From the IMG/VR virus record IMGVR_UViG_3300027804_000077, positions 1-56,046 of that record: 56,046 nt of DNA. One strand, written 5' to 3'. This stretch comes from a virus. Its lineage: Duplodnaviria > Caudoviricetes. A model generated the notes under the pieces. The model did no database searches. It had not been told where the DNA came from and saw nothing but the letters and a program-made list of their open reading frames with translations. Both the position numbers and the translations under genes were made by a program. Positions 1-56,046 of the stretch are shown piece by piece (position 1 is the stretch's first letter; each line of letters opens with the position of its first letter).

Positions 1-1719
1 GTAGCCGTTAAAGTTGGTGATGAAGACACTGAATGGTTTAGTGGTACGTATGAACAAACAAAACAATTCCTACAACGGTTCAACTGGCGTGAGTCTCTTG
101 CGGTTGCTCACAATGCTATGTTTGATGCCGCTATTCTTACTTGGTATTTTGGCATTAAGCCTCGTGGATGGATTGATACACTCAGTATGGCGAGGGCGGT
201 ACACGGCACAGAAGTGGGTGGTAGCTTGGCGACGTTGGCGAAGCACTACCAACTGGGGGTCAAAGGCACGGAAGTAATCAACGCGCTAGGTAAGCGCAGA
301 CTAGATTTCTCAGAAGAGGAACTTGCAAGATACGGCGAGTATTGCGTCAACGATGTTAACCTGACCTATGACTTGTTGCAGTGTCTGTTAAAAGGTTTTC
401 CCCAAATAGAACTGCGGTTGATCGATCTGACGATCAAGATGTATTCGGAACCTGTGCTTGTGCTTGACAAGGTTGCACTAACTGAACACCTAGCGGCGGT
501 GCAGAAAAAGAAAGAGGATCTGTTAGCCAAGGTCACGGTGGATAAAGCAACACTGATGAGCAACCCTCAGTTCGCAGATGTGCTAACAAGCCTTGGGGTA
601 ACACCCCCTACAAAAATTAGTCCCACCACGGGGCGTGAGACCTTAGCACTAGCTAAGAATGACGAAGAATTTAAGGCGCTGGCAGAACACCCTAACCCTG
701 AAGTGCAGGCACTTGTTGCTGCGCGGCTAGGTACTAAGTCAACGCTTGAAGAAACGAGGACTGAACGGTTCATAAACATCGCAGAGCGCGGGAAGATGCC
801 TGTGCCGTTGAAGTATTACGCCGCACATACAGGTAGGTGGGGTGGCACAGACAACCTTAACCTACAGAACCTACCACGACAGTCCCCTCTTAAACATGCC
901 ATCCGTGCACCGCAAGGCTACGTGATGATTGACTCGGACTCCTCGCAGATCGAAGCGCGGACACTAGCTTGGCTAGCAGGGCAGTGGGACTTGGTGCAAG
1001 CCTTCGAGCGTGGGGAAGATGTGTACCGCATCATGGCTAGTGCTATCTACAACAAGCCAGTGGAAGATATAACCAAGGACGAGCGGTTCGTGGGTAAGAC
1101 CACAATCCTTGGCAGCGGGTACGGCATGGGGGCCAAGAAGTTTCAAGCTCAGCTTAAAACTTTCGGTGTAACTATCGCAGAGGAAGAAGCGCAGCGCATC
1201 ATCTCGGTGTACAGGGAGACTTACCCCCGCATCCCCCTGCTGTGGAAGGACTGTCAGAAAGCACTTGTGGCTATCTTGATAGGGCAGAGAGCAGGACTGC
1301 CGGAAGACAAGCCCAAGATATATGCAGAGGGTGAGAACGGTATCAGGCTACCTAATGGGTTATACCTCAAGTATCCCAACCTGCGGATTCACGTCACACC
1401 AGAGGGTAAAGAAGAGTTTGTGTACGATACCAAAAAAGGTAAAGCGGTTATTCCTAACCGCATATACGGTGGGAAGGTAACGGAGAATGTCTGCCAAGCT
1501 TTGGCTAGAATCATCATTGGCGAGCAGATGTTGCTGATCGCTAGGCGGTATCGTGTGGTTATGACCGTGCATGATGCCATTGCTTGTGTAGCACCAAAGG
1601 AAGAGGCAGAGGTCGCTAAAGGTTTCGTTGAACAGTGCATGAAGATGCGGCCCGATTGGTGTGAAGAGCTACCGTTAAACTGTGAAGCAGGCTATGGGGA
1701 AACTTATGGAAGTTGTTGA
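1..1719 (+). CDS. polA: Family A DNA polymerase with 3'-5' exonuclease domain, 5'-truncated
   Basis: Frame is open from base 1 (VAVKVGDEDTEWF...AHNAMFD, ExoII-like). Contains HTGRWG, NLQNLP, motif A DSSQIEAR, motif B RFVGKTTILGSGYG and motif C VHDA. Confidence 0.95.
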   Translation, partial: VAVKVGDEDTEWFSGTYEQTKQFLQRFNWRESLAVAHNAMFDAAILTWYFGIKPRGWIDTLSMARAVHGTEVGGSLATLAKHYQLGVKGTEVINALGKRRLDFSEEELARYGEYCVNDVNLTYDLLQCLLKGFPQIELRLIDLTIKMYSEPVLVLDKVALTEHLAAVQKKKEDLLAKVTVDKATLMSNPQFADVLTSLGVTPPTKISPTTGRETLALAKNDEEFKALAEHPNPEVQALVAARLGTKSTLEETRTERFINIAERGKMPVPLKYYAAHTGRWGGTDNLNLQNLPRQSPLKHAIRAPQGYVMIDSDSSQIEARTLAWLAGQWDLVQAFERGEDVYRIMASAIYNKPVEDITKDERFVGKTTILGSGYGMGAKKFQAQLKTFGVTIAEEEAQRIISVYRETYPRIPLLWKDCQKALVAILIGQRAGLPEDKPKIYAEGENGIRLPNGLYLKYPNLRIHVTPEGKEEFVYDTKKGKAVIPNRIYGGKVTENVCQALARIIIGEQMLLIARRYRVVMTVHDAIACVAPKEEAEVAKGFVEQCMKMRPDWCEELPLNCEAGYGETYGSC

Positions 1720-1942
1720 TTTTGTTGACTATTCTGAGAACGCTATCAAGGTCGAAAAGCTACTTGCGGAATTGAAAAATCTGTTGCTTAATAGGAGGTT
1801 TCAGGAAGCCGTAGAGCTTTGTCCCCTGCTATCCACAGAGGTACGGCTGCTCAATAACAGTATCAAAATAGCCCACGAGAACGATGAGCAATATCAGTTG
1901 GTCGTACAGCAGTCTCAAAACATTCCAGCAATGCCCACGTAA
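1706..1942 (+). CDS. Hypothetical protein (~78 aa)
   Basis: ORF MEVVDFVDYSENAIKVEKLL bridges the polymerase and exonuclease genes and overlaps both. Confidence 0.6.
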   Translation: MEVVDFVDYSENAIKVEKLLAELKNLLLNRRFQEAVELCPLLSTEVRLLNNSIKIAHENDEQYQLVVQQSQNIPAMPT

Positions 1943-2579
1943 GTATTACCATCTTAAGATTAAGAAGGATGTACGGGACTCAGGCAGTGAAGCAACCTTG
2001 TACGGCAAGGAGCTACACAAAGCAGCGGAGGACTACATCAAAGATGATGTGCCCATACCTGAACGATTTGCTTTTATCGAAGGCATGCTTGATTCGCTAA
2101 AAAGGATCGAGGGTACAAAGCACTGCGAATACGAGATGGGGTTGATGAAGGAGGGAGACTTGCTCTCCCCCTGCGGATTTAATACAAAAGGATTCTGGTG
2201 GAGGGGGATAGCAGACTTACTGATCATCAACGAGGACAAAGGCGTAGCGCACCTTGTTGACTACAAGACCGGAAAGAATGCAAAGTTTGCAGACACGCAG
2301 CAGTTAGATGTGCTAGCAGCGGCGACCTTTATCCACTTCCCCAAGATCCACACCGTTAAGTCGGCGTTACTGTTTGTAGTTAGCAAAGAGTTTATCCAGA
2401 AAAAGCACACGGTAGAGATGAAGCTTGAGTATCTGGAGCCACAGATTCAGCAGTTGTCTAGGTTAGAAGCAGCACTTGAGAACGATACGTGGAACCCGAT
2501 AACAAGTGGGTTATGCAGATTCTGTCCAGTGGTTAGTTGTGAGCACAATCCGAAAGGAACTGATCATGCCTTATGTTAA
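1884..2579 (+). CDS. Cas4-like PD-(D/E)XK exonuclease
   Basis: SYSSL...CP start, G.ELH, GIADLL, VDYKTG, QL and C-terminal CRFCPVVSC give the 1+3 Cys pattern of an Fe-S cluster. Confidence 0.88.
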   Translation: MSNISWSYSSLKTFQQCPRKYYHLKIKKDVRDSGSEATLYGKELHKAAEDYIKDDVPIPERFAFIEGMLDSLKRIEGTKHCEYEMGLMKEGDLLSPCGFNTKGFWWRGIADLLIINEDKGVAHLVDYKTGKNAKFADTQQLDVLAAATFIHFPKIHTVKSALLFVVSKEFIQKKHTVEMKLEYLEPQIQQLSRLEAALENDTWNPITSGLCRFCPVVSCEHNPKGTDHALC

Positions 2580-2859
2580 CAAACCTAGACCGTACAAAAA
2601 AGAATATCAACAACAACTAGCACGAGGAGAGAAAGACGAGCGCAGGGTGCGCGAGAGAGCAAGGGATCTGATTGATCGCAAAGGTAAAGACGCTAACGGC
2701 AACGGTAAAGCCGATGTGCGCGAGGGTAAAGACATAGACCATAAACGCCCGATCACGAGGGGCGGTGGCAACAGCAAGAAAAACCTACGCATCACATCCG
2801 CAAGTGCCAACCGATCATTCAGTCGCAACAGCAACCACACAATAAAGCGTAACGACTAG
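2566..2859 (+). CDS. Small HNH endonuclease-like protein
   Basis: DIDHKRPITRGGGNSKKNLRITSASANRS motif; AAGGA ribosome binding site (RBS) upstream of ATG 2566. Confidence 0.8.
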   Translation: MPYVNKPRPYKKEYQQQLARGEKDERRVRERARDLIDRKGKDANGNGKADVREGKDIDHKRPITRGGGNSKKNLRITSASANRSFSRNSNHTIKRND

Positions 2860-2860
2860 C

Positions 2861-4417
2861 ATGGAAGTGATCGATAACAGGGCGCTACTGGTCAGGACTA
2901 AATATCCTGACCGAATAACAGCAGCCATAGAAAAGAGCAAGGTGGTAGGGCAGGAAGATGGGGTGTACGAGGTTGCGGTTAAGTGGGGGCTAAACGAAGC
3001 TCAGCTTCTTAATCAATTCATAAAAGGTGTTCCATCTCCTATATCAAAGAAATACGATTGGCCTGGGCAGTTCACGCCATTCAATCACCAAAAGACTACA
3101 GCAGAGTTCTTAACATTAAACCGCAGGGCGTTCTGCTTCAACGAGCAAGGCACGGGTAAGACAGCATCCGTTATATGGTCTGCTGATTACTTAATGAAGC
3201 TAGGGCTTGTGCGTCGCGTGTTGGTGGTCTGCCCTCTGTCTATCATGAAGTCAGCATGGCAAGAGGATCTCTTTAAGTTTGCTGTACACCGCACATGCAA
3301 CGTAGCCTACGGATCGGCAGCGCAACGGGTCAAGATAGTAGGTAGCTGTGCTGAGTTTGTCATAACAAACTTTGAAGGTGTTGAGATCATCGAAGACGCA
3401 GTCACTGCCGACGGTAAGTTTGATTTGATTGTTGTCGATGAAGCCAACGCTTATAAGAATGTATCGACCAGACGTTGGAAAGTTATGAAGCGTGTGTCGG
3501 ATCGTGCCAAGTGGTTATGGATGTTGACAGGCACACCAGCCGCGCAATCGCCTGTTGATGCTTACGGATTAGCAAAGCTAGTCAACCCAGACAACACGCC
3601 TAAGTTCCTTGGTTCGTTCCGTGACAAGGTGATGCAGAAGGTCAGTCAGTTCAGGTGGATACCCAGACCGAATGCAGAGAATGTCGTGCATCAAGTGCTG
3701 CAACCTGCAATCAGGTTTGAGAAAAAAGATTGTATCGATCTGCCTGATCTTATGTACGTAGAACGAGATGCACCCCTGACTCCGCAGCAGCGCAAGTATT
3801 ACAAGATCCTCAAAGACCAGATGATGATCTCAGCCGGTGGCGAAGAAGTTACTTCTCCGAATGCAGCCACAAGCTTGAACAAGTTGCTACAGATTTCTGG
3901 TGGCGCGGTCTATACGGACACTAGGGAAGTTATAGAGTTTGATGTAGCTAATCGCTTGCAGGTCATCGAGGAAGTTATCGAAGAGGCTAGCCATAAAGTT
4001 TTAGTATTTGTACCGTTCACGCATACCATCGAGTTGCTCAACAATCATCTAACCAAGGCGGGCATAACGTCTGACGTTATCAACGGATCAGTAACAGTTA
4101 ATCGCAGGGCTGCAATCATCAAGAACTTCCAAGAGCAGCCTGACCCTAAAGTGCTTATCATTCAACCACAAGCGGCATCGCATGGGCTAACGCTGACTGC
4201 TGCTAACGTGGTGATATGGTATGCGCCTGTGACTTCTGTAGAAACTTATCTGCAAGCAAACGCTCGCATCAATAGGCCCGGACAGAAGAACACAATGACG
4301 GTGGTGCACATATCAGGCAGTCCAGTGGAGCGCAAGCTTTACGAAATGCTCAAAAATAATATCGATGTGCATTCCCGTATCGTTGACTTGTACGGTCAAG
4401 AGCTTAAAGAAACTTGA
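2861..4417 (+). CDS. SNF2-family (SF2) helicase
   Basis: Walker A EQGTGKT, VVCP, VDEA, LTGTP, HGLTL and QANARINRPGQ motifs. Confidence 0.93.
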   Translation: MEVIDNRALLVRTKYPDRITAAIEKSKVVGQEDGVYEVAVKWGLNEAQLLNQFIKGVPSPISKKYDWPGQFTPFNHQKTTAEFLTLNRRAFCFNEQGTGKTASVIWSADYLMKLGLVRRVLVVCPLSIMKSAWQEDLFKFAVHRTCNVAYGSAAQRVKIVGSCAEFVITNFEGVEIIEDAVTADGKFDLIVVDEANAYKNVSTRRWKVMKRVSDRAKWLWMLTGTPAAQSPVDAYGLAKLVNPDNTPKFLGSFRDKVMQKVSQFRWIPRPNAENVVHQVLQPAIRFEKKDCIDLPDLMYVERDAPLTPQQRKYYKILKDQMMISAGGEEVTSPNAATSLNKLLQISGGAVYTDTREVIEFDVANRLQVIEEVIEEASHKVLVFVPFTHTIELLNNHLTKAGITSDVINGSVTVNRRAAIIKNFQEQPDPKVLIIQPQAASHGLTLTAANVVIWYAPVTSVETYLQANARINRPGQKNTMTVVHISGSPVERKLYEMLKNNIDVHSRIVDLYGQELKET

Positions 4418-4442
4418 CAAAGTCAACTTTATGATTTACAGT
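4414..4442 (+). promoter_or_regulatory. Sigma70-type promoter with a palindrome over the -35 box
   Basis: TTGACA (4414-4419), 17 bp spacer, TACAGT (4437-4442); inverted repeat TTGAC-AAA-GTCAA at 4414-4426. Confidence 0.65.
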
Positions 4443-4473
4443 TAACCCACAAAATAACTTAAAGGAGCGTAGC

Positions 4474-4908
4474 ATGGATGAGGGCATCCAAGACCTTGTG
4501 TCCCCTGAAGAAAAGCAATCTGTCCCTGTGGACAAATTAGCAGGCATCTATATCAAGATTCGAGATGCGCGAGCGAAGCTGAAGTCTGACTACGAAGCGA
4601 AGGATGTTGAGCTTCAAGAACAGATGGACGTGATCGAAGAGCAACTTCTTGAAGCTTGCAAATCAATAGGTGCTGACAGTATCCGCACAGCAGCAGGTAC
4701 TGTGATTCGTAGTGTGAAGAACCGTTACTGGACTAACGATTGGGATTCTATGTACAGCTTTGTACGTGAACACGATGCGTTTGGTTTATTAGAACGGCGC
4801 ATTCATCAAACCAACATGAAGCAATTCATCGAGGAAAACCCCAACTTGTTACCGATGGGTCTGAACACCGATAGTCGGTACAGCATTGTTGTCCGTCGTA
4901 GTAAGTAA
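4474..4908 (+). CDS. Phage replication-region protein with N-terminal coiled coil
   Basis: 144 aa ORF with AAGGAG RBS, lying between the helicase and the SSB-like gene. Confidence 0.75.
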   Translation: MDEGIQDLVSPEEKQSVPVDKLAGIYIKIRDARAKLKSDYEAKDVELQEQMDVIEEQLLEACKSIGADSIRTAAGTVIRSVKNRYWTNDWDSMYSFVREHDAFGLLERRIHQTNMKQFIEENPNLLPMGLNTDSRYSIVVRRSK

Positions 4909-4921
4909 CCAAGAGGAACCT

Positions 4922-5803
4922 ATGTCTAACGTAACTGTATTCCAACAAGACCTTCCCGACTTCCTTAAGAATACCGAAGTCGATGAACTAACCAAGGCGC
5001 TAGCAGGTGGCACACAGAACCGTCGTATCTCTATCAGGGGCGGTCGTTTCCGTCTTGTGATTAACGGCGAAGAAGTATCAAAGACTGACAAGCCTGAGCT
5101 TGACGTAGTTGTTGCAGCAGGTCGCAAAGAGAACTCGCGCATCTTCTATGCTAAAGCTTATAACCCCAAGGATATTACTCCTCCTGATTGTTGGTCTGAT
5201 GATGGTGTAACACCGCACCCCAAGGCTGAGAATCGCCAAGCTGATACGTGCGCTAACTGCCCTCAGAATATCGCAGGGTCTGGGTCTAACGGCACTCGTG
5301 CTTGCCGCTATCAAAAGCGTCTTGCAGTTGTGCTTGCAAACGATCCGACTAATGGGTTGTTCCAATTGACGCTGCCTTCGCAATCGATCTTCGCCAAGGG
5401 TGATATGGATTCGATGGGCTTTGATCAGTACGCTAAGTACATCGCAGGTAATGGCAAGAACATCAACATGGTCGTAACTCGCATGTCGTTCGATGGTGAT
5501 AGTGATGTGCCCGTGCTTAAGTTCCGTGCAGTTGGTTACGTGAACCGTGAGCAGTACGATGCAGCTATCGAAGGTGGTAATTCGCCAGAGGCACAGCGCA
5601 TGCTTTCTTCTACCGTGGCGCAGACTGACAATGTTAAAGCGTTACCCAAAGCTGAAGCTAAGCCTGCCGCTAAACCTGCTGCTAAGCCAGTAGTTGAAGA
5701 GATCGAAGAGCCGGTGAAGCGTCCAAGCAAGAAGGCTGAAGCTGAACCTGAAAAGAAGCGAGACCTGACAGCGGTTCTCGATGCTTGGGGCGACGATAAC
5801 TAA
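4922..5803 (+). CDS. Putative ssDNA-binding/annealing protein
   Basis: GAGGA RBS; CWSDDG...CANCP...ACR Cys cluster; Pro/Ala/Lys linker and acidic-aromatic tail (DAWGDDN); replication-module context. Confidence 0.6.
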   Translation: MSNVTVFQQDLPDFLKNTEVDELTKALAGGTQNRRISIRGGRFRLVINGEEVSKTDKPELDVVVAAGRKENSRIFYAKAYNPKDITPPDCWSDDGVTPHPKAENRQADTCANCPQNIAGSGSNGTRACRYQKRLAVVLANDPTNGLFQLTLPSQSIFAKGDMDSMGFDQYAKYIAGNGKNINMVVTRMSFDGDSDVPVLKFRAVGYVNREQYDAAIEGGNSPEAQRMLSSTVAQTDNVKALPKAEAKPAAKPAAKPVVEEIEEPVKRPSKKAEAEPEKKRDLTAVLDAWGDDN

Positions 5804-5804
5804 A

Positions 5805-6032
5805 ATGGCTATCGGCTACAGTCAACAGCTTATCAGTGACAACAAAGCTGCGGACAAGCGGAAACTCGGAGTCTTATTGGGTAGGGTGTGCATCAAGCAC
5901 AACATTTCTGTAGCCGACGTTGCGGCGTACTTCAGTGTCAGTAGGCAGACAGTCTACAACTGGTTTAGAGGCACTGAGGTACGTCCAATCTACAGGGATC
6001 TGATGAGTCGTTTTATCAGCAGCTATCGGTAA
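5805..6032 (+). CDS. Cro/XRE-like helix-turn-helix protein
   Basis: SVADVAAYFSVSRQTVYNW HTH signature. Confidence 0.8.
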   Translation: MAIGYSQQLISDNKAADKRKLGVLLGRVCIKHNISVADVAAYFSVSRQTVYNWFRGTEVRPIYRDLMSRFISSYR

Positions 6033-6054
6033 TGCTTGCCGGAGGATTTGCAAA

Positions 6055-8859
6055 ATGTCGGCGCTTGAGTTGTTATCTGCGGTGCATGCACCGGAGGGGT
6101 GGCGCTGTGTAGTAGGTATAAAGAACAAACGAGTCATCAAGAAATTTGTTGAGTCTGCTGAAGAAGTTATACAGGCGGGGCAGCAGTTGGTGGACGATGG
6201 GTTCGATGCTTACTATGCCTGCGCTACGTTTAAGGAACCAACCACAAGATCAGGAGACAACACCAAAGAGTTCCGTGCACTCTGGTTAGATATAGATTGC
6301 GGAACAGACAAACCTTATGAAGATCAAACGCAAGGCATCGCGGCACTCAAAACTTTTTGTAAGGACAACGCATTACCAAGGCCGACACTTGTCAACAGTG
6401 GGCGCGGCATACACGCATACTGGACATTCAAAACCCCAGTAGCACCTGCTGTATGGCAACCCGCTGCGGACAGGTTGAAGGCACTATGTGAAGAAGGGTT
6501 CCTCAGTGCTGACCCTGCATGCACAGCAGATAAGGCGCGGATACTGCGTCTGCCAGATACAAAGAACCTCAAAGATCCAGACGACCCGCTTGATGTAACG
6601 CTGCTATATACAGGCGAGCCAGTTGACTTTGAGGAGCTAAGGCAGACTCTTGGTGTTCTAGTTTTTAAGGAAGAAGTACCAGACTTCCTACCACGTCAAG
6701 TCAATGAGCTAACGAAGTCACTTGCCAATAACCGCGAGTTCCACTTCAAGACTATTCTGATTAAGACAGATCGTGACTTTGGTTGTAATCAGATTAAGTA
6801 CATAACAACGCATCAGCAGGAGATGTCTGAGCCGATATGGAGGGCGGGGCTTTCAGTTGCACAGTATTGCGTAGACAGAGATGTGGCGATACACGCCATA
6901 TCAAAAAACTACGAGCAGTACGATCCAGACGAAACCGAGAAGAAGGCTAATCGGATTAAAGGCCCATACGGTTGCGCTACGTTTGAAAAGTTTAACCCCG
7001 GCGGTTGTGACGAGTGCATACACAAAGGCAAGATCAAGAGTCCTATTTTGCTTGGGCTTGAGATTGCTGAAGCTACAACTAACGAGATCATTGAAGAAGC
7101 AAAAGACGATGAGCCTGCGATTGTTCATTCCGTACCCGAATACCCATTCCCATATTTTCGGGGTAAAGCAGGGGGTGTTTATAAACGTCCGATCTCGGAG
7201 GAGGAAGACGCGCAGGTTGTGTACGAACACGATCTTTATGTCGTCCGAAGGATGGTGCATCCGATTGAAGGCGAGATGGTTGTGTTCAAACTTCATCTAC
7301 CACAGGATGGAGTAAAAGAATTTTCTGTACCGCTTACGTCAGTTGTCGTTAAAGAAAAGCTGCGCGAGGCGCTAGCAGAAAAAGGGGTAGCAGCAACAGC
7401 TAAGCAACAAGAACTACTGCTTGGCTACATCATGACATTCGTTAAAGAACTACAGGTAAGCAGAAAGGCTGACAAGATGAGAACACAATTCGGATGGTGC
7501 GACGGTGACAGTAAGTTCATCGTTGGTGATAGAGAGATAACGGCAACGGGCATCCACTACAGCCCCCCATCGGCATCCACCGATCAGTTTGCGCCAAACA
7601 TGGTTGCAATAGGTGAGTTTGATAAATGGAAAGAATGCTTCAACGTCTACGGTAAGGAGGGATTAGAACCCTATGCTTATGCTGCGTTAACAGCATTTGG
7701 TAGCCCCCTACTAAAGTTTACTGGGATTCGTGGTGCTGCTATTAACTTAATCAGTGGTGACTCAGGTCCAGGTAAATCAACGATCCTTCGTGTTATTAAT
7801 AGTGTGGTCGGCAAACCCACGGAACTTATGTCGATGTGGAAGGATACGCAGAATGCAGTAGCTCGCAAGCTTGCTATCTTTAATAACCTATGCCACACAT
7901 ATGATGAAGTTACCAAGGTTCCTGCTGAAGACATCGGATCGCACTTGTACCAAGTAACCCAGGGTCGTGACAAAGAGCGAGCGCAGGCAAGCGTCAACCA
8001 ACTCAGATCAAACACCGAGCGGTGGGAGCTTATAGAAATTATGACTTCCAACGCTAGTCTTTACGACAAGCTACAGATAGCACGGGACTCGGTAGACGGA
8101 GAGATGATGCGGGTCTTTGAGTATGTGATTTATAGCAGCGGGTTGGATGAACAGTATGCCAAACAGATGTTTGATGTGCAGTTGGAGAGCAACTACGGTC
8201 ACGCCGCCGACATCTACTTCTCCTACCTTGTCAGCAACAAAGATTACGTTATCAACATGGTGCGCTCAGTTCAAGCCAAGATTGATAAGGAAGTCAGACT
8301 GACTTCTCGTGAGCGGTTCTGGTCGGCACTCATTGCTTGCAACATAGCAGGGGGACTTATCGCCAAAGAGCTTGGGCTTCATGACTTCAACATGCGGAAC
8401 ATTTATGTATGGGTTACTGAGCAGATCCATGTTCTGCGTCAGCATGTGCGTCCCCCGCTCGATAATGTAGCAAGCGTCATCGGTGACTATATCGGTAGGC
8501 ACATGCAGAACATCCTTGTCGTCAATGCAGAGGTTGACTCGCGAACACAGATGTCCGCTGCACCAATCTTAGAACCCAAAGGTCCGCTGTATATACGATA
8601 CGAACCAGACAGCAAGCGGATGTATATCAATGCTAAACACTTCAGAGCAGACTGCGCCAAGGCTCAAATAACTTACAGGGAACTTACTCGCAAGTTGGAG
8701 AAAGACAAGGTACTGATTAATTCTGAAGTTAAGCGCATCACCAAGGGCATGAAGATCACAGCGCCACCTGTCTACTGCTTGGTGTTTGATTGCACGAACG
8801 GCAACTTCCTCGACGTTGAGGAAATGATAGTACCTGCCGATGCTAGTACACCAAGTTAA
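6055..8859 (+). CDS. Primase-helicase (AEP-type primase, DUF927-like region, P-loop helicase)
   Basis: LWLDID, SGRGIHAYW and ARILRLP primase motifs; Cys cluster; QFGW; Walker A GDSGPGKS and Walker B TYDE. Confidence 0.85.
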   Translation: MSALELLSAVHAPEGWRCVVGIKNKRVIKKFVESAEEVIQAGQQLVDDGFDAYYACATFKEPTTRSGDNTKEFRALWLDIDCGTDKPYEDQTQGIAALKTFCKDNALPRPTLVNSGRGIHAYWTFKTPVAPAVWQPAADRLKALCEEGFLSADPACTADKARILRLPDTKNLKDPDDPLDVTLLYTGEPVDFEELRQTLGVLVFKEEVPDFLPRQVNELTKSLANNREFHFKTILIKTDRDFGCNQIKYITTHQQEMSEPIWRAGLSVAQYCVDRDVAIHAISKNYEQYDPDETEKKANRIKGPYGCATFEKFNPGGCDECIHKGKIKSPILLGLEIAEATTNEIIEEAKDDEPAIVHSVPEYPFPYFRGKAGGVYKRPISEEEDAQVVYEHDLYVVRRMVHPIEGEMVVFKLHLPQDGVKEFSVPLTSVVVKEKLREALAEKGVAATAKQQELLLGYIMTFVKELQVSRKADKMRTQFGWCDGDSKFIVGDREITATGIHYSPPSASTDQFAPNMVAIGEFDKWKECFNVYGKEGLEPYAYAALTAFGSPLLKFTGIRGAAINLISGDSGPGKSTILRVINSVVGKPTELMSMWKDTQNAVARKLAIFNNLCHTYDEVTKVPAEDIGSHLYQVTQGRDKERAQASVNQLRSNTERWELIEIMTSNASLYDKLQIARDSVDGEMMRVFEYVIYSSGLDEQYAKQMFDVQLESNYGHAADIYFSYLVSNKDYVINMVRSVQAKIDKEVRLTSRERFWSALIACNIAGGLIAKELGLHDFNMRNIYVWVTEQIHVLRQHVRPPLDNVASVIGDYIGRHMQNILVVNAEVDSRTQMSAAPILEPKGPLYIRYEPDSKRMYINAKHFRADCAKAQITYRELTRKLEKDKVLINSEVKRITKGMKITAPPVYCLVFDCTNGNFLDVEEMIVPADASTPS

Positions 8860-9034
8860 CTTCAACATTAACTGGCGCAACTTTGTGAAGGGTAGTTCGT
8901 TTTTTATACCCTGCTTAGATTGCGCTGCGGCCAAAGTTACGATCCGCGAGGAGATGCGGCGGATGCGTTTTAAAGTTGTTATGAAGACAGTAATTGAGGA
9001 AGGCATCCAAGGGGTTCGCGTTTGGAGAGTTTAA
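8840..9034 (+). CDS. Hypothetical protein (64 aa)
   Basis: Overlaps the primase stop; GSSFFIPC and GVRVWRV; last gene of the + operon. Confidence 0.65.
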   Translation: MLVHQVNFNINWRNFVKGSSFFIPCLDCAAAKVTIREEMRRMRFKVVMKTVIEEGIQGVRVWRV

Positions 9035-9049
9035 CTGTATACTCCACCG

Positions 9050-9120
9050 CTGTAGTCCATGCTGTCTCCTCAGACTCACGACGAGTCTTTTCATCCCCGC
9101 CCTCCTGCGGGGATTTTTTT
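9050..9120 (+). ncRNA. Candidate small RNA with anti-SD/anti-start-codon seed
   Basis: TATACT at 9038-9043; seed TCCATGCTGTCTCCTC at 9056-9071; hairpin AGACTC-ACGAC-GAGTCT at 9072-9088; terminator whose loop is CCTCCT. Confidence 0.4.
9093..9120 (+). terminator. Intrinsic terminator between the convergent replication and late operons
   Basis: ATCCCCGC-CCTCCT-GCGGGGAT followed by a T run. Confidence 0.85.
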
Positions 9121-12100
9121 ACTCTTTAGCTCTCAGCTCTAAGAGTTCGCGTCGGTTCATTGGGTTGGCTATATACAACCCTTGGTCTACGGCACGTTCC
9201 TGCCTACGCCTAGCTTGATCCGACTGCATGATGGTTACAGGGAGGATTCGACGGTTGGGAAACTTACTGTTGAACTTATCAATATCTTCCTGAATATCAT
9301 CGGGGTCTTCGTCAGAAATACCCCGCCGCGCATAGACCGAACGCTTCAGCAGTTCTGTGCGCTCTTCTTCCCGTTCCTGTTCTAGCTTCTTAAGCTTAAA
9401 GTTCTCAGTTTGTTTCGCGGACACTTTGATTGGGGCGTACCCAATACTTTGCATGGCTATGTCCATCCAGTTCAAATCTTCTTGCGCTACAACCTCGTAG
9501 CCTTTTGGAGTCTTTACTCCTTCTTCGCTAAAGCGATACGCTTTCAGCGGTTGCCTGATGAACGCAGGCATCATGGTCTCGATAGCCCTCTCGGTTTGCC
9601 CTTCTTTGAACCTGTCGTACGCACGTTGGGCATTCTCAAACATACCGAAGCTTGGGCCGAGCAACCCTTTAAACTCCCAATCTTGGAAGAACAGATCGTT
9701 AAGTTTGACCCGCGAGTTAAAGTCTGCACCTGTTAGCCCAGTGACCGGACCCATAGCGACGTAGGTTGCTACATTTGCGCCAAAGTTTTCGGACAGCCAC
9801 TTCTTAAACCACAAATCAAATCCGTACTTGCGTATCTGGAAAGCTGCACTGTCTTCGTCATCGTCATCATCACCAAATGCACTTAACACCTTCTCGGCAA
9901 CGGTAGACATCACGGTGTACAACGGCATACCCGTCAGACCTGCAAACATACCCGTCATACCGAGCGTACCAAAGAAGCGCGTTGCAGCTTGCTTCCTAAT
10001 CGTAGGATCTGCGCCTTTGAACATTTGCAAGAAATTAGTCGTGAGATAGAACGCCGTGTTCTGTGAAAATTTCTTGAACTGGAATATGGTTCTGCCAACC
10101 GGCCCACGGAAGTATCTGGGTGTATCAAACATGGAGTAGTCGTACATCGCATCATGCGTCAGATCCAAAGCTTTTTTAGTAGCTTCATCATGCGACAAAC
10201 CTTGACTGCGTCCTAAGCGATAAGCAGCCATAGCCATCATCTCGCGGGGTAGTTGTTCCGTCATGGAGAACAACGTAGAGACAGCATCGGTTGCAGCCTG
10301 AACAGGCACTTTCAAAATGTTAGGGTTAGTAGCTTCCTGAGAAGGAGACTTGACGATATTGAGCAAGTCCATTGAGCGGTTGAATGAGAAAAGGTTGTCA
10401 GCCGCAAACTCATCGTAAGCCTTAATCTCATCAGCATTGGTCAACGCATTGCGTATGGAAGGCATAACATATTCAGTCTTACCATTAACCTTGCGTCGGA
10501 ACCCAACTTCCTTGTAGACATTCATAAACCGCACAAGCTCTTTGTGCACATCCTTTGCGCCACCAGGAGTCTTGCCATACTCAGCAAGCAGTGTGGGATA
10601 GCCAAACACAGGCAGCGAAGTCATGTTCGTCAGAGCAGACGAGATCGAACTCATATAGTAGAAGAAGTTAAGCGTCGATAGTCCGTTGGCTGCAAAGTTC
10701 AGGATAGAGTTTTCGTTCTTAGGATTAACAGCAGCGTCAAAGTCGCCTGCTACTTCTTCGATATAAGGACGGTACTTAGATGCGTCAGGGTCATCCTTGA
10801 TAGACTCTCTTGCTTCGTCAAGTGTGTTGACGATCTGGGGTTGGTACTCCATCTTGGCAAGTTGATTGGACATACGGAAACCCGCAGTGCCAAAGTTCCG
10901 TAGTGCATCTGCGCTAAAACCTGCTGTGTTTTTACGATGGATAAACTGTTTGCGGAAGCTTTTCTCTGGCAGCGTGAGCAGATACATCTGATAGATCTCG
11001 TCTTTGATCGATGCCTTATCAGTGTCGATGCCTAGCTTATCTACAGCAGCAAGAACTTCTTTTAGCTTCGTCGTATCAGCAAAGCTTTCTTCCATCATGT
11101 TCTTAAGCTGATCACCACGCTTGAGCGTACCGTCGGCGTACAAATCTTTCAGAGGCTTGCCCATCTCCTTAGCTCTACGGATGGCGAAGCGGTTGCGCTC
11201 TGAGGCAGACTCAAACATATAAAACTCCATGTCTTTGCCTTTGCCAACACGCAACCAGTTCTCTCCATATCTCATAAGAGGGAAGTAAGGCTTAGCAACT
11301 TTGTCCGACTCAAATTGTTTCTTGAGCAGATCCATGAACTTGGTTTTTTCCTCATCGGAGATCCCCATCATTTCAATGCGTTTATTCAAAAGATCTTTAT
11401 ACGTTTCATATTGCTTAGCGTAGTAATCACGTACATCGATATAAATCTTGCGCCCCGGTTCACCAAGCTTTTCCCATAGATCATCCAAGGTATCTGACTG
11501 CGGCGTAGATGCAAGACGATCTTTACCGGGGATGCTTGGGTCTATGCCGTTAACTGTAGAGAGGTGCATGATGGTGGCAAGCAACTGACTTTGTTCACGG
11601 TCGTTGCGTTGAAGCTTAAGCCACGGCTTCATAACATCTTTCATCTCATCGACATACTGCTGGCGCTTGGCGTTGAACTTCCGACCAAGATCGACCACAC
11701 GAGTAAGCGCAGGGATTTTGTCTTTAACAAGTTTTGCAAGTTGGCTAGGAGTAAATGCACCAAGAATATGTTTCCTAGCACCAGACATAGCACCTTCTGC
11801 AATAGCACCAGCAAGCTCTGCCTGACTAGATAGATCCATACCGTTAGCTATAGCTTGGTTCAGCGCAGATACAGATGGGCCTTGGCTACGAGGCGTATTG
11901 ATTACGTCGTTAGCATATTTGACTTGCACATCGGCAGCGGTCTGTACGTCTTTTTTCTGGGAGAGTATTTCTATTTTAGCCTGCGCGTCGGCAACGGAAG
12001 GCTCCAGTGACAAGAGCGTATCTGTTACTTCAATAAGGTTAGCAAGCGCAGACTCATCGTTTTTACTAAGCCCAAGTAGCTGTCTAATCGTAGCTACAAA

Positions 12101-15100
12101 AGTGCTCATGACGCTTTGCGTTTTGCCAAACTGCACTGTGCTTAAGAACTGCTGAAAGTCCCCATCAGTCATACCGTAGGTTAAAAACTCATACACATTG
12201 GTTAGAGCTTTACCTTTGGTGAACTTTTGATCTAAGCTCTTTACAAATTCTTTGTATGGATGACCATTAGGAAGCTTAGCCGCATCATCGGCTGCGTCCC
12301 GTGCAGCCGCCATTAACCGTACTAATTTACGATACGCAAGCGCCCTTGGGTCTGCGCTTCTAGGGTCAGCTTTTACAATCTGCTCACCTTCGTAGATTTT
12401 TACCGCAGTCCCTGCATGTAGTAGCTCGTGCAAAACAGTCTGGTTATTTACGCCTTGCCCTACCCCTGACAGACCGCTCCCTGCTACAACAATCATATCG
12501 TTAGTGGGTATGAACACCCCTCTAGCTTTTAGTTTCTTGAAATTATCAATAAGCCCTTGCTTAGACTTGTTAGAGACAATTACGAATTTTATATTCCCTA
12601 ACGCAGACACTAATTTTTGTGCCAAGGTGCGTTCAAACTTATTGCTCTTAGGATCTTTTGCAATAATCTGGGCAGCGTCTTTACCTGTCTTAGGCGCACC
12701 GGCTTCGATCTTTGGATTTAAGGCAGGGCTGGTTGACTGTAATTCCGTTTCTGAAATATCTGCCTGAGCAAGAGCACCAGGACCACCTTCTGGTTTTACG
12801 AACGTACGCTTCTTTACCTTAGTAGTAACGACAGGTGCAGGGCCAGTGGGAGCCTTGGGTGTGACTATGGGTTCTTCGCTAACAGCTTCTGTTTGCTCTA
12901 CAGGCTTAGTCTCTTCTTTACGGCGTTCAGCTCGCGCTATGATGCCCTTTTTAATATTGCTAGGACCACGCTCAAAATTACTCATAGCGAGATCACGGAT
13001 GCGAGTGTTTGCATACCTTGGATCAGTACCAAGGCGGTACAGCTCTTCCAAAACAGGGAGCACTCTCTTAGTTATATAGTCGTTAAGAGTTTCTGTTCTA
13101 GTTTCTGGATTACCAATGTTTGCAAACTGACCCTCAATACCTTTCATAAAAGTATCGTGGTACTGCTGCATGGAAGCTTTAGATTCGGGTCTTGGGCCAA
13201 GGAACAGATCCAACATCGTAGCCAAGCCGGGGCGGTCAGAACCTTTTAGCTTCTTAGTAGAAAGAATAATATTTTCAATTGCGTTAAGTTCCTCAGTACG
13301 CATCCCCGACTCAACAGCACGAGCTTCTTTTTCTTCCTCAGTCAGCTTAGGTTTCGGACCACGTTTAGGCGCAGGGCCAGTAGGCACAGCATCAGATCTA
13401 ACTTTTAGAAACGCATCTTTTAAGTTAGTGCCAAGAACTTCTTCCTCACCATTTACACGCCTAACCCACTTAGGCTTACGCCCTTCACCTACATTCGTAA
13501 TAGTAACGGTCTCTCCGTTTGAGAGCACAAGATCTTTTGTATTTTGGCCGTTTGTATTCTTGCCAGGATACTGATTAATAATTGTTACTTGAGGGGCTGC
13601 TGCTTTTGGTACACCGGCAGGTTTGGCTGCTGTGGCAAGTTTTGCCACTTTTGTTCCTTCAGCAGGCGCTGCTGCTCCTTCTTCTTTTGCTTGCTTGGTT
13701 TCAGTGGGCGTAGTGACACTGGGGATTTCCTTTGGGGGTTGAGTTTTTTCTTCTACTGCACCGGATGGTACTTCCTCTCCTCGTACAGTTGGTTCAGCAG
13801 GACGTGCAGGGCGTTCCACTCCACCGGCGACAGGTGGCTCAACTCCTCCGGTGGGTACTCCTCCGTCGGGTCGGCTAGGAATTGGAACGCTTTCTCCACC
13901 TCCTTGTTCGATAGCTTTAGCAGCATCTTCTGCCTCCTTTCCGGCTTCGGCTTGAATTTCTGCAAGTTCGGATAGAGCTTGGTCAGCCTCTTGGTCGTTT
14001 CGTTCCTCTTCCGCAGCCTGAGCAGCGGCTTTGATTTTGGCTTGATCAGGGGAATCTCCAGCAGCTATGTATTCGTCAGTAAGTTCATTAATCCTAGAAG
14101 TAAGCGCATCAACTTTAGTAGCAGCTTCCGCTACTTTTTGTTCTGGAGTTGCTTGCTCAGCTAACTTTTCTTGTGCTGCTTGAGTAGCAGCAGTTAATAC
14201 GTCACCAGCAGTAGCAGGTTCTTTAGCAAGCTCTTGCGTCCTAGCAGCAATGTCTTCTACATTTACCGCAGCGGCTTTCCCTTGAAGATCTTCTTTCTGC
14301 TTTGCTAGCTGCTCTGCATCAATCTTGGCTTGTGCTTCATCAATTGCAGAACGTTCTTCGGGAGTCTTTGCTTCCCTGCGTCGCTCAATGTATCGACCAG
14401 CAGGAGAAAGTGCGCCACCAAGAACAGCACCACCAATAAAACTTTCAACGTACTCTTTACGAGCATCAGCATCTGCAATGTTTAACCCAGCTTGTAGACG
14501 CTCTAAAAATTGTTGCCCTGTCTCAGTAGCACCTTCAACACCCGCAGCTTTGCCTGTAGCTAAAGAGTAATCAGCAAGTGTGCGACGGAACCCTTGCTCG
14601 GCAAAGTTCTTAGCTTGTTGTTCAGTGACTTCTTTACCAACAGACTTAAACAACCCACGCACTAGTGGGATAGCTTTCATACCAACAATATCTAGCGCAG
14701 TCTGTGGTATGGCAGCGGCAACGGCGCTACCTAAACTTGTTTGTTCAAGCCCCGCATTAGGATTAGTGCGCTTTACTTCGTCAAGCTGTCTCGCAAGATT
14801 AGTACCTGTGAACTGCGTAGCAGACACTAAACCAGTTGCGCCCAAAGTGGCTAATGTAGCGGCAGTACCCGTAACAGGAAGCGCAGCGGCACCCGCAGCC
14901 GCAGCAATAGGTGCAGCCATATAAGGTAATGAACCACCCAAAGTCTCTTTAAATTTTTGAAAAGGCGCTTCAGACCAACCCTTTTCAGTAGGTGTGAATA
15001 CCCTCTGGGCTTCTGCTTCGCGCTCTGCTTGATAACGCTCGGCTTCTTTAAGATCCATTAGTCCTGCTTTACCAGCAGCAAGCGCAAGCGATCCTTTGAG

Positions 15101-15361
15101 TGATTCATACCCTGCCTTAACAGCGGGGACAAACCCTTCCTTATCTTCAGGAGGAACTTCTAAGGGTACACCGTATTGTTTTTTGACAGCAGGAGCAGCA
15201 GTGCTTAACCCAAAACGCTGCCGTATGGCAGCTTTGGTAGCGTCATTAGCATCTACATAATTAGAATCCTGCGGAGCGTACTTATCAAAGATAGCTTTTT
15301 TTGTAGCAGGATTTGCGTTGATGTAGTTGGGGTCTTGCAGGATCTCCAGCAGTGTCGGCAT
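9119..15361 (-). CDS. Very large internal virion/ejection-type polyvalent protein (2080 aa) with zincin-like HExxH motif
   Basis: Last late gene; HELLH motif (~12416-12430) with downstream EF; Gly/Ala-rich hydrophobic N-terminal region; Pro/Glu/Lys linker; helical C-terminus. Confidence 0.75.
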   Translation of the reverse strand: MPTLLEILQDPNYINANPATKKAIFDKYAPQDSNYVDANDATKAAIRQRFGLSTAAPAVKKQYGVPLEVPPEDKEGFVPAVKAGYESLKGSLALAAGKAGLMDLKEAERYQAEREAEAQRVFTPTEKGWSEAPFQKFKETLGGSLPYMAAPIAAAAGAAALPVTGTAATLATLGATGLVSATQFTGTNLARQLDEVKRTNPNAGLEQTSLGSAVAAAIPQTALDIVGMKAIPLVRGLFKSVGKEVTEQQAKNFAEQGFRRTLADYSLATGKAAGVEGATETGQQFLERLQAGLNIADADARKEYVESFIGGAVLGGALSPAGRYIERRREAKTPEERSAIDEAQAKIDAEQLAKQKEDLQGKAAAVNVEDIAARTQELAKEPATAGDVLTAATQAAQEKLAEQATPEQKVAEAATKVDALTSRINELTDEYIAAGDSPDQAKIKAAAQAAEEERNDQEADQALSELAEIQAEAGKEAEDAAKAIEQGGGESVPIPSRPDGGVPTGGVEPPVAGGVERPARPAEPTVRGEEVPSGAVEEKTQPPKEIPSVTTPTETKQAKEEGAAAPAEGTKVAKLATAAKPAGVPKAAAPQVTIINQYPGKNTNGQNTKDLVLSNGETVTITNVGEGRKPKWVRRVNGEEEVLGTNLKDAFLKVRSDAVPTGPAPKRGPKPKLTEEEKEARAVESGMRTEELNAIENIILSTKKLKGSDRPGLATMLDLFLGPRPESKASMQQYHDTFMKGIEGQFANIGNPETRTETLNDYITKRVLPVLEELYRLGTDPRYANTRIRDLAMSNFERGPSNIKKGIIARAERRKEETKPVEQTEAVSEEPIVTPKAPTGPAPVVTTKVKKRTFVKPEGGPGALAQADISETELQSTSPALNPKIEAGAPKTGKDAAQIIAKDPKSNKFERTLAQKLVSALGNIKFVIVSNKSKQGLIDNFKKLKARGVFIPTNDMIVVAGSGLSGVGQGVNNQTVLHELLHAGTAVKIYEGEQIVKADPRSADPRALAYRKLVRLMAAARDAADDAAKLPNGHPYKEFVKSLDQKFTKGKALTNVYEFLTYGMTDGDFQQFLSTVQFGKTQSVMSTFVATIRQLLGLSKNDESALANLIEVTDTLLSLEPSVADAQAKIEILSQKKDVQTAADVQVKYANDVINTPRSQGPSVSALNQAIANGMDLSSQAELAGAIAEGAMSGARKHILGAFTPSQLAKLVKDKIPALTRVVDLGRKFNAKRQQYVDEMKDVMKPWLKLQRNDREQSQLLATIMHLSTVNGIDPSIPGKDRLASTPQSDTLDDLWEKLGEPGRKIYIDVRDYYAKQYETYKDLLNKRIEMMGISDEEKTKFMDLLKKQFESDKVAKPYFPLMRYGENWLRVGKGKDMEFYMFESASERNRFAIRRAKEMGKPLKDLYADGTLKRGDQLKNMMEESFADTTKLKEVLAAVDKLGIDTDKASIKDEIYQMYLLTLPEKSFRKQFIHRKNTAGFSADALRNFGTAGFRMSNQLAKMEYQPQIVNTLDEARESIKDDPDASKYRPYIEEVAGDFDAAVNPKNENSILNFAANGLSTLNFFYYMSSISSALTNMTSLPVFGYPTLLAEYGKTPGGAKDVHKELVRFMNVYKEVGFRRKVNGKTEYVMPSIRNALTNADEIKAYDEFAADNLFSFNRSMDLLNIVKSPSQEATNPNILKVPVQAATDAVSTLFSMTEQLPREMMAMAAYRLGRSQGLSHDEATKKALDLTHDAMYDYSMFDTPRYFRGPVGRTIFQFKKFSQNTAFYLTTNFLQMFKGADPTIRKQAATRFFGTLGMTGMFAGLTGMPLYTVMSTVAEKVLSAFGDDDDDEDSAAFQIRKYGFDLWFKKWLSENFGANVATYVAMGPVTGLTGADFNSRVKLNDLFFQDWEFKGLLGPSFGMFENAQRAYDRFKEGQTERAIETMMPAFIRQPLKAYRFSEEGVKTPKGYEVVAQEDLNWMDIAMQSIGYAPIKVSAKQTENFKLKKLEQEREEERTELLKRSVYARRGISDEDPDDIQEDIDKFNSKFPNRRILPVTIMQSDQARRRQERAVDQGLYIANPMNRRELLELRAKE

Positions 15362-15366
15362 GGCAA

Positions 15367-16986
15367 TTAGGGCTTACCTGAAAGAAGTGGATTTGATGTG
15401 TCTACAGCTCCAGCATCTGAAGACTTAGATGGTTTCATACCTTTAAAAACATCTTCCCCGTAGAACCTCTTAGCTCTTGCTATTTCCTCGTCAAAAAACA
15501 TCTCACGTATGTCAGCTTCAGTCAAGGTACGAGGGTTCTTAGGATCTTTAGCAGCAGCCTTGATAATTTTATTTATATCAGTGCTCTGCATACGCTTCTC
15601 TACGTTGTCTGTTATTTGATCAAACGTCGGTCTACCATCTGCACCCGCACCACTACGACCCCCACGAGCTTCAAGTAAATTCTTAGCAAATTCGTAGTTA
15701 GGATCTTTTGGATTAGTTGCCATACCGAGAAGTTGGTTATAGAAGTCTTTTGGTCGTAAGCTAGCTTCAAGCCTAACCATCTTCTCTTTGAATGCACGGT
15801 CACCAGCGCGGTAAGCTTCTTCAGATTTAAATTTCTCTCTTTCCAACGCCATTCTTTCCGCAGCTTCTTGTGCTATTCTAGCTTCGCTACGTTCTCCTCT
15901 TTCTGCTTCAGCGACAGATGTAAGCGCACGGATGCCTGTGTCTTCAACACCTTTTGCAACTTCAAATGCTTTAAGCTCTAGTGCCTGCTTATCTTGAATC
16001 AGTTTATCCGCAGCAGCACGTTGACCACGTTTCTCAGCAAGTTCAGCTTGAGCAGCTTTTTCTTCAGCTTCTGCAAGGTATTTAGCTGCTGCCATGTTAC
16101 GAGCTTGCTGTTCAGCACGAAGTTTCTGAGTGCCGGGGACCATAGCAGATAAAGTCTCACCGAGCGTACGCTTTGGACCCCCCGCTGCCATCGCGCCAAG
16201 ATAATCCATTAACTCAGGTTTTTGGCCCCGCAAAGCTTCAGCCATACGAGCTTCTCTACCAGACCTACCCTTCTCGTATTCTCCAAACTCCGCAGCCATT
16301 TCAGCAATACGTTGATCTCTAAGATCTTTTTGTTTAGCTTCCGAGAGCATAGTTTTATCACCACGCTCAGTAATACGGCGACGAGCAGCCATAATTTCTT
16401 GGAGGGGATCTAACTTACCTGTAGATGTACCTGTGGTTGAAGGAACTTCTTCTTCAACAGACTCGCTAATACGGTAAGGAGATTCCGCAGCATTTTCTGG
16501 GTCCATTTCGCCCCTATCGCCACCTTTTTTAAACCCAAGTACACCACCCCCACCGCTAAACACAATACCGCCATCCATCGCAGTAAACATATCAGGACGC
16601 ATCGGCAGTGTGGCAATACCTTGTTCGCGTCCAGCAAGATCCTGTTCTTTTTTAGCCATGAGTGCGCCAAGTAGACCAAGCTGTTGTTCTTTTTGTTGTA
16701 TCTGTTGCCCCATCGCAGCAAGCTGCTGAGCCTTTTGTTGCAACTCCATATCCTTCTGTTGAAAGATGGTTGGGCTGTTTGCAGGATTGTTTTGCATAGC
16801 TTGTTGGCGCTGAAAAGCTTGACGCTCGTTACCACGAGCCATCATCTCTTGCTGCGCCATCTGTGGCGTGACTTGTCCAGTGGGCTGTTGACCTCTAGCA
16901 TATTCCTGAAGTCTTTGGTCAGGAAACCGGACAGGGTTTTGTAGCGCAGCCTGTGTCTGAGGCGGGGAAAAAGGAATCTGTGCCAT
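15367..16986 (-). CDS. Internal virion protein (coiled coil, 539 aa)
   Basis: Gln/Ala/Glu-rich helical ORF in the ejection-protein cluster. Confidence 0.65.
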   Translation of the reverse strand: MAQIPFSPPQTQAALQNPVRFPDQRLQEYARGQQPTGQVTPQMAQQEMMARGNERQAFQRQQAMQNNPANSPTIFQQKDMELQQKAQQLAAMGQQIQQKEQQLGLLGALMAKKEQDLAGREQGIATLPMRPDMFTAMDGGIVFSGGGGVLGFKKGGDRGEMDPENAAESPYRISESVEEEVPSTTGTSTGKLDPLQEIMAARRRITERGDKTMLSEAKQKDLRDQRIAEMAAEFGEYEKGRSGREARMAEALRGQKPELMDYLGAMAAGGPKRTLGETLSAMVPGTQKLRAEQQARNMAAAKYLAEAEEKAAQAELAEKRGQRAAADKLIQDKQALELKAFEVAKGVEDTGIRALTSVAEAERGERSEARIAQEAAERMALEREKFKSEEAYRAGDRAFKEKMVRLEASLRPKDFYNQLLGMATNPKDPNYEFAKNLLEARGGRSGAGADGRPTFDQITDNVEKRMQSTDINKIIKAAAKDPKNPRTLTEADIREMFFDEEIARAKRFYGEDVFKGMKPSKSSDAGAVDTSNPLLSGKP

Positions 16987-16989
16987 GTT

Positions 16990-19701
16990 TTAACCCCCTA
17001 ACCCACCAAGAAGTTGCGCTAAGTAAACGGAAGAAATACCACCCGATAATGCCTGAGACATGGGGTCAATACCAGTAGGTGCTGCGTTATAAGGCAGTCC
17101 TTGCAGCATATTTCTCATAAACGTGAGATTTTCATACGGATACTTTTCACCGCGCAAGAACTCGTTATAGTCAAACTGCTGCTGTTGCTGCCCAAGATCC
17201 GCCATTTGTTTAAGCGTTGCCAGATCAAGATAACCTTGCTGTTGCCCAAGATTGCCAAGAGCACTACCCGCTTGAATACTAGTTTGCAAACCTTTAAGCC
17301 CAAGCTCAGAACCAAACTGTCGAGATTGTTCAGCCAATTTCTGGGCTTCAAGAGCACGCTGTTGTTCAGTATTAAACTGCCCAAGACCAGACTCGTAAGC
17401 TTTCTGTAACCCTTGACCTTGGATAGTGCCAATCTGATTTAGCAGATTGCGTTGTAACTCAGACTCCATCAACCCTTGCCGAGAACCACCAAAAGCACCT
17501 GCTTGCGCTGCTTTTGCGCCGATTGCCTGATTTGCTATTTCAGCTTGGCGCTTAGCCTCTTTAATAGCGGGATCAACTGCACCTTGCATAAAAGGTGACA
17601 TATAAGATGCTTGGACGTTGGTAATGTTCTGCCCACCATAAGTTGTGGGTTGCAGGTTAGGGTTAGTTGGTACAGGCATTGAGGGTACTGATTGTTGATT
17701 AGCACTTCCATCAAATTGCCCTGTTCCACCTACAAGTTTATTTAAACCCCCACCTAAACTACCTAAACCCCCACCCATACCACCCATACCACCCATACCT
17801 GTACCTACAGGTTGAATAGCCCAAGGATTTTTTTCATAAAAATCTTTAGTACCTCCAACAAAAAATTCTCCACCCATATCGCCCATACCACCGGCCATAT
17901 CTTGCATATTACGCATTTGGTTTTCTTGCTGGAGTTTGAAATCTCTTTGTGCTTGAGTTTCTCGCCCTCCTCGATACTGCATATCCCCTCGGTACATCAT
18001 ATCCCTAGAGTTGGGGTCGTAATTTTGAGAGTTAGAAGCAGAACCAAAGTATGGAAGCTCTTCAGTGAATATGTTGTAGTTACCAGACCGCGCAACGCCA
18101 GTAATTGGAGTGGAAAATTCTGCATTATTTAACATTCCCGCATCAACCCCACCACCATCAAAAAAACCGGGAGGTTTTAGAGCAGCTTGATTTTTTAAAT
18201 CTGCTGGAGAAAGTTGTGAAGCAAAATTAGGGTTAGCAAACGTACCTGTGGTAAACGAAGTAGGTTTATATTTCCCATAATCTAACGCACCAATACCAGC
18301 AGCTTGCGCTAAGTTTGAACCTTGTAGGAATTGCGCCGGAGTTGTTAAGTTGGCAATACCCGCACGAGCAGACTCAAGAAGGGGGGAGCTGCCTGTATAT
18401 TTCTGGAAAGGTACGTCGGCTTCAGCAGAAGCTCTTTCTAACATACGCTCAACATACGGTGCGTATGCGCCACGAAGTCCAGACTCACCAGAAATATCTA
18501 CGCCCGTACCTTTGCGGTCAGCACCCATATCGGTGCCGTAAGTAATTCCAGTACCGAAAGTTGACCCCGCAGCAGCTTTACGTGCAGCTTCTTGGGCTTG
18601 TGTAGCAGCATCAATTCCGGCTTTCTGGCGATCAGCGGCAGCTTTATCAGCAGCTTGTTGTTTTTGTAATTCAGTTTGCGCTGCTGTAGCTGTTTCTTGA
18701 CGCTGTTGCGCCAAGTCCATTAAATACTTCATGTCAGAAGTAGATTGCTGTTTACCCAACGCATCAGTAAACAAATTCCCAATTGCCGTAGGGTCGTAGC
18801 GTTTTAATAACTCGTTGTAAAAATCAGCTTTAGCGTTTGGGTCAGTGGACGTTGCCAAGCTTTGAACTTTGGCCGCATCGGTTAAATACCCCATATCCTT
18901 AGCAGTCTGAGTTTGTCCTGTAGCATCTTTAATAATATTTGCAGCGGTAGCTGCATCGTACCCCTGACTAATTAAGTTGTTGTATACCTTAGCTTTATCC
19001 TGCACAGTACCTGATGCCACGTCTTGTACATCCGAAGCGGCTGCAAGATATTTAAGGTCTTCTGCTTTTTGTCCGGGCGCAACAGTATTAATCAGATCAT
19101 TTAAAAATTGATTTGACTGAGTTGGGAAAAGTTCTTGTAGATCGTTATATAGCTCAGCCTTTTGCTGTACTGTAGCTTTTGGATCTTTAGTTAATTCTTG
19201 AACTTTAGCCGCACCCGTTAAATAATTCCAATCTGTATCCGTAACAGGTTTGCCCGTAACTTCGGCAATAGCGTTTTTAATTTGGGTGTCGCTGTAATTA
19301 TCATTTAGCTGGTTATATAAAGTTGCTTTGTCAGCAACAGATTGGCTCCCAGCAATATTTGATATTGCTTCTTCAAGAGCTTGTTTACCTTCATAGATAC
19401 CCGTGTTAGACGCTGCTTGATCTAAAAAATCGCTTAATCTATCTTTAGCTTCATACTGTTGCGCAACGCTATCGGATATTTGCTGCGCTTCTTGTACAGC
19501 GGCTTTTTGTTGTTCAGCAGTACCCTGCGACAAAATCCCTGGGCCTGTGGGTAATCCTGCATCAACAAGATCTTTAATATCACTTGCAGCTTCCCCCATT
19601 TTAGTGAGGTCATCTGCTGTAATACCTTTAGATATAAACCAAGCAAGTTTTTGCCCGCCTGTGTAATTTAACCAATCTGAGGGGAGTGCAGGGAATGCCA
19701 T
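16990..19701 (-). CDS. Internal virion/DNA pilot-like protein (903 aa) with tandem repeats
   Basis: YMSPF...AGAFGGSRQG and Gln-rich C-terminal half; four ~53-aa N-terminal repeats. Confidence 0.65.
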   Translation of the reverse strand: MAFPALPSDWLNYTGGQKLAWFISKGITADDLTKMGEAASDIKDLVDAGLPTGPGILSQGTAEQQKAAVQEAQQISDSVAQQYEAKDRLSDFLDQAASNTGIYEGKQALEEAISNIAGSQSVADKATLYNQLNDNYSDTQIKNAIAEVTGKPVTDTDWNYLTGAAKVQELTKDPKATVQQKAELYNDLQELFPTQSNQFLNDLINTVAPGQKAEDLKYLAAASDVQDVASGTVQDKAKVYNNLISQGYDAATAANIIKDATGQTQTAKDMGYLTDAAKVQSLATSTDPNAKADFYNELLKRYDPTAIGNLFTDALGKQQSTSDMKYLMDLAQQRQETATAAQTELQKQQAADKAAADRQKAGIDAATQAQEAARKAAAGSTFGTGITYGTDMGADRKGTGVDISGESGLRGAYAPYVERMLERASAEADVPFQKYTGSSPLLESARAGIANLTTPAQFLQGSNLAQAAGIGALDYGKYKPTSFTTGTFANPNFASQLSPADLKNQAALKPPGFFDGGGVDAGMLNNAEFSTPITGVARSGNYNIFTEELPYFGSASNSQNYDPNSRDMMYRGDMQYRGGRETQAQRDFKLQQENQMRNMQDMAGGMGDMGGEFFVGGTKDFYEKNPWAIQPVGTGMGGMGGMGGGLGSLGGGLNKLVGGTGQFDGSANQQSVPSMPVPTNPNLQPTTYGGQNITNVQASYMSPFMQGAVDPAIKEAKRQAEIANQAIGAKAAQAGAFGGSRQGLMESELQRNLLNQIGTIQGQGLQKAYESGLGQFNTEQQRALEAQKLAEQSRQFGSELGLKGLQTSIQAGSALGNLGQQQGYLDLATLKQMADLGQQQQQFDYNEFLRGEKYPYENLTFMRNMLQGLPYNAAPTGIDPMSQALSGGISSVYLAQLLGGLGG

Positions 19702-19703
19702 GA

Positions 19704-20552
19704 TTACCTCGGCAAAAATTTATCAGGGTTAATTTGTTTGCCCTGTTTGTGGTTACCTGTTCGGGCGGAACGAATCTGGTCCATCATTTCGTAAAGACGT
19801 TTCGCACCAGCGTTAGAGTTGCCGTTACCGAGATGACTAACAACATCAGCAGGAATAACAAACTCGCCATCACTAAGCGCAGCAGGTCTTTTACCGTCGA
19901 TATTTGCGGGGACTTTGTCTGCCATGCCATCTGAGTGTCCGTCGAGGTATCGTGGCGGTAGTGCACGTCCCCCTTGCGCCATATCCAATGACCCAATTCC
20001 ACCTCCTTCGGCAGAATACTTAGTACCTTTAAACGCACTACGTGTTGCTGTTACAGGAGCATTTTTACCTAATGTAGCACCAGCAGCTTGTTTTTGGGCA
20101 TCTTTTGCAGATTTATACGCAGCTAAAGCACCCAGCCCACCAAGTCCGGCTTGGAGAAGACCTTTGTTTGAGAGGAGTTTGTCAAGGAGTGATTGCCCTT
20201 TAGTTCCTCCCGTTTGTGTACCAAAAGGGTTGCCCGACATGATACCGCCGGGAGCAACATCAGCTTTAGCTTGATCTGAATACCCCGTCATCTCTTCAAG
20301 AGACATACCACCAAGGAGCGCACCTTTTAAATTCGCTAACTGTTCCGGCGTATATTGATCTCCATACTCTGCCACAAACTGACTATATAAAGTATCAACT
20401 TCGGGTAATGTTAAATCACCGTATAGATCAGTAAATTGAGGTAATGAGGGGCTTACAATACTCTCACCAAAATCCCAAGACTCCCCACTATCATCTCCAC
20501 TATCATCACCACTTCCATATAAATAATTTCTTTTGTTGCTATCAGCCATCAT
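19704..20552 (-). CDS. Virion-associated protein
   Basis: C-terminal DGMADKVPA...AALSDGEFVIPADVVSHLGNG domain of a kind seen in phage virion clusters. Confidence 0.65.
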   Translation of the reverse strand: MMADSNKRNYLYGSGDDSGDDSGESWDFGESIVSPSLPQFTDLYGDLTLPEVDTLYSQFVAEYGDQYTPEQLANLKGALLGGMSLEEMTGYSDQAKADVAPGGIMSGNPFGTQTGGTKGQSLLDKLLSNKGLLQAGLGGLGALAAYKSAKDAQKQAAGATLGKNAPVTATRSAFKGTKYSAEGGGIGSLDMAQGGRALPPRYLDGHSDGMADKVPANIDGKRPAALSDGEFVIPADVVSHLGNGNSNAGAKRLYEMMDQIRSARTGNHKQGKQINPDKFLPR

Positions 20553-21697
20553 CTACCTCCCGGCCTGCGCCGCGCTGCAATCATCGGTGCAGCAAATTGC
20601 ATAAATTGATTAAATGCTTTTGGATCTACCCCAGCAGTCTGTAGCCCCTGCCCAATTCCGTAATTAATAGCCGCACCTTTTATGGCAGCAGCGGGATCAA
20701 ACTTTCTACCTAGAACTTTTGCCGTTAATGCTTGTGTAGTTAAAGCTTTAGCCGGAGTTGCTAACGAACCAAGACCTTTAAACATATCAGGGGCGACTTT
20801 ATTAACTCCCGCACCTATAACATCTGAAGCTAATGAAGATGTAGCGCCGGTTTTAAAACCTTTAGAAAACGGTTGGTCGGTTAGCGAGCCAATCCCCCCA
20901 CTGAGAACCCCTGACACTAAAGCCTTAGCCCCAGCGTCGGCAGCAAAAGATGGAAGTCCTAAATTAGCTAACTGCCCTGCAATCCCACTACCTGCTGTAT
21001 TAATCCCAAGCTCGCCAAGCGCAGCACCTGCTGCACCCGCAACACCAGCCGTTCCAGTAACCCCGCTAAGCAGTCCACCAACACCACCAAAAGGCATAGC
21101 AAGTAAAGACCCAACTTTTAACGCAGTAGCCACATTCTTAGCGTCAGGATGCTCGCCTTTATAATATTTTGGATCGCCAACAGGTATAAGTTTATCGCCC
21201 TGGGGGATGTAAGCTTGCGCCATGCGCTCGCGGCTTTCGCCTCCCGTTTTACCCCCCATGAACAGCACAACATTACCAGAGTTAAGTTCTTCTGGCGTAA
21301 GGGAATCTAGCTCTACTTCAACAGGATTACCTTTTTCATCTTTCTTGTACGCCTTGGTAAACGTGGATTTATGTCCTAGCTGCTCACCAAACTTTTCCCG
21401 CATCAGATCGCTAGCGGTCTTTGCTCTTTCTTCCTGCCCTACTACGTTACTTAATTCTTCCCCAGTACCATAAATATCAACGTTTTTCTTACCAAAATCC
21501 GTCAACCCAGCAAACGGATTAACCAACGCTTCCCCCGCAGTCCAGCCCGTGTCAGACTTTGCACCCTTGGGTGTAGCACCGTATTGCTTAGCCCGTGCAG
21601 CCAGATAGTCGTCTAAAGACCCCCCTTGTTGGGGCGCAGCAGCTTTTTGCTGTGCAACAAATTGCTGGAAGGCAGCTAGGGGGTTAGTGGTAGCCAT
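20549..21697 (-). CDS. Gly/Ala-rich putative internal virion protein
   Basis: Starts MATTNPL at ATG 21697; hydrophobic Gly/Ala-rich C-terminal half. Confidence 0.6.
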   Translation of the reverse strand: MATTNPLAAFQQFVAQQKAAAPQQGGSLDDYLAARAKQYGATPKGAKSDTGWTAGEALVNPFAGLTDFGKKNVDIYGTGEELSNVVGQEERAKTASDLMREKFGEQLGHKSTFTKAYKKDEKGNPVEVELDSLTPEELNSGNVVLFMGGKTGGESRERMAQAYIPQGDKLIPVGDPKYYKGEHPDAKNVATALKVGSLLAMPFGGVGGLLSGVTGTAGVAGAAGAALGELGINTAGSGIAGQLANLGLPSFAADAGAKALVSGVLSGGIGSLTDQPFSKGFKTGATSSLASDVIGAGVNKVAPDMFKGLGSLATPAKALTTQALTAKVLGRKFDPAAAIKGAAINYGIGQGLQTAGVDPKAFNQFMQFAAPMIAARRRPGGR

Positions 21698-21698
21698 C

Positions 21699-22340
21699 TT
21701 AAGTAGGTATAGAAGAAACGAACGCCATTGTTGCAATTACTGACGGAGTTTCGGGGCGTGTAGGCGAAGACGCAGCAGGAAAATGTTCTATGCTTACACC
21801 TAGATTATTAGTATGCCAGTATAGTTCAATATAGTCACCCGTATTTAGAGGCAAAAACAAGTTCAACGCAGCAATTAAATGCCCATCTACGCCACCATGA
21901 CTATTTGGCACTGAAAACCTTGAGTTACTATTTGATAAGTTGGTTCCGTTAATAGCAGCCCATACGTCTACATCGTGTATCTGCGTATCTGAATTTTTGA
22001 ACTGAATACTGAACTGTAAGTTATAAACACCAGGGTAAGTAACCGTCAGTTTAGAATTGCCTGCTAAATAGACGCTATCGGCAACATCAGTCACATCATA
22101 AGTAATTGCGTAAGCTGCCGTTGTACTAACCGCAATTTGATCCGAATCGCTTGACCAAGCACCAAACGGATTACTCATAAACCGGCCACCATCTGGCCCA
22201 AGCAAACTTCTCGTTATATTCTCAAGACGATTAAAGTAAAGTCTTAAGACATTTGAAAACTGATCGTGATACGCACGTTCGTAATTAGGCGGCGCAAGTG
22301 GCAGGCTAGGAGGGGCTGGATTATCTAATTTAAGAGTCAT
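21699..22340 (-). CDS. Tail-associated structural protein
   Basis: LPLAP...NVLRLYFN N-terminus plus beta-rich GVYNLQFSIQ domain; coupled to the upstream tail gene. Confidence 0.65.
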   Translation of the reverse strand: MTLKLDNPAPPSLPLAPPNYERAYHDQFSNVLRLYFNRLENITRSLLGPDGGRFMSNPFGAWSSDSDQIAVSTTAAYAITYDVTDVADSVYLAGNSKLTVTYPGVYNLQFSIQFKNSDTQIHDVDVWAAINGTNLSNSNSRFSVPNSHGGVDGHLIAALNLFLPLNTGDYIELYWHTNNLGVSIEHFPAASSPTRPETPSVIATMAFVSSIPT

Positions 22341-24442
22341 CGTCTGCCGTCCTGCCTGATGTCAATTCGTGGTGCACCAAGCTGCCATGTCGTACCAACA
22401 CCATCTGACCCGATCTTCATAATCATCTGTCGCCCACGGATACGGGTGTAAACAATATTGGTGAACTGCTCAATCGTAACGGTGGATGTACGGGCAACAG
22501 ATTTAGCCGCCTCGGTATTAAACCCAGACCCCGAACCGTTCATACCGTAAAGGGTCATCGTAACTTGGGGTGTTGTTGCTGTAGACCCATCAAATGTCAG
22601 ATCCGGCACCATACGCCATACAAACCCAAAGTTTTGTCCGTCTTCAATATCAAACTCAGCAGACTCTATGTAAGCAGTAATTGGTAGCGTCGTGCCTGTT
22701 TCGTTATCGTCAACACCGTACTCGTGGTCAACAATGTTGTAGTTATATGTAGCAGCTTGTGGATAAGCGCGAATACCTGAATCGCTCCACGCCGTACGTG
22801 CCATCGTGCCGTAGTACCAAATATCTTCAGCGTAGTTGTACACCACATAGCGATCAACAGTCGTAGAATTAGCCGAACAGTAGAACCACCAAACCTCATT
22901 GAATCCTTCGTTTGTTCCAGCAAAGACTTGGAAGTTCTGGTACTTATTAATGTCGCTGAACACATACCGACGTAGATCGCAACGAAGTGTTTGCACCCTA
23001 CCGTTGTACACATAGAACTTATCCACACCCATCCAGTAAGTTACCCCGGATGCAATTGCAGTGGCGTTAGGGCCGATGATGGACGTATTGTCCCCAAGAA
23101 TTTGCGAACCCCAAACCAACGGCGGGCCGAGATATTGCAGAGAAAAAAGCGCAGAATCAGTCCACACCAACACTTCCTGCCTAGTTTGCTGCACTGCAAT
23201 AATCTGCGAGCCGTGGGATAAGCGCAAGCTACCTGCTTGATTAAGCGGGGATGGCACCCAATCAACTAAAGATTCTTGGTTACCCCAACGAATGAGCATG
23301 GGGTCAGCAGTCGTACTGCCGTAGTCGGTTGTGCCAAATAGTAATAAGAACCTAGAAGCATCCGAAACCAGCATGCTGTATTGCACGGTAGGCACATCAA
23401 CAAGCGTAGAGATACTTTGCGTTCCAGACTGACTGCCTGAAGTATTTATAGCCGAACCCGTTGCAGAGGTTGACAGGTTTGCAGTGACCCCATCAACATT
23501 AATTAAATAGTATGTTGTACCCGCAGTTAGCCCCGTTGGAAGTGCGCCAGTAGTAGCAAGCTTAATGGCTGTACCCTCAGCAAGCACGTTAGACAGCGTA
23601 ATCACGCAAGGTGAAGCTATTGTTAGGGTAACAGTACCCCCAAGGCTGTTGAGTGCAACACCTCTTGTTGATAAGCCGTTAGTCGCATCCCAGTAATAAA
23701 TACCAGCCGTGCGTGGACCAAAGACTAAGTCCTCCCCCCAGTTGCCAGCATTCCATATCCGCAGTGGGTCTGTAACCTGTGGCGTAACACCCCATGACCC
23801 ACTACCCCAAGCACCTGCGCCCCATCCAACCAGAGGAACCTGAGCAACGCCCGGACCCGTATTAACTTGGAAAGCACCGACCGAAGACCCACCACCATTA
23901 CCACTATCCGAGGCGTTTGAAGTGACAGGCGCACCCGTACCGGGATCTTTGGCCGTGATGGTAAAAGTATTTAATGTGGGTACAGAAGCAATTTGATATT
24001 GCTGATTAAGCACCGCTGCTGTGATGTTTCCACCCAGACTTACTGCACCGGAGAAGGTTACAAAATCCCCAGTGATTGCACCATGATTAGCCGATGTAAC
24101 CGTGATGGTTGAGGAAAAGGGAGATACAGTAACCGCAGCAAAGGTCACTGATTGGGTTAAACGTATGGGGGTGATGTCGGAATAAGCACCACCTTGCTCA
24201 ATGTAGTACTTTAGGTTGGTTCCTACACCAAGCAGGTTAGAGTTACTTAAAGTAACCCAGTTCCAAAGAGAACGGCAAATCCCTAAGTAAACGGCTTGCG
24301 ATATTCTGCGCCACCCACCAATCTTCTCTGGTGTGCCCTGACGAAACCGAACCTTGTCGGATACATACCAACCGTTCTCATTTGTATAGCGAGTATTTTC
24401 TTTATTAACCCCGCTTTTCAGTAGTATCTTTTTTAATGGCAC
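22337..24442 (-). CDS. Tail nozzle/stabilisation protein (P22 gp10 or T7 tubular B analogue)
   Basis: 701 aa, beta-rich with many Trp; VRFRQGTPEKIGGW start and DGRR end; sits just before the internal proteins. Confidence 0.65.
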   Translation of the reverse strand: MPLKKILLKSGVNKENTRYTNENGWYVSDKVRFRQGTPEKIGGWRRISQAVYLGICRSLWNWVTLSNSNLLGVGTNLKYYIEQGGAYSDITPIRLTQSVTFAAVTVSPFSSTITVTSANHGAITGDFVTFSGAVSLGGNITAAVLNQQYQIASVPTLNTFTITAKDPGTGAPVTSNASDSGNGGGSSVGAFQVNTGPGVAQVPLVGWGAGAWGSGSWGVTPQVTDPLRIWNAGNWGEDLVFGPRTAGIYYWDATNGLSTRGVALNSLGGTVTLTIASPCVITLSNVLAEGTAIKLATTGALPTGLTAGTTYYLINVDGVTANLSTSATGSAINTSGSQSGTQSISTLVDVPTVQYSMLVSDASRFLLLFGTTDYGSTTADPMLIRWGNQESLVDWVPSPLNQAGSLRLSHGSQIIAVQQTRQEVLVWTDSALFSLQYLGPPLVWGSQILGDNTSIIGPNATAIASGVTYWMGVDKFYVYNGRVQTLRCDLRRYVFSDINKYQNFQVFAGTNEGFNEVWWFYCSANSTTVDRYVVYNYAEDIWYYGTMARTAWSDSGIRAYPQAATYNYNIVDHEYGVDDNETGTTLPITAYIESAEFDIEDGQNFGFVWRMVPDLTFDGSTATTPQVTMTLYGMNGSGSGFNTEAAKSVARTSTVTIEQFTNIVYTRIRGRQMIMKIGSDGVGTTWQLGAPRIDIRQDGRR

Positions 24443-24445
24443 GGC

Positions 24446-24913
24446 TCACCTCATCAGTGCAGCTTCTGCCGCTCGGCGGCGGGTAAGCCCCGGCAGGACT
24501 CTTCCAGCGGCTTTATTCCACAGCATACATTGGTCGGCTGCACCATCCCAATCCCCCGCATCTATCCGCTTCTTGAACGTAGAAACTCGGTAGTTCCCTA
24601 GGCCACAATTGTAGACCCAGCTAGTCACAGCGGCAATGCGTCGGGGCAGTGCGGTTTGTATCTTTGGAGAAAGTTTAAACAAACCCCTGAGAAAGTATTC
24701 AACGTGGTGATCCAGTGCATCTTCGCATTGCTCAATCGTCCAGACCGTGCCGGGGTTAATGTCAGGGCCAGTGGCTCCCCAGCCAATTGTCCAAGGATGT
24801 CCACGGGTTCCGGGGTCAGGATAAGCTGTTACTCGTCCGTCAGGCAAACGCTTTGCTAGCCCTTCAAAGGGCTTGATCAGTACATCCTTGCAAAGCTTCT
24901 TTGCCTCTTTCAC
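24446..24913 (-). CDS. Endolysin, GH24 phage lysozyme
   Basis: FEG...AYPDPG...WTIGWG catalytic region; YNCG; WNKAAGRVLPGLTRRRAAE. Confidence 0.93.
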   Translation of the reverse strand: MKEAKKLCKDVLIKPFEGLAKRLPDGRVTAYPDPGTRGHPWTIGWGATGPDINPGTVWTIEQCEDALDHHVEYFLRGLFKLSPKIQTALPRRIAAVTSWVYNCGLGNYRVSTFKKRIDAGDWDGAADQCMLWNKAAGRVLPGLTRRRAAEAALMR

Positions 24914-25395
24914 GATTTGTTGTACTTCTCAATAGACCGTCCTACAAACCAGAACGTCAACATCATGTTCAGCATGGCGAAGTCATCCTCGTCGTAGCTT
25001 TTGGTCAAAACCTCAGCCCAGTTAGCGTTGGTCTGAAAGGCAATCGTTAAGCCAGCAGCTTTGACAGCCACATATACGCCAAATGCAATCCAAGTAAGAC
25101 CGGGGCGGGTAATAGCAGTGATAAAAGAAGCAAACCAGCCAGCCTCTTTTGCCGTTTGGGCTTGCTCCTTAAAAGCCTCCTTAATCGTGTCCATTTGCGA
25201 GATCGAGTAGTCCACATACTTCTCCTCCATCTTGAACTCGCCCCTCATTTTTTCGAGGTCGGTTTGAAGTTGGAACATGGATAGCTCGTGCTGGCGTTCG
25301 TTCTTTTTGTCCAAAAACTTGAGGACTTCAGGAGCAAGGCGAAAGATGCCACCAAAAATGGAGCCAAGCAAACCACCGCTGAGCAAATCAAACAT
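24910..25395 (-). CDS. Holin-like membrane protein
   Basis: Hydrophobic N-terminus, TRPGLT and FWFVGRS motifs; directly upstream of the lysozyme. Confidence 0.65.
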   Translation of the reverse strand: MFDLLSGGLLGSIFGGIFRLAPEVLKFLDKKNERQHELSMFQLQTDLEKMRGEFKMEEKYVDYSISQMDTIKEAFKEQAQTAKEAGWFASFITAITRPGLTWIAFGVYVAVKAAGLTIAFQTNANWAEVLTKSYDEDDFAMLNMMLTFWFVGRSIEKYNKS

Positions 25396-25688
25396 CAGTG
25401 ATCTCCGTTCCTATTAATCTCTTCCTTGGCTTTACGGGCTTCCCGTTCAATCTTCTCCCCGCGCAGCCGACGGACGGTATCAATCTTTTCATCCAACCTG
25501 ATCAGGTCGTTATCGTGCATCCGTACCCGATCAATCAAGGATATGACCGACTTCTTGGCCGTTGAAAGCACCGGATCTATTTCCTCGGTTGACCACTTCC
25601 AGACGTAATACACCAGATACACAAGCCCACTGACTGCTAGCGTTGGAAAGCCATACTCTTCAATCAGTTTGCCGACGTTGTAGTCCAT
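25395..25688 (-). CDS. Single-TM coiled-coil protein in the lysis cassette
   Basis: GFPTLAVSGLVYLVYYVW transmembrane segment followed by a charged tail. Confidence 0.65.
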   Translation of the reverse strand: MDYNVGKLIEEYGFPTLAVSGLVYLVYYVWKWSTEEIDPVLSTAKKSVISLIDRVRMHDNDLIRLDEKIDTVRRLRGEKIEREARKAKEEINRNGDH

Positions 25689-25969
25689 CAGTCTTTCCTA
25701 ATGTCGTCTTTCTCGGCACGGGCAATCCGGTCGTAATCAGGTTCTAACCCAAGCGAATGCGTGACCTTGATGTCTATCCGCTGCAACTGGGTGTTCATCG
25801 TTTCCACCCGCTTTTCTAGCTGGGTGATGATGCTGGAAATGGAATTGATGGAGTTTGTAACGCCAGCCAGAATGTACTTAAGCGTTAGGTAAACAAAATA
25901 CCCACCAAGACAGGCCGATGCAATAGGCAACCCAACTTGGTGGATAAACATGAACAGATCAAGGCTCAA
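25688..25969 (-). CDS. Single-TM coiled-coil protein in the lysis cassette, likely paralog of the neighbouring gene
   Basis: GLPIASACLGGYFVYLTLKYI transmembrane segment; start is either TTG 25969 or ATG 25951. Confidence 0.6.
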   Translation of the reverse strand: MSLDLFMFIHQVGLPIASACLGGYFVYLTLKYILAGVTNSINSISSIITQLEKRVETMNTQLQRIDIKVTHSLGLEPDYDRIARAEKDDIRKD

Positions 25970-26111
25970 CCTTCTGTTCCTCAAGCTGGGCTACAGCCTG
26001 TGACTTGATCTTCTCAAACAGTGCTGCGATCTGCTTATAAGGAAGATTCCCCAGCGTATCTAGCACTGTATTGACTTCATCAAGGGTGAGTTCAAGCTTG
26101 AGCGGGTTCAT
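25959..26111 (-). CDS. Hypothetical protein (50 aa, below the ORF-track cutoff)
   Basis: Manual translation MNPLKLELTLDEVNTVLDTLGNLPYKQIAALFEKIKSQAVAQLEEQKVEP; fills the gap between neighbouring genes. Confidence 0.7.
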   Translation of the reverse strand: MNPLKLELTLDEVNTVLDTLGNLPYKQIAALFEKIKSQAVAQLEEQKVEP

Positions 26112-26460
26112 TCACTTTCCATGAGGTAGTGGCTTCATCCCAGCTATACATCTGACCATCGGTCGGCATAGCCACTGGTGCTTCCCATTGTGCGTTGGCA
26201 TTCAGAATCCAACTTGCATAAGGCTTTGGTGCCACGAAAGCATCAATGTCAGACCTGTAGGTATAACCAATCCCTGCGTAGTTCTTTCTGATGTTGCCGT
26301 TGTAGGAAGTCTGCTTCCATGTGCCGCCAAGGATTTTTTCCAAATGAGCTGCGCCAATGTGTTCTTTTTCCACACCGCTAGCGTCAGCCATATCTCGGTT
26401 GTCCACAACTACGACTTGTGTAACAACATTGTTTTCATCAATTTTCGCGTAATGTCCCAT
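26092..26460 (-). CDS. Tail-fibre-associated hypothetical protein
   Basis: HYAKIDENNVV...WKQTSYNG..RKNYAGIGYTY...WDEATTSW, a pattern typical of phage fibre clusters. Confidence 0.7.
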   Translation of the reverse strand: MGHYAKIDENNVVTQVVVVDNRDMADASGVEKEHIGAAHLEKILGGTWKQTSYNGNIRKNYAGIGYTYRSDIDAFVAPKPYASWILNANAQWEAPVAMPTDGQMYSWDEATTSWKVNEPAQA

Positions 26461-26462
26461 CG

Positions 26463-26927
26463 TTAACCTCTTGCAAAAGAACCGTGAAATTTATCCCGAG
26501 CTTCAATAGCAACTAGCTCGGCAAACTCTAAATCATCATGCCAGCCAAAAAACGTGCGTTTTCTGTTAACAGACATTTCAACAACCCATTTTTGACACTT
26601 CTTGTCCCATCTAACATTTTTAACGCCACTGGTGTTGTTTTTATGAATTTTTCTATTTAAGCAATTTTGTTGTTGCGTTGCCCCCCGAAGATTTTCAATC
26701 TTATTGTCTGCCCTATCATTGTTAATGTGGTCAATAATTTTTGGCACATATCCGTGGTGGTACATAAATATCAATCTGTGCAATGGATACACCACACCCT
26801 CTACTTTCATTCGTATGTATCTATGATGATTTGTAATTGGCGTAAATTTTGGTTGATAGCCTTGCTTTGCATACAGAAACCCATCACGATACTCAAACAG
26901 CTCTTTTAGGCGTTCTTGAGTAACCAT
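26463..26927 (-). CDS. HNH homing endonuclease with AP2-like C-terminal domain
   Basis: LHRLIF...IDHINNDRADNKIENLR...QN followed by NTSGVKNV..W; AT-richer than its flanks. Confidence 0.9.
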   Translation of the reverse strand: MVTQERLKELFEYRDGFLYAKQGYQPKFTPITNHHRYIRMKVEGVVYPLHRLIFMYHHGYVPKIIDHINNDRADNKIENLRGATQQQNCLNRKIHKNNTSGVKNVRWDKKCQKWVVEMSVNRKRTFFGWHDDLEFAELVAIEARDKFHGSFARG

Positions 26928-27529
26928 TACGCCTCCAGTTTCAGTCCAGTTAAATCCATTTCCTCGCCAACTGTACCTAGCGGGAAGGTGTTAAAACTCA
27001 AGCTAACCCGTACATCCTCACCCTCTACAGTCGGCACCATGTGCGTCAGGCTTGATGGGAAAAGAATCAATCGCCCTGTAATGGCTTCAAACCACCAAGA
27101 CTCGCTGTTCCATGCGTTCCACTCTGCCGGGGGCAATTTAATCTGCTGCCAACCATCCCGATAGAAATAGATCTTGTCGTTAGGGTTGGTCTGAATGTAG
27201 AACACGCCTGATACAAAAGAGTTGGGATGTGCGTGTTTGTGGTGATACTGCCCCGGTTCGCTGTAGTTGACCCAGCTTTGCGTGAGCCTTAGCGTGACAT
27301 CGTGCTTGGGGTTGGTTGTAGCTTTGAAATACTCAGCCACCGAATCTTCCATCCATGACCTAAGACTTGTCATCACAGGGCTTTTGAGGACGAAGTTATT
27401 GACCGAGGTGCGGTTGCCCATATTGGCACGTTGTTCCAACTCCATGAGGAAAAACTTCTCTTCCTCGGTTAGCTCACGCCCAAGGTCAAAGAACCCAACG
27501 GGTTGTGCAAAGAGTCCGTGCAGGTTCAT
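26927..27529 (-). CDS. Putative 2OG-Fe(II) oxygenase (TIGR02466-like)
   Basis: SWVN...HHKHAHPNSFVSGVFY, LILFPSSLTHMV and RVSLSFN motifs. Confidence 0.88.
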   Translation of the reverse strand: MNLHGLFAQPVGFFDLGRELTEEEKFFLMELEQRANMGNRTSVNNFVLKSPVMTSLRSWMEDSVAEYFKATTNPKHDVTLRLTQSWVNYSEPGQYHHKHAHPNSFVSGVFYIQTNPNDKIYFYRDGWQQIKLPPAEWNAWNSESWWFEAITGRLILFPSSLTHMVPTVEGEDVRVSLSFNTFPLGTVGEEMDLTGLKLEA

Positions 27530-27771
27530 GCAGCCGCCTTTTCAAACATAGCGCGTTCTTCATCAATCTTGGCTTGCTGCTCAGGCAAGTACATCGTCGG
27601 CACGGCGTCTTCCAGCTCTTTGATCTTCTTCATCACAAATTCAACTTCTTCCCATGACGGGCAGGGTCTTGGATCGTCCCAGCGTGTAAACCCAACACCA
27701 GATGTCCACTCCCATTTAGCGCCTGGGCGAAGCATTTGCATAGCTACGTCAATGCCGTAGTAACGATACAT
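27526..27771 (-). CDS. Small tail-fibre accessory protein
   Basis: LRPGAKW...WDDPRPCPSWEEV; directly follows the fibre gene. Confidence 0.55.
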   Translation of the reverse strand: MYRYYGIDVAMQMLRPGAKWEWTSGVGFTRWDDPRPCPSWEEVEFVMKKIKELEDAVPTMYLPEQQAKIDEERAMFEKAAA

Positions 27772-27780
27772 ATTTACCTC

Positions 27781-29523
27781 TTAGTAGTTAACTTTGATGA
27801 TGACGATACCGGATCCGCCTGCGCCTGCAACAGTTGACCCGCTATCACCGTTGTTTCTACTTCCACCGCCACCGCCACCCGTATTCGCTGTCCCAGAAAC
27901 TGCGCCAGTAGTCCAAACCCCAGCGCCCCCACCGCCAGTGCCTCCAGTTGAATTGGGTTGACCACCGCCACCACCGCCACCAGCGTAAGTCACCGAACTT
28001 CCAGTAATTGATGAGGCTGTACCATTTCCTCCATTCCCTCCTGCATTACTAGATCCGGTGCCGCCAACAGCGCTCGCGCCACCTCCACCGCCAGCCCCAA
28101 TAGCACCGGTTTGCCCATTGCCACCGTTGTTTCCTTGTGACGGTGTTGTAGATGGTGTATTACCTGTCCCGCCTAGATAATATGCCGGAGTTGTATATAA
28201 ACAAGAACCACCGCCACCCGATCCGCCGTTTTGCCCAGCGGATATAGAAAATCCACCGCCACCGCCGCCACCATAAGCAACCAAAGCGTTGCTATAGGGA
28301 TTCCCAGAGGATGGATCGTTAGAGATCGGAGAGCCAGAAATATAGGAATTACCTCCGTTCCCGCCTGTTACAGCCGAAGTACCGACTCCAGACCCCGCTG
28401 TACCCCCTGCGCCAACAGTGATGGTGTAAGAGCTACCTGCCGTCACCGCCAAACTTGTACCTGTTCTAAAACCGCCTGCACCGCCACCACCACCGGTTGT
28501 ACAACCCCCACCCCCACCACCAGCGACCACCAAATAATCCACCGATGTTGCACCTGTGGGAGCAGTCCAAGAGGTTGTTCCACGGAAGACGAAAACATTA
28601 GAAGTGACTGTTTGACGGTATCTTAGGATGACGATACCGGAGCCGCCGGAGCCGCCGGACCTTGCAGCCGCTGCGTCATAAGTTCCGCCCCCACCACCGC
28701 CCGTACCGGCTGTTCCATTAGTTCCGTTTCCACCTCTTACCCCCGCGCCACCACCGCCCGCGCCACCACTTCCAACGGTAGAGCTAGCATGACTTCCGCC
28801 GCCACCACCAGCGTATGTAACGCTAGTGCCTGTTATGGTTGATGCCGTTCCAGCGCCACCGTTCCCACCAACACCACTGCCGTTAGTCCCAGCAGCGCTT
28901 GCCCCGCCACCGCCACCACCACCAGTAGCACCACTACCACCTCCGTTACCGCCGCTATTTCCCTGCGATGGTGTTGTTGAAGGTGTATTGCCAGCCGCTC
29001 CAGTTTGGCTTGGATTTGGATTAGCTGAACCAGCGCCGCCTCCAGATCCACCGGTTAAGGCTCCCAAAGCTGATACGGTATATCCGCCGCCTGCACCACC
29101 ACCATACGCTTTGAATGTATTGGTACCAGCACCAGATGGATTTTCGGTAATCGGTGAACCAGCTATTGATGAGTCTGTCCCCGAACTTCCTCTACCGTTA
29201 GCACCAGCACCGCCAGAGCCAACAGTAATGGTGTATGAAGTTCCTGCTGTTACTGCTAAACCTGTCCCAACTCTGAAACCACCGGCTCCACCGCCACCTC
29301 CAACCATTTTATCTGCACCATCTTGCCCACCACCGGCTCCACCGCCAGCGACAACCAAATACTCAACTGCGGCAACACCAGCAGGGCAGGTCCATGTTCC
29401 AGACGAAGTAAATATCTCAGTAACAAGAACACTGTTAGGCCAGTTTTGGCCCATGATGGCATCACGAATAGCGTTTAACCGCCAAATGCCGTTTGCATCA
29501 GAACTAGAAGGAAATGTAGCCAT
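27781..29523 (-). CDS. Glycine-rich tail fibre/adhesin with a duplicated domain
   Basis: Two copies of FTSSGTW.P.G...VEYLVVAGGG...GNTPSTTPSQGN...GGSGIVI. Confidence 0.8.
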   Translation of the reverse strand: MATFPSSSDANGIWRLNAIRDAIMGQNWPNSVLVTEIFTSSGTWTCPAGVAAVEYLVVAGGGAGGGQDGADKMVGGGGGAGGFRVGTGLAVTAGTSYTITVGSGGAGANGRGSSGTDSSIAGSPITENPSGAGTNTFKAYGGGAGGGYTVSALGALTGGSGGGAGSANPNPSQTGAAGNTPSTTPSQGNSGGNGGGSGATGGGGGGGASAAGTNGSGVGGNGGAGTASTITGTSVTYAGGGGGSHASSTVGSGGAGGGGAGVRGGNGTNGTAGTGGGGGGTYDAAAARSGGSGGSGIVILRYRQTVTSNVFVFRGTTSWTAPTGATSVDYLVVAGGGGGGCTTGGGGGAGGFRTGTSLAVTAGSSYTITVGAGGTAGSGVGTSAVTGGNGGNSYISGSPISNDPSSGNPYSNALVAYGGGGGGGFSISAGQNGGSGGGGSCLYTTPAYYLGGTGNTPSTTPSQGNNGGNGQTGAIGAGGGGGASAVGGTGSSNAGGNGGNGTASSITGSSVTYAGGGGGGGQPNSTGGTGGGGAGVWTTGAVSGTANTGGGGGGSRNNGDSGSTVAGAGGSGIVIIKVNY

Positions 29524-29533
29524 GATCTACACC

Positions 29534-29917
29534 TTAAGAGATCGTCGTGTAAGAGCAGGTATAAGTTATTTTGGATGCCGTGGAACTCGTCGCCCACAGT
29601 GTTGACGCCTCACCCGACACGCTCGTGTCTAGTAAATAAAGTGATGTCCCTGTAGTCATCAACTCCACCGTGCCACCTGCTGGAACGGTCAGCAAATAAC
29701 ACAAGGCTCTGTAGGTTGAACCATCAGCAAGCCTTAACTCAACCGTTGCGTTATACGATGAACTACCATCAATATTCGTCATCAAGATCGAGTTGATCTT
29801 ATGCGTTGCCCCAGTTGCTGGTGCTGTCACTAGAGCATTTCGTGAGGTATCTGAAGGAGTTATAGACACCGTATGCGGAACGATGCTCGTTACAGAAACT
29901 ATATTTGGGGCCGCCAT
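29534..29917 (-). CDS. Tail structural protein
   Basis: MAAPNIVSV start; beta-rich; lies between the two fibre genes. Confidence 0.65.
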   Translation of the reverse strand: MAAPNIVSVTSIVPHTVSITPSDTSRNALVTAPATGATHKINSILMTNIDGSSSYNATVELRLADGSTYRALCYLLTVPAGGTVELMTTGTSLYLLDTSVSGEASTLWATSSTASKITYTCSYTTIS

Positions 29918-29918
29918 A

Positions 29919-32300
29919 TTAACCTCCGAAAACTAAAGCCATAGCTATAGCAAAACCTGTTGTAGAAAGAGTTCCAGTTGCATTAGGCAGAGTCAATGTC
30001 TGTGATGCCGTAAGCGTGGTTGGGGTTAGCGTCACCGCATAGCTTGATGTACCACCCGCACGTCCTGCAAGCACCACGGCATCCTGCGTTGAAGCAGCCT
30101 CTGAACGAATCGCACTGGCCGCACGGAATGTCTGCGCTGCGGTAAATGTCTGCGCCGTTCCTAATACAGCTAAAGTTCCCGTGGTCGGCAATGTGACGTT
30201 GGTTGCACCAGTAGATGTCAGCGTAATGCTGTTAGCACCGGAAGTGATGAGCGACGAACCATTGGCAACCGTCAACGTACCCGTGCTTGTTGAGACTGTT
30301 AAGCCGTTGTACTTACCCGCCGTGATGTCACCCGTTGTATCGGCAATCGTTGCAGCCGAGTTCTGGATCAGCTTACCCGTGGTGCCATCAAACCGGACAA
30401 TCGCGTTATCCGTTGCAGAGGCTGGACCAACCACATCGCCTGTTCCACCACCACCCGTTGCAGCAATCGTAATACCACCAGAGCTATTGGTGATCGTAAT
30501 ACCAGATCCTTGCGTCAACGTAGCAAGGCTAAAACCTGATCCATTACCAATCAGCAACTGACCATTCGTTGGTGTGGCCGAATTACCTGTACCACCGTTC
30601 CCAAAAGGCAGCGTACCTGTGACCTGAGAGGCTAGGTTGATATTGCTGATCGTATTGTTAGCACCATTGATGGTCTTGTTGGTCAGGGTTTCTGCCCCTG
30701 CCAGCGTCGCTAACGTGCCGGTCGTTGGTAAGGTAACCGATGTGTTGCCGTTTAAGGTCAGCCCAAGACTGTAGTTACCTGTGAAGGTAAGCGTATTCAG
30801 TGCATTGTTAGATACACCCGTGCCGCCATTAGCAGGACTTAAGTTGCCAGCAACCGTTACCGCACCACCTGTTGCCGTGCTTGGCGTTAAGCCCGTCGTA
30901 CCGAATGAGATCGTTGCTACGGTATTGCTTGTGGTTGCCAAGGTTCCTGATGTGGGAAGCGTGACGTTTGTAGCACCCGTGGAAGTTAACGTGATGCTAT
31001 TAGCACCAGAGGTTGCAAGCGTAGATCCATTAGCAAGTGTCAGCGTACCCGTGGTCGTGGATACCGTTAGGCCATTCAAACTTGTTGCTGTAGCTACACC
31101 AAGAACAGGCGTGGTAAGCGTAGGTGATGTCGCTCTAACGACATTCCCTGTACCGGTATTCGCTGTCCAAGTCGGCGCTGATCCTGTGGAAGTCAGAACA
31201 AAGTTAGACGTACCTATGGATAAGAAGCTTGTCGCACCTGATGCTGTCTGATAAGGAACCGACCCTGCTGCACCACCTGCAAGATTTGTAGCCGTCCCAA
31301 CCGTCACACCTGATGCAGCACTCCACTGTGGTGCTGTTCCTGAAGACGTAAGGATGGTCGTACTTGAACCAAGCGCAAGCTTGGTAAACGCTGTACCCGT
31401 GGCGTAGTAAATTAAATCACCAGCGGTGTAACTAGACTGACCTGTACCACCCTGATCCGTGGTTAGCGTACCTGTAGAGGTAAGTGCCTTAGATCCATCC
31501 GTAAAGACTGCTTTACTTGCCGTGGCCGAAGATAAAATCGGTGCCGAACTAAAGGTCTGTATGCCCGTAAATGTCTGAGCCGCATCCGTCCGTGCAATCG
31601 TTGCACTGGTCCCCGGAAAGGTCATCGTGGTGCTATCAGTACCCGCTAGCGTCAGGCTATTACTAGCCGTTAATGTCTTGCCATCAGCAATGGTCAGTGT
31701 TGCGCTAGATGCCGGAGCAGTGATCGTGACTTTGTTGTAAGCACCGGCTGTGATGTCACCTGTCGTATCAGCGACAAATGCTGCCGAGTTCTGAATAACT
31801 TTACCCGTCAGACCGTCAAATCTTGCAATTGCGTTATCAGTAGAAGACGCGGGCCCGTCTACATCACCCGAAGCAATCTCTTTGAAATCACCGGCATTCG
31901 TATCCCAGGCTACCCAAGTCTGTTTGCCCGGAGCAACCGAAATACCTGTCGTAGGCCCAGTACTTCCCCTGATCGTGACATTGAACCCACCAGAGGTGTT
32001 GTTCATCACAATGTAGGCTTTACTGCTATTGGGTACGTTTATGTAGCGTAGTTGCGATCTGGAACCGGTACAGTTCAGGATCATGTACTGGGCTGATGTA
32101 GACCCAATATTCGTTGCTAAACTTGTACCTTGCGTCAGGGTCAGCGTGACATCACCGTCAGTGCTTAATGTCTGTGTACCCGCAATTGCAATATCAAGGT
32201 ATGAGGTAACGGCGTTGTTGACATCGTCGCCCCATACTCCAGGCTCGGTGCCCGTGACAGGCCGACCGAGGGCCAAAAGGGATGTGTAATTGACTGTCAT
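29919..32300 (-). CDS. Tail fibre protein (793 aa)
   Basis: Thr/Gly/Ser-rich with repeated GDV.GPAS.TDNAI.RFDG and TL...GGTG blocks; ends AIAMALVFG. Confidence 0.8.
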   Translation of the reverse strand: MTVNYTSLLALGRPVTGTEPGVWGDDVNNAVTSYLDIAIAGTQTLSTDGDVTLTLTQGTSLATNIGSTSAQYMILNCTGSRSQLRYINVPNSSKAYIVMNNTSGGFNVTIRGSTGPTTGISVAPGKQTWVAWDTNAGDFKEIASGDVDGPASSTDNAIARFDGLTGKVIQNSAAFVADTTGDITAGAYNKVTITAPASSATLTIADGKTLTASNSLTLAGTDSTTMTFPGTSATIARTDAAQTFTGIQTFSSAPILSSATASKAVFTDGSKALTSTGTLTTDQGGTGQSSYTAGDLIYYATGTAFTKLALGSSTTILTSSGTAPQWSAASGVTVGTATNLAGGAAGSVPYQTASGATSFLSIGTSNFVLTSTGSAPTWTANTGTGNVVRATSPTLTTPVLGVATATSLNGLTVSTTTGTLTLANGSTLATSGANSITLTSTGATNVTLPTSGTLATTSNTVATISFGTTGLTPSTATGGAVTVAGNLSPANGGTGVSNNALNTLTFTGNYSLGLTLNGNTSVTLPTTGTLATLAGAETLTNKTINGANNTISNINLASQVTGTLPFGNGGTGNSATPTNGQLLIGNGSGFSLATLTQGSGITITNSSGGITIAATGGGGTGDVVGPASATDNAIVRFDGTTGKLIQNSAATIADTTGDITAGKYNGLTVSTSTGTLTVANGSSLITSGANSITLTSTGATNVTLPTTGTLAVLGTAQTFTAAQTFRAASAIRSEAASTQDAVVLAGRAGGTSSYAVTLTPTTLTASQTLTLPNATGTLSTTGFAIAMALVFGG

Positions 32301-32773
32301 GTCGTTATCTCAGTCCAATTAGCGGTTTGAGAAGTATTGATCTGCTCCCAGAACAATACAGCAGAGATGCTATCAGCACCAGATGCGTTTTCAAGTACAG
32401 ATAGCTGCATTTCCACGTTGATTGAAACAAGGTCATTACCAGCCGCATTCTCAAGCACAGAACTAATAAAGCTTGCTGAACCTGAAATACTGTCTGCACC
32501 AGCAGATGTTTCAATAATTGTTCCACCAAAATTAGCAGCCCCTGCAATTGTATCTGCACCACTGGCTGTTTCAAGAATATTGGCGGCGAAGTACGGGTTG
32601 CCTGCCATGAGGTCATTGCCCGATGCGGCTTCAAGAATAGATGCTGGATACTCAACCCCCGGCACAGCAACTGTGTCGTTTCCTGAAGCCAGTTCAAGAA
32701 CAGAACGATCATAAGCTGACCTGCCCCAAGGCCCAAATCCCCATGCACCTGATCCCCAGCCGCCTTCACTCAT
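32297..32773 (-). CDS. Structural protein with ~19-aa repeats
   Basis: GWG.G.WG N-terminus; about six S.LE.ASG.D.I repeats. Confidence 0.65.
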   Translation of the reverse strand: MSEGGWGSGAWGFGPWGRSAYDRSVLELASGNDTVAVPGVEYPASILEAASGNDLMAGNPYFAANILETASGADTIAGAANFGGTIIETSAGADSISGSASFISSVLENAAGNDLVSINVEMQLSVLENASGADSISAVLFWEQINTSQTANWTEITT

Positions 32774-33351
32774 GTTGCCGTTAATGAAAATTGGTACGTT
32801 ACAGAAATTACATCACCTGAAACTACCGACCGATCTCCGGGTGATTGGAAGTCTGCGGCACTGAATAACGTACCCGTCGTTCCTAAGATCGTGTTGTTAC
32901 TTGTTAGGAAGGCACCACCTACCGTTGCGGTTGCGTCAATATTAAACACAGCCTTATTAGAGGTGTTCGTTACTACCGAAGGATTGGCATTTGTTGATGC
33001 GGCAAAAGTTGCCGCTGGTCTGGTTGCATCGCTGTAGCAATCAATCTCTGTCCAGCCAGAGTGGGAGGACATCGTATCTGATGCAGCCGGTGTATTACTT
33101 GCAGCAGCACCGTATAAGCCCACATACCATGTTGTGATCTGCGCTGCCGAGTTTGCCAGTGCCGTGCCAGCCATGTACTGAAGACCGACGTTAACTACCA
33201 AGTTATCACCCTCAGCAGTCCACTTGAGGTTGCCATCCTTGTCATGGCACTCTGCATAGTACCTACCGCAGGCCACAGCCGATTCACCCCACGATGTTTT
33301 AGCGGCTAACCCGCTAGAAACTTGATCACCCGCTTTTGCTTTTTCCATCAT
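32770..33351 (-). CDS. Tail structural protein
   Basis: NLVVNVG...WYVGL...GTLFS...GDVISVTY pattern; late operon. Confidence 0.65.
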   Translation of the reverse strand: MMEKAKAGDQVSSGLAAKTSWGESAVACGRYYAECHDKDGNLKWTAEGDNLVVNVGLQYMAGTALANSAAQITTWYVGLYGAAASNTPAASDTMSSHSGWTEIDCYSDATRPAATFAASTNANPSVVTNTSNKAVFNIDATATVGGAFLTSNNTILGTTGTLFSAADFQSPGDRSVVSGDVISVTYQFSLTAT

Positions 33352-33782
33352 GCAATCCTTAAAACAGAATCAGTTGCGCCCATCGGGGGAAAAGTGACGA
33401 TTAAATTTGACGCGTTTTTGGTAATCGTCTGCCCAAAGTTAAGTACACATACTGCACGATTTCCGTTGGTGGAATTGTAAATCAGTGCGCCCGCGCAGGA
33501 AAGAGTTACGTTGGTAAAAGTTGCGTCGTCAAACGACCAATATCCTGTATTACTTGATGAAAGGGGCGTGATGTTTGTAAGTGCAATCCCCCCAGCGGTG
33601 TAATTGGTTCCACTCGTCGGTACTTCCCCAGTGGATGTGTAAACGGTGGTATCTGCTCCGAGGTTGGCAGTTGCGACGTACAAAGCGAGCTTGAAAACAT
33701 TGCCTGTCGTCCTTGTAAAGTTGTGCAGTCCTTGGGCAACTTCTGCCTTAAAACTTGTGCACATGGTTTGAACAATTGCCAT
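33348..33782 (-). CDS. Tail structural protein
   Basis: MCTSFK...FKLALY...YTAGG...GALIYN..AVCVLNFG pattern. Confidence 0.65.
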   Translation of the reverse strand: MAIVQTMCTSFKAEVAQGLHNFTRTTGNVFKLALYVATANLGADTTVYTSTGEVPTSGTNYTAGGIALTNITPLSSSNTGYWSFDDATFTNVTLSCAGALIYNSTNGNRAVCVLNFGQTITKNASNLIVTFPPMGATDSVLRIA

Positions 33783-33783
33783 A

Positions 33784-34491
33784 CTACTTCACCGGATACC
33801 GTACTTGACCAGAACGATAAGCGTCCTGACGTTCCATACCATCACCAAGGCGTTTAGCAAGAGCTAAGGCTTCTTCATATTTATTTTGCACTGCTGCCAT
33901 CATGTCTGGTTCAGCTTTAATAAAGAAGTACGCTTCCCGTAACGAACCATAAAGCAAAACAGAATCAAAGTTATCGCCCAACCAAGTTTGGCCTGAAGCA
34001 GCTTCGGTAATTGACTGTGGGTAATAGTAATAATGAAGCTCGACAGAATACCCGGAATCAGGTGTTGGACCTAATAAAAAAGTTAGCTCGTTAGGAAACG
34101 TAGGATAGTCGGGGCCAAAAATAGCGTAATGACGTGGGCGACCGGTATTACCAGAACCTAAAGTAACGGGATACGCTTCACGAATAAAATTAACGTCTTT
34201 GTTTAGTAAGTAATGGTAGCGCCCCGTGGCATCAATAACAGCCATACTATAGACCGCTAAAAAATCAGAGGGGCATTGGAGGTATTGATTATTTAAAGTG
34301 GCGGTCCCTGTTACGTTTTTTCGTAAGGAAGGAAATTGAACGGAGTTATAAATGCGCTGTTCAGCCTGTTTAACAAAAGTCGCAAGCTGTTGATCTGATG
34401 TCCACGTTGTTGCAGAATCAGCAAAAGTAATCGTCGGGTAGTCATTTTCGACATACCCTCGGATCGCCTTTTTTAAATCCGTATAGTTCAC
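33784..34491 (-). CDS. Head-tail adaptor / tail tubular protein A-like
   Basis: MNYTDL...AEQRI...PTPD..Y.VELHYYYYP...LLYGSL pattern. Confidence 0.65.
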   Translation of the reverse strand: MNYTDLKKAIRGYVENDYPTITFADSATTWTSDQQLATFVKQAEQRIYNSVQFPSLRKNVTGTATLNNQYLQCPSDFLAVYSMAVIDATGRYHYLLNKDVNFIREAYPVTLGSGNTGRPRHYAIFGPDYPTFPNELTFLLGPTPDSGYSVELHYYYYPQSITEAASGQTWLGDNFDSVLLYGSLREAYFFIKAEPDMMAAVQNKYEEALALAKRLGDGMERQDAYRSGQVRYPVK

Positions 34492-34631
34492 GCCATCGGA
34501 CCTCTAGCCATTACACCCTTAGTTGCCGCCCCAGTACCGCGAATCTTAATACCAGAAGTCTTGGGTTTTGCATCCGTAGACTTTGGAGTCGGCGCGGGTT
34601 TAGGCTGATTAAAAGGTTTAACTTGTTTCAT
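34488..34631 (-). CDS. Small basic protein (47 aa, below the ORF-track cutoff)
   Basis: Manual translation MKQVKPFNQPKPAPTPKSTDAKPKTSGIKIRGTGAATKGVMARGPMA; overlaps both neighbours. Confidence 0.7.
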   Translation of the reverse strand: MKQVKPFNQPKPAPTPKSTDAKPKTSGIKIRGTGAATKGVMARGPMA

Positions 34632-34825
34632 TACCGCCCCCGTACAGCGTTCTTTTGATTAGCAATCTTGGCGAGGTTGCGCCCCATCTTTAGCATGTTT
34701 GCGTTGGTCTTGCCACCCTTGGCAAGTTTGGTCAGAGGCTGACCTTTGTGCTTGGCTTTTTCGTGCTTGTGCACTGCACCAGCAATCATCTTTTTGTCCT
34801 GCGCTAAGTCTTTCTTATCCATCAT
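34631..34825 (-). CDS. Small basic protein
   Basis: AGGAG RBS; Lys-rich; contains LAKGG. Confidence 0.7.
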   Translation of the reverse strand: MMDKKDLAQDKKMIAGAVHKHEKAKHKGQPLTKLAKGGKTNANMLKMGRNLAKIANQKNAVRGR

Positions 34826-34831
34826 AAACTC

Positions 34832-35260
34832 CTACGATACGGTGACTGAATTAACAAGTCCTCTAGGGACAAGATCGTTGGGGGTCAAAGCAGCATCAAA
34901 AGATCTGGAACCACCAATTGGATACCACCCCCATTGTATAACCCGACTGCCCCCAGAGGGAACCCCATTTTCATCTTGGCTTGAGTCGTCATTTACAGGT
35001 TCAATCTGTAAACCATTTAGCCCCGATTGATAATAAGAGTTAGAGTCAACACGAGGATTACGAATAGCCTGTGGGTCATACACAGGATACATACCAAGTT
35101 GCAATTGCGGCTGATCAGGTTCCCAACACTCAGGGCAGACAAGAATATTGACGTTCTTAGTCTTAATAACAAGCGACTTTAGCTGCTTCAATTTGTATCT
35201 GAAGTTACACCTATCGCACTGCGCGATAGCGTATTTACCAGAGGCAAACTGATTGGGCAT
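34832..35260 (-). CDS. Zn-ribbon-containing hypothetical protein
   Basis: CDRC...CPEC. Confidence 0.75.
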   Translation of the reverse strand: MPNQFASGKYAIAQCDRCNFRYKLKQLKSLVIKTKNVNILVCPECWEPDQPQLQLGMYPVYDPQAIRNPRVDSNSYYQSGLNGLQIEPVNDDSSQDENGVPSGGSRVIQWGWYPIGGSRSFDAALTPNDLVPRGLVNSVTVS

Positions 35261-36024
35261 TAGAAGCTCCCAGTATTACCTAAATACATCCGGCGCGGTA
35301 CAAAACGAACCGCAGCTTTCTCACGATCTTCACCCGCTGCAAAATTCCACTGCTCTTCATAAGCAGCTTTAAGAGCTAATAATCGTTCTTGTCCTTCAGG
35401 AATCTTTTGAGCTATGTAATAAGCTAATCCTGCGGTGATACAGGGAAGAAACCTAAACGGCATATCAGGAGTTTGAATACCATCCCCAGCATTTTGTATG
35501 CGACGCATCCGCCAATAAACTACTTGATAGTACGGCGAGGCTTCAGTGCCTTGGTCAGGGACAGGCCAAACTGTGAATTGTGGGTAGGCGGTTTGTCCGG
35601 GGTCGTATGCACTTGTTGCAGGGTACGTGGCTCCAGAGTTCCTGCTGATGTAAATCTGTATCGGTCTTGCTTGAGCCAGCTTGTTTGGGATTGTGGCGTA
35701 GGTGGAGACACTAATCCTTGTAAGTGTAAGGTCAGCTTGCGTTGAGGCATTACCTGCACCCGTCCTTATAACGTGTTCAAGCAAGTCAATGGTGTCGTTC
35801 GGTAAATCGTACGTCGCAGTGCCCTGTACCAAATTCTTCGTGCCCTGCTCAATCGTCCACATATTGATGCCACGATTTGCCCACTCAATGGTTAGTAGAT
35901 TCATCGAACGACGTGCAGTACGCAGGTCGTAACCAGAGCGCATCTCCCGACCAGCCCTCTCATAGGCTTCTTCGGCTATGTCAGTAAACTCAAGATTAAA
36001 GTCGGTTGAGCCGCTCGTGGTCAT
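35260..36024 (-). CDS. Head completion/adaptor protein
   Basis: EEAYERAG...ARRSMNLL..EWANRG...RFLPC..AGLAYY; located after the head genes. Confidence 0.65.
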   Translation of the reverse strand: MTTSGSTDFNLEFTDIAEEAYERAGREMRSGYDLRTARRSMNLLTIEWANRGINMWTIEQGTKNLVQGTATYDLPNDTIDLLEHVIRTGAGNASTQADLTLTRISVSTYATIPNKLAQARPIQIYISRNSGATYPATSAYDPGQTAYPQFTVWPVPDQGTEASPYYQVVYWRMRRIQNAGDGIQTPDMPFRFLPCITAGLAYYIAQKIPEGQERLLALKAAYEEQWNFAAGEDREKAAVRFVPRRMYLGNTGSF

Positions 36025-36154
36025 GTCTTGCTTCCAATTCTCTTAGGTCCATCGCTACGTCAGCTACACCGTGCCAATCTTCAAGAGCCACCATGACTTG
36101 CAGGTACTCCTTTAGTATTTCTTTCTGCACCTGCCAATCCTCGTAATCTTTCAT
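35996..36154 (-). CDS. Hypothetical protein (52 aa, below the ORF-track cutoff)
   Basis: Manual translation MKDYEDWQVQKEILKEYLQVMVALEDWHGVADVAMDLRELEARHDHERLNRL; ATGA overlap with the upstream gene. Confidence 0.7.
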   Translation of the reverse strand: MKDYEDWQVQKEILKEYLQVMVALEDWHGVADVAMDLRELEARHDHERLNRL

Positions 36155-36396
36155 CTGAATCTTGCAGTCTTTGCGGCAATTTTTGCCGGTTGTTTGACGA
36201 ACTGCTTACCTGCGCTCTTTCCAGCCCGTTTAGCTCTTGTAGTCGCAGCGTATTCAGCAGGTGTAAGAGATTTAATTGCCGCCTCCGGGAGGTATCGTTC
36301 GCCAGTTGCTTTTGAACCCTGTGTGCTAGGTTTGCCACTGCGTGTCCTCCACTTCTGGTCAGTCCAATTTTTTAGACTTTGCTGCGGGGCTTTCAC
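36151..36396 (-). CDS. Small basic protein
   Basis: QQSLKNWTDQKWRT...GERYLP; coupled overlaps with neighbours. Confidence 0.7.
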   Translation of the reverse strand: MKAPQQSLKNWTDQKWRTRSGKPSTQGSKATGERYLPEAAIKSLTPAEYAATTRAKRAGKSAGKQFVKQPAKIAAKTARFR

Positions 36397-36662
36397 TTCA
36401 TCTTCTTTAACGTCTGTGCCAGCCTTGCTCGCTGCCCTAATTTACCGGGAGCTTTTGCAGCTTTAGCCAGCTTACCTGCGGGAATCGGTTTATCGCCTTT
36501 GACACCAAGCTGTGCGCGTAAAGCTCCGGGCTTCTTAATGGCTGACTGAATCCACTTACCACCTTTAGCCATACCACCTTTTTTGTAAACCCCACGACCT
36601 TTAAGAATGTCAGCTTGGGTTACTTCGCCATCTTTATTTAGATCTGGAAACTTGCTAGTCAC
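36393..36662 (-). CDS. Small basic protein with EF-hand-like loop
   Basis: GTG start after GGAGGT; FPDLNKDGEVTQADIL; KWIQSAIKKPGALR. Confidence 0.65.
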   Translation of the reverse strand: MTSKFPDLNKDGEVTQADILKGRGVYKKGGMAKGGKWIQSAIKKPGALRAQLGVKGDKPIPAGKLAKAAKAPGKLGQRARLAQTLKKMK

Positions 36663-36936
36663 GGTAACCTCCACCACGCTGCTTGTACTTCATGGCAAGC
36701 ATCTGAGCTTTGCGAGCTGACCACTGCCCCGGCGCACCACCTTTGCCACCAGCTTTTATCTGGTTGAACAATGCTTTACGCATCCCCGGTTTAGTGTAAT
36801 TGCCAGCTTCGTTTACGCGAGACACCTTGCCACCTTCAGCGTACTGATCAAAGTCAGTGTTATCCCGCCTAGCTTTACGCTTGGCAGTCGGCATTTTTGA
36901 GGGCGAAATCGCCCCCATCCCGCGAGAGGGCATCAT
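36655..36936 (-). CDS. Small basic protein
   Basis: YAEGGKV...NYTKPGMR...GQWSARKAQ. Confidence 0.7.
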   Translation of the reverse strand: MMPSRGMGAISPSKMPTAKRKARRDNTDFDQYAEGGKVSRVNEAGNYTKPGMRKALFNQIKAGGKGGAPGQWSARKAQMLAMKYKQRGGGYRD

Positions 36937-36937
36937 G

Positions 36938-37123
36938 TCAGCAAGCCTTACCGCCGTAAGCCATCTTCTTCATCTTCATCTTAGCCATACCACCTTTAGC
37001 CATTTTGATCTGTGTGCCCTTGGTTTTACCCTTGGTAGCAACACCGTCACGGCTAGGAGCAGCAGTTTTAACAGCGCCCATTTTTGATGGGGCTACGCCA
37101 CCACCCATGCTCATCTTTTTCAT
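36938..37123 (-). CDS. Small Lys/Met/Gly-rich protein
   Basis: Three M..GG motifs; DGVATKGKTKG. Confidence 0.7.
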   Translation of the reverse strand: MKKMSMGGGVAPSKMGAVKTAAPSRDGVATKGKTKGTQIKMAKGGMAKMKMKKMAYGGKAC

Positions 37124-37143
37124 ACCAATACCCCTTTTAAAAA

Positions 37144-37776
37144 TTAACGCATCATCCCACGAGTTTTACCACGCTGTGCAATACCATCAGCACGTTTAGA
37201 AGCTGAACCTACTGAACCACCTTTGGCATATTTATGGACTTTTCCACCGTGCTTTTTGCCAAACTCACGTCCACCGCCGGTAAACTCACGCCCACCGCTA
37301 GTTATTGCTTTGGAAAAAGAACTTAAGAACCCTTCTGGACGTTCAGTAGATCTAGGTTTCTTTTCAGAAGTACTACGTTTTGGACTTTCTTTTTCCTGCC
37401 CAAACTCATACCCACCACGAGTAACGCCTTCTTTAAGCGAACTTAAAATGCCAGAAGCTTCTCTAGGTTTATTAGATGACGGTAGTCTAGAAGCTCTAAC
37501 CTCTAAAGACGCAGATTCAGCTTTTGTTTCTGCTGGTTTGGACGCAGTGGGTTTAGGTGCAGCAGGTTTAGATCCTGCCATTTCCGTCGTGTAAGACTTA
37601 CCATTAAAAGTAAATCGCTCTTGCCCTGCCTTACGAGCTTGAGCAAAAGCTTCACGGAATGTAGAAGGTGCTATTTCAGCTTTAGAAGCTACGTACTCTT
37701 TTGCACGTTCACCTTCTTCAACCTCTCCACCTTCCTCATAACGCTTACGCGCACCAAATTTAATCGGCTTTTTCAT
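37144..37776 (-). CDS. Basic low-complexity virion-associated protein
   Basis: Starts MKKPIKFG after an AAGGA RBS; FREAFAQARKAG..FTFNGKSYTT; ends ADGIAQRGKTRG. Confidence 0.65.
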   Translation of the reverse strand: MKKPIKFGARKRYEEGGEVEEGERAKEYVASKAEIAPSTFREAFAQARKAGQERFTFNGKSYTTEMAGSKPAAPKPTASKPAETKAESASLEVRASRLPSSNKPREASGILSSLKEGVTRGGYEFGQEKESPKRSTSEKKPRSTERPEGFLSSFSKAITSGGREFTGGGREFGKKHGGKVHKYAKGGSVGSASKRADGIAQRGKTRGMMR

Positions 37777-37972
37777 CGTCGGAGTCCTTTTTGCGACGGA
37801 TAATTTGATCAAACGGTTTGCCCGTAACCATCTCGGCAATACGCATAAGCGTCCAGACAGCACCAATCAAACCAAATAAAGGCGTAATCACTTGGAGAAA
37901 CGATCCGATTGTGGCAACCACAGACATGATGTCTGCGGCATTCTTTACCAATTCGTGTTTATCTTGAGTCAT
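37760..37972 (-). CDS. Small membrane protein
   Basis: Long hydrophobic stretch followed by a basic tail. Confidence 0.65.
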   Translation of the reverse strand: MTQDKHELVKNAADIMSVVATIGSFLQVITPLFGLIGAVWTLMRIAEMVTGKPFDQIIRRKKDSDDEKAD

Positions 37973-37973
37973 A

Positions 37974-38228
37974 TCAGCACTTCCAAGCCCTTAAGGATTT
38001 GTTGATACGGCTGTTTGGGTCGTTGGCCGTTTTAGAACTCGTAAGCTTCTTTTTCATGCCTTCCATTCTGGCACAGAATGATTTTTTACGAGGGCCACCC
38101 TCTGGCTGCGGGGCTTTGAGTCCGGGCTTCCCCGGATTGGCAGCGTTGTACGATGCTCGACCCTTGGCGTTCAAACCGCCTTTTGGGTTTTTGCCTTCCT
38201 TGCGTTGCCAAGCTGGGGTTTTTGCCAT
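37974..38228 (-). CDS. Small basic protein
   Basis: AWQRKEGKNPKGGLN...SFCARM...LRAWKC. Confidence 0.75.
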   Translation of the reverse strand: MAKTPAWQRKEGKNPKGGLNAKGRASYNAANPGKPGLKAPQPEGGPRKKSFCARMEGMKKKLTSSKTANDPNSRINKSLRAWKC

Positions 38229-38232
38229 GACA

Positions 38233-38808
38233 TCACCCGCATATCAATGTAACCGCAGTGACATTCGTAACCGCCACGGTTGCAAGATCATTAGTTTTGT
38301 ACGTTGTACGGATACCTTCTGCTGCCATATACAAGCTGTTAACCTGCGTAGCAGCGGCGGGGGTATCGATCTCAAGCAATAACGTCGAATCACTTGCACG
38401 AGTGACAATGATCGTACCCGCAGAAGCACCTGCCAAGTAATACAAACCTTTGATCCGGGTCATGGGTAACGCCAAACTGCCGCCATACCCAACCGTGATT
38501 GCCGCTGCGGTCGCTGCACTTACCGTGATACTTGAAACGGAAGCAAAGTAGTTAGTGCTATAGACCGTCGTATTGTTTGGTCCAGCAACTACCTCAGTAA
38601 CAACCACACCACCTACGGTTGTGCCTGTAATGGTGAAGTTTTTACCCGTTTCATTGCCCGTGCCGGTAATGGATACTTTGTAGCCGTACCCATTTATCCC
38701 CGGCGTTGTAGCAGCAAGCGTAAGTGCACCAGCACCACTCGGTGTAACCGAAGTCACATAAAAGTTGGCACTCGACTTTATCTTGACTGACCATACATCA
38801 TATTGCAT
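38233..38808 (-). CDS. Virion structural protein
   Basis: Thr/Gly/Val-rich beta protein; GAGGT RBS. Confidence 0.7.
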   Translation of the reverse strand: MQYDVWSVKIKSSANFYVTSVTPSGAGALTLAATTPGINGYGYKVSITGTGNETGKNFTITGTTVGGVVVTEVVAGPNNTTVYSTNYFASVSSITVSAATAAAITVGYGGSLALPMTRIKGLYYLAGASAGTIIVTRASDSTLLLEIDTPAAATQVNSLYMAAEGIRTTYKTNDLATVAVTNVTAVTLICG

Positions 38809-38821
38809 GGTGCACCTCTAA

Positions 38822-39361
38822 TTAAGACGTTGCAAACGGTGTAGCAGGAACACTTGTGCAATTAATAACGCCGGTCACCATGTACTTCAACGCTGCTACC
38901 GCAACAATCTGAACCCACGTACCTGCAACACCACCTGTCGTCGTACCGTTCAGGTTAATGAAGTCATCGTTTGCACCAGCCGTGAACCCAGCCATAGCGC
39001 CAGAAGAATCCGTATCAACAGAAAGGATTGACCCAACAAAACGATCTGTGCCATCCGTAGCGATCTTTAGCGAAGACGTGGAGATGGTGGTTGGAACCCA
39101 AATGGTGTAAACCACACCTTCGTTATTAGCCGTGTTGGGGTCATTACCGGGGCCAGACGAAGAAGCGTTTGCCGAAGTATTAATGGTAGGCAGTGTTAAC
39201 TGCACGTTAGCAGCAAGAGAACCACCAACAGAAATAATCCTGCCGCCGTGATCTACGGGGGTAAGCGTGGTACTAGAAGTAATTTCTACGATGGTAGATG
39301 GACCTTGCTGGTAGATGCCGCCAAGAGAGCGGACCGGTCCTTGGAATGTGGTGCGAGCCAT
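38822..39361 (-). CDS. Virion structural protein (capsid-associated fibre/decoration-like)
   Basis: MARTTFQGPVRS start, TLP, INLNGTTTGG and ATPFAT end; GAGGA RBS. Confidence 0.7.
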   Translation of the reverse strand: MARTTFQGPVRSLGGIYQQGPSTIVEITSSTTLTPVDHGGRIISVGGSLAANVQLTLPTINTSANASSSGPGNDPNTANNEGVVYTIWVPTTISTSSLKIATDGTDRFVGSILSVDTDSSGAMAGFTAGANDDFINLNGTTTGGVAGTWVQIVAVAALKYMVTGVINCTSVPATPFATS

Positions 39362-39367
39362 ATTGTC

Positions 39368-39443
39368 CTCACATGCGATGTCGGTGTATTAGTCTGCATG
39401 TTGTCAGCCGGGACTGTCTAATACACCGGGCTAACCCCGGAAT
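39368..39443 (-). ncRNA. Structured cis RNA, probable Mu-gpT-DE motif
   Basis: Perfect 11-bp stem (39382-39392 with 39418-39428) whose loop can pair twice more (CCGGG/CCCGG and ACAUGC/GCAUGU); lies downstream of a Mu gpT-like capsid gene. Confidence 0.6.
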
Positions 39444-39449
39444 ATCAGT

Positions 39450-39478
39450 GTTGTATCAGGTTGTGGGGGGTGTGTCAA
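39450..39478 (-). promoter_or_regulatory. Sigma70-type promoter overlapping the end of the HNH gene
   Basis: Minus strand TTGACA, 17 bp spacer, TACAAC with an extended TG. Confidence 0.6.
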
Positions 39479-40058
39479 TAAGCTTGTTGGACTTCAATAA
39501 ATTCTCCTGACGAGGAATAACTCTAAGGTTCCAAGGTACGTGCAAGCCACATACAAATTCAGAACGTAAAGGAACGATATGATCGACAACATACTGCTCT
39601 CCGGTAGTTTTGGTCATTGTTATAGCTATTTTGTATAGCTCCCTAATCTGCCCCTTTTGTTCGCGCGTTAACCATTTAGGAGTGGCTAGTCTATGTTTCC
39701 TTCTTCTAGCTTTGGTGTCTGCACGAACCCAAACCGTGTTACGTTCTTTCCACGCCTTTTGATATACCCGCTTAACTTCTAACGGGCGTGTAGCAGCAGC
39801 TTGAATAACTTGCTCTCGGTTAGCTTCATACCATCCATTCTTACGATCTTTAACATCCTCCCGTTTGTTGTACTCTCGGAAATAGTCTGCGCGTTTTTCT
39901 GCTGCTTGTTGCCATTCAACCTTTAGACACTCAACACAAGCACCTTTTGTTTTACGAGGAGCTATGTGCCCATGCTTGCAGGGTTCTCCTGTGAAGTAAT
40001 ACTTTGCCCCAATGTCTTGGGCTTCTTTACGAGTTTTGGGTAGGGTTGTGGTATCCAT
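39456..40058 (-). CDS. HNH homing endonuclease with N-terminal Cys/His cluster
   Basis: YFTGEPCKHGH...CVEC; VDHIVPL...CGLHVPWNLRVI...N..KSN. Confidence 0.9.
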   Translation of the reverse strand: MDTTTLPKTRKEAQDIGAKYYFTGEPCKHGHIAPRKTKGACVECLKVEWQQAAEKRADYFREYNKREDVKDRKNGWYEANREQVIQAAATRPLEVKRVYQKAWKERNTVWVRADTKARRRKHRLATPKWLTREQKGQIRELYKIAITMTKTTGEQYVVDHIVPLRSEFVCGLHVPWNLRVIPRQENLLKSNKLIDTPPTT

Positions 40059-40065
40059 TTGTTCT

Positions 40066-40097
40066 CCTGTGACTTAGTAACAGGTAATCTACCACAA
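40066..40097 (-). promoter_or_regulatory. Extended -10 promoter and RBS-occluding hairpin of the HNH gene
   Basis: Minus strand TTGTGG-TAGATT followed by CCTGT...ACAGG, which overlaps the AGGAG RBS. Confidence 0.5.
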
Positions 40098-40111
40098 AAG
40101 TTTGAAAAAAC

Positions 40112-40137
40112 AAAAAACCCCGCCGAAGCGGGGTTTT
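40112..40137 (-). terminator. Intrinsic terminator after the major capsid gene
   Basis: Minus strand AAAACCCCGC-TTCG-GCGGGGTTTTTT. Confidence 0.9.
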
Positions 40138-40160
40138 CTGCGCTAAGTGCTTGATTTACA

Positions 40161-41069
40161 TCAAGCGCCAGGGCTACCGAAAATTCCAAGCGGATCAGAA
40201 ACACCGAAACTATAACGCTCACGGGCTTTATACCGTACGTTCCCAGTGTCGAAGTCTCCATCCATTGAGTTCTGCATCGGTGTGCGAACAAAATGCTTCA
40301 GGCCGTTAGGCACATCAGTCGTCAGGAACCATGCGTTGGTATCGGTCAAATAGTGGTTGACCGTATAGCCTTCGGGGATGGAACCCATCATCTTCAGTGC
40401 GTTAACGTCGTTGTCAGCCGTAGCCACACGAAGCTCGGTTTGCAGCAAACGAGTTGCCGTAAACATGAGGTTTGGAGGAACGACCAACTTGCGGGGCTTT
40501 GCAGCGATCAGCAACCCACGTTCATCAGTCCACGCAGCAATTTGAATCACTGCATTTTCCAACGAGGTTTCGTTGAGATCCGAGTTAGTTGCGGGGCGGT
40601 TGCTGTTAACACCACCAGAAACCAGCGGATGCGAAGTCGAGAACAAAGGCTGACCGTCACCATAGGTAACGCTTGAGCTAAAGCCGTTGTTCAGAACTGC
40701 TGCTGCCTTCACCTCTTTGGTGTAGTACATCGCACGAGCAAGTGCCTTGGTGTAACGAGCAGACAAGCTGTCGTACAAGTTATCCTCAATCGCTTCTTCA
40801 GTGATCGAGAATCCAAGTGCAATAGTTTCATGCGTATAGCGAGCAGTCCAAGCTTCCTGCGCGTTGTCATAACTTATTGCAGAACCCTCGTTTTTGACAG
40901 GGGCTGCGCTAAATCCTGACAGCTTGGTTTCTTCCTCGAAAGAACGCTCGGAAGTCTCTGTTTCGTAGATTTCCTTGTGCTCTTCGCCATACTTTGCATA
41001 CTCCAGACCGAACAATGCGTTCAGGCCGGGGAGAAGCTCTTTCAGTAGTTGTGCGCGTGAAATAGCCAT
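40161..41069 (-). CDS. Major capsid protein (Mu gpT-like family)
   Basis: 302 aa; MAISRAQLLKELLPGLNALFG, KLVVPP.L, YLTD.NAWF and YKARERYSFG; followed by a strong terminator. Confidence 0.9.
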   Translation of the reverse strand: MAISRAQLLKELLPGLNALFGLEYAKYGEEHKEIYETETSERSFEEETKLSGFSAAPVKNEGSAISYDNAQEAWTARYTHETIALGFSITEEAIEDNLYDSLSARYTKALARAMYYTKEVKAAAVLNNGFSSSVTYGDGQPLFSTSHPLVSGGVNSNRPATNSDLNETSLENAVIQIAAWTDERGLLIAAKPRKLVVPPNLMFTATRLLQTELRVATADNDVNALKMMGSIPEGYTVNHYLTDTNAWFLTTDVPNGLKHFVRTPMQNSMDGDFDTGNVRYKARERYSFGVSDPLGIFGSPGA

Positions 41070-41084
41070 TTAATTTCCCCTTCC

Positions 41085-41777
41085 TTACACGCCAGTTGGG
41101 TTGAGATACTGATGTCCACCAGCAACTGTCTGTCCTGTTACGTTCGGTGCGTTGAACTTAACAATAAACTCACAGAAATTGCCGCTAGAGTTAGCAGTAT
41201 CAGGAACCACATCAATGATACGAATTGGCAATGTAGCAGTGGTCGTACCGCCAGCAGCACTATAAATGCCAATGGTGGAATCGCCAGATTGCGCGTTACT
41301 ATTTGTACCGTCATATGTGGTGTTTTGCACGATTTGAGCATTACTACCAATCATCGTGCGGCCCAAGAAAGCCACAGATAGACCAGAAGTTGTGTCATTT
41401 GCCGTTGTGCCAGCGACCAAAACAGCTTTAAAGAGCTGGTCAGGATCATCAGCAACATAAGCATAAATCGTCGATCCGCTTACAACTGACAGGCTGGCAG
41501 GGTAATACTGCGACCAAACAGGCTGTTTTGTTGATGCGTTAACATACTGACACCCTAAAAATACACCTACAGGTGTAGCAGTAGAGGTGCCCGTGTCTTT
41601 CTCAATGGTGCCATCTGAAACAATTTTGACAATATCGCCATAGAAAATATTGGTGTTGTAGCCTGTACCAGTTGTATTTGCAATGACTAATTGACGAGTT
41701 GCTCCAGCAAACACCTGACCACCGATCAAATTGACCGGCTTTAGACCATAAGGTCTGTCGATAGTCGGGTAAGCCAT
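41085..41777 (-). CDS. Capsid decoration/minor head protein
   Basis: PYGLKPV...IFYGDIV...GVFLGC.Y...DDPD; immediately upstream of the major capsid gene. Confidence 0.7.
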   Translation of the reverse strand: MAYPTIDRPYGLKPVNLIGGQVFAGATRQLVIANTTGTGYNTNIFYGDIVKIVSDGTIEKDTGTSTATPVGVFLGCQYVNASTKQPVWSQYYPASLSVVSGSTIYAYVADDPDQLFKAVLVAGTTANDTTSGLSVAFLGRTMIGSNAQIVQNTTYDGTNSNAQSGDSTIGIYSAAGGTTTATLPIRIIDVVPDTANSSGNFCEFIVKFNAPNVTGQTVAGGHQYLNPTGV

Positions 41778-41790
41778 TTTGGATTAACTC

Positions 41791-42267
41791 CTACGATTGT
41801 TGATTACTACGTCCGAATGAAACCGTGGTTTTGCGCTCTGAAAACAGAGGCATCCTTGGATCATTCTCGCGCATGAAGTGATTGTCAACAGATCGGATTT
41901 GAGCTTCGGCTTGCTGTTGATAATAAGCATTCCGTTGATCAACCATTTCTGTTGGCGTTTTGCACAGTAACAACCCACCCACCACGACATTATCTTTAAA
42001 ACGAGCATTGTCATTATCAAGATACATCGAGATTTCGGGATGGTCTTCTGCGCGAACAGGCTCCCAACCTTCACGGATTTTGGATGACACATTGCGTGGG
42101 TCGGCTTGACCCAGCGTACTGACACGAATCCAGCGATAGGTATACCCAGCTTCAGGTGTAGGGTCAGGCAGCAGCGTGGGCGGTGCCCAGCTACGAGGAC
42201 GCTCATCTTTAGCGCGTGTACCTAATTCGCGGTTTAAGCGATTTTCAACTGTTTTAGTATCAGCCAT
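41791..42267 (-). CDS. Head-module protein of unknown function
   Basis: W.PP..LP.P...YRWIR...REGWEPV...GGLLLCK. Confidence 0.7.
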   Translation of the reverse strand: MADTKTVENRLNRELGTRAKDERPRSWAPPTLLPDPTPEAGYTYRWIRVSTLGQADPRNVSSKIREGWEPVRAEDHPEISMYLDNDNARFKDNVVVGGLLLCKTPTEMVDQRNAYYQQQAEAQIRSVDNHFMRENDPRMPLFSERKTTVSFGRSNQQS

Positions 42268-43201
42268 TTGTCATTCCTTCCGCCACTTTTCGGGCATATG
42301 CTTCAAGAGGGATACGTAACTTCTTAGCTAGTGCAACCTGAGTTTGCGTCAACGTGATTTTCTTAGGTGCAACGTTTCTGCTAGCCGGGGCTACAACATT
42401 ACTGCTCGTCCGTTTCGGTTTTTCCTCCTGCTTCTCTACACCATCAGAAAAGTTTTCGGGGAATACCTGCCGTAATCTACCGTTGAGCCGTTCATAATAA
42501 TCATCTGAAGTCGGATCAACTCCATTTTTGACCAATTTCTCATGCAGCCCCAGAGCAAAGCTGGTCATTTCCTCATCGGTTCCAAACCACTGATTTTGGC
42601 GTTGCCACGCAAGTGCTTTAGAATCTACTTGAGGCGCTGGGGCGAGTTGTGGTTGCATATTTACAGGAACTTCACGTTCTTGTAAAGGGGTGGGTTTAAA
42701 ATTACTAACCCTGTCAAGCTTTAATTTCGCTGCGGTTAATTCTTCCTGAGCCGCAACAATTTGATCTGCATCGCCAGCATCATAGGCTTCTTTATATTTC
42801 TTGCGAGCTTTATCTAATTCAAGCTCTACAGCCTGTTTAACAGAACCAACCAAAAGAGTTTCGTTAGTCCCTAGATTTTTTTGAAGTCGTTTATTCTCTT
42901 CAATAATCTGTTGGGCAAACTTCAACGCCTCTTCACGTTCCCGTAAAGCTGCCTCTTTAGCACGACGTTCGTCGTGGTATCCATGCGACAACTTCTTAAT
43001 TCGCTTCTGAACACCTTCGTCGTATTTAGAAAGCTCGTCATCAGTTACTTCATTGACAGGCTCTTCAAGCGGTTTACGCCCTTTATCCTGCGGGGGCGTG
43101 TCGTCAACGACTTCAATCTCAAACTCAACGTCGTCTTTGGCCTTCTTTTCAGGCTCACGTTCGTCTGGAAATTTATACTCTACCTTTTCAAAATCTGCCA
43201 T
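42260..43201 (-). CDS. Capsid scaffolding protein (putative)
   Basis: Acidic N-terminus, coiled coil, NQWFG and C-terminal LTQTQVALAKKL..P.EAYA; located between portal and major capsid genes. Confidence 0.7.
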   Translation of the reverse strand: MADFEKVEYKFPDEREPEKKAKDDVEFEIEVVDDTPPQDKGRKPLEEPVNEVTDDELSKYDEGVQKRIKKLSHGYHDERRAKEAALREREEALKFAQQIIEENKRLQKNLGTNETLLVGSVKQAVELELDKARKKYKEAYDAGDADQIVAAQEELTAAKLKLDRVSNFKPTPLQEREVPVNMQPQLAPAPQVDSKALAWQRQNQWFGTDEEMTSFALGLHEKLVKNGVDPTSDDYYERLNGRLRQVFPENFSDGVEKQEEKPKRTSSNVVAPASRNVAPKKITLTQTQVALAKKLRIPLEAYARKVAEGMTNG

Positions 43202-43209
43202 ATATCACC

Positions 43210-43587
43210 TCACGCACGTTGAATGCCACGGGGGTCTTCCACCACAGCTTCAACGGAATCATCGTTAATAATCCGAAACTCGCGGTCGTGAATCTTGATG
43301 CGAGTGCCGGTGTTGGCACGGGTAATAATGAAATCCCCTGGTTTACACCACGGTCCCGTGGGGAATCGGTTCTGATCGGCATACGCCATATCACCAAGTG
43401 CTACAACGAAGAGCACGTTACTCAGTAACTCTTCAAACTTGACGGTAGCGTCTGCCTTAATAATCCCACTATCAAACTTATTTTCGATGTTAGGTAAGGT
43501 GCAAAGAATCTTGTACCCTTTAACAATCGGCAATTGCTTGGCTTTTAGCTGAACATCTTCAATTACAGCTTGAGCTGCATCAGTCAT
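43210..43587 (-). CDS. groES: GroES/Cpn10-like co-chaperonin
   Basis: GYKIL...SGII...VVALGD..Y...CKPGDFI...GTRIKI..REFRIINDDSVEAVV. Confidence 0.8.
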   Translation of the reverse strand: MTDAAQAVIEDVQLKAKQLPIVKGYKILCTLPNIENKFDSGIIKADATVKFEELLSNVLFVVALGDMAYADQNRFPTGPWCKPGDFIITRANTGTRIKIHDREFRIINDDSVEAVVEDPRGIQRA

Positions 43588-43783
43588 TTTCAAATTCCTC
43601 ATATCGTTGCACAAGGTCTTGTACTTCCATCCTTGCACGGCGCAGACCTTGGATTACGCCGCACAAATTTCTATATTCAGCAAAGTCTTTACAGTTCCCT
43701 TCAGCCATTGCGTCACTTACTTCCCGCTCTCGTTCTTTGAGTTTGTTAAATAAGTGATCTAGCATTTGCCGCTCATGAGTCAT
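43580..43783 (-). CDS. Hypothetical protein (67 aa)
   Basis: DFAEYRNLCGVIQGL; coupled to the portal stop codon. Confidence 0.75.
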   Translation of the reverse strand: MTHERQMLDHLFNKLKEREREVSDAMAEGNCKDFAEYRNLCGVIQGLRRARMEVQDLVQRYEEFEND

Positions 43784-46164
43784 TAACCACCTCGTTTCAT
43801 CACAGATTTAAGGATGTCAGCTTGGATCTTTTTATCCTCACGCTTATCTTGGCTTTGCAGTCGGATGTTTTCCTTCTGAGCCTCAAGAGCGATCCGCTCA
43901 CGCTCGTTCTGTAGCCTACCCTGAGCCAGCGCAACGTCAGCTTGATCCTTAGCAGCTTTGCGTTGCTGCTCCATACCTTTGATTTGAAGCTCTTGTTGCT
44001 GCATCTGAACCAGCGGATCTGCTGCCATCTGTTGAGACTGTTGCTGTGCAGCTTGAGCTTGATGGATCTGTAGAACTTGTTGAGCTGCTTCTGCTACGTA
44101 CTTAGCCATAGCTAATTCTTCAGCTTCAGATATATCTTGCTCCGGCCCAGGCAATGGTGCACCCACACGCTGTTCAATCTCTTGACGGTACTGGAACCCT
44201 AAGTGCTCGGCAACGTGCGCCATCATCGCAGCTTGCATCTGCTGACCCATAGGACTTTGCCCAACCATCTGTGCAATCTTGGGATCTTGTATGAATGACA
44301 TATGCGTTGTGATATGCGCTTGATGATCCTGATAGATAAAGGCTTTTAGCGGCACACCCTTGAGTGCGTTCATGTTCTCAGTCACCGGATCTTTGGGCTT
44401 CTGGTCATCCGGCAGGGGTACTAGTTTGTCGGCGTTAGGAATACCCAGCACATCTAACATCTGCCTATGCAGACGTGGTAAGTCATATAACTGAGGCGCA
44501 CCTTGGGCTAGTTGTAAAGCGGCTTGATACTGCACAACCCGCTGAGCCATCGTCGAGGCGTTGGGATCAGACACAGGAATAACTTCAACAATGTCGTAGT
44601 CCTCAGCCTTAACCTGCGGTGTGCCATCCTGCGGCACGTAGCTGTAATCAGGTGAGGTGTACTCCCTGATAATTTCTTTGAGCAGCTTGAACTCTTCTTT
44701 CATCGCCGCATGGATGCGAGCCTGCACAGCACCCATTGTTTTTAACTGCCGCTCAAGCAGTGCCAGCGTCGTACCCACCGGAGCCTGACTCGACATATCG
44801 CTGATCTTCATATCAGCCATACCACTGAGCCGTCGTGCTTCTTCGGTGATTTGGTTTAGTAAGGCGAGGAGAACCTGACTGGGTTCTTTGTAAGGAAGCG
44901 GCAGAATGTTGTCTCTGATCGCACCCCCCGGTACGTCCACATCTCGCCATTCACCCGGAGCGATAGGGGTGTCATCGCCTTTGATCCGCAGCCCACGAGC
45001 CTTTAACCCACCGGGAAGATTAGATAGCGACCCTGCATCCACCAACTGACGTATCAGCATGGTGCCTGCCGTGGCGTAGCCACCGATAATGTGGATCAAC
45101 CCGAAGCCGTAAGCACCAAACCCAGGGATGTACATATAGTGTACAAAGTGCTGACGCGCACGTTTCTGAGGGTCGTCTTCTTTATAGTTACGCCGTATAG
45201 CCAAAACTTTGTTGGTATTTTTGTCGATAGTAATGACGTAGGGTAGTGGCAGTTCTTCCTCATACCCCGGCAAGTCATACTCGATATGCACCTCGCATAT
45301 CTGATACCGCTCATCTTTAGTCGGCTCTTGGCCTTCTTTCTGCGCCTTAGCTTTCTCAATATCGGTCTGACTGGCGTAAGGCTCACCAAGATCTACATCC
45401 CGATAAAACCCACTTACCTGTAACTTCTTAACGTCATTCTTAGTCTTACGCATGATGTGCGTAAGGCGGTCTGTACGTCTAATGTTTGTTACACCATAAG
45501 GAAGAATGACATCCTCGGCAGGTACATAGAACGAAACTTGGCGCTCTAACGATGGGTCGTAGTAGACCTTCTTAAATGACGAACCTGCCAGCGCAACACC
45601 CCATAACGCACGTTCGTGCTCTGACCGATACTCAGGCATCTTGTCAGTTAGCTGATAGTTCATATCAGCCTTCACCCGCTTACCTGCTTCTTCAATAGCA
45701 GGGGTAAACTGACCAATGATCTGCGTCTTTACAGGCCCACCTGCCGGAAATGTCTCCATGATGGATTCGCTTTGGAAGCGAATCGCAGATTCTGTAAGTA
45801 GTGTGGAGAACACCCCACAAGCACCATCCCAAGGCTCAGTTACCTCGTCATAACGTAGGCCCAGCACATCCAAGCCCTTAACATAGGTATCCGCCCAATC
45901 CTTACGCGAAGTAATGTCCGCTTCAACCATCTCCATCACATCGCTGGCAACTTTCTGTAAGTCACCTTCTTTCATGAACTCGGCTAGATTAGAGTCAAAC
46001 TCTTCTTCCTCGTTTTCACCCCCCGGCTCAATCTCAAGCTCAAGCCCACCTACACCAATCGTTACGGATTCAGGGTCTTCGATCTCAATCTCAATAGGTG
46101 CTTCTTCAAGCGCCAAGGCTTCAAGTCCTTCGGGCATCTCATACAGTGCTTTATCAATAGCCAT
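43783..46164 (-). CDS. Portal protein
   Basis: 793 aa directly after TerL; SRKDW, GSSFKKVYYD and YGFGLIH; Gln-rich C-terminal coiled coil as in P22-type portals. Confidence 0.85.
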   Translation of the reverse strand: MAIDKALYEMPEGLEALALEEAPIEIEIEDPESVTIGVGGLELEIEPGGENEEEEFDSNLAEFMKEGDLQKVASDVMEMVEADITSRKDWADTYVKGLDVLGLRYDEVTEPWDGACGVFSTLLTESAIRFQSESIMETFPAGGPVKTQIIGQFTPAIEEAGKRVKADMNYQLTDKMPEYRSEHERALWGVALAGSSFKKVYYDPSLERQVSFYVPAEDVILPYGVTNIRRTDRLTHIMRKTKNDVKKLQVSGFYRDVDLGEPYASQTDIEKAKAQKEGQEPTKDERYQICEVHIEYDLPGYEEELPLPYVITIDKNTNKVLAIRRNYKEDDPQKRARQHFVHYMYIPGFGAYGFGLIHIIGGYATAGTMLIRQLVDAGSLSNLPGGLKARGLRIKGDDTPIAPGEWRDVDVPGGAIRDNILPLPYKEPSQVLLALLNQITEEARRLSGMADMKISDMSSQAPVGTTLALLERQLKTMGAVQARIHAAMKEEFKLLKEIIREYTSPDYSYVPQDGTPQVKAEDYDIVEVIPVSDPNASTMAQRVVQYQAALQLAQGAPQLYDLPRLHRQMLDVLGIPNADKLVPLPDDQKPKDPVTENMNALKGVPLKAFIYQDHQAHITTHMSFIQDPKIAQMVGQSPMGQQMQAAMMAHVAEHLGFQYRQEIEQRVGAPLPGPEQDISEAEELAMAKYVAEAAQQVLQIHQAQAAQQQSQQMAADPLVQMQQQELQIKGMEQQRKAAKDQADVALAQGRLQNERERIALEAQKENIRLQSQDKREDKKIQADILKSVMKRGG

Positions 46165-46173
46165 GATTCATTC

Positions 46174-47712
46174 CTAACTTAAGTAGTACCCACGCTTAGC
46201 GCCACGGAACCCACGGAAGTATTGCAACTCATCAGGTTCATCTGTTGGAAGGCGCAAAAACCCGCCATTCCTAAACCTTGCTAATGCTAGCGTAGTTGCA
46301 TCCACATAGTCATCATGCTCGCCTGCTGGGAAAGCTGCAATCTCATCGATAAGTTCTTCTGCCCATCGAGTGTTTGGCACCCACACACGCCCCGACTGAA
46401 TGATGTCAGACACCGAATTGAGTCGAGTTATCTTGTCGTTGCCCTTGCTGGGGGTAAACTCTGACACTGGCACACCCATCCGACGCAACTCTTGGTAGAG
46501 CGAGATACCTGATACCTTCTTTTCCACGATTAATGCGTCAGGTTCATACTCTTTATGCAGTTCTAACACCTTCTTCTTTAGTTCATAGAACTCAAGTCGT
46601 GCTTTATAGGCATCTAAGAGGATGATGTTTGTCTCACCTTCCTCAGTTGTCCAGATACCCCACGTTGTACACGCAGAAAAGTCCGAACGATTAGTCGTTT
46701 CGTACGCCGTATCCCACGACTGAATAATGAAATCGCATCTTGGAGGATCATCTTTTTCCCATACCTTCCACCATTCGCGCTTAACGATGGCACCTTCTTC
46801 AGAAGTCGGCTGTTGCTGGTACTGAGCTTGCCATTTTGAGTTAGGAAGCTCCTCTTTTAGTGCAGAAAGCTCATCTAACGACCAAAATTCAGGCCAAAGT
46901 GGGTTACCAGAGGGCAAAATAGCAGGAAATTCGATCACTTCCCACTCATCACCCCCTCTTTGCAGCGAATTTTTGATAACTTGACCCGTTAAATCCCTCA
47001 AACCCCACCGAGTCATCACGATGACGATAGCTCCCCCCGGTTGCAGACGCTGTCTTGGGCCTGATGTGTACCACTCATAGACCTTATCGTAGATTTCTGG
47101 GTTGACTGCTGCCAGCGCAGCCTCTTGTTCCGAATGTGGGTCGTCAATAATTAACAGGTCCGCACCCTTACCTGTCACCGCACCACCTACGCCAATAGCA
47201 AAATATTCACCACCTTTGTTTGTATTCCATCGACCAGCAGCTTTTGAGTCAGCTTGCAGTCCTACACCAGGGAAAATATCTTTATAAACATCCTGATCAA
47301 CAAGGTTTCGCACCTTTCTACCAAACCCAACCGATAACTCTGCTGTATGCGCGGTCTGGATTACTTTTTTATGAGGGAACTTTCCCAAGAACCAAGCAGG
47401 TAGAAGGTAAGAAGCAAATTCAGACTTAGTATGACGAGGAGGCATATTAATAATAAGGCGTTTAACTTCCCCCCTAGCGACTCTTTCAAAAGCCGCAGCC
47501 ATTCGCACATGATGTCTACCATCCACAAATGTAGGCCAAACTCGTTTTACAAACTTAATAAACCGTTCCTTACATACTTCCTGACTTTTTAATTTCTCAA
47601 GTTTTTGTAATCGCAGATTTAAATCACGCAAATCACTTTCAGACAATCCTGAAATATTATTTAACAATGCAGATAAACTTGCATTATCTTGTGTAGGCTG
47701 TGAATTAATCAT
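46174..47712 (-). CDS. terL: Terminase large subunit
   Basis: NMPPRHTKS (Walker A), LLIIDDP (Walker B), VMTRW, YQQQP, SWDTA and HDDYVDA nuclease motifs. Confidence 0.95.
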   Translation of the reverse strand: MINSQPTQDNASLSALLNNISGLSESDLRDLNLRLQKLEKLKSQEVCKERFIKFVKRVWPTFVDGRHHVRMAAAFERVARGEVKRLIINMPPRHTKSEFASYLLPAWFLGKFPHKKVIQTAHTAELSVGFGRKVRNLVDQDVYKDIFPGVGLQADSKAAGRWNTNKGGEYFAIGVGGAVTGKGADLLIIDDPHSEQEAALAAVNPEIYDKVYEWYTSGPRQRLQPGGAIVIVMTRWGLRDLTGQVIKNSLQRGGDEWEVIEFPAILPSGNPLWPEFWSLDELSALKEELPNSKWQAQYQQQPTSEEGAIVKREWWKVWEKDDPPRCDFIIQSWDTAYETTNRSDFSACTTWGIWTTEEGETNIILLDAYKARLEFYELKKKVLELHKEYEPDALIVEKKVSGISLYQELRRMGVPVSEFTPSKGNDKITRLNSVSDIIQSGRVWVPNTRWAEELIDEIAAFPAGEHDDYVDATTLALARFRNGGFLRLPTDEPDELQYFRGFRGAKRGYYLS

Positions 47713-48325
47713 CGACAGGTTCAGTTATTAATTCAGCATCTAATTCTTTTAATAGGTTTGGTGTGGCTATACCCAACTCTTCATCTAAACTTTTTATTGG
47801 CACTATATCTACGTCAGTAGCGCCACCTACTAATAAGCGTTTAATACGTTCTTTAATCTCTGCTTCTAAGTCAGCAGAATTTTTATGGGTGACGGTTATC
47901 TCACTGCGCTCGGTAAATACACCAATGTCGCTGTGTTTACCTAATAACTCCAGAGCTTTTATTTCTATTTTAGTATCGCCACAGGTTGCAAGCTCTACAA
48001 GCTTAGCAGTAATAAACTGCCGCGCCTGCACAATATCTGCAAATACTGGAGAGTCGTACTTAGCAATAATCGTTCGCAGGGTTGCAGCAACCCCGCCGTT
48101 CATAAGTTCTTTTTTAGCTTTACGCGCAGGTACCCCTTTACCCGCCTGTCTAAATAACTCTTCGGCTTTGGCAGCGTCGTCGGGGTCCATCTCTAGAGGC
48201 ATCCCCAACTGATTTAGTAGCAGAGCCGTATCGCCTGCAACAACCATCTTTTCTTTTATGTGCTCAGGTTCCTCTGCGGAGAGGTCAAACGGCACGGGTT
48301 TATCTTTAGTTGGTTCTACGTTCAT
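47705..48325 (-). CDS. terS: Terminase small subunit (putative)
   Basis: Immediately upstream of TerL; IKALELLGK..DIGVFTER. Confidence 0.7.
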   Translation of the reverse strand: MNVEPTKDKPVPFDLSAEEPEHIKEKMVVAGDTALLLNQLGMPLEMDPDDAAKAEELFRQAGKGVPARKAKKELMNGGVAATLRTIIAKYDSPVFADIVQARQFITAKLVELATCGDTKIEIKALELLGKHSDIGVFTERSEITVTHKNSADLEAEIKERIKRLLVGGATDVDIVPIKSLDEELGIATPNLLKELDAELITEPVDD

Positions 48326-48362
48326 CGCGGGAATAGGGGCACCGAGATTGAGATAGCTGCTG

Positions 48363-48391
48363 ACTCTATATGCAAATAATAATTTTGTAAA
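48363..48391 (-). promoter_or_regulatory. Candidate late-operon promoter
   Basis: Minus strand TTTACA, 17 bp spacer, TAGAGT in an AT-rich patch upstream of terS. Confidence 0.45.
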
Positions 48392-48609
48392 GCAAAAGGA
48401 GGTTGGGACTCCTGACGGGGGGTATTTCTATATAGAAGGGTAGGGTCAGATTGTGGAAATTTTTGTAGGGGGTGGGGGTGTTTTTAAAACACATTATTGG
48501 ATACGCGGAACAGTATGTACTAGCGCGGCGGTGCGTCAAGTCTAGGTTTGGGGGGGTCGGGATAGGGTGGGTAATACCTTATACGTATTTTGTTATGGCT
48601 AGGGGCTAA

Positions 48610-48629
48610 TTGTGGTACAATGCAATCAA
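48610..48629 (+). promoter_or_regulatory. Early promoter 1 (extended -10)
   Basis: TTGTGGTACAATGCAATCAA; 18/20 identical to 50181-50200. Confidence 0.7.
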
Positions 48630-49022
48630 GCGAAGCGAAAGCCGAGCGATCATCGGGTTAGTCCTACGGGATTAGCAGGAAAGCGAAAGCCTACCGTAAC
48701 AGATAGCCTACTGGGTTATTTCAGCGGACTGGCAAAAGTAGCTAACCAACCGACAACCGTTCATTAAAAACTTGGAACGATCATGCCGCAAGGCGACTAG
48801 TGTGAGCATACCGCTAGTGATCCGCTGATGCCGTGCGAGAAACGGGCATTGATGCCGCTATCGGGCTAGAGCAGGAAACGGTAGCGAGGTTACCCTTTGC
48901 AAGCTTCCGACTAAAGCTTTCGGATCGTATCCGATTGCCCATAAGTCAGTAATGCAAAGGGTACACCAGTGAGCGTATTAATTTCTAGTACGTTCACCCG
49001 TGTAATTCTAACCTTCGGAGTT
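48628..49022 (+). ncRNA. Large structured RNA or leader of unknown class
   Basis: At least ten stems with G-U pairs, UNCG and GNRA tetraloops, and nested long-range helices (see findings). Confidence 0.7.
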
Positions 49023-49028
49023 TTCAAA

Positions 49029-49517
49029 ATGGAACTAATGAAATATACCGCTGAAATGCCTGTCGTTGATTTTGCCCCCGCTCAAGTTTTGGTGTCGGGC
49101 AAAACCCTTGCAGATAAGAAAATGAGTGTAGTAGAGCAAGCTTCGCACTTTACCCTTGCCGCTCTTGTAGCTGAAAAGGGCAAGCTTGGTGCAGCCGCTC
49201 GCAATGGCATGGCAATGGATGGATTGTGCAGGATCGCATCGGCTACGTTCAATGGTAACTATCGTCCGCTCGCCGAGTATATCTCAGCACTCACTGGGGA
49301 ATCGCTCACCATTTCTAATCGCGCCACATACGAAAGCTTGATTGATCGCTTTCAGGATCGCATCAATGATCTTAAGGACAAGGGTTTAACTTACAACAAA
49401 AAGCAGGGTGTTGTCGTTGATGGTGCAAAGCGCAAGTCTTACCTTAAGGTAATAGCCGCACTCGAAGCAATCGCAATTGCTACTGCTGAAGAGTTCGCTC
49501 GTCGTAACGCTGAGTGA
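49029..49517 (+). CDS. Hypothetical early protein (162 aa)
   Basis: GGAG RBS and ATG 49029; helical, Ala-rich. Confidence 0.75.
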   Translation: MELMKYTAEMPVVDFAPAQVLVSGKTLADKKMSVVEQASHFTLAALVAEKGKLGAAARNGMAMDGLCRIASATFNGNYRPLAEYISALTGESLTISNRATYESLIDRFQDRINDLKDKGLTYNKKQGVVVDGAKRKSYLKVIAALEAIAIATAEEFARRNAE

Positions 49518-49525
49518 GGATTACA

Positions 49526-49717
49526 ATGAACCACATAGTAAGAAAAGGATCAATGCCCAAGTATCAACCTACTGCTAACACTGTAAGACAATGGGAGCGC
49601 AGTGTGCATCCATCAAACGCTAGCCGAGGCTACGCATCAACGAGCGCAAGCGTGCCTGAGTTTGCGCGATCATTCGGGTTTCGTCCCTTCGGATTACGCG
49701 ACAGCAGGGTTCAGTAA
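49526..49717 (+). CDS. Hypothetical protein (63 aa)
   Basis: GAGGA RBS before ATG 49526. Confidence 0.55.
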   Translation: MNHIVRKGSMPKYQPTANTVRQWERSVHPSNASRGYASTSASVPEFARSFGFRPFGLRDSRVQ

Positions 49718-50180
49718 GAAAATTTGAGGTAATGTAAGGCGTAAGAAAAAACTTCTTACGCCGTTTTTCTTTTTAGAATCAAGCGTTTATCCCCCTATTG
49801 TAAGAAGTAAGACTTTTTTCGGGAAATTATGGGAGCGTGGGATCGCAAGCCTCTCAGCAAGTGTTATTTTCAACTGACTTATCAGCAAGAAAAGTCAGGC
49901 AATCCTTATATAATATAGTAAAACTATTTACTTACTTACACTACACTTCCAACTCCTTGATTTTGCACACAAAAATCGCGTAAGTCCACTTAGTTTTTTT
50001 ATAACGACTTTCTTACAAATAGGGTTTTTTCTTACGCCCCTTTTACATTGCCTTCTTACATTACAGTTTGAGTGTGCCAAAACCACTTACATTGTATTCA
50101 CCCCTGCCAAAACCCCTCAAAATCTCCCTAAAACCTCTTACATTGTATTCATACCCCAAACCTATCTATTTTCTCTTACG
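49714..50180. repeat. Iteron-like GTAAG/CTTAC array with dyad symmetry, putative replication origin
   Basis: About 15 GTAAG/CTTAC copies; 15-bp perfect inverted repeat 49738-49752 with 50024-50038; 15-bp direct repeat at 50086-50100 and 50137-50151; AT-rich core. Confidence 0.65.
49738..49774 (+). terminator. Hairpin with T tract, possible terminator
   Basis: GGCGTAAGAA-AAAAC-TTCTTACGCC-GTTTTTCTTTTT. Confidence 0.55.
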
Positions 50181-50200
50181 TTGTGGTATAATGTAATCAA
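50181..50200 (+). promoter_or_regulatory. Early promoter 2 (extended -10)
   Basis: TTGTGGTATAATGTAATCAA contains a perfect TGnTATAAT. Confidence 0.8.
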
Positions 50201-50224
50201 AAACAAGTAAGCAAAGGAGCAAGC

Positions 50225-50311
50225 ATGATGAGTAGTCTTATAGATTGGCTAGTAGCAGCAGTGTTCGGCATAGCCCTCGGCTGTGCCCTTTTCTTTGGGT
50301 TTTTCTTGTGA
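50225..50311 (+). CDS. 28-aa hydrophobic membrane peptide (below the ORF-track cutoff)
   Basis: AAGGAG RBS; MMSSLIDWLVAAVFGIALGCALFFGFFL. Confidence 0.65.
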   Translation: MMSSLIDWLVAAVFGIALGCALFFGFFL

Positions 50312-50356
50312 GGTGCAAGCAACCAGTTCCGAGAGCAAGGAGAGCGAGTAACGCTT

Positions 50357-50569
50357 ATGACTAGATACATGCACTGCCGCGACTGCGGCTTAGAGTTGGA
50401 AGATCCCCTGCACACACTTGCAGGTTTCTGTTGGGATTGCAGAGAAGCTGCCGCTCGCGAAGCGCGAAAGGGATGGTGCATAGCACCCCTGCACAAATCA
50501 AACTACCTGCTAATCACAAACCGTCAAGACCTCGCAGGTCTAAACAACAAAGGAGGATTGGTGCGATGA
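50357..50569 (+). CDS. Small Zn-finger-like protein
   Basis: CRDC...CWDC; AAGGAG upstream. Confidence 0.7.
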   Translation: MTRYMHCRDCGLELEDPLHTLAGFCWDCREAAAREARKGWCIAPLHKSNYLLITNRQDLAGLNNKGGLVR

Positions 50570-50733
50570 AGATGAAAGAGTTGATGGAGATGCTGAAAGA
50601 TTACAGCGGCGACGCAGATGTATGCGTCGTTATGTATGACAGCGAAGTGAAAAGTTATTACCGCATAGTTGAGTTGCAAGTGGTCAACTGGGGCACAGAG
50701 TTTGAATTGGTGGTGAAGAAGGGGTTGGTATGA
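50566..50733 (+). CDS. Hypothetical early protein (55 aa)
   Basis: AGGAGG RBS; ATGA overlap; MKMKELMEMLK. Confidence 0.7.
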   Translation: MKMKELMEMLKDYSGDADVCVVMYDSEVKSYYRIVELQVVNWGTEFELVVKKGLV

Positions 50734-50894
50734 AGCAGTTAGCAATAGACACAAGCGATGCTGACGAGGTGATGATCCATCTCTTAGCTGATGCAGCAGT
50801 TGCAGACGGTGAGTTTTCAAATTGGGATCATGCTTACGAGTCGCTGTGGGTATGGTTGGAGTACGAGCTAGCTATGCAAGAGGAGCAAGCATGA
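50730..50894 (+). CDS. Hypothetical acidic early protein (54 aa, below the ORF-track cutoff)
   Basis: MKQLAIDTSDADEVMIHLLADAAVADGEFSNWDHAYESLWVWLEYELAMQEEQA; ATGA overlaps on both sides. Confidence 0.7.
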   Translation: MKQLAIDTSDADEVMIHLLADAAVADGEFSNWDHAYESLWVWLEYELAMQEEQA

Positions 50895-51058
50895 AAGTCT
50901 GGATAGTTTGCGAAGAGGATGAAGAACAAACCCAAGCACCGACCCCGACAGGGGAGGTGTTCACCGATGAAACCAAAGCGAAAGCTTACGTAGAGGCGGT
51001 AAATGCTGATCCGAAAGTGTTGTTGTTCTTAACGCTAGTGGAAGGGGAATTGAAATGA
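50891..51058 (+). CDS. Hypothetical early protein (55 aa)
   Basis: AGGAG RBS; MKVWIV...VF.DE.KAKAY. Confidence 0.7.
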   Translation: MKVWIVCEEDEEQTQAPTPTGEVFTDETKAKAYVEAVNADPKVLLFLTLVEGELK

Positions 51059-51264
51059 ACGAGAACGACGAAGAAACGGGCAGGTGGGTAATCCTTAACT
51101 TCTTCCCGCACAGCCCAACACATGTCTACGGCTTCTTTGATACCGATAAGGAAGCGTTGGACTACGCAATCAAACACAAGATGGACATGTATGGGAACAG
51201 TTTCGATATTCAAATGGTGCTCAATGCACATTACGTGGAACCAAGGAGAGAACCGTGGGAATGA
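51055..51264 (+). CDS. Hypothetical early protein
   Basis: ATGA overlap; VYGFFDTDKEALDYA. Confidence 0.7.
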   Translation: MNENDEETGRWVILNFFPHSPTHVYGFFDTDKEALDYAIKHKMDMYGNSFDIQMVLNAHYVEPRREPWE

Positions 51265-51440
51265 AAAAGTTTGAAGTGGAGTTCAAGAAAACGAGTTGGA
51301 TGGTTATAACAGTCGAAGCCGAGAGCGAGGAGGATGCAGAGAACAAAGGCTTCGCACAGTTGGAAGCCGAGGGCATCTTAAAAAATGCCTGTTGGGATAT
51401 TGATGGGGTCTGGGAAGTGCAAGAGAAGGAGCAAGCATGA
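51261..51440 (+). CDS. Hypothetical acidic early protein
   Basis: MKKFEVE...ITVEAESEEDA. Confidence 0.7.
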   Translation: MKKFEVEFKKTSWMVITVEAESEEDAENKGFAQLEAEGILKNACWDIDGVWEVQEKEQA

Positions 51441-51616
51441 TCGAAACGTGGGGGCAACTGAGCACACGCAAGCTTGAGCGTAAGTACATATCACCAGAAG
51501 AACGACAAAGGCTTGAGCGTGTTGCTGTTGGAAGGATATGCCGATGCAAGCACTGCATCTGTTGCGACGAGCTAAAAGCAGACATAGAAAGGAGGAAGTA
51601 TGAAAGAAGAATTTGA
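51437..51616 (+). CDS. Cys-rich hypothetical protein (59 aa, below the ORF-track cutoff)
   Basis: AGGAG RBS; MIETWGQL...ICRCKHCICCDELK. Confidence 0.65.
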   Translation: MIETWGQLSTRKLERKYISPEERQRLERVAVGRICRCKHCICCDELKADIERRKYERRI

Positions 51617-51824
51617 TTTAGTCGTAGAGGTAACGATCACCTACCTTAGAACCATCCATGCAGATGACCAAGAAGAAGCGCAAGCGATTGCAGAGAACGA
51701 AGCAATCGAAATGGCTGAAGAAATCCAAGAGGAGTACGAGCTAGACGATTACGACCATTCGGTAACTATTAAGAAACATAGAAACCCCCTATTACCAAGC
51801 ATCAGATTAACCAAGAGGAGATAA
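51600..51824 (+). CDS. Hypothetical acidic early protein
   Basis: AGGAGG RBS; TIHADDQEEAQAIA. Confidence 0.7.
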   Translation: MKEEFDLVVEVTITYLRTIHADDQEEAQAIAENEAIEMAEEIQEEYELDDYDHSVTIKKHRNPLLPSIRLTKRR

Positions 51825-51829
51825 CAGAT

Positions 51830-52915
51830 ATGCAAGAACAGCAAGTCAAACAGCAGCGCGAGATCTCACTGCAAGAGGCAGCAGACCTTATCGCCAACAT
51901 CCCAGACAATCGGTTCCTGCTACGTGGTGAGCCTGGGATCGGCAAGTCGTCTGTGCTTAACCTCTTAGAGTCTCACCCCCTGCTACCAGCAGATGAATAT
52001 GATTTCGTTTACGTAGACTGTGCGAGCCTAGACCTTGGCGACACAGCAGCACCGATACCGAACCGAGAGGAGCGCATCCTCGAATACTTCCCCAACGGCA
52101 CGTTCAAACTACATACTGATAAGAAGGTAGTTATATGCCTCGATGAGTTCAGCAAGGGTGCAGAACCTGTGCGTAACATGCTGCATCCACTACTCGAAGA
52201 GAACAAGCCTCGCATGGCAGATAAGTTCCTCAAGAAGGGAAGCATCGTATTCCTCACAGGCAACCTGTCCACAGATGGGGTCGGTGACAATCTCAAAGCG
52301 CACTCACTCCAGAGGGTAACCGAGTGTGAGATACGCAAGCCCTCTGCCGATACGTGGTTGCCTTGGGCTAGTGCTAACAACATTGCACCAGAGATACGCT
52401 CGTGGGTATATGCCCATCCCGATTGTCTAGCTTCATATCGAGACCCTGGGCAGGAGAGCAACCCCTACCCATACAACCCACGCAAGCCCAATCAGTCGTG
52501 CGTCTCGCCTCGCACACTCTCAAGGTCAAGCAACATCGTGCACGTCCGCAAGCGGCTTACACAGAACGCAGTACACGTAGCACTTGCAGGTACAGCAGGT
52601 GCTGCATTCGCTGATTCATTCATGACTTACTTGCAGTTCTCAGATCAACTGCCAACACGGGAATCCATACTCAACGACCCCAAGGGATGCCGAGTGCCTG
52701 CCGAGTCAGGAGCGCAGGGGATACTTGTGTATGCCTTCATAGACACACTGGCTAAGGACAATATCGACGCTTACATGACCTATGCCGAGCGGTTGAATCC
52801 TGACTGGATGGCATGCCTCGTGTTGAGCATCGCCAAAGATCCAATCAAACAAGCTATCGCATTCAGCAACGCACGGTTCCGCGACTGGTGCGCTAACAAC
52901 CAAGACTTATTCTAA
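51830..52915 (+). CDS. MoxR-like AAA+ ATPase
   Basis: Walker A GEPGIGKS, Walker B ICLDEF, sensor TGN and SPRT. Confidence 0.85.
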   Translation: MQEQQVKQQREISLQEAADLIANIPDNRFLLRGEPGIGKSSVLNLLESHPLLPADEYDFVYVDCASLDLGDTAAPIPNREERILEYFPNGTFKLHTDKKVVICLDEFSKGAEPVRNMLHPLLEENKPRMADKFLKKGSIVFLTGNLSTDGVGDNLKAHSLQRVTECEIRKPSADTWLPWASANNIAPEIRSWVYAHPDCLASYRDPGQESNPYPYNPRKPNQSCVSPRTLSRSSNIVHVRKRLTQNAVHVALAGTAGAAFADSFMTYLQFSDQLPTRESILNDPKGCRVPAESGAQGILVYAFIDTLAKDNIDAYMTYAERLNPDWMACLVLSIAKDPIKQAIAFSNARFRDWCANNQDLF

Positions 52916-52932
52916 ACAGCAAAGGAGCTAGC

Positions 52933-53799
52933 ATGACTATCTTAAATAACGCAGTGCTTGTCGAACTTAACATCTCAGCATGGACTGCATACAAACTAGA
53001 CAAACAACAATCTGCCAAGGTTGTCGCAGATAACAACGCAACCGAGAGCGATGCGGCTCGCGTCAACAAGAACCTCATGGCAGGTACGACCCTACTCAAG
53101 AACATCAACGACTACATTGCGAAGGTTCGCATCTGGCACATAGCGCAGACCCTGCCGTGGGCAGAGAAAGGCCCAAGGCTCTTGCCGATGGCTAACTTCT
53201 TCAACTACAAGTCGCAACTTAATACGATGGAGGCAAACACAACAGCACTCGTCAAGACATTCCTCGATGCTTATCCTAACCTCGTATCAGTAGCAGCATT
53301 CAAGCTGGGCAACTTCTTCAATCGCTCAGAGTATCCAGACGTGAGCGAGGTTGCTCGCAAGTTCAGCTTCAGATATGCCTTCACCCCTGTGCCACAGAGC
53401 GGACACTTCATCCTCGATACGCACAACGAGGTTATCCAAGAGCTAGCTACTAACTACGAAGCCGAGGCTAACCGCAGGGTTAGCGATGCGATGAAGGATG
53501 CGTGGGGTAGGTTGCACGAGACACTTATTCATATCTCATCACGCATGACTGACTCGCCACAAGAACAAGAAGATAAGAAGAAGCGCTATCACGAGAGCAT
53601 GCTCACTAATGCACACGAGCTATGCGGACTGCTTACTGCATTCAACATAACAGGAGATGCAAAACTAGAGCAGGCAAGGCAAGACTTAGAACGTGCGCTG
53701 TCAGGGGTACGCATCGATGACATAAAGGAGAGTGCATCAGTACGCAAGGAGATCAAGGAGAAGGTAGACAACATCCTTGCCGTTAACGATTGGATATAG
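52933..53799 (+). CDS. Helical protein, tentatively DUF3150-like
   Basis: VLVELNISAW...LPW...G.RLLP...YP pattern; lies between the ATPase and vWA genes. Confidence 0.55.
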   Translation: MTILNNAVLVELNISAWTAYKLDKQQSAKVVADNNATESDAARVNKNLMAGTTLLKNINDYIAKVRIWHIAQTLPWAEKGPRLLPMANFFNYKSQLNTMEANTTALVKTFLDAYPNLVSVAAFKLGNFFNRSEYPDVSEVARKFSFRYAFTPVPQSGHFILDTHNEVIQELATNYEAEANRRVSDAMKDAWGRLHETLIHISSRMTDSPQEQEDKKKRYHESMLTNAHELCGLLTAFNITGDAKLEQARQDLERALSGVRIDDIKESASVRKEIKEKVDNILAVNDWI

Positions 53800-53807
53800 G
53801 AGGTTAT

Positions 53808-55061
53808 ATGTTTGCACAAGCACTACAACCACAGACAGTCGAGCAACGTCTGGCTACACAGAACAGACGCATGGCTAAGATCAACATCTCAATCATGCGT
53901 GACGATAGGTTTGCATTGTGGTCTGGCTTCTTATCGATGGGCACAATCAAGATACTCGATAAGAACTTCACAGCAAGAACCAACGGCATCGATGAAGAGT
54001 ATTCGCTCAGCTTCATCGAGACTCTTACTGACAAGGAGCTAGCCTTCGTCAGGCTGCACGAGATGCTGCACAAGGCATTCAAGCATCTCAAGATTTACAA
54101 CAAGCTATACAAGCAAGACGCTGAGTGTGCTAACAAAGCATGCGACTACCTCATCAACTATCTGCTGTGGGAAGCAGACCCCCAAGGCAAGACTATCGCA
54201 CTGCCCAAGATCGCACTCTTCGATGCTAAGTACAAGGGTCTTAACAGCAAGCAGATCTATGACCTGCTACGCAAGCAGAAGCAACAACAGCAACAGCAAC
54301 AGCAAGGCCAAGCGCAAGGTCAGGGTGAGCAATCCCTCGATGAGCATATGTGGGGAGAAGCTGAGGGAATGTCTGATGATGATAAGAAGAAGATCGAAGA
54401 GCAGATAGACACTGCCATCAGGCAAGGCATCATTGCACATAACAAGAAGAATAAAGGCAAGGGGGCGGGGGGTATGTATCGCACCCTGCAAGAGGTGCTC
54501 ATGCCACAAGTAGATTGGCGCGAGCAGTTGCGAGAGTTCATCAAGCAAGCATGCCCAAGCAAGACCAAAACATCTTGGCGCAAGATCAACCGGCGCATGT
54601 TGGAGTTCGATCTGTATCTGCCTGTGCTGATCGGTGAGCAGATGAAGGACTTGGTGGTTGCTGTCGATACATCAGGTTCGATTGGTGATAAGGAGCTAAG
54701 CACATTCCTCTCTGAGATCAAGTCTATCTGTGAGGAGGTACGACCAAGCAACCTGCACCTGCTCTATTGGGACACTCGCATCGCCAACCACGAGCAGTAC
54801 ACAGAGTCTAATCTTGACATGCTAACAACATCGACCCGACCCAAGGGAGGGGGCGGCACAATACCTAGCTGTATCGCTAAGTACATGAAGGAGAACCATA
54901 TCAATGCTGAGTTATGCGTTGTCTTTACCGACGGTTGCGTTGGTGCTGATTGGGGCGGTCCGGCGGGAGATTGGGTATCACCTGTCTTATGGGCGATTGC
55001 GGATAACGAGACTGCGGTTCCGGCTTTTGGGTCGGCTGTATACATCAAAACTGATAAGTAA
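53808..55061 (+). CDS. HExxH metallopeptidase-like plus vWA domain protein (DUF2201-like)
   Basis: ARTNG, HEMLH, A.D..IN; Gln-rich linker; MIDAS motif VAVDTSGS, GGGT and VFTDG. Confidence 0.85.
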   Translation: MFAQALQPQTVEQRLATQNRRMAKINISIMRDDRFALWSGFLSMGTIKILDKNFTARTNGIDEEYSLSFIETLTDKELAFVRLHEMLHKAFKHLKIYNKLYKQDAECANKACDYLINYLLWEADPQGKTIALPKIALFDAKYKGLNSKQIYDLLRKQKQQQQQQQQGQAQGQGEQSLDEHMWGEAEGMSDDDKKKIEEQIDTAIRQGIIAHNKKNKGKGAGGMYRTLQEVLMPQVDWREQLREFIKQACPSKTKTSWRKINRRMLEFDLYLPVLIGEQMKDLVVAVDTSGSIGDKELSTFLSEIKSICEEVRPSNLHLLYWDTRIANHEQYTESNLDMLTTSTRPKGGGGTIPSCIAKYMKENHINAELCVVFTDGCVGADWGGPAGDWVSPVLWAIADNETAVPAFGSAVYIKTDK

Positions 55062-55071
55062 GGAGAGAGCT

Positions 55072-55323
55072 ATGTCTGATACGAGAGCATTGATCGAGTT
55101 CAGGGGAAGCTACGTGCTTCCTATTGAGAGAGCAGTAGAAGTGCTGAGACTGCTTAGTGATTGTGAGGCTTACGAACATAAGTGGCACAGCGGCAAAGAT
55201 GGTGGTGCTAGTTTCTATACGCATCATATCTATACACCGAAGCGTGGTGAGTTGTCGCTAAGTCTTATGCCTAACAGCACCTATGCAATGTACAAAGCAG
55301 CGGGTAACCCTAACGAGGAGTAA
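55072..55323 (+). CDS. Hypothetical protein (83 aa)
   Basis: AAGGAG RBS before ATG 55072. Confidence 0.7.
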   Translation: MSDTRALIEFRGSYVLPIERAVEVLRLLSDCEAYEHKWHSGKDGGASFYTHHIYTPKRGELSLSLMPNSTYAMYKAAGNPNEE

Positions 55324-55325
55324 GT

Positions 55326-56046
55326 ATGCCTACATACAATAACGTAACCCTTATGCCCATCCCCTCACGAGAGGAGGGTAGGATCGAGACCAAGGTTGAT
55401 AGCAGCTTCGCATTACCTGACGTGCACCCTGTGCACAAAAACATAGTATTTAGAACACCAAAGCTTGAGGCTGATCTGGTCAATGCCAACAAGAAGAGAG
55501 ATACCTCTAAGCAAGTAACCTTGGGTATCAGGCATGGCATGTTGCAGTTGCTTGAGGAGCTTGCCGCTAAGCGTCCGCTGTGGAGGTTTGAGGCGAGTCA
55601 TTATATATACAGTGGCTTTATTGTTGAGTTTGTTGTAAGCGAAGGCACAGAAGAACTCGGCAAGCTTGCTCATACCGTTGACTACATAGGTGGTAGGTCA
55701 CAAAGAGCAGACGTGTACAAGATCTACAACCATCGCATCAACGACAAGCTAACCGTGAGGGACCACAAGACTACGTCCAGTATGGACAAAGCTGTACGCA
55801 CTGTGTTTAAGGAGTTTGGTACAAGGAACCTGCCGGAGATAATCAAGCATGCAAGGGAGGCAATCACCAAGACTGTCAAAGACCTGCATGTCGATGCTCA
55901 TCGCAAGATGAATGAGGCGCAGTGGAATATACGCAGCACACTTATAGATACGTTGCTAGCCAGACCCGATATGTTTATGCAGTTCGATTGGTACGACAAG
56001 CTTGGCGCACCCTGTGTGGAGTATGGGAGGGCAGCGGCTATGATGG
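55326..56046 (+). CDS. Hypothetical protein, 3'-truncated
   Basis: GAGGAG RBS; MPTYNNVTLMP... stays open to the window end, so it is absent from the ORF track. Confidence 0.7.
   Translation, partial: MPTYNNVTLMPIPSREEGRIETKVDSSFALPDVHPVHKNIVFRTPKLEADLVNANKKRDTSKQVTLGIRHGMLQLLEELAAKRPLWRFEASHYIYSGFIVEFVVSEGTEELGKLAHTVDYIGGRSQRADVYKIYNHRINDKLTVRDHKTTSSMDKAVRTVFKEFGTRNLPEIIKHAREAITKTVKDLHVDAHRKMNEAQWNIRSTLIDTLLARPDMFMQFDWYDKLGAPCVEYGRAAAMM

Follow-up and report, generated by a model that had tools for sequence, protein, structure and literature searches.

The gap between two convergent genes of this phage contains a small-RNA gene that probably acts on the start of another gene of its own operon. 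Region 9049-9120 of the window (the whole 56,046-nucleotide stretch of DNA that was analyzed) is a member of a real phage small-RNA gene family. Its product is, in our judgment, probably a + strand RNA of ~72 nt that works in trans as an autoregulator directed against a translation start site. The predicted target is a 144-aa gene which, judged from the sequence, appears to open the operon that the sRNA closes. A conserved cassette, hairpin covariation, and covariation of the seed with the start region are established computationally; the transcription start, pairing in the cell, repression, and any chaperone requirement of the sRNA are what we infer.

The convergent gap spans 84 bases (9035-9118). 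In it, TATACT and a CU-rich single-stranded stretch are followed by a hairpin and then by an intrinsic terminator on the + strand. The features in and around the gap are:

8840-9034, + strand: conserved 64-aa ORF, the last cistron, whose end at 9034 is the upstream border of the gap; the sRNA gene always lies 3' of this ORF.
9015-9020, + strand: weak -35-like hexamer TTCGCG (3/6 match), 17 bases 5' of the -10 box and within the last codons of the 64-aa ORF.
9038-9043, + strand: -10 box of the sRNA gene, TATACT, 3 bases past the stop codon of the 64-aa ORF.
9049-9120, + strand: predicted sRNA, ~72 nt, its 5' end placed from the -10 box.
9049-9071, + strand: single-stranded seed, unpaired in the centroid fold, which includes CCAUGCUGUCUCCUC.
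9072-9088, + strand: hairpin 1, AGACTC/ACGAC/GAGTCT, with 6 pairs and a loop of 5.
9093-9120, + strand: intrinsic terminator, with a stem-loop at 9093-9114 (8 pairs, loop CCTCCT) and seven U.
9119-9121, - strand: stop codon of the convergent 2080-aa LPD39 gene, overlapping the T run.

TATACT, seed, hairpin, and terminator all lie where the initial annotation had put them, with TCCATGCTGTCTCCTC found at 9056-9071. The T run consists of seven T, the last at 9120; there is no T run past the terminator hairpin on the - strand. When 9049-9120 is folded, both hairpins form and the first 23 bases are mostly unpaired (-22.5 kcal/mol, z = -3.2), and 1/200 shuffled sequences fold equally well. Searched with a covariance model, R1, the window yields a single strong copy, at 92 bits. 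A promoter scan called no promoter at the sRNA gene, the -35 match being only 3/6.

The initial annotation had proposed a + strand small-RNA gene made of seed, hairpin, and terminator. That proposal is borne out by conservation above the neutral level, by compensatory changes in hairpin 1, and by the co-occurrence of -10 box and terminator. The gap is under purifying selection: its identity to seven relatives (L003-L009) is 0.82-0.96, versus 0.48-0.78 at flanking third codon positions on the + strand side (primase gene and 64-aa ORF); the corresponding values on the - strand side are 0.56-0.93. Across 11 unique sequences, 92.0% of pairing cells are filled by pairs, versus 80.8 ± 1.7 in shuffles (0/500 as high), and sliding the 3' partner by 1-3 columns lowers pairing to 39.7-61.7%. 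Within hairpin 1, both sides have changed at 6/6 pairs among 11 unique relatives. TATACT is invariant in 7/7 close relatives, and the U-G pairs of the terminator in L003 and L005 are consistent with the + strand. Sequence variants of the seed occur among the relatives.

How general is this arrangement? Relatives of the 64-aa ORF number at least 563 in a metagenome collection and at least 492 in a viral collection. They were sampled through the neighboring 64-aa protein, not through the RNA itself, in two samples of 72 and 51 unique loci, the second made up of further unique viral loci and serving as replication. The cassette (a -10 box just past the stop codon, a pyrimidine anti-SD core, and a terminator) is common to 58/72 and 43/51 unique loci, 101/123 in total. 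A + strand terminator lies within 130 bases in 58/72 unique loci of the first sample. The stretch 5' of that terminator contains CTCC or CCTC in 55/58 loci, versus 28.9 ± 3.7 in shuffles (maximum 41 in 500), and GGAG or GAGG in only 6/58. A -10 box, defined as at least a 5/6 match to TATAAT with A2 and T6 and no more than 16 bases from the stop codon, is present in 39/58 terminator-bearing loci versus 0/14 loci without a terminator (random 16-base windows average 0.2/58); in the second sample, the counts are 34/43 versus 0/8. A match to TTGACA of at least 3/6 at a -35-like position occurs in 72/85 element-bearing unique loci versus 7/22 without the element. Two details of the initial description hold in the window but are less general in relatives: the terminator loop carries CTCC or CCTC in only 11/58 unique element-bearing relatives, and CAT lies 3-9 bases 5' of the CU core in only 21/58. 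The 64-aa protein itself has a confident structure model (pLDDT 94) and matches no Pfam or PHROG family; compared with the PDB, none of the entries reach an E of 0.001 (best E = 0.23). The weak PDB rows include ACT-like, ribosomal protein S8, and KhpB-like folds.

What does the sRNA act on? The proposed target lies ~4.6 kb away, with these features:

4414-4442, + strand: operon promoter TTGACA-17-TACAGT (10/12 match), directly 5' of the target gene.
4462-4485, + strand: proposed target, the start region of the 144-aa gene (SD, spacer, AUG, and first codons), put forward from the seed duplex and covariation across lineages.
4474-4908, + strand: target gene, encoding a 144-aa protein of a viral family of unassigned function (DUF7307 / Pam3 gp33-like).

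The site at 4463 reads AGGAGCGTAGCATGGA. Within the window alone, the 144-aa gene is not clearly outstanding as a target; the window by itself is not decisive, because the 4463 start region ranks 2/79 by seed duplex but 6/79 by full dimer fold. In the dimer fold, 19 intermolecular pairs join 9049-9070 to 4463-4485, for a net gain of -17.3 kcal/mol. Two sites that head the rankings were set aside: 25215, the top seed-duplex match, is probably an internal GTG and no real start; at 48478, the top dimer-fold match, a G-rich stretch pairs with the terminator arm, which was treated as an artifact. The longest exact complement inside the window, 11 bases at 52976, falls within a coding region and is not kept in the related genomes G001 and G002.

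Comparison of relatives singles out the 144-aa gene. The covariation set consisted of 23 lineage representatives chosen by the analyst, with 11/34 lineages left out as redundant, and the start codon of each ortholog was the one with the best SD score. The mean duplex energy of each sRNA with its own start region is -25.84, versus -20.83 ± 0.74 for permuted partners, and the mean longest exact complement is 8.57 versus 6.60 ± 0.26. By either measure, 0/100,000 permutations are as good as the lineages' own pairings. In 11/22 representatives, the longest exact complement to the sRNA in the whole locus examined (2-15 kb) falls within the gene's 29-base start window, and in 8 it is the unique longest; the chance of such a hit is about 0.007 per lineage. 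The core tracks the target, UUUCCUU occurring with an AAGGAAA start region and GCUCCUU with AAGGAGC. The fit is poor in three lineages: the longest complement is 5 in L151, 6 in L149, and, in L008, 6 with the whole sRNA or 5 with the terminator excluded. Ranked by energy among the 23 start regions, the own start region comes 10th-11th for L151 and L008 and 4th for L149. For the L046-type element, the examined L046 loci contain no complement longer than 8 bases. The start region of the ATPase gene, intended as a control, could be recovered from only 2 lineages. An apparently generic anti-SD motif can conceal a dedicated target that is revealed only by comparing relatives.

The layout of the operon is consistent with autoregulation. 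The promoter at 4414-4442 is the best + strand promoter-like site in 1-9300, and TTGACA-type sites are also found 5' of orthologs of the 144-aa gene. Of two + strand terminator calls in 1-9300, only the one at 9093-9120, which doubles as the operon terminator, is strong; the other, at 5887, has a weak 5-pair stem. Promoter and terminator bracket the target gene and the sRNA, with no strong + strand terminator between them, and the order, strand, and ~4.3 kb distance of target and sRNA also hold in G007 and G008. Transcription of the replication operon would begin at the 4414-4442 promoter. The sRNA would be made from its own sigma-70-type -10 box (9038-9043), released from the 3' end of the operon, or both, and its 3' end would be the intrinsic terminator that closes the replication operon as well. 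Its unpaired 5' part would pair with the SD, spacer, start codon, and first codons at 4462-4485, which would block ribosome entry. The outcome would be negative feedback on the 144-aa protein, possibly with polar effects on later cistrons.

A more speculative extension, which we regard as improbable, is that the cassette is an RNA-only timer at the convergent junction, common to a large group of aquatic phages. The sRNA would accumulate during early and middle transcription and throttle the first cistron of the replication operon. Late transcription of the opposite strand, which lacks an intrinsic terminator in that direction, would then read through the sRNA gene and either remove the sRNA by producing its perfect antisense or cause a transcription collision, resetting the brake. 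A related possibility is that Betaproteobacteria have domesticated relatives of these phage RNAs, namely their chromosomal "toxic" double-hairpin RNAs.

Could the RNA instead be a general anti-Shine-Dalgarno RNA that dampens many host or phage mRNAs through its CUCCU core, in the manner of those Burkholderia RNAs, with the fit to the 144-aa gene being one case among many? Rfam models all stay below their gathering scores throughout the window. The best match is RF02278, at 29.6 bits versus a gathering score of 50; among six relatives, full-length matches that are likewise sub-threshold were found in two (29.4 bits in L029 and 28.2 in L035), and the remaining four had none at E up to 1. The toxic sRNAs of Betaproteobacteria are described as ~60-90 nt long with two hairpins, the second being the terminator; they carry a CU-rich unpaired stretch complementary to ribosome binding sites, and Burkholderiales genomes have 3-5 copies on the chromosome (Sass et al. 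2017, PMC5688073; PMC4603805). The phage RNA is similar in being short (72 nt) with two hairpins (9072-9088 and 9093-9114), the second a terminator, and in having a CU-rich unpaired stretch complementary to ribosome binding sites (9049-9071; 55/58 relatives). The letters common to both are UGUCUCC, UUCA, and the terminator, and the alignment in the window skips the first hairpin of the model. The phage RNA is present in one copy. General action is also suggested by the affinity of the seed for the phage starts, which averages -15.96 versus -12.24 ± 1.57 for the reverse complements of real starts (0/79 as extreme), by the presence of two or three CU motifs in several relatives, and by a modest own-versus-permuted energy signal (61/20,000) at the start of another gene, a 288-aa gene at 52923/52933. 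However, the core of the phage RNA is not fixed: it varies with the spacer and SD flavor of one particular gene, co-varying with that specific target. Moreover, in 6/6 viral records searched, the only place with the 9-base complement of the commonest core is the sRNA gene. We consider general action unlikely.

Alternatively, there may be no trans-acting RNA, the gap being simply the 3' UTR and terminator of the operon. The match to the 4474 leader would then be a DNA inverted repeat, maintained by gene conversion or by a protein that binds at both places, or it would reflect contact in cis between the 3' UTR and the 5' leader. A terminator is required in any case, and a single predicted transcript includes both leader and sRNA. 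In addition, wobble and strand tests do not favor RNA pairing: G-U-compatible and incompatible transitions each number 65, and the (+,+) duplex is stronger than its mirror (-,-) in 14/23 lineages, versus 9 with the opposite result (Wilcoxon p = 0.28). Nevertheless, the -10 box is conserved in position alongside the terminator cassette and absent without it (0/14 and 0/8), a pattern left unexplained by a plain 3' UTR. The complementary stretch spans the SD and the start codon, a classical sRNA target, and a protein operator would be expected to hold one motif rather than drift in step in more than 20 lineages. We rate the absence of a trans-acting RNA as quite unlikely.

The initial annotation had proposed a broader target set, a group of early genes with the common start signature AGGAGC(A/T)AGCATG, which the RNA would shut off. 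The signature is real and enriched: AGGAGCWAGCATG has 4 occurrences (50215, 50881, 51427, and 52923), all at ORF starts, whereas shuffles average 0.20 and 0/100 reach 4. At 4474 and 2861, too, the start is preceded or spanned by AGCATG, which can pair with the seed. The 52933 start ranks 6/79 by seed duplex and 3/79 by full dimer fold, and its orthologs in G001 and G002 retain ACAGCATG. A shared target set is not supported: among 79 start regions, the three AGGAGCAAGCATG starts come 10th, 26th, and 31st. When the seed letters outside CAUG and CUCCUC were shuffled (300 shuffles), the affinity profile was similar, the fraction as good being 0.12-0.17; the spacer letters add no significant affinity for the phage starts. 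Across 17 lineages, the longest exact complement of the 52923/52933 start orthologs was reached by 3122/20,000 permutations, which is not significant. Antisense pairing of the seed with the phage's own starts has therefore stood up at one of the five sites originally named, 4463, and not for the shared-signature set. The expected co-variation of seed and start in relatives is likewise clear at 4463 (0/100,000), whereas at 52923/52933 the complement measure fails and the energy signal is the modest one given above. Shutoff of a gene set through a common signature is very doubtful.

The weakest alternative is a mini-ORF on the - strand (9060-9031) with its own ribosome binding site, translated from late-operon read-through; we regard it as highly improbable. 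The ORF, MDYSGGVYS, exists, its start signal (GAGGAG, 5-base spacer, ATG) is very good, and the SD-to-ATG spacing is 5-6 bases in 10/11 unique relatives of the primase set, but the peptide shows no coding conservation in 10 relatives (lengths 9, 46, 9, 26, 9, 32, 22, 24, 24, and 12 aa), one-base indels shift the frame among relatives, L015 and L016 have no start codon there, CAT is kept in only 21/58 family members, and the T run, -10 box, and U-G pairs are all + strand features.

The autoregulatory anti-start-site sRNA that we favor has parallels among known systems. In Vibrio cholerae, the sRNAs OppZ and CarZ come from operon 3' ends and share the operon terminator, and they pair with a cistron of their own operon, inhibiting its translation in a negative feedback (Hoyos et al. 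2020, PMC7398697). The phage sRNA also lies at an operon 3' end with a common terminator, and it is predicted to pair with a translation start of its own operon (computationally, 0/100,000 permutations and 11/22 representatives). It differs in being phage-borne, in targeting the first cistron, in lacking sequence similarity to OppZ and CarZ, and in being a computational prediction. sRNAs of the OppZ/CarZ class are released by RNase E processing and depend on Hfq, whereas the conserved -10 box here suggests an own promoter instead or besides. A second parallel is the c4 antisense RNA of phages P1 and P7, which is encoded in one operon with its target. As described in a 2025 review, one of the phage's own genes is bound by c4 around its ribosome binding site, with specificity set by matching changes in RNA and target (PMC12197685). 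Unlike the phage RNA described here, which lies at the operon 3' end in a replication module, c4 lies 5' of its target, controls an antirepressor, and belongs to temperate phages. C4 (RF01695) was not among the four Rfam matches at E up to 10 in 8500-9700. A third parallel is icaR of Staphylococcus aureus, whose mRNA pairs its own SD with a pyrimidine anti-SD motif in the 3' UTR. That contact is in cis within a monocistronic mRNA, whereas here the partners are ~4.6 kb apart and a separate promoter is likely. In the literature searched on phage sRNAs, phage-borne anti-Shine-Dalgarno RNAs, and UTR-derived autoregulation, no phage case with this layout was found. That literature does include a host 3' UTR sRNA reported to act on CTX phage.

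What are the implications of such an sRNA? First, the passages of the 2025 review name about a dozen characterized phage small RNAs, nearly all from cultured temperate phages of enterobacteria and vibrios (PMC12197685). Here, a compact, recognizable RNA gene (-10 box, seed, hairpin, and terminator) is found in widespread uncultured phages, the sampled group being freshwater, estuarine, and marine, and the target predicted for it is specific and varies along with the seed. Second, if the proposal is correct, 3'-end autoregulation, so far described for bacterial operons, would extend to phage replication modules. Third, the many natural variants of seed and target would in effect be ready-made compensatory mutants. 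Fourth, the 144-aa DUF7307 protein would be flagged as one whose dose the phage controls tightly. This protein has a protein atlas feature score of 0.98 to clusters in which 33-38% of members carry PF23984, and it matches PHROG 13900 (E = 1.9e-23). Its Pfam matches are both below the cut-off of 27 (Mu Gam/Sipho_Gp157-like, 18.4; DUF7307, 18.0), and a search for solved structural relatives found none, the best match having E = 0.65.

A nucleotide search of a cultured-phage collection with 8000-10500 gave no match, and the primase protein has only distant cultured relatives, at no more than 29% identity (Pseudomonas phage Rollin and Rhizobium phages), which are not informative on the host. A tRNA scan of the DNA found none. 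A genome-collection scan gave 4 relatives among 28 pattern matches, all of them metagenome-assembled bins; their labels disagree (Actinomycetota, Bacillota, Nanopelagicales, and a beta proteobacterium), and they were not used as host evidence. Sequencing runs listed for the phage number 24, of which 6 are RNA; four RNA runs (X15-X18) were examined, as contigs. The gap is covered by contigs of X16 (8982-9241), X15 (9069-9239), X17 (8938-9084 and 9055-9199), and X18 (8465-9084); because these are assembled contigs, the coverage gives neither the start, end, strand, nor level of the RNA. The common contig end at 9084 in X17 and X18 looks like an assembly branch point, because it coincides with a 30-base overlap of the two X17 contigs.

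The convergent gap at 9035–9118 very probably encodes a plus-strand RNA element that is conserved and functional. The features on which the analysis rests are as follows.

4414–4442, plus strand: promoter-like site, TTGACA-17-TACAGT
4474–4908, plus strand: 144-aa gene; its start region is 4462–4485
8840–9034, plus strand: 64-aa ORF; 20-base overlap with the 3′ end of the primase gene
9038–9043, plus strand: TATACT, −10 box
9049–9120, plus strand: predicted sRNA, with an unpaired seed (9049–9071), hairpin 1 (9072–9088) and a terminator (9093–9120, loop CCTCCT)
9119–15361, minus strand: gene for a 2080-aa LPD39-domain (large polyvalent protein) product; the terminator T run contains its stop codon

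The viral record that makes up the 56,046-base window (completeness estimate 89%, G+C about 48%) carries plus-strand genes at 1–9034 and 48969–56046 and minus-strand genes at 9119–48325. The plus module ends at 9034 and the minus module at 9119, so the sRNA locus occupies the convergent gap that separates them. The plus-strand replication module encodes a family A DNA polymerase, a PD-(D/E)XK nuclease, an SNF2 helicase, a 934-aa DUF927 primase/helicase and the 64-aa ORF. Phage DNA is near-complete (at least 0.93 of sampled words) in 14 runs, all labelled as freshwater, lake, river or drinking water except one with a coded organism, and the gap is covered by contigs from four RNA runs, which carry no ends, strand or level.

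Every feature that the initial annotation listed at this locus was found where it had been placed. In the fold predicted for the RNA, about 23 bases at the 5′ end stay open, followed by hairpin 1 and then the terminator hairpin (−22.5 kcal/mol, z = −3.2, equalled by 1 of 200 shuffles). Among 22 loci of relatives found via the primase, the gap is kept, with identities to the window of 0.90, 0.96, 0.93, 0.90, 0.82 and 0.88 in L003, L004, L005, L007, L008 and L009, respectively. The flanking plus-strand genes have identities of 0.48–0.78 at third codon positions and 0.84–0.99 at first and second positions; hence, the gap is constrained like amino-acid-determining positions. In an alignment of 11 unique sequences (A2), 92.0% of cells are compatible with the two-hairpin structure versus 80.8 ± 1.7 for shuffles (0/500 reach the observed value), and sliding the 3′ partners drops pairing to 39.7%–61.7%. 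Changes on both sides occur at all six pairs of hairpin 1, while four of the eight terminator pairs are invariant, and so uninformative either way. Searched with a covariance model derived from A2, the window yields a single strong copy (92 bits), with every other match at or below 14.6 bits.

Is this a small gene or simply the 3′ UTR of the replication operon? Relatives were sampled by alignment of the 64-aa protein as query, so that the RNA was not a selection criterion; 80 of at least 563 were kept from a metagenome collection and 80 of at least 492 from a viral collection. The first set (80 metagenome loci plus 9 others) gave 77 unique downstream sequences, of which 5 shorter than 90 bases were left out. 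A plus-strand intrinsic terminator lies within 130 bases of the stop codon in 58 of the remaining 72 loci. CTCC or CCTC precedes it in 55 of the 58 (shuffles 28.9 ± 3.7, maximum 41 in 500), and GGAG or GAGG in only 6. A −10 box was scored when at least five places matched TATAAT, with A2 and T6 kept and the hexamer starting 0–6 bases downstream of the stop codon's first base. By this measure, 39/58 terminator-bearing loci have a −10 box by the stop codon (TATACT in 27 of the 39), compared with a mean of 0.2 and a maximum of 3 for random 16-base windows of the same sequences, and 0/14 terminator-less loci have one. Similarly, in a second set of 51 further unique viral loci, 43 have the terminator, 34 of these 43 have the −10 box, and none of the 8 loci without a terminator has one. 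The −35 position, which overlaps the conserved final codons of the 64-aa ORF, is weak; at least three of six places match in 72/85 element-bearing versus 7/22 element-less loci, a contrast confounded by relatedness. Because the −10 box, pyrimidine core and terminator come and go together, they have the look of a small gene rather than a mere 3′ UTR. The two features stressed in the initial annotation are real at the level of clades only: CAT (anti-AUG) is found in 21/58 loci and a CU-rich terminator loop in 11/58.

A minus-strand ribosome binding site with a mini-ORF had been offered as an alternative reading, and a coding role can be rejected: in ten relatives, the ORF from the conserved ATG spans 9, 46, 9, 26, 9, 32, 22, 24, 24 and 12 aa, with peptides that are unrelated and frame-shifted, and the start codon is absent from L015 and L016.

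Does the sRNA have a target? The window by itself names none, as its rankings and controls show. Start regions were called by a simple heuristic (79 in all, some of them wrong; the helicase starts at 2861, not 2963). By duplex energy with 9049–9073, the 4474 start of the 144-aa gene ranks 2/79 and the 52933 start of a 288-aa gene 6/79; rank 1 is an internal GTG that is probably spurious. In a full dimer fold, the 4474 start ranks 6/79, with a net gain of −17.3 kcal/mol and 19 intermolecular pairs (9049–9070 with 4463–4485). No real start, taken as its reverse complement, matches phage starts in general as well as the seed does (0/79 as extreme). When CAUG and CUCCUC are fixed and the remaining seed letters shuffled, the profile is similar, with 0.12–0.17 of 300 shuffles at least as good. 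The proposal that the RNA acts on a set of early genes through a common start signature finds no support here, since the three exact-motif starts (motif at 50215, 50881 and 51427) rank only 10, 26 and 31 of 79 and spacer-letter shuffles do similarly well. The longest window complement to the 5′ part, an exact 11 bases at 52976–52986, sits within the 288-aa gene, 44 bases in, and the related genomes G001 and G002 do not conserve it. One further candidate, a G-rich divergent intergenic stretch at 48455–48480, has the top dimer-fold gain (−33.1 kcal/mol) by in silico pairing with the C-rich terminator arm; it was taken as an artefact, as this pairing needs the terminator opened.

Comparison across relatives points to the 144-aa gene. 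An orthologue is present in 28/30 viral records fetched, and in the other two, less than the usual 4.3 kb separates the sRNA locus from the contig end. Seed cores vary widely between lineages and track their own start region: cores of the GCUCCUU type are found opposite AAGGAGC, those of the UUUCCUU type opposite AAGGAAA, and UACCUC opposite GAGGUA. In close relatives, the start region keeps GTAGCATGG and, at the corresponding position, the seed carries either CUAC, which pairs perfectly, or CUGU, which pairs via two G-U pairs. The spacer is changed in L017 (protein identity 56%), where the seed has changed in a matching way, and L015 has a duplex with 12 contiguous pairs. Exact seed–start complements reach 14 bases, with at least 9 in 22/34 lineages and at least 8 in 28/34. 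Permutation tests used 23 representatives, with 11 near-duplicates left out (L003, L005, L007, L186, L155, L159, L175, L153, L170, L172, L161). Own pairs have a mean duplex energy of −25.84 kcal/mol versus −20.83 ± 0.74 permuted and a mean longest exact complement of 8.57 versus 6.60 ± 0.26 bases; by either measure, 0/100,000 permutations reached the observed value. By energy, the own start region ranks 1/23 in 8 lineages; by longest complement, it does so in 12. Its energy rank falls to tenth place or beyond in L008, L017, L151, L185 and L206. Within genomes (sense strand of 2–15 kb loci from 22 representatives, sRNA gene masked), the longest exact complement falls inside the 29-base start window of the 144-aa gene in 11/22, and is the unique longest in 8, where chance predicts about 0.007 per lineage. 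As a control, the 288-aa gene start was run in 17 lineages: the energy signal is modest (61/20,000 permutations) and the longest-complement signal not significant (3122/20,000), compared with 1/20,000 for the 144-aa gene in the same lineages. Because of this modest energy signal, a second target is possible in some lineages. Several relatives have a second CU motif that fits the 288-aa gene. The core idea of the initial annotation, a phage sRNA antisense to a translation start in its own genome, is upheld by the comparative seed–start fit, but the shared early-gene signature gives way to chiefly one gene's leader.

Would a DNA inverted repeat explain the same fit? Two comparisons do not separate it from RNA pairing: wobble-compatible and incompatible transitions number 65 each, and the (+,+) duplex beats its mirror in 14/23 lineages (p = 0.28). 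The assignment to the plus strand follows from the T run, the orientation of the −10 box and a partner start region on the same strand. L003 and L005 have a U-G pair whose opposite-strand equivalent would be C-A.

How might such an sRNA work? The site at 4414–4442, directly ahead of the 144-aa gene, is the top plus-strand promoter-like site in 1–9300, and 9093–9120 is the only strong plus-strand terminator there; the sRNA therefore closes the unit that its target opens. Strand, order and the ~4.3 kb spacing are the same in the related genomes G007 and G008. Once the operon is transcribed, the sRNA would build up from its own −10 box, from the operon 3′ end, or both. Its open 5′ part is predicted to cover the first cistron from −11 to +11 and could keep ribosomes off, so that the 144-aa protein would be limited independently of the downstream primase. 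Rho-mediated polarity and a chaperone requirement may, if at all, also play a part. We consider this full mechanism, a feedback sRNA acting chiefly on one gene's leader, somewhat favored. The 144-aa protein has a protein atlas feature score of 0.98 to DUF7307/Pam3 gp33-like clusters, a viral family of unknown function, and sub-threshold Pfam hints to Mu Gam/Sipho_Gp157-like domains. It belongs to PHROG 13900, whose label “minor head protein” is unsupported because the gene sits in the replication module. The −35 hexamer of the operon promoter lies within a palindrome, TTGAC AAA GTCAA (4414–4426), with similar palindromes ahead of the orthologues in distant relatives; a DNA-binding regulator might use it as an operator.

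The architecture resembles that of the Burkholderia double-hairpin “toxic” sRNAs, which are 57–92 nt long, have CU-rich unpaired stretches facing ribosome binding sites, and attenuate growth on overexpression (PMC5688073, PMC4603805). The phage sRNA is not filed with that family (Rfam RF02278) because it scores 29.6 bits, short of the cut-off of 50. Its regulatory logic matches that of the autoregulatory 3′ UTR sRNAs OppZ and CarZ (PMC7398697). Among phages, the match is the P1 and P7 c4 RNA, which acts by blocking a ribosome binding site in the phage that encodes it (PMC12197685); an Rfam search gave no match to the C4 model, and literature searches found no phage sRNA of this layout. A similar small cassette occurs in an unrelated phage contig group, directly after a 462-aa ORF (L046, 1497–1597; also L029, L037, L043, L044). 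It has TTGCAA-17-TATGAT, a hairpin with a UCUCCUU loop and a terminator starting UUCAUCCCCG, scores 29.4 bits on RF02278, and has no complement longer than 8 bases in its loci. Separately, a 22-base terminator pattern, TTCATCCCCG plus a gap plus CGGGGATTTTTT, matches several unrelated phage contigs (L024, L025, L028, L030, L038, L045), with a chance expectation of about 0.1 by a rough count in the viral collection. These contigs may have a terminator type, or a host background, in common.

Several features of the surrounding genes are of note. The 64-aa ORF, with at least 563 relatives in the metagenome collection and at least 492 in the viral collection, is still present at loci without the sRNA. 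Its AlphaFold model (pLDDT 94) has a small beta-alpha-beta-beta fold; Pfam and PHROG searches gave no family, and PDB comparison gave none at E ≤ 0.001. On the minus strand, the hairpins of the sRNA locus are not followed by a T run, so late transcripts may continue through the sRNA gene and the replication operon in antisense orientation. AGCATG lies at or across the start codon of six plus-strand genes (50215, 50881, 51427, 52923; 2853–2866, 4466–4478), three of which share the identical 13-mer AGGAGCAAGCATG. The helicase start at 2861 and the target leader have AGCATGGA in common, and in L007 and L009 the helicase start has a 9-base complement to the seed. Upstream of a small ORF starting at 50225, an extended −10-like TGGTATAAT (about 50184–50192) is kept in both G001 and G002 and probably serves as an early promoter. 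Finally, the genes at 51830–55061 encode an AAA-type ATPase (PHROG 1297), the 288-aa protein, which matches DUF3150 weakly, and a putative metallopeptidase/VWA protein (DUF2201) whose PHROG label is “HNH endonuclease”; this trio resembles a MoxR/VWA-like module.

What the first reader, a model, noticed from the sequence alone, without database searches (positions are those of the whole stretch)
48628..49022. ~400-nt densely folded RNA directly behind the first early promoter
Seen in sequence: between an extended -10 promoter (48610-48621) and the first early ATG (49029), most of the sequence can pair. Local hairpins are GTTAGTCC-TACG-GGATTAGC (48657-48676, cUACGg loop, two G-U pairs), AGATAGCCT/GGGTTATTT (48701-48721), CGTTC/GAACG (48758-48779), GCC-GCAA-GGC (48785-48794, GNRA), ACTAGTG/CGCTAGT (48796-48818), ATGCC/GGCAT (48828-48849), GTGAGCGTA/TACGTTCAC (48969-48997) and a cUUCGg hairpin on the RBS (49010-49022). 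Nested long-range helices are CTACCGT/ACGGTAG (48691-97 with 48878-84), TCAGCGGA/TCCGCTGA (48721-28 with 48821-28) and an 11-bp TACCCTTTGCA/TGCAAAGGGTA (48891-901 with 48953-63) that closes a multi-way junction. AAGCGAAAGCC occurs twice (48633, 48681). The G-U pairs and tetraloops work on the + strand, which points to RNA rather than DNA structure. I do not recognise it as tRNA, tmRNA, RNase P or a group I/II intron. Inference: an undescribed phage ncRNA or cis leader, such as an antiterminator, a decoy, or the RNA partner of the 162-aa protein downstream.
Basis: partly seen in the sequence, partly recalled or inferred. Interest (0 to 1): 0.85.

Follow-up and report, generated by a model that had tools for sequence, protein, structure and literature searches.

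The report
Structured phage leader RNA with boxA
The 400 bases between the first early promoter and the first early gene of this uncultured freshwater phage encode a conserved, heavily folded RNA of no described family, and it carries a short motif like the one that phage lambda and ribosomal RNA operons use to make RNA polymerase ignore stop signals.

Summary
Window 48627-49028 (+) is a non-coding, strand-specific, conserved structured RNA. On 15 distinct relatives, 32 of 57 modelled pairs in the 3' half and 13 of 45 in the 5' half keep pairing through changes on both sides. RNAfold z is -3.98. There is no Rfam 15 match.

- The CTACCGT/ACGGTAG long-range helix is refuted.
- TCAGCGGA/TCCGCTGA and CGTTC/GAACG show no covariation.
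- The UUCG loop at the RBS occurs in only 4 of 17 sequences.

New here: the unpaired block 48759-48775 is the best match in 20 of 21 leaders to the published boxA consensus GYTCTTTAANA, at 9-10 of 11 positions. [quoted passage not shown] It is the best local match between clade-iii leaders and two of three clade-iv leaders that are otherwise unalignable with them.

Best reading (about 0.5): a cis leader that loads host Nus factors for processive antitermination of the immediate-early operon, embedded in a new large RNA fold whose extra role is unknown. This makes it a new variant of a known kind. Function is inferred, not shown.

The parts
48613..48621 (+). Extended -10 promoter element TGGTACAAT (TGn + TAnnnT)
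   Evidence: Read. In relatives the flanks diverge, but in clades i-ii TGnTAnnnT keeps a fixed 5-nt spacing to the start of conservation at CAAGC. Clade iii has TAAGGT at the same spacing but no TG. Not found by the two-hexamer scan. The TSS is inferred, not shown.
48627..49028 (+). Whole conserved leader RNA (~402 nt), non-coding
   Evidence: Conservation starts at 48627. All six frames have at least 2 stops in each of 17 relatives. z -3.98. No Rfam match.
48630..48647 (+). H1: GC/GC outer pairs around an invariant GC-GAAA-GC mini-hairpin (first copy of AAGCGAAAGC)
   Evidence: 4 pairs, 100% paired; one pair varies G-C/G-U; no both-sided change. Repeat confirmed.
48657..48676 (+). H2: 8-bp hairpin with cUACGg loop
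   Evidence: 3 of 8 pairs compensatory, 91.7% paired.
48689..48733 (+). Composite stem: GCC/GGC, CCGT/GCGG and the 8-bp hairpin 48701-21 with loop UACUG (48709-13)
   Evidence: Pair 48691/48731 is C-G in 7 sequences, U-A in 7 and broken in 1. In L023-25 the stem sequence is different but the UACUG loop is kept. The same hairpin loop is the best local match between clade-iv L016 and clade i.
48734..48758 (+). Unpaired A/C-rich linker, with GCAAAAGTAGC (48732-42, its first two bases in the preceding stem) invariant in clades i-ii
   Evidence: Invariant columns; no supported pairing. Its role is unknown.
48759..48775 (+). boxA-spacer-like motif GTTCATTAAAAACTTGG
   Evidence: 10 of 11 to GYTCTTTAANA, and the unique best site in the leader. 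The consensus comes from PMC5725501. See the full report for variants.
48776..48826 (+). Three-way junction: closing helix AACGATCA/TGATC-CGCT, GCC-GNRA-GGC hairpin (48785-94) and hairpin 48797-48817
   Evidence: Closing helix 90.8% paired, 2 of 8 pairs compensatory. By eye clade iii keeps it as CCG/CGG (sequences). GNRA is kept in 15 of 15.
48827..48850 (+). Hairpin A, conserved loop GCGAGAA and a bulged G
   Evidence: 99.1% paired, 2 of 8 pairs compensatory.
48856..48886 (+). Hairpin B, 8 bp, with conserved 15-nt loop GGCTAGAGCAGGAAA
   Evidence: 7 of 8 pairs compensatory. AGAGCA in the loop is invariant across three clades.
48892..48962 (+). Domain C: 10-bp long-range helix closing a bent stem (GCT/AGT, GACT/AGTC, GC/GC, TCGGAT/ATCCGA)
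   Evidence: Helices 3-5: 15 of 25 pairs compensatory, 97-99% paired.
48963..49003 (+). Hairpin D: ACAC/GTGT plus a 12-bp stem
   Evidence: 8 of 16 pairs compensatory, 99.2% paired. No T-run follows, so it is not a canonical terminator.
49012..49020 (+). CC..GG mini-hairpin overlapping the Shine-Dalgarno GGAG (49017-20)
   Evidence: 2 pairs in RNAalifold. The loop sequence is not conserved. Weak.
49029..49517 (+). First early gene, 162 aa, unknown helical protein; a relative stands directly after every leader found
   Evidence: No Pfam or PHROG family. AF2 pLDDT 86 with no fold match.
49527..49717 (+). Second gene, 63 aa, basic (10 K/R against 3 D/E, counted by eye); a similar small basic ORF follows gp1 in clade iii
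   Evidence: Read. No family found for the 49514-49717 frame. Its role as a lambda-N-like factor is inference only.
49738..49772 (+). Terminator-like 10-bp hairpin plus T-run that ends the first transcription unit
   Evidence: kept in L005. The stem is itself an inverted TCTTACG repeat, so it may also be a DNA operator.

Best explanation
Window 48627-49028 is transcribed rightward from the extended -10 promoter at 48613-21 as the ~400-nt untranslated leader of the immediate-early operon. That operon is the 162-aa gene, a 63-aa basic gene, and a terminator at 49738-72.

The leader folds into about ten helices: H1, H2, the UACUG hairpin stem, a three-way junction, hairpins A and B, domain C and hairpin D. 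Between the 5' hairpins and the three-way junction lies a stretch with no supported pairing that is a boxA-spacer element.

Proposed mechanism (inferred): as the nascent RNA emerges, host NusB-S10 binds boxA and NusA binds the spacer. Together with NusG they convert the transcribing RNA polymerase into a termination-resistant form, as at lambda nut sites and rrn leaders. The long untranslated leader is then not cut short by Rho, and polymerase can read through the terminator at 49738-72 into the downstream early and replication genes.

The surrounding conserved fold is new. It probably adds binding sites for a phage factor (gp1 or gp2) or for polymerase, and/or protects the RNA.

Shown: the RNA structure, its strand, its conservation, the motif, and gene linkage. 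Inferred: the transcription start, Nus binding, and antitermination.
For: Structure. 97.4% of 851 cells pair and 32 of 57 pairs are compensatory in the 3' half, against at most 7 of 57 when the partners are slid. In the 5' half the figures are 93.5% and 13 of 45. RNAalifold on 8 sequences gave 24 of 119 compensatory pairs.

Strand. + is favoured.

Non-coding.

Linkage. Every homologue of the RNA found lies directly upstream of a homologue of the 162-aa gene. Model R1 hit 18 of 22 sources at 143-220 bits. It gave 0 convincing hits in 39 other loci.

boxA.
- In 20 of 21 leaders the best match to GYTCTTTAANA is the same conserved block, at +122 to +141 from the inferred start, scoring 9-10 of 11. 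Controls: E. coli rrnH scores 11 of 11 and lambda nutR 9 of 11, each at its true boxA.
- L005, L007, L029 and L033 share UCUUUAACAAU with rrn boxA-spacer.
- L008-type leaders share UUAAAAAUU with nutL.
- L017 shares UCUUACACA..UUC with nutR (against Table 1 of PMC2724277).
- The block is the top local alignment between clade-iv and clade-iii leaders, which are otherwise unalignable: 0 of 100 shuffles reach the score for L016 and for L031.

Gene order. Promoter, boxA leader, small genes, then an intergenic terminator parallels lambda PL-nutL-N-tL1 (recalled).
Against: - A match with at most one mismatch to the consensus is common. There are 14 in the window against 8.9 expected, and 8 of 100 shuffles reach 14. 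Per leader, 5-8 of 300 shuffles reach 10 of 11, and 43-96 of 300 reach 9 of 11. The case therefore rests on conservation and position, not on the match itself.
- The window's own copy has A where the consensus has the first T of TTT (CAUUA, not CUUUA).
- The spacer AUU that NusA needs is present in only 11 of 20 leaders, and not in the window.
- The predicted unpaired probability of the block is only modestly above the leader mean: 0.52 against 0.40 over 18 leaders.
- In L030 the best consensus match is at another site.
- The host is unknown, so its boxA is unknown. TerL points to phages of Proteobacteria and Cyanobacteria, while one source labels a homologue's contig Actinobacteria.
- boxA needs about 12 nt, so this reading does not explain about 390 nt of conserved fold.
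- No boxC and no N homologue were identified.
- An RNA-library contig begins at 48574, 53 nt upstream of the inferred start.
- The terminator stem is also a repeat of a DNA motif.
Confidence: 0.5

Rival explanations
1. The RNA is the operator or partner of the proteins it precedes. Gp1 (162 aa) or the small basic gp2 binds conserved loops (UACUG, GCGAGAA, GGCUAGAGCAGGAAA, the two GCGAAAGC) to autoregulate translation or stability, or to form a ribonucleoprotein. In this reading boxA is incidental or auxiliary.
For: Linkage of leader and gene is strict in all loci found. Many loop sequences are more conserved than their stems. A sequence motif occurs twice. The CC/GG pairing touches the Shine-Dalgarno sequence.
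Against: Gp1 has no RNA-binding family or fold match. Clade-iv genes, at 44-46% identity to gp1, carry a leader that model R1 does not recognise. No test of binding was possible with these tools.
Confidence: 0.2
2. It is a metabolite- or signal-sensing leader (riboswitch-like or attenuator) that uses alternative pairings. The invariant AGCGGA and TCCGCT segments can pair with each other, or each with a local partner, to switch early expression.
For: TCAGCGGA/TCCGCTGA is 95% pairable, and both strands are invariant in the 15 clade i-ii sequences while also belonging to competing local helices that contain covarying pairs. Multi-helix junctions and conserved unpaired nucleotides are typical of ligand pockets (established knowledge).
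Against: The alternative helix has no compensatory change. Read by eye, its 5' strand is not kept in clade iii. There is no terminator or clear sequestering helix as an expression platform. There is no Rfam riboswitch match.
Confidence: 0.1
3. It is an abundant early RNA that acts in trans. It could be a decoy that titrates NusB-S10 (or another host factor) away from host rRNA operons, or a processed stable non-coding RNA with its own activity.
For: It is the first sequence transcribed from the inferred first early promoter. It carries a boxA-like site. Competition for a host factor by boxA transcripts is the title of a reference seen in the reference list of PMC2724277 (the paper itself was not read). 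Contigs from RNA libraries of 4 of 4 laid runs (4 studies) cover 193-308 nt of the leader.
Against: Depths are low (2-7.5). One run also covers the DNA upstream of the promoter, so DNA carry-over is not excluded. No 3' end signal separates the RNA from the gene.
Confidence: 0.1
4. The inverted repeats act at the DNA level, as a packaging site, origin or operator array next to the terminase genes, and not as RNA.
For: The region lies in the divergent gap beside the putative small terminase gene. The - strand also folds better than shuffles, z -2.63.
Against: 87 G-U cells, several of them invariant, would become A-C mismatches on the other strand (97.4% against 88.2%). Compensatory changes keep the pairing but not the sequence. 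The conserved tetraloops UACG and GNRA are RNA motifs.
Confidence: 0.03

Closest known systems
Lambda nutL / nutR (boxA-spacer-boxB) and the N leader
   Same: It lies just downstream of an early promoter. It has an unpaired boxA-spacer motif whose variants equal the nutL and nutR forms over 9 nt. A GNRA-capped hairpin follows, small genes come next, and then a terminator.
   Different: It is about 400 nt against about 35 nt. The hairpin is GCC-GNRA-GGC inside a three-way junction, 18 nt after boxA, and not a 15-nt pentaloop boxB 8-9 nt after it. No N homologue is recognisable. The host is not known to be enteric. The RNase III-regulated lambda N leader is recalled, not checked.
rrn operon leader antiterminator (boxB-boxA-boxC) of E. 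coli
   Same: UCUUUAACAAU is identical in E. coli rrnH and in leaders L005, L007, L029 and L033. A hairpin lies upstream of boxA. The transcript is long and untranslated. According to passages of PMC2724277, rrn boxA-spacer needs no phage protein.
   Different: It is not upstream of rRNA. No boxC was recognised. The window's own copy reads CAUUA. The surrounding helices have no counterpart in the rrnH leader as read.
boxA in mRNA 5' UTRs such as suhB
   Same: A boxA in the leader of a protein-coding gene recruits Nus factors (passages of PMC5725501).
   Different: The genome search in that paper took only boxA within 50 nt of a start codon. Here boxA is about 260 nt upstream of the ATG.
HK022 put RNAs (recalled, not checked with a tool)
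   Same: They are cis-acting structured RNAs directly behind early promoters that make polymerase termination-resistant.
   Different: put is about 70 nt, has two stem-loops and needs no boxA or Nus factors (recalled). No model was available here for comparison.
Large structured non-coding RNAs of phages and metagenomes (GOLLD, ROOL and the like; recalled, held in Rfam)
   Same: Large size, many covarying helices, and occurrence in phages of uncultured aquatic bacteria.
   Different: No Rfam model matches. This RNA is a promoter-proximal leader tied to one gene family.

Membership tests
Any Rfam 15 family | Covariance-model score at or above the family's gathering score | tested here: not met
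   0 matches in the whole window and 0 in six relatives' loci. At E<=10 in 48300-49200 the only matches are two weak ones at 48310-48553, outside the RNA.
nut / rrn-type antitermination site | boxA sequence (consensus GYTCTTTAANA; rrn UGCUCUUUA, lambda CGCUCUUA) | tested here: met
   9-10 of 11 at one conserved site in 20 of 21 leaders; the window scores 10 of 11 at 48759-69. Caveat: such matches are common by chance.
nut / rrn-type antitermination site | boxA is single-stranded in the RNA | tested here: inconclusive
Predicted unpaired probability is only 0.52 against a leader mean of 0.40.
nut / rrn-type antitermination site | Spacer with AUU, bound by NusA | tested here: inconclusive
   AUU follows boxA in 11 of 20 leaders. 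It is absent in the window (ACUU) and in 8 others (AAUC). The requirement is taken from passages of PMC2724277.
Lambdoid nut site | boxB hairpin with a GNRA-like pentaloop 8-9 nt after boxA, bound by an arginine-rich N protein | tested here: inconclusive
   A GCC-GNRA-GGC hairpin lies 18 nt downstream, with GNRA kept in 15 of 15. The geometry differs. Gp2 is small and basic, but no family was found.
nut / rrn-type antitermination site | Lies between a promoter and terminators that must be read through | tested here: met
   It starts 6 nt after the extended -10 element. An intergenic hairpin plus T-run at 49738-72 follows and is kept in L005. No such hairpin was seen at the equivalent place in clade iv or clade iii (read).
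nut / rrn-type antitermination site | Nus-factor-dependent read-through of terminators | not testable with these tools
   This needs genetics or in vitro transcription.
rrn leader | boxC and position upstream of 16S rRNA | tested here: not met
   No rRNA was found in the window. No conserved GUGUGGG-like block was seen in the alignments.
Riboswitch | Ligand pocket plus an expression platform with mutually exclusive helices | tested here: inconclusive
   An alternative 8-bp pairing exists but shows no covariation. No terminator or sequestering helix is supported.

The most novel reading that the evidence does not exclude
The whole 400-nt fold is a self-sufficient RNA device that rides on the polymerase that makes it. 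A boxA module loads host Nus factors, and the flanking conserved domains (the two GAAA mini-hairpins, the UACUG loop, the 15-nt AGAGCA loop and bent domain C) fold into a compact tertiary structure. That structure would contact polymerase or hold the Nus complex. The result would be protein-independent, rrn-like antitermination for a non-lambdoid phage, and at the same time it would drain Nus factors from host rRNA synthesis. It would be a large natural RNA that fuses put-like and nut-like mechanisms.
Probability: 0.15. Interest if true: 0.85.

Novelty: new variant of a known kind. Interest (0 to 1): 0.62.

Why it matters
Large natural RNAs with this much covariation support are rare, and each one characterised has taught new RNA biology.

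This RNA sits at the first point of contact between an uncultured aquatic phage and host transcription, and it contains what looks like the universal Nus-factor loading signal. If that is confirmed, boxA-based antitermination would extend beyond lambdoid phages and rRNA operons to abundant environmental phages. It would also give a natural example of boxA embedded in a complex fold.

It is a compact, testable object (one promoter, one RNA, one terminator) for asking how much RNA structure contributes to processive antitermination. The family model and alignment could also be added to RNA family databases to improve the annotation of viromes.

Tried and rejected
DNA similarity to 50,697 phage records found no match for 48300-49600. 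Tblastn with the 162-aa protein also found none.

The exact pattern ATAGCCTACTGGGTTAT returned only the 7 contigs already known.

A looser two-gap pattern returned 10 viral stretches (1 new, L035) and 38 bacterial/archaeal genome stretches. Model R1 confirmed none of these 39: the best scored 16.3 bits at E 0.026. No host or prophage copy was found in that way.

Model R1 (3' half) gave no hit in the clade-iv leaders L016, L017, L030 and L031. Six weak minus-strand hits were only the palindromic hairpin D.

For the 162-aa protein, Foldseek against PDB gave a best E of 1.3 and against BFVD 0.49. VIA-align wide gave a best Z of 6.0, below the tool's stated noise level for helical models. The ESM Atlas gave only unnamed viral clusters, best score 0.89.

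Phage DSL-LC04, the nearest cultured TerL at 57.5% identity, is not syntenic at this locus.

Terminator-like hits at 50267-87 and 50407-24 lie inside reading frames as read, and were dropped as probable chance.

Metatranscriptomes: 24 runs hold 0.10-0.32 of the sampled words, and 17 of them are on record as RNA. In the 4 runs laid, no contig covered 48913-49097. Nothing can be concluded from that gap, and the contigs cannot show starts, ends or strand.

The exact pattern TCTNTAACAAT in three records found the clade-iii leader site and one site inside the gp1 coding sequence of L017's contig. It found none in DSL-LC04. L024 and L031 were not held.

mafft-qinsi is not installed.

Supplementary files of papers were not opened. 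Supplementary Table 2 of PMC5725501, which lists the boxA positions, may bear on which mismatches are tolerated.

Rows dropped before the counts:
- L006 (identical to L005), L021 and L028 (identical to L007) and L026 (identical to L024), as found.
- L034 (same as L033 here).
- L009-L015 (the same contigs as L002-L008).
- L032 (only 123 nt upstream).
- L035 (not a member).
- Clade iii was left out of the 5'-half count, because its 5' part does not align.
Full report
CONTEXT. The window is a 56,046-bp virus record, estimated 89% complete. A minus-strand structural block ends with the portal gene (43783-46164), the large terminase gene (46174-47712) and a 206-aa ORF (47705-48325) in the small-terminase position. 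A plus-strand early and replication block starts at 49029. It runs through an AAA ATPase, a DUF2201/VWA protein, family-A DNA polymerase, a PD-(D/E)XK nuclease, an SNF2 helicase and a DUF927 primase. The finding lies in the divergent gap. The nearest cultured TerL proteins are phage DSL-LC04 (57.5% identity), phage 023Pt_psg01 (53.4%) and Pelagibacter phages HTVC027P and HTVC023P (about 50%). The host is unknown. G+C is 47.9% and there are no tRNA genes.

RELATIVES. Relatives of the 162-aa protein were found as follows:
- on 7 viral contigs, with 2 more found using a profile;
- on 15 metagenome contigs;
- on 2 further viral contigs found with a DNA pattern taken from the RNA.

After removing identical rows, 17 sequences fall into three clades. 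Clade i is window-like. Clade ii has 86-90% protein identity. Clade iii has about 49% identity and higher G+C. A fourth group (L016, L017, L031 and the more distant L030; 44-46% identity) also has a 340-440-nt leader. A covariance model of the 3' half (R1) scored 143-220 bits on all members of clades i-iii, but found nothing in clade iv and nothing convincing in 39 pattern-matched loci from viral and bacterial genomes. In every case the RNA lies directly upstream of the gene. Just upstream of the conserved start the flanks diverge, but in clades i-ii a TGnTAnnnT element keeps a fixed 5-nt spacing to the start (clade iii has TAAGGT at the same spacing, without the TG). This is the basis for placing the transcription start at about 48627. 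The start is inferred.

STRUCTURE, 3' HALF. On the Infernal alignment of the 3' half (15 distinct rows), 97.4% of 851 cells pair. 32 of 57 pairs show changes on both sides, and 0 of 500 shuffles reach this. Sliding the partners by 1-3 columns gives 2-7 such pairs and 27-37% pairing. That alignment was fitted to the structure I supplied, which leans towards it. The unfitted MAFFT alignment already showed the same pattern, as did RNAalifold on 8 sequences (24 of 119 pairs compensatory).

STRUCTURE, 5' HALF. On a plain MAFFT alignment of 15 clade i-ii sequences, 93.5% of 674 cells pair and 13 of 45 pairs are compensatory, against 1-3 when slid. One measure, further pair types, did not exceed the shuffles: 492 of 500 shuffles reached it. 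G-U pairs (87 cells, several of them invariant) mean that the opposite strand would pair less well: 88.2% against 97.4%, and 87.4% against 93.5%. The sequences are mosaics in which hairpin variants recombine while each variant keeps its own pairing.

ARCHITECTURE (window coordinates).
- H1, 48630-47, around GC-GAAA-GC.
- H2, 48657-76, loop UACG.
- A composite stem, 48689-733, ending in hairpin 48701-21 with loop UACUG.
- An unpaired A/C-rich linker.
- The boxA-like block, 48759-75.
- A three-way junction, 48776-826. Its closing helix is AACGATCA/TGATC-CGCT. It holds GCC-GNRA-GGC (48785-94) and hairpin 48797-817.
- Hairpin A, 48827-50, loop GCGAGAA.
- Hairpin B, 48856-86, with the 15-nt loop GGCTAGAGCAGGAAA.
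- Domain C, 48892-962.
- Hairpin D, 48963-49003.
- Then the Shine-Dalgarno GGAG (49017-20) and the ATG at 49029.

Six of the eight local hairpins and the 11-bp long-range helix are confirmed. The rest do not hold:
- CTACCGT/ACGGTAG is refuted. Only 70 of 105 cells pair and there is no compensation. Its 3' strand belongs to hairpin B, where 7 of 8 pairs covary.
- TCAGCGGA/TCCGCTGA can pair (95%) but has no compensatory change, and it competes with helices that contain covarying pairs. It may be an alternative conformer or nothing.
- CGTTC/GAACG has its central pair broken in 11 of 15 sequences.
- The UUCG loop on the RBS is in 4 of 17 sequences.

THE BOXA LEAD. Against the published gammaproteobacterial boxA consensus GYTCTTTAANA (PMC5725501, passages), the single best site in 20 of 21 leaders, including three clade-iv leaders, is this block. 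It scores 9-10 of 11 and lies at +122 to +141 from the inferred start. As controls, the same scan finds the true boxA in the E. coli rrnH leader (11 of 11) and in lambda nutR (9 of 11).

The variants are telling.
- L005, L007, L029 and L033 read UCUUUAACAAU, identical over 11 nt to rrnH.
- L008-type leaders read UUAAAAAUU, as in the nutL boxA-spacer.
- L017 reads UCUUACACA-A-UUC, as in the nutR boxA-spacer.

The nutL and nutR sequences come from Table 1 of PMC2724277 (passages). A B. subtilis consensus, AUGAUCUUUGAAA, is also close (PMC13753749, passages).

This block is the top local alignment between clade-iv leaders L016 and L031 and the clade-iii leader (0 of 100 shuffles reach it; for L017 it is 26 of 100). 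A second shared island is the UACUG hairpin, between L016 and clade i (2-3 of 100). In L016 the two islands stand in the opposite order.

WEAKNESSES OF THE BOXA LEAD.
- One-mismatch matches are common: 14 in the window against 8.9 expected.
- Per-leader shuffle counts are unimpressive for the 9-of-11 sites: 43-96 of 300.
- The window's own copy has CAUUA.
- The NusA-binding AUU is present in only 11 of 20 leaders.
- Predicted accessibility is only modestly raised, 0.52 against 0.40.
- L030's best site is elsewhere.
- The host's own boxA is unknown.

The identification therefore rests on conservation, position and the pattern of variants, and not on the match score.

OPERON LOGIC. Downstream of the leader come the 162-aa gene and a 63-aa basic ORF. 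Next is an intergenic 10-bp hairpin with a T-run (49738-72), which is kept in L005. After that lies about 450 nt of non-coding DNA full of TCTTAC(A/G) repeats, ending in a second extended -10 promoter near 50186-96. The order promoter, boxA leader, small gene(s), terminator parallels lambda PL-nutL-N-tL1 (recalled). According to passages of PMC2724277, rrn-type boxA-spacer suppresses Rho-dependent termination without a phage protein, whereas lambda nut needs N and boxB. Either mode could apply here. The small basic gp2 is a candidate N-like factor by inference only. No comparable hairpin was found after the gene in clade iv or clade iii (read), which weakens the terminator argument outside clade i.

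WHAT REMAINS UNEXPLAINED. boxA accounts for about 12-17 nt. About 385 nt of covarying helices with conserved loops (two GAAA, GNRA, UACG, UACUG, GCGAGAA, the AGAGCA loop, and the CCAUA/AAA internal loop of domain C) need another reason. Possible reasons are sites for gp1 or gp2, contacts with polymerase, protection of a long untranslated RNA from Rho and nucleases, RNase III processing sites, and a trans function. None was testable here. The 162-aa protein gave a confident helical model (pLDDT 86) without any informative match.

EXPRESSION. 24 public runs hold part of the stretch, and 17 of them are recorded as RNA. In the 4 runs laid (4 studies), contigs cover 193-308 nt of the leader at low depth. 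One run also covers 48300-48482. One contig starts at 48574 with adapter letters before it, upstream of the inferred start. This is compatible with transcription, but does not prove it or the start site.

NOVELTY AND VERDICT. The RNA family is undescribed in Rfam 15. My four literature searches listed no paper on a large structured boxA-containing leader in non-lambdoid phages. These searches cover open-access text only and do not prove absence. I file it as a new variant of a known kind: a nut/rrn-like antitermination leader embedded in a new, large RNA fold.

Confidence that it is a real, conserved, strand-specific structured RNA is about 0.95.

Noticed in passing
window 49775-50225; L016 3440-3760; L034 (minus strand) about 40-340: After the first operon lies a ~450-nt non-coding stretch with at least 8 copies of TCTTAC(A/G) or its inverse TGTAAGA. 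One inverted pair forms the stem of the terminator-like hairpin at 49738-62. The stretch ends in an extended -10 TGTGGTATAAT before a 28-aa hydrophobic ORF (50226-50312). Clade iv has the same motif array. Clade iii has a different repeated motif (TAATTAGACA) at the same place. This looks like an operator, iteron or promoter array whose specificity changes between clades.
   Followed up: partly
window 49527-49717: A 63-aa basic ORF directly follows the 162-aa gene. A similar small basic ORF follows in clade iii (L034), and possibly in clade iv (L016 3768-3953). No family is known. It is a candidate regulatory or N-like protein.
   Followed up: partly
window 48399-48423; also upstream regions of L016, L017 and L030: A GGGACTCCT...GGGGGG motif, which forms a short hairpin followed by T-rich sequence, recurs in the terminase-proximal intergenic region of all clades. 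It could be a packaging or regulatory site, or the terminator or promoter region of the divergent small-terminase gene.
   Followed up: no
window 9119-15361 (-): A 2080-aa protein with an LPD39 domain, a DarB-like antirestriction region and a weak match to virion RNA polymerase (phrog_2206, E 1.5e-17). It may be an injected polyvalent protein.
   Followed up: no
window 48674-82 and 48870-78: AGCAGGAAA occurs twice: once after hairpin H2 and once inside the conserved loop of hairpin B. This is a second repeated motif besides AAGCGAAAGC.
   Followed up: no
L016 2654-2668 and 2705-2719, against window 48700-48714 and 48759-48775: The clade-iv leader shares the boxA block and the UACUG-loop hairpin with the window's RNA, but in the opposite order. 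This suggests the leaders are built from shuffled modules.
   Followed up: partly
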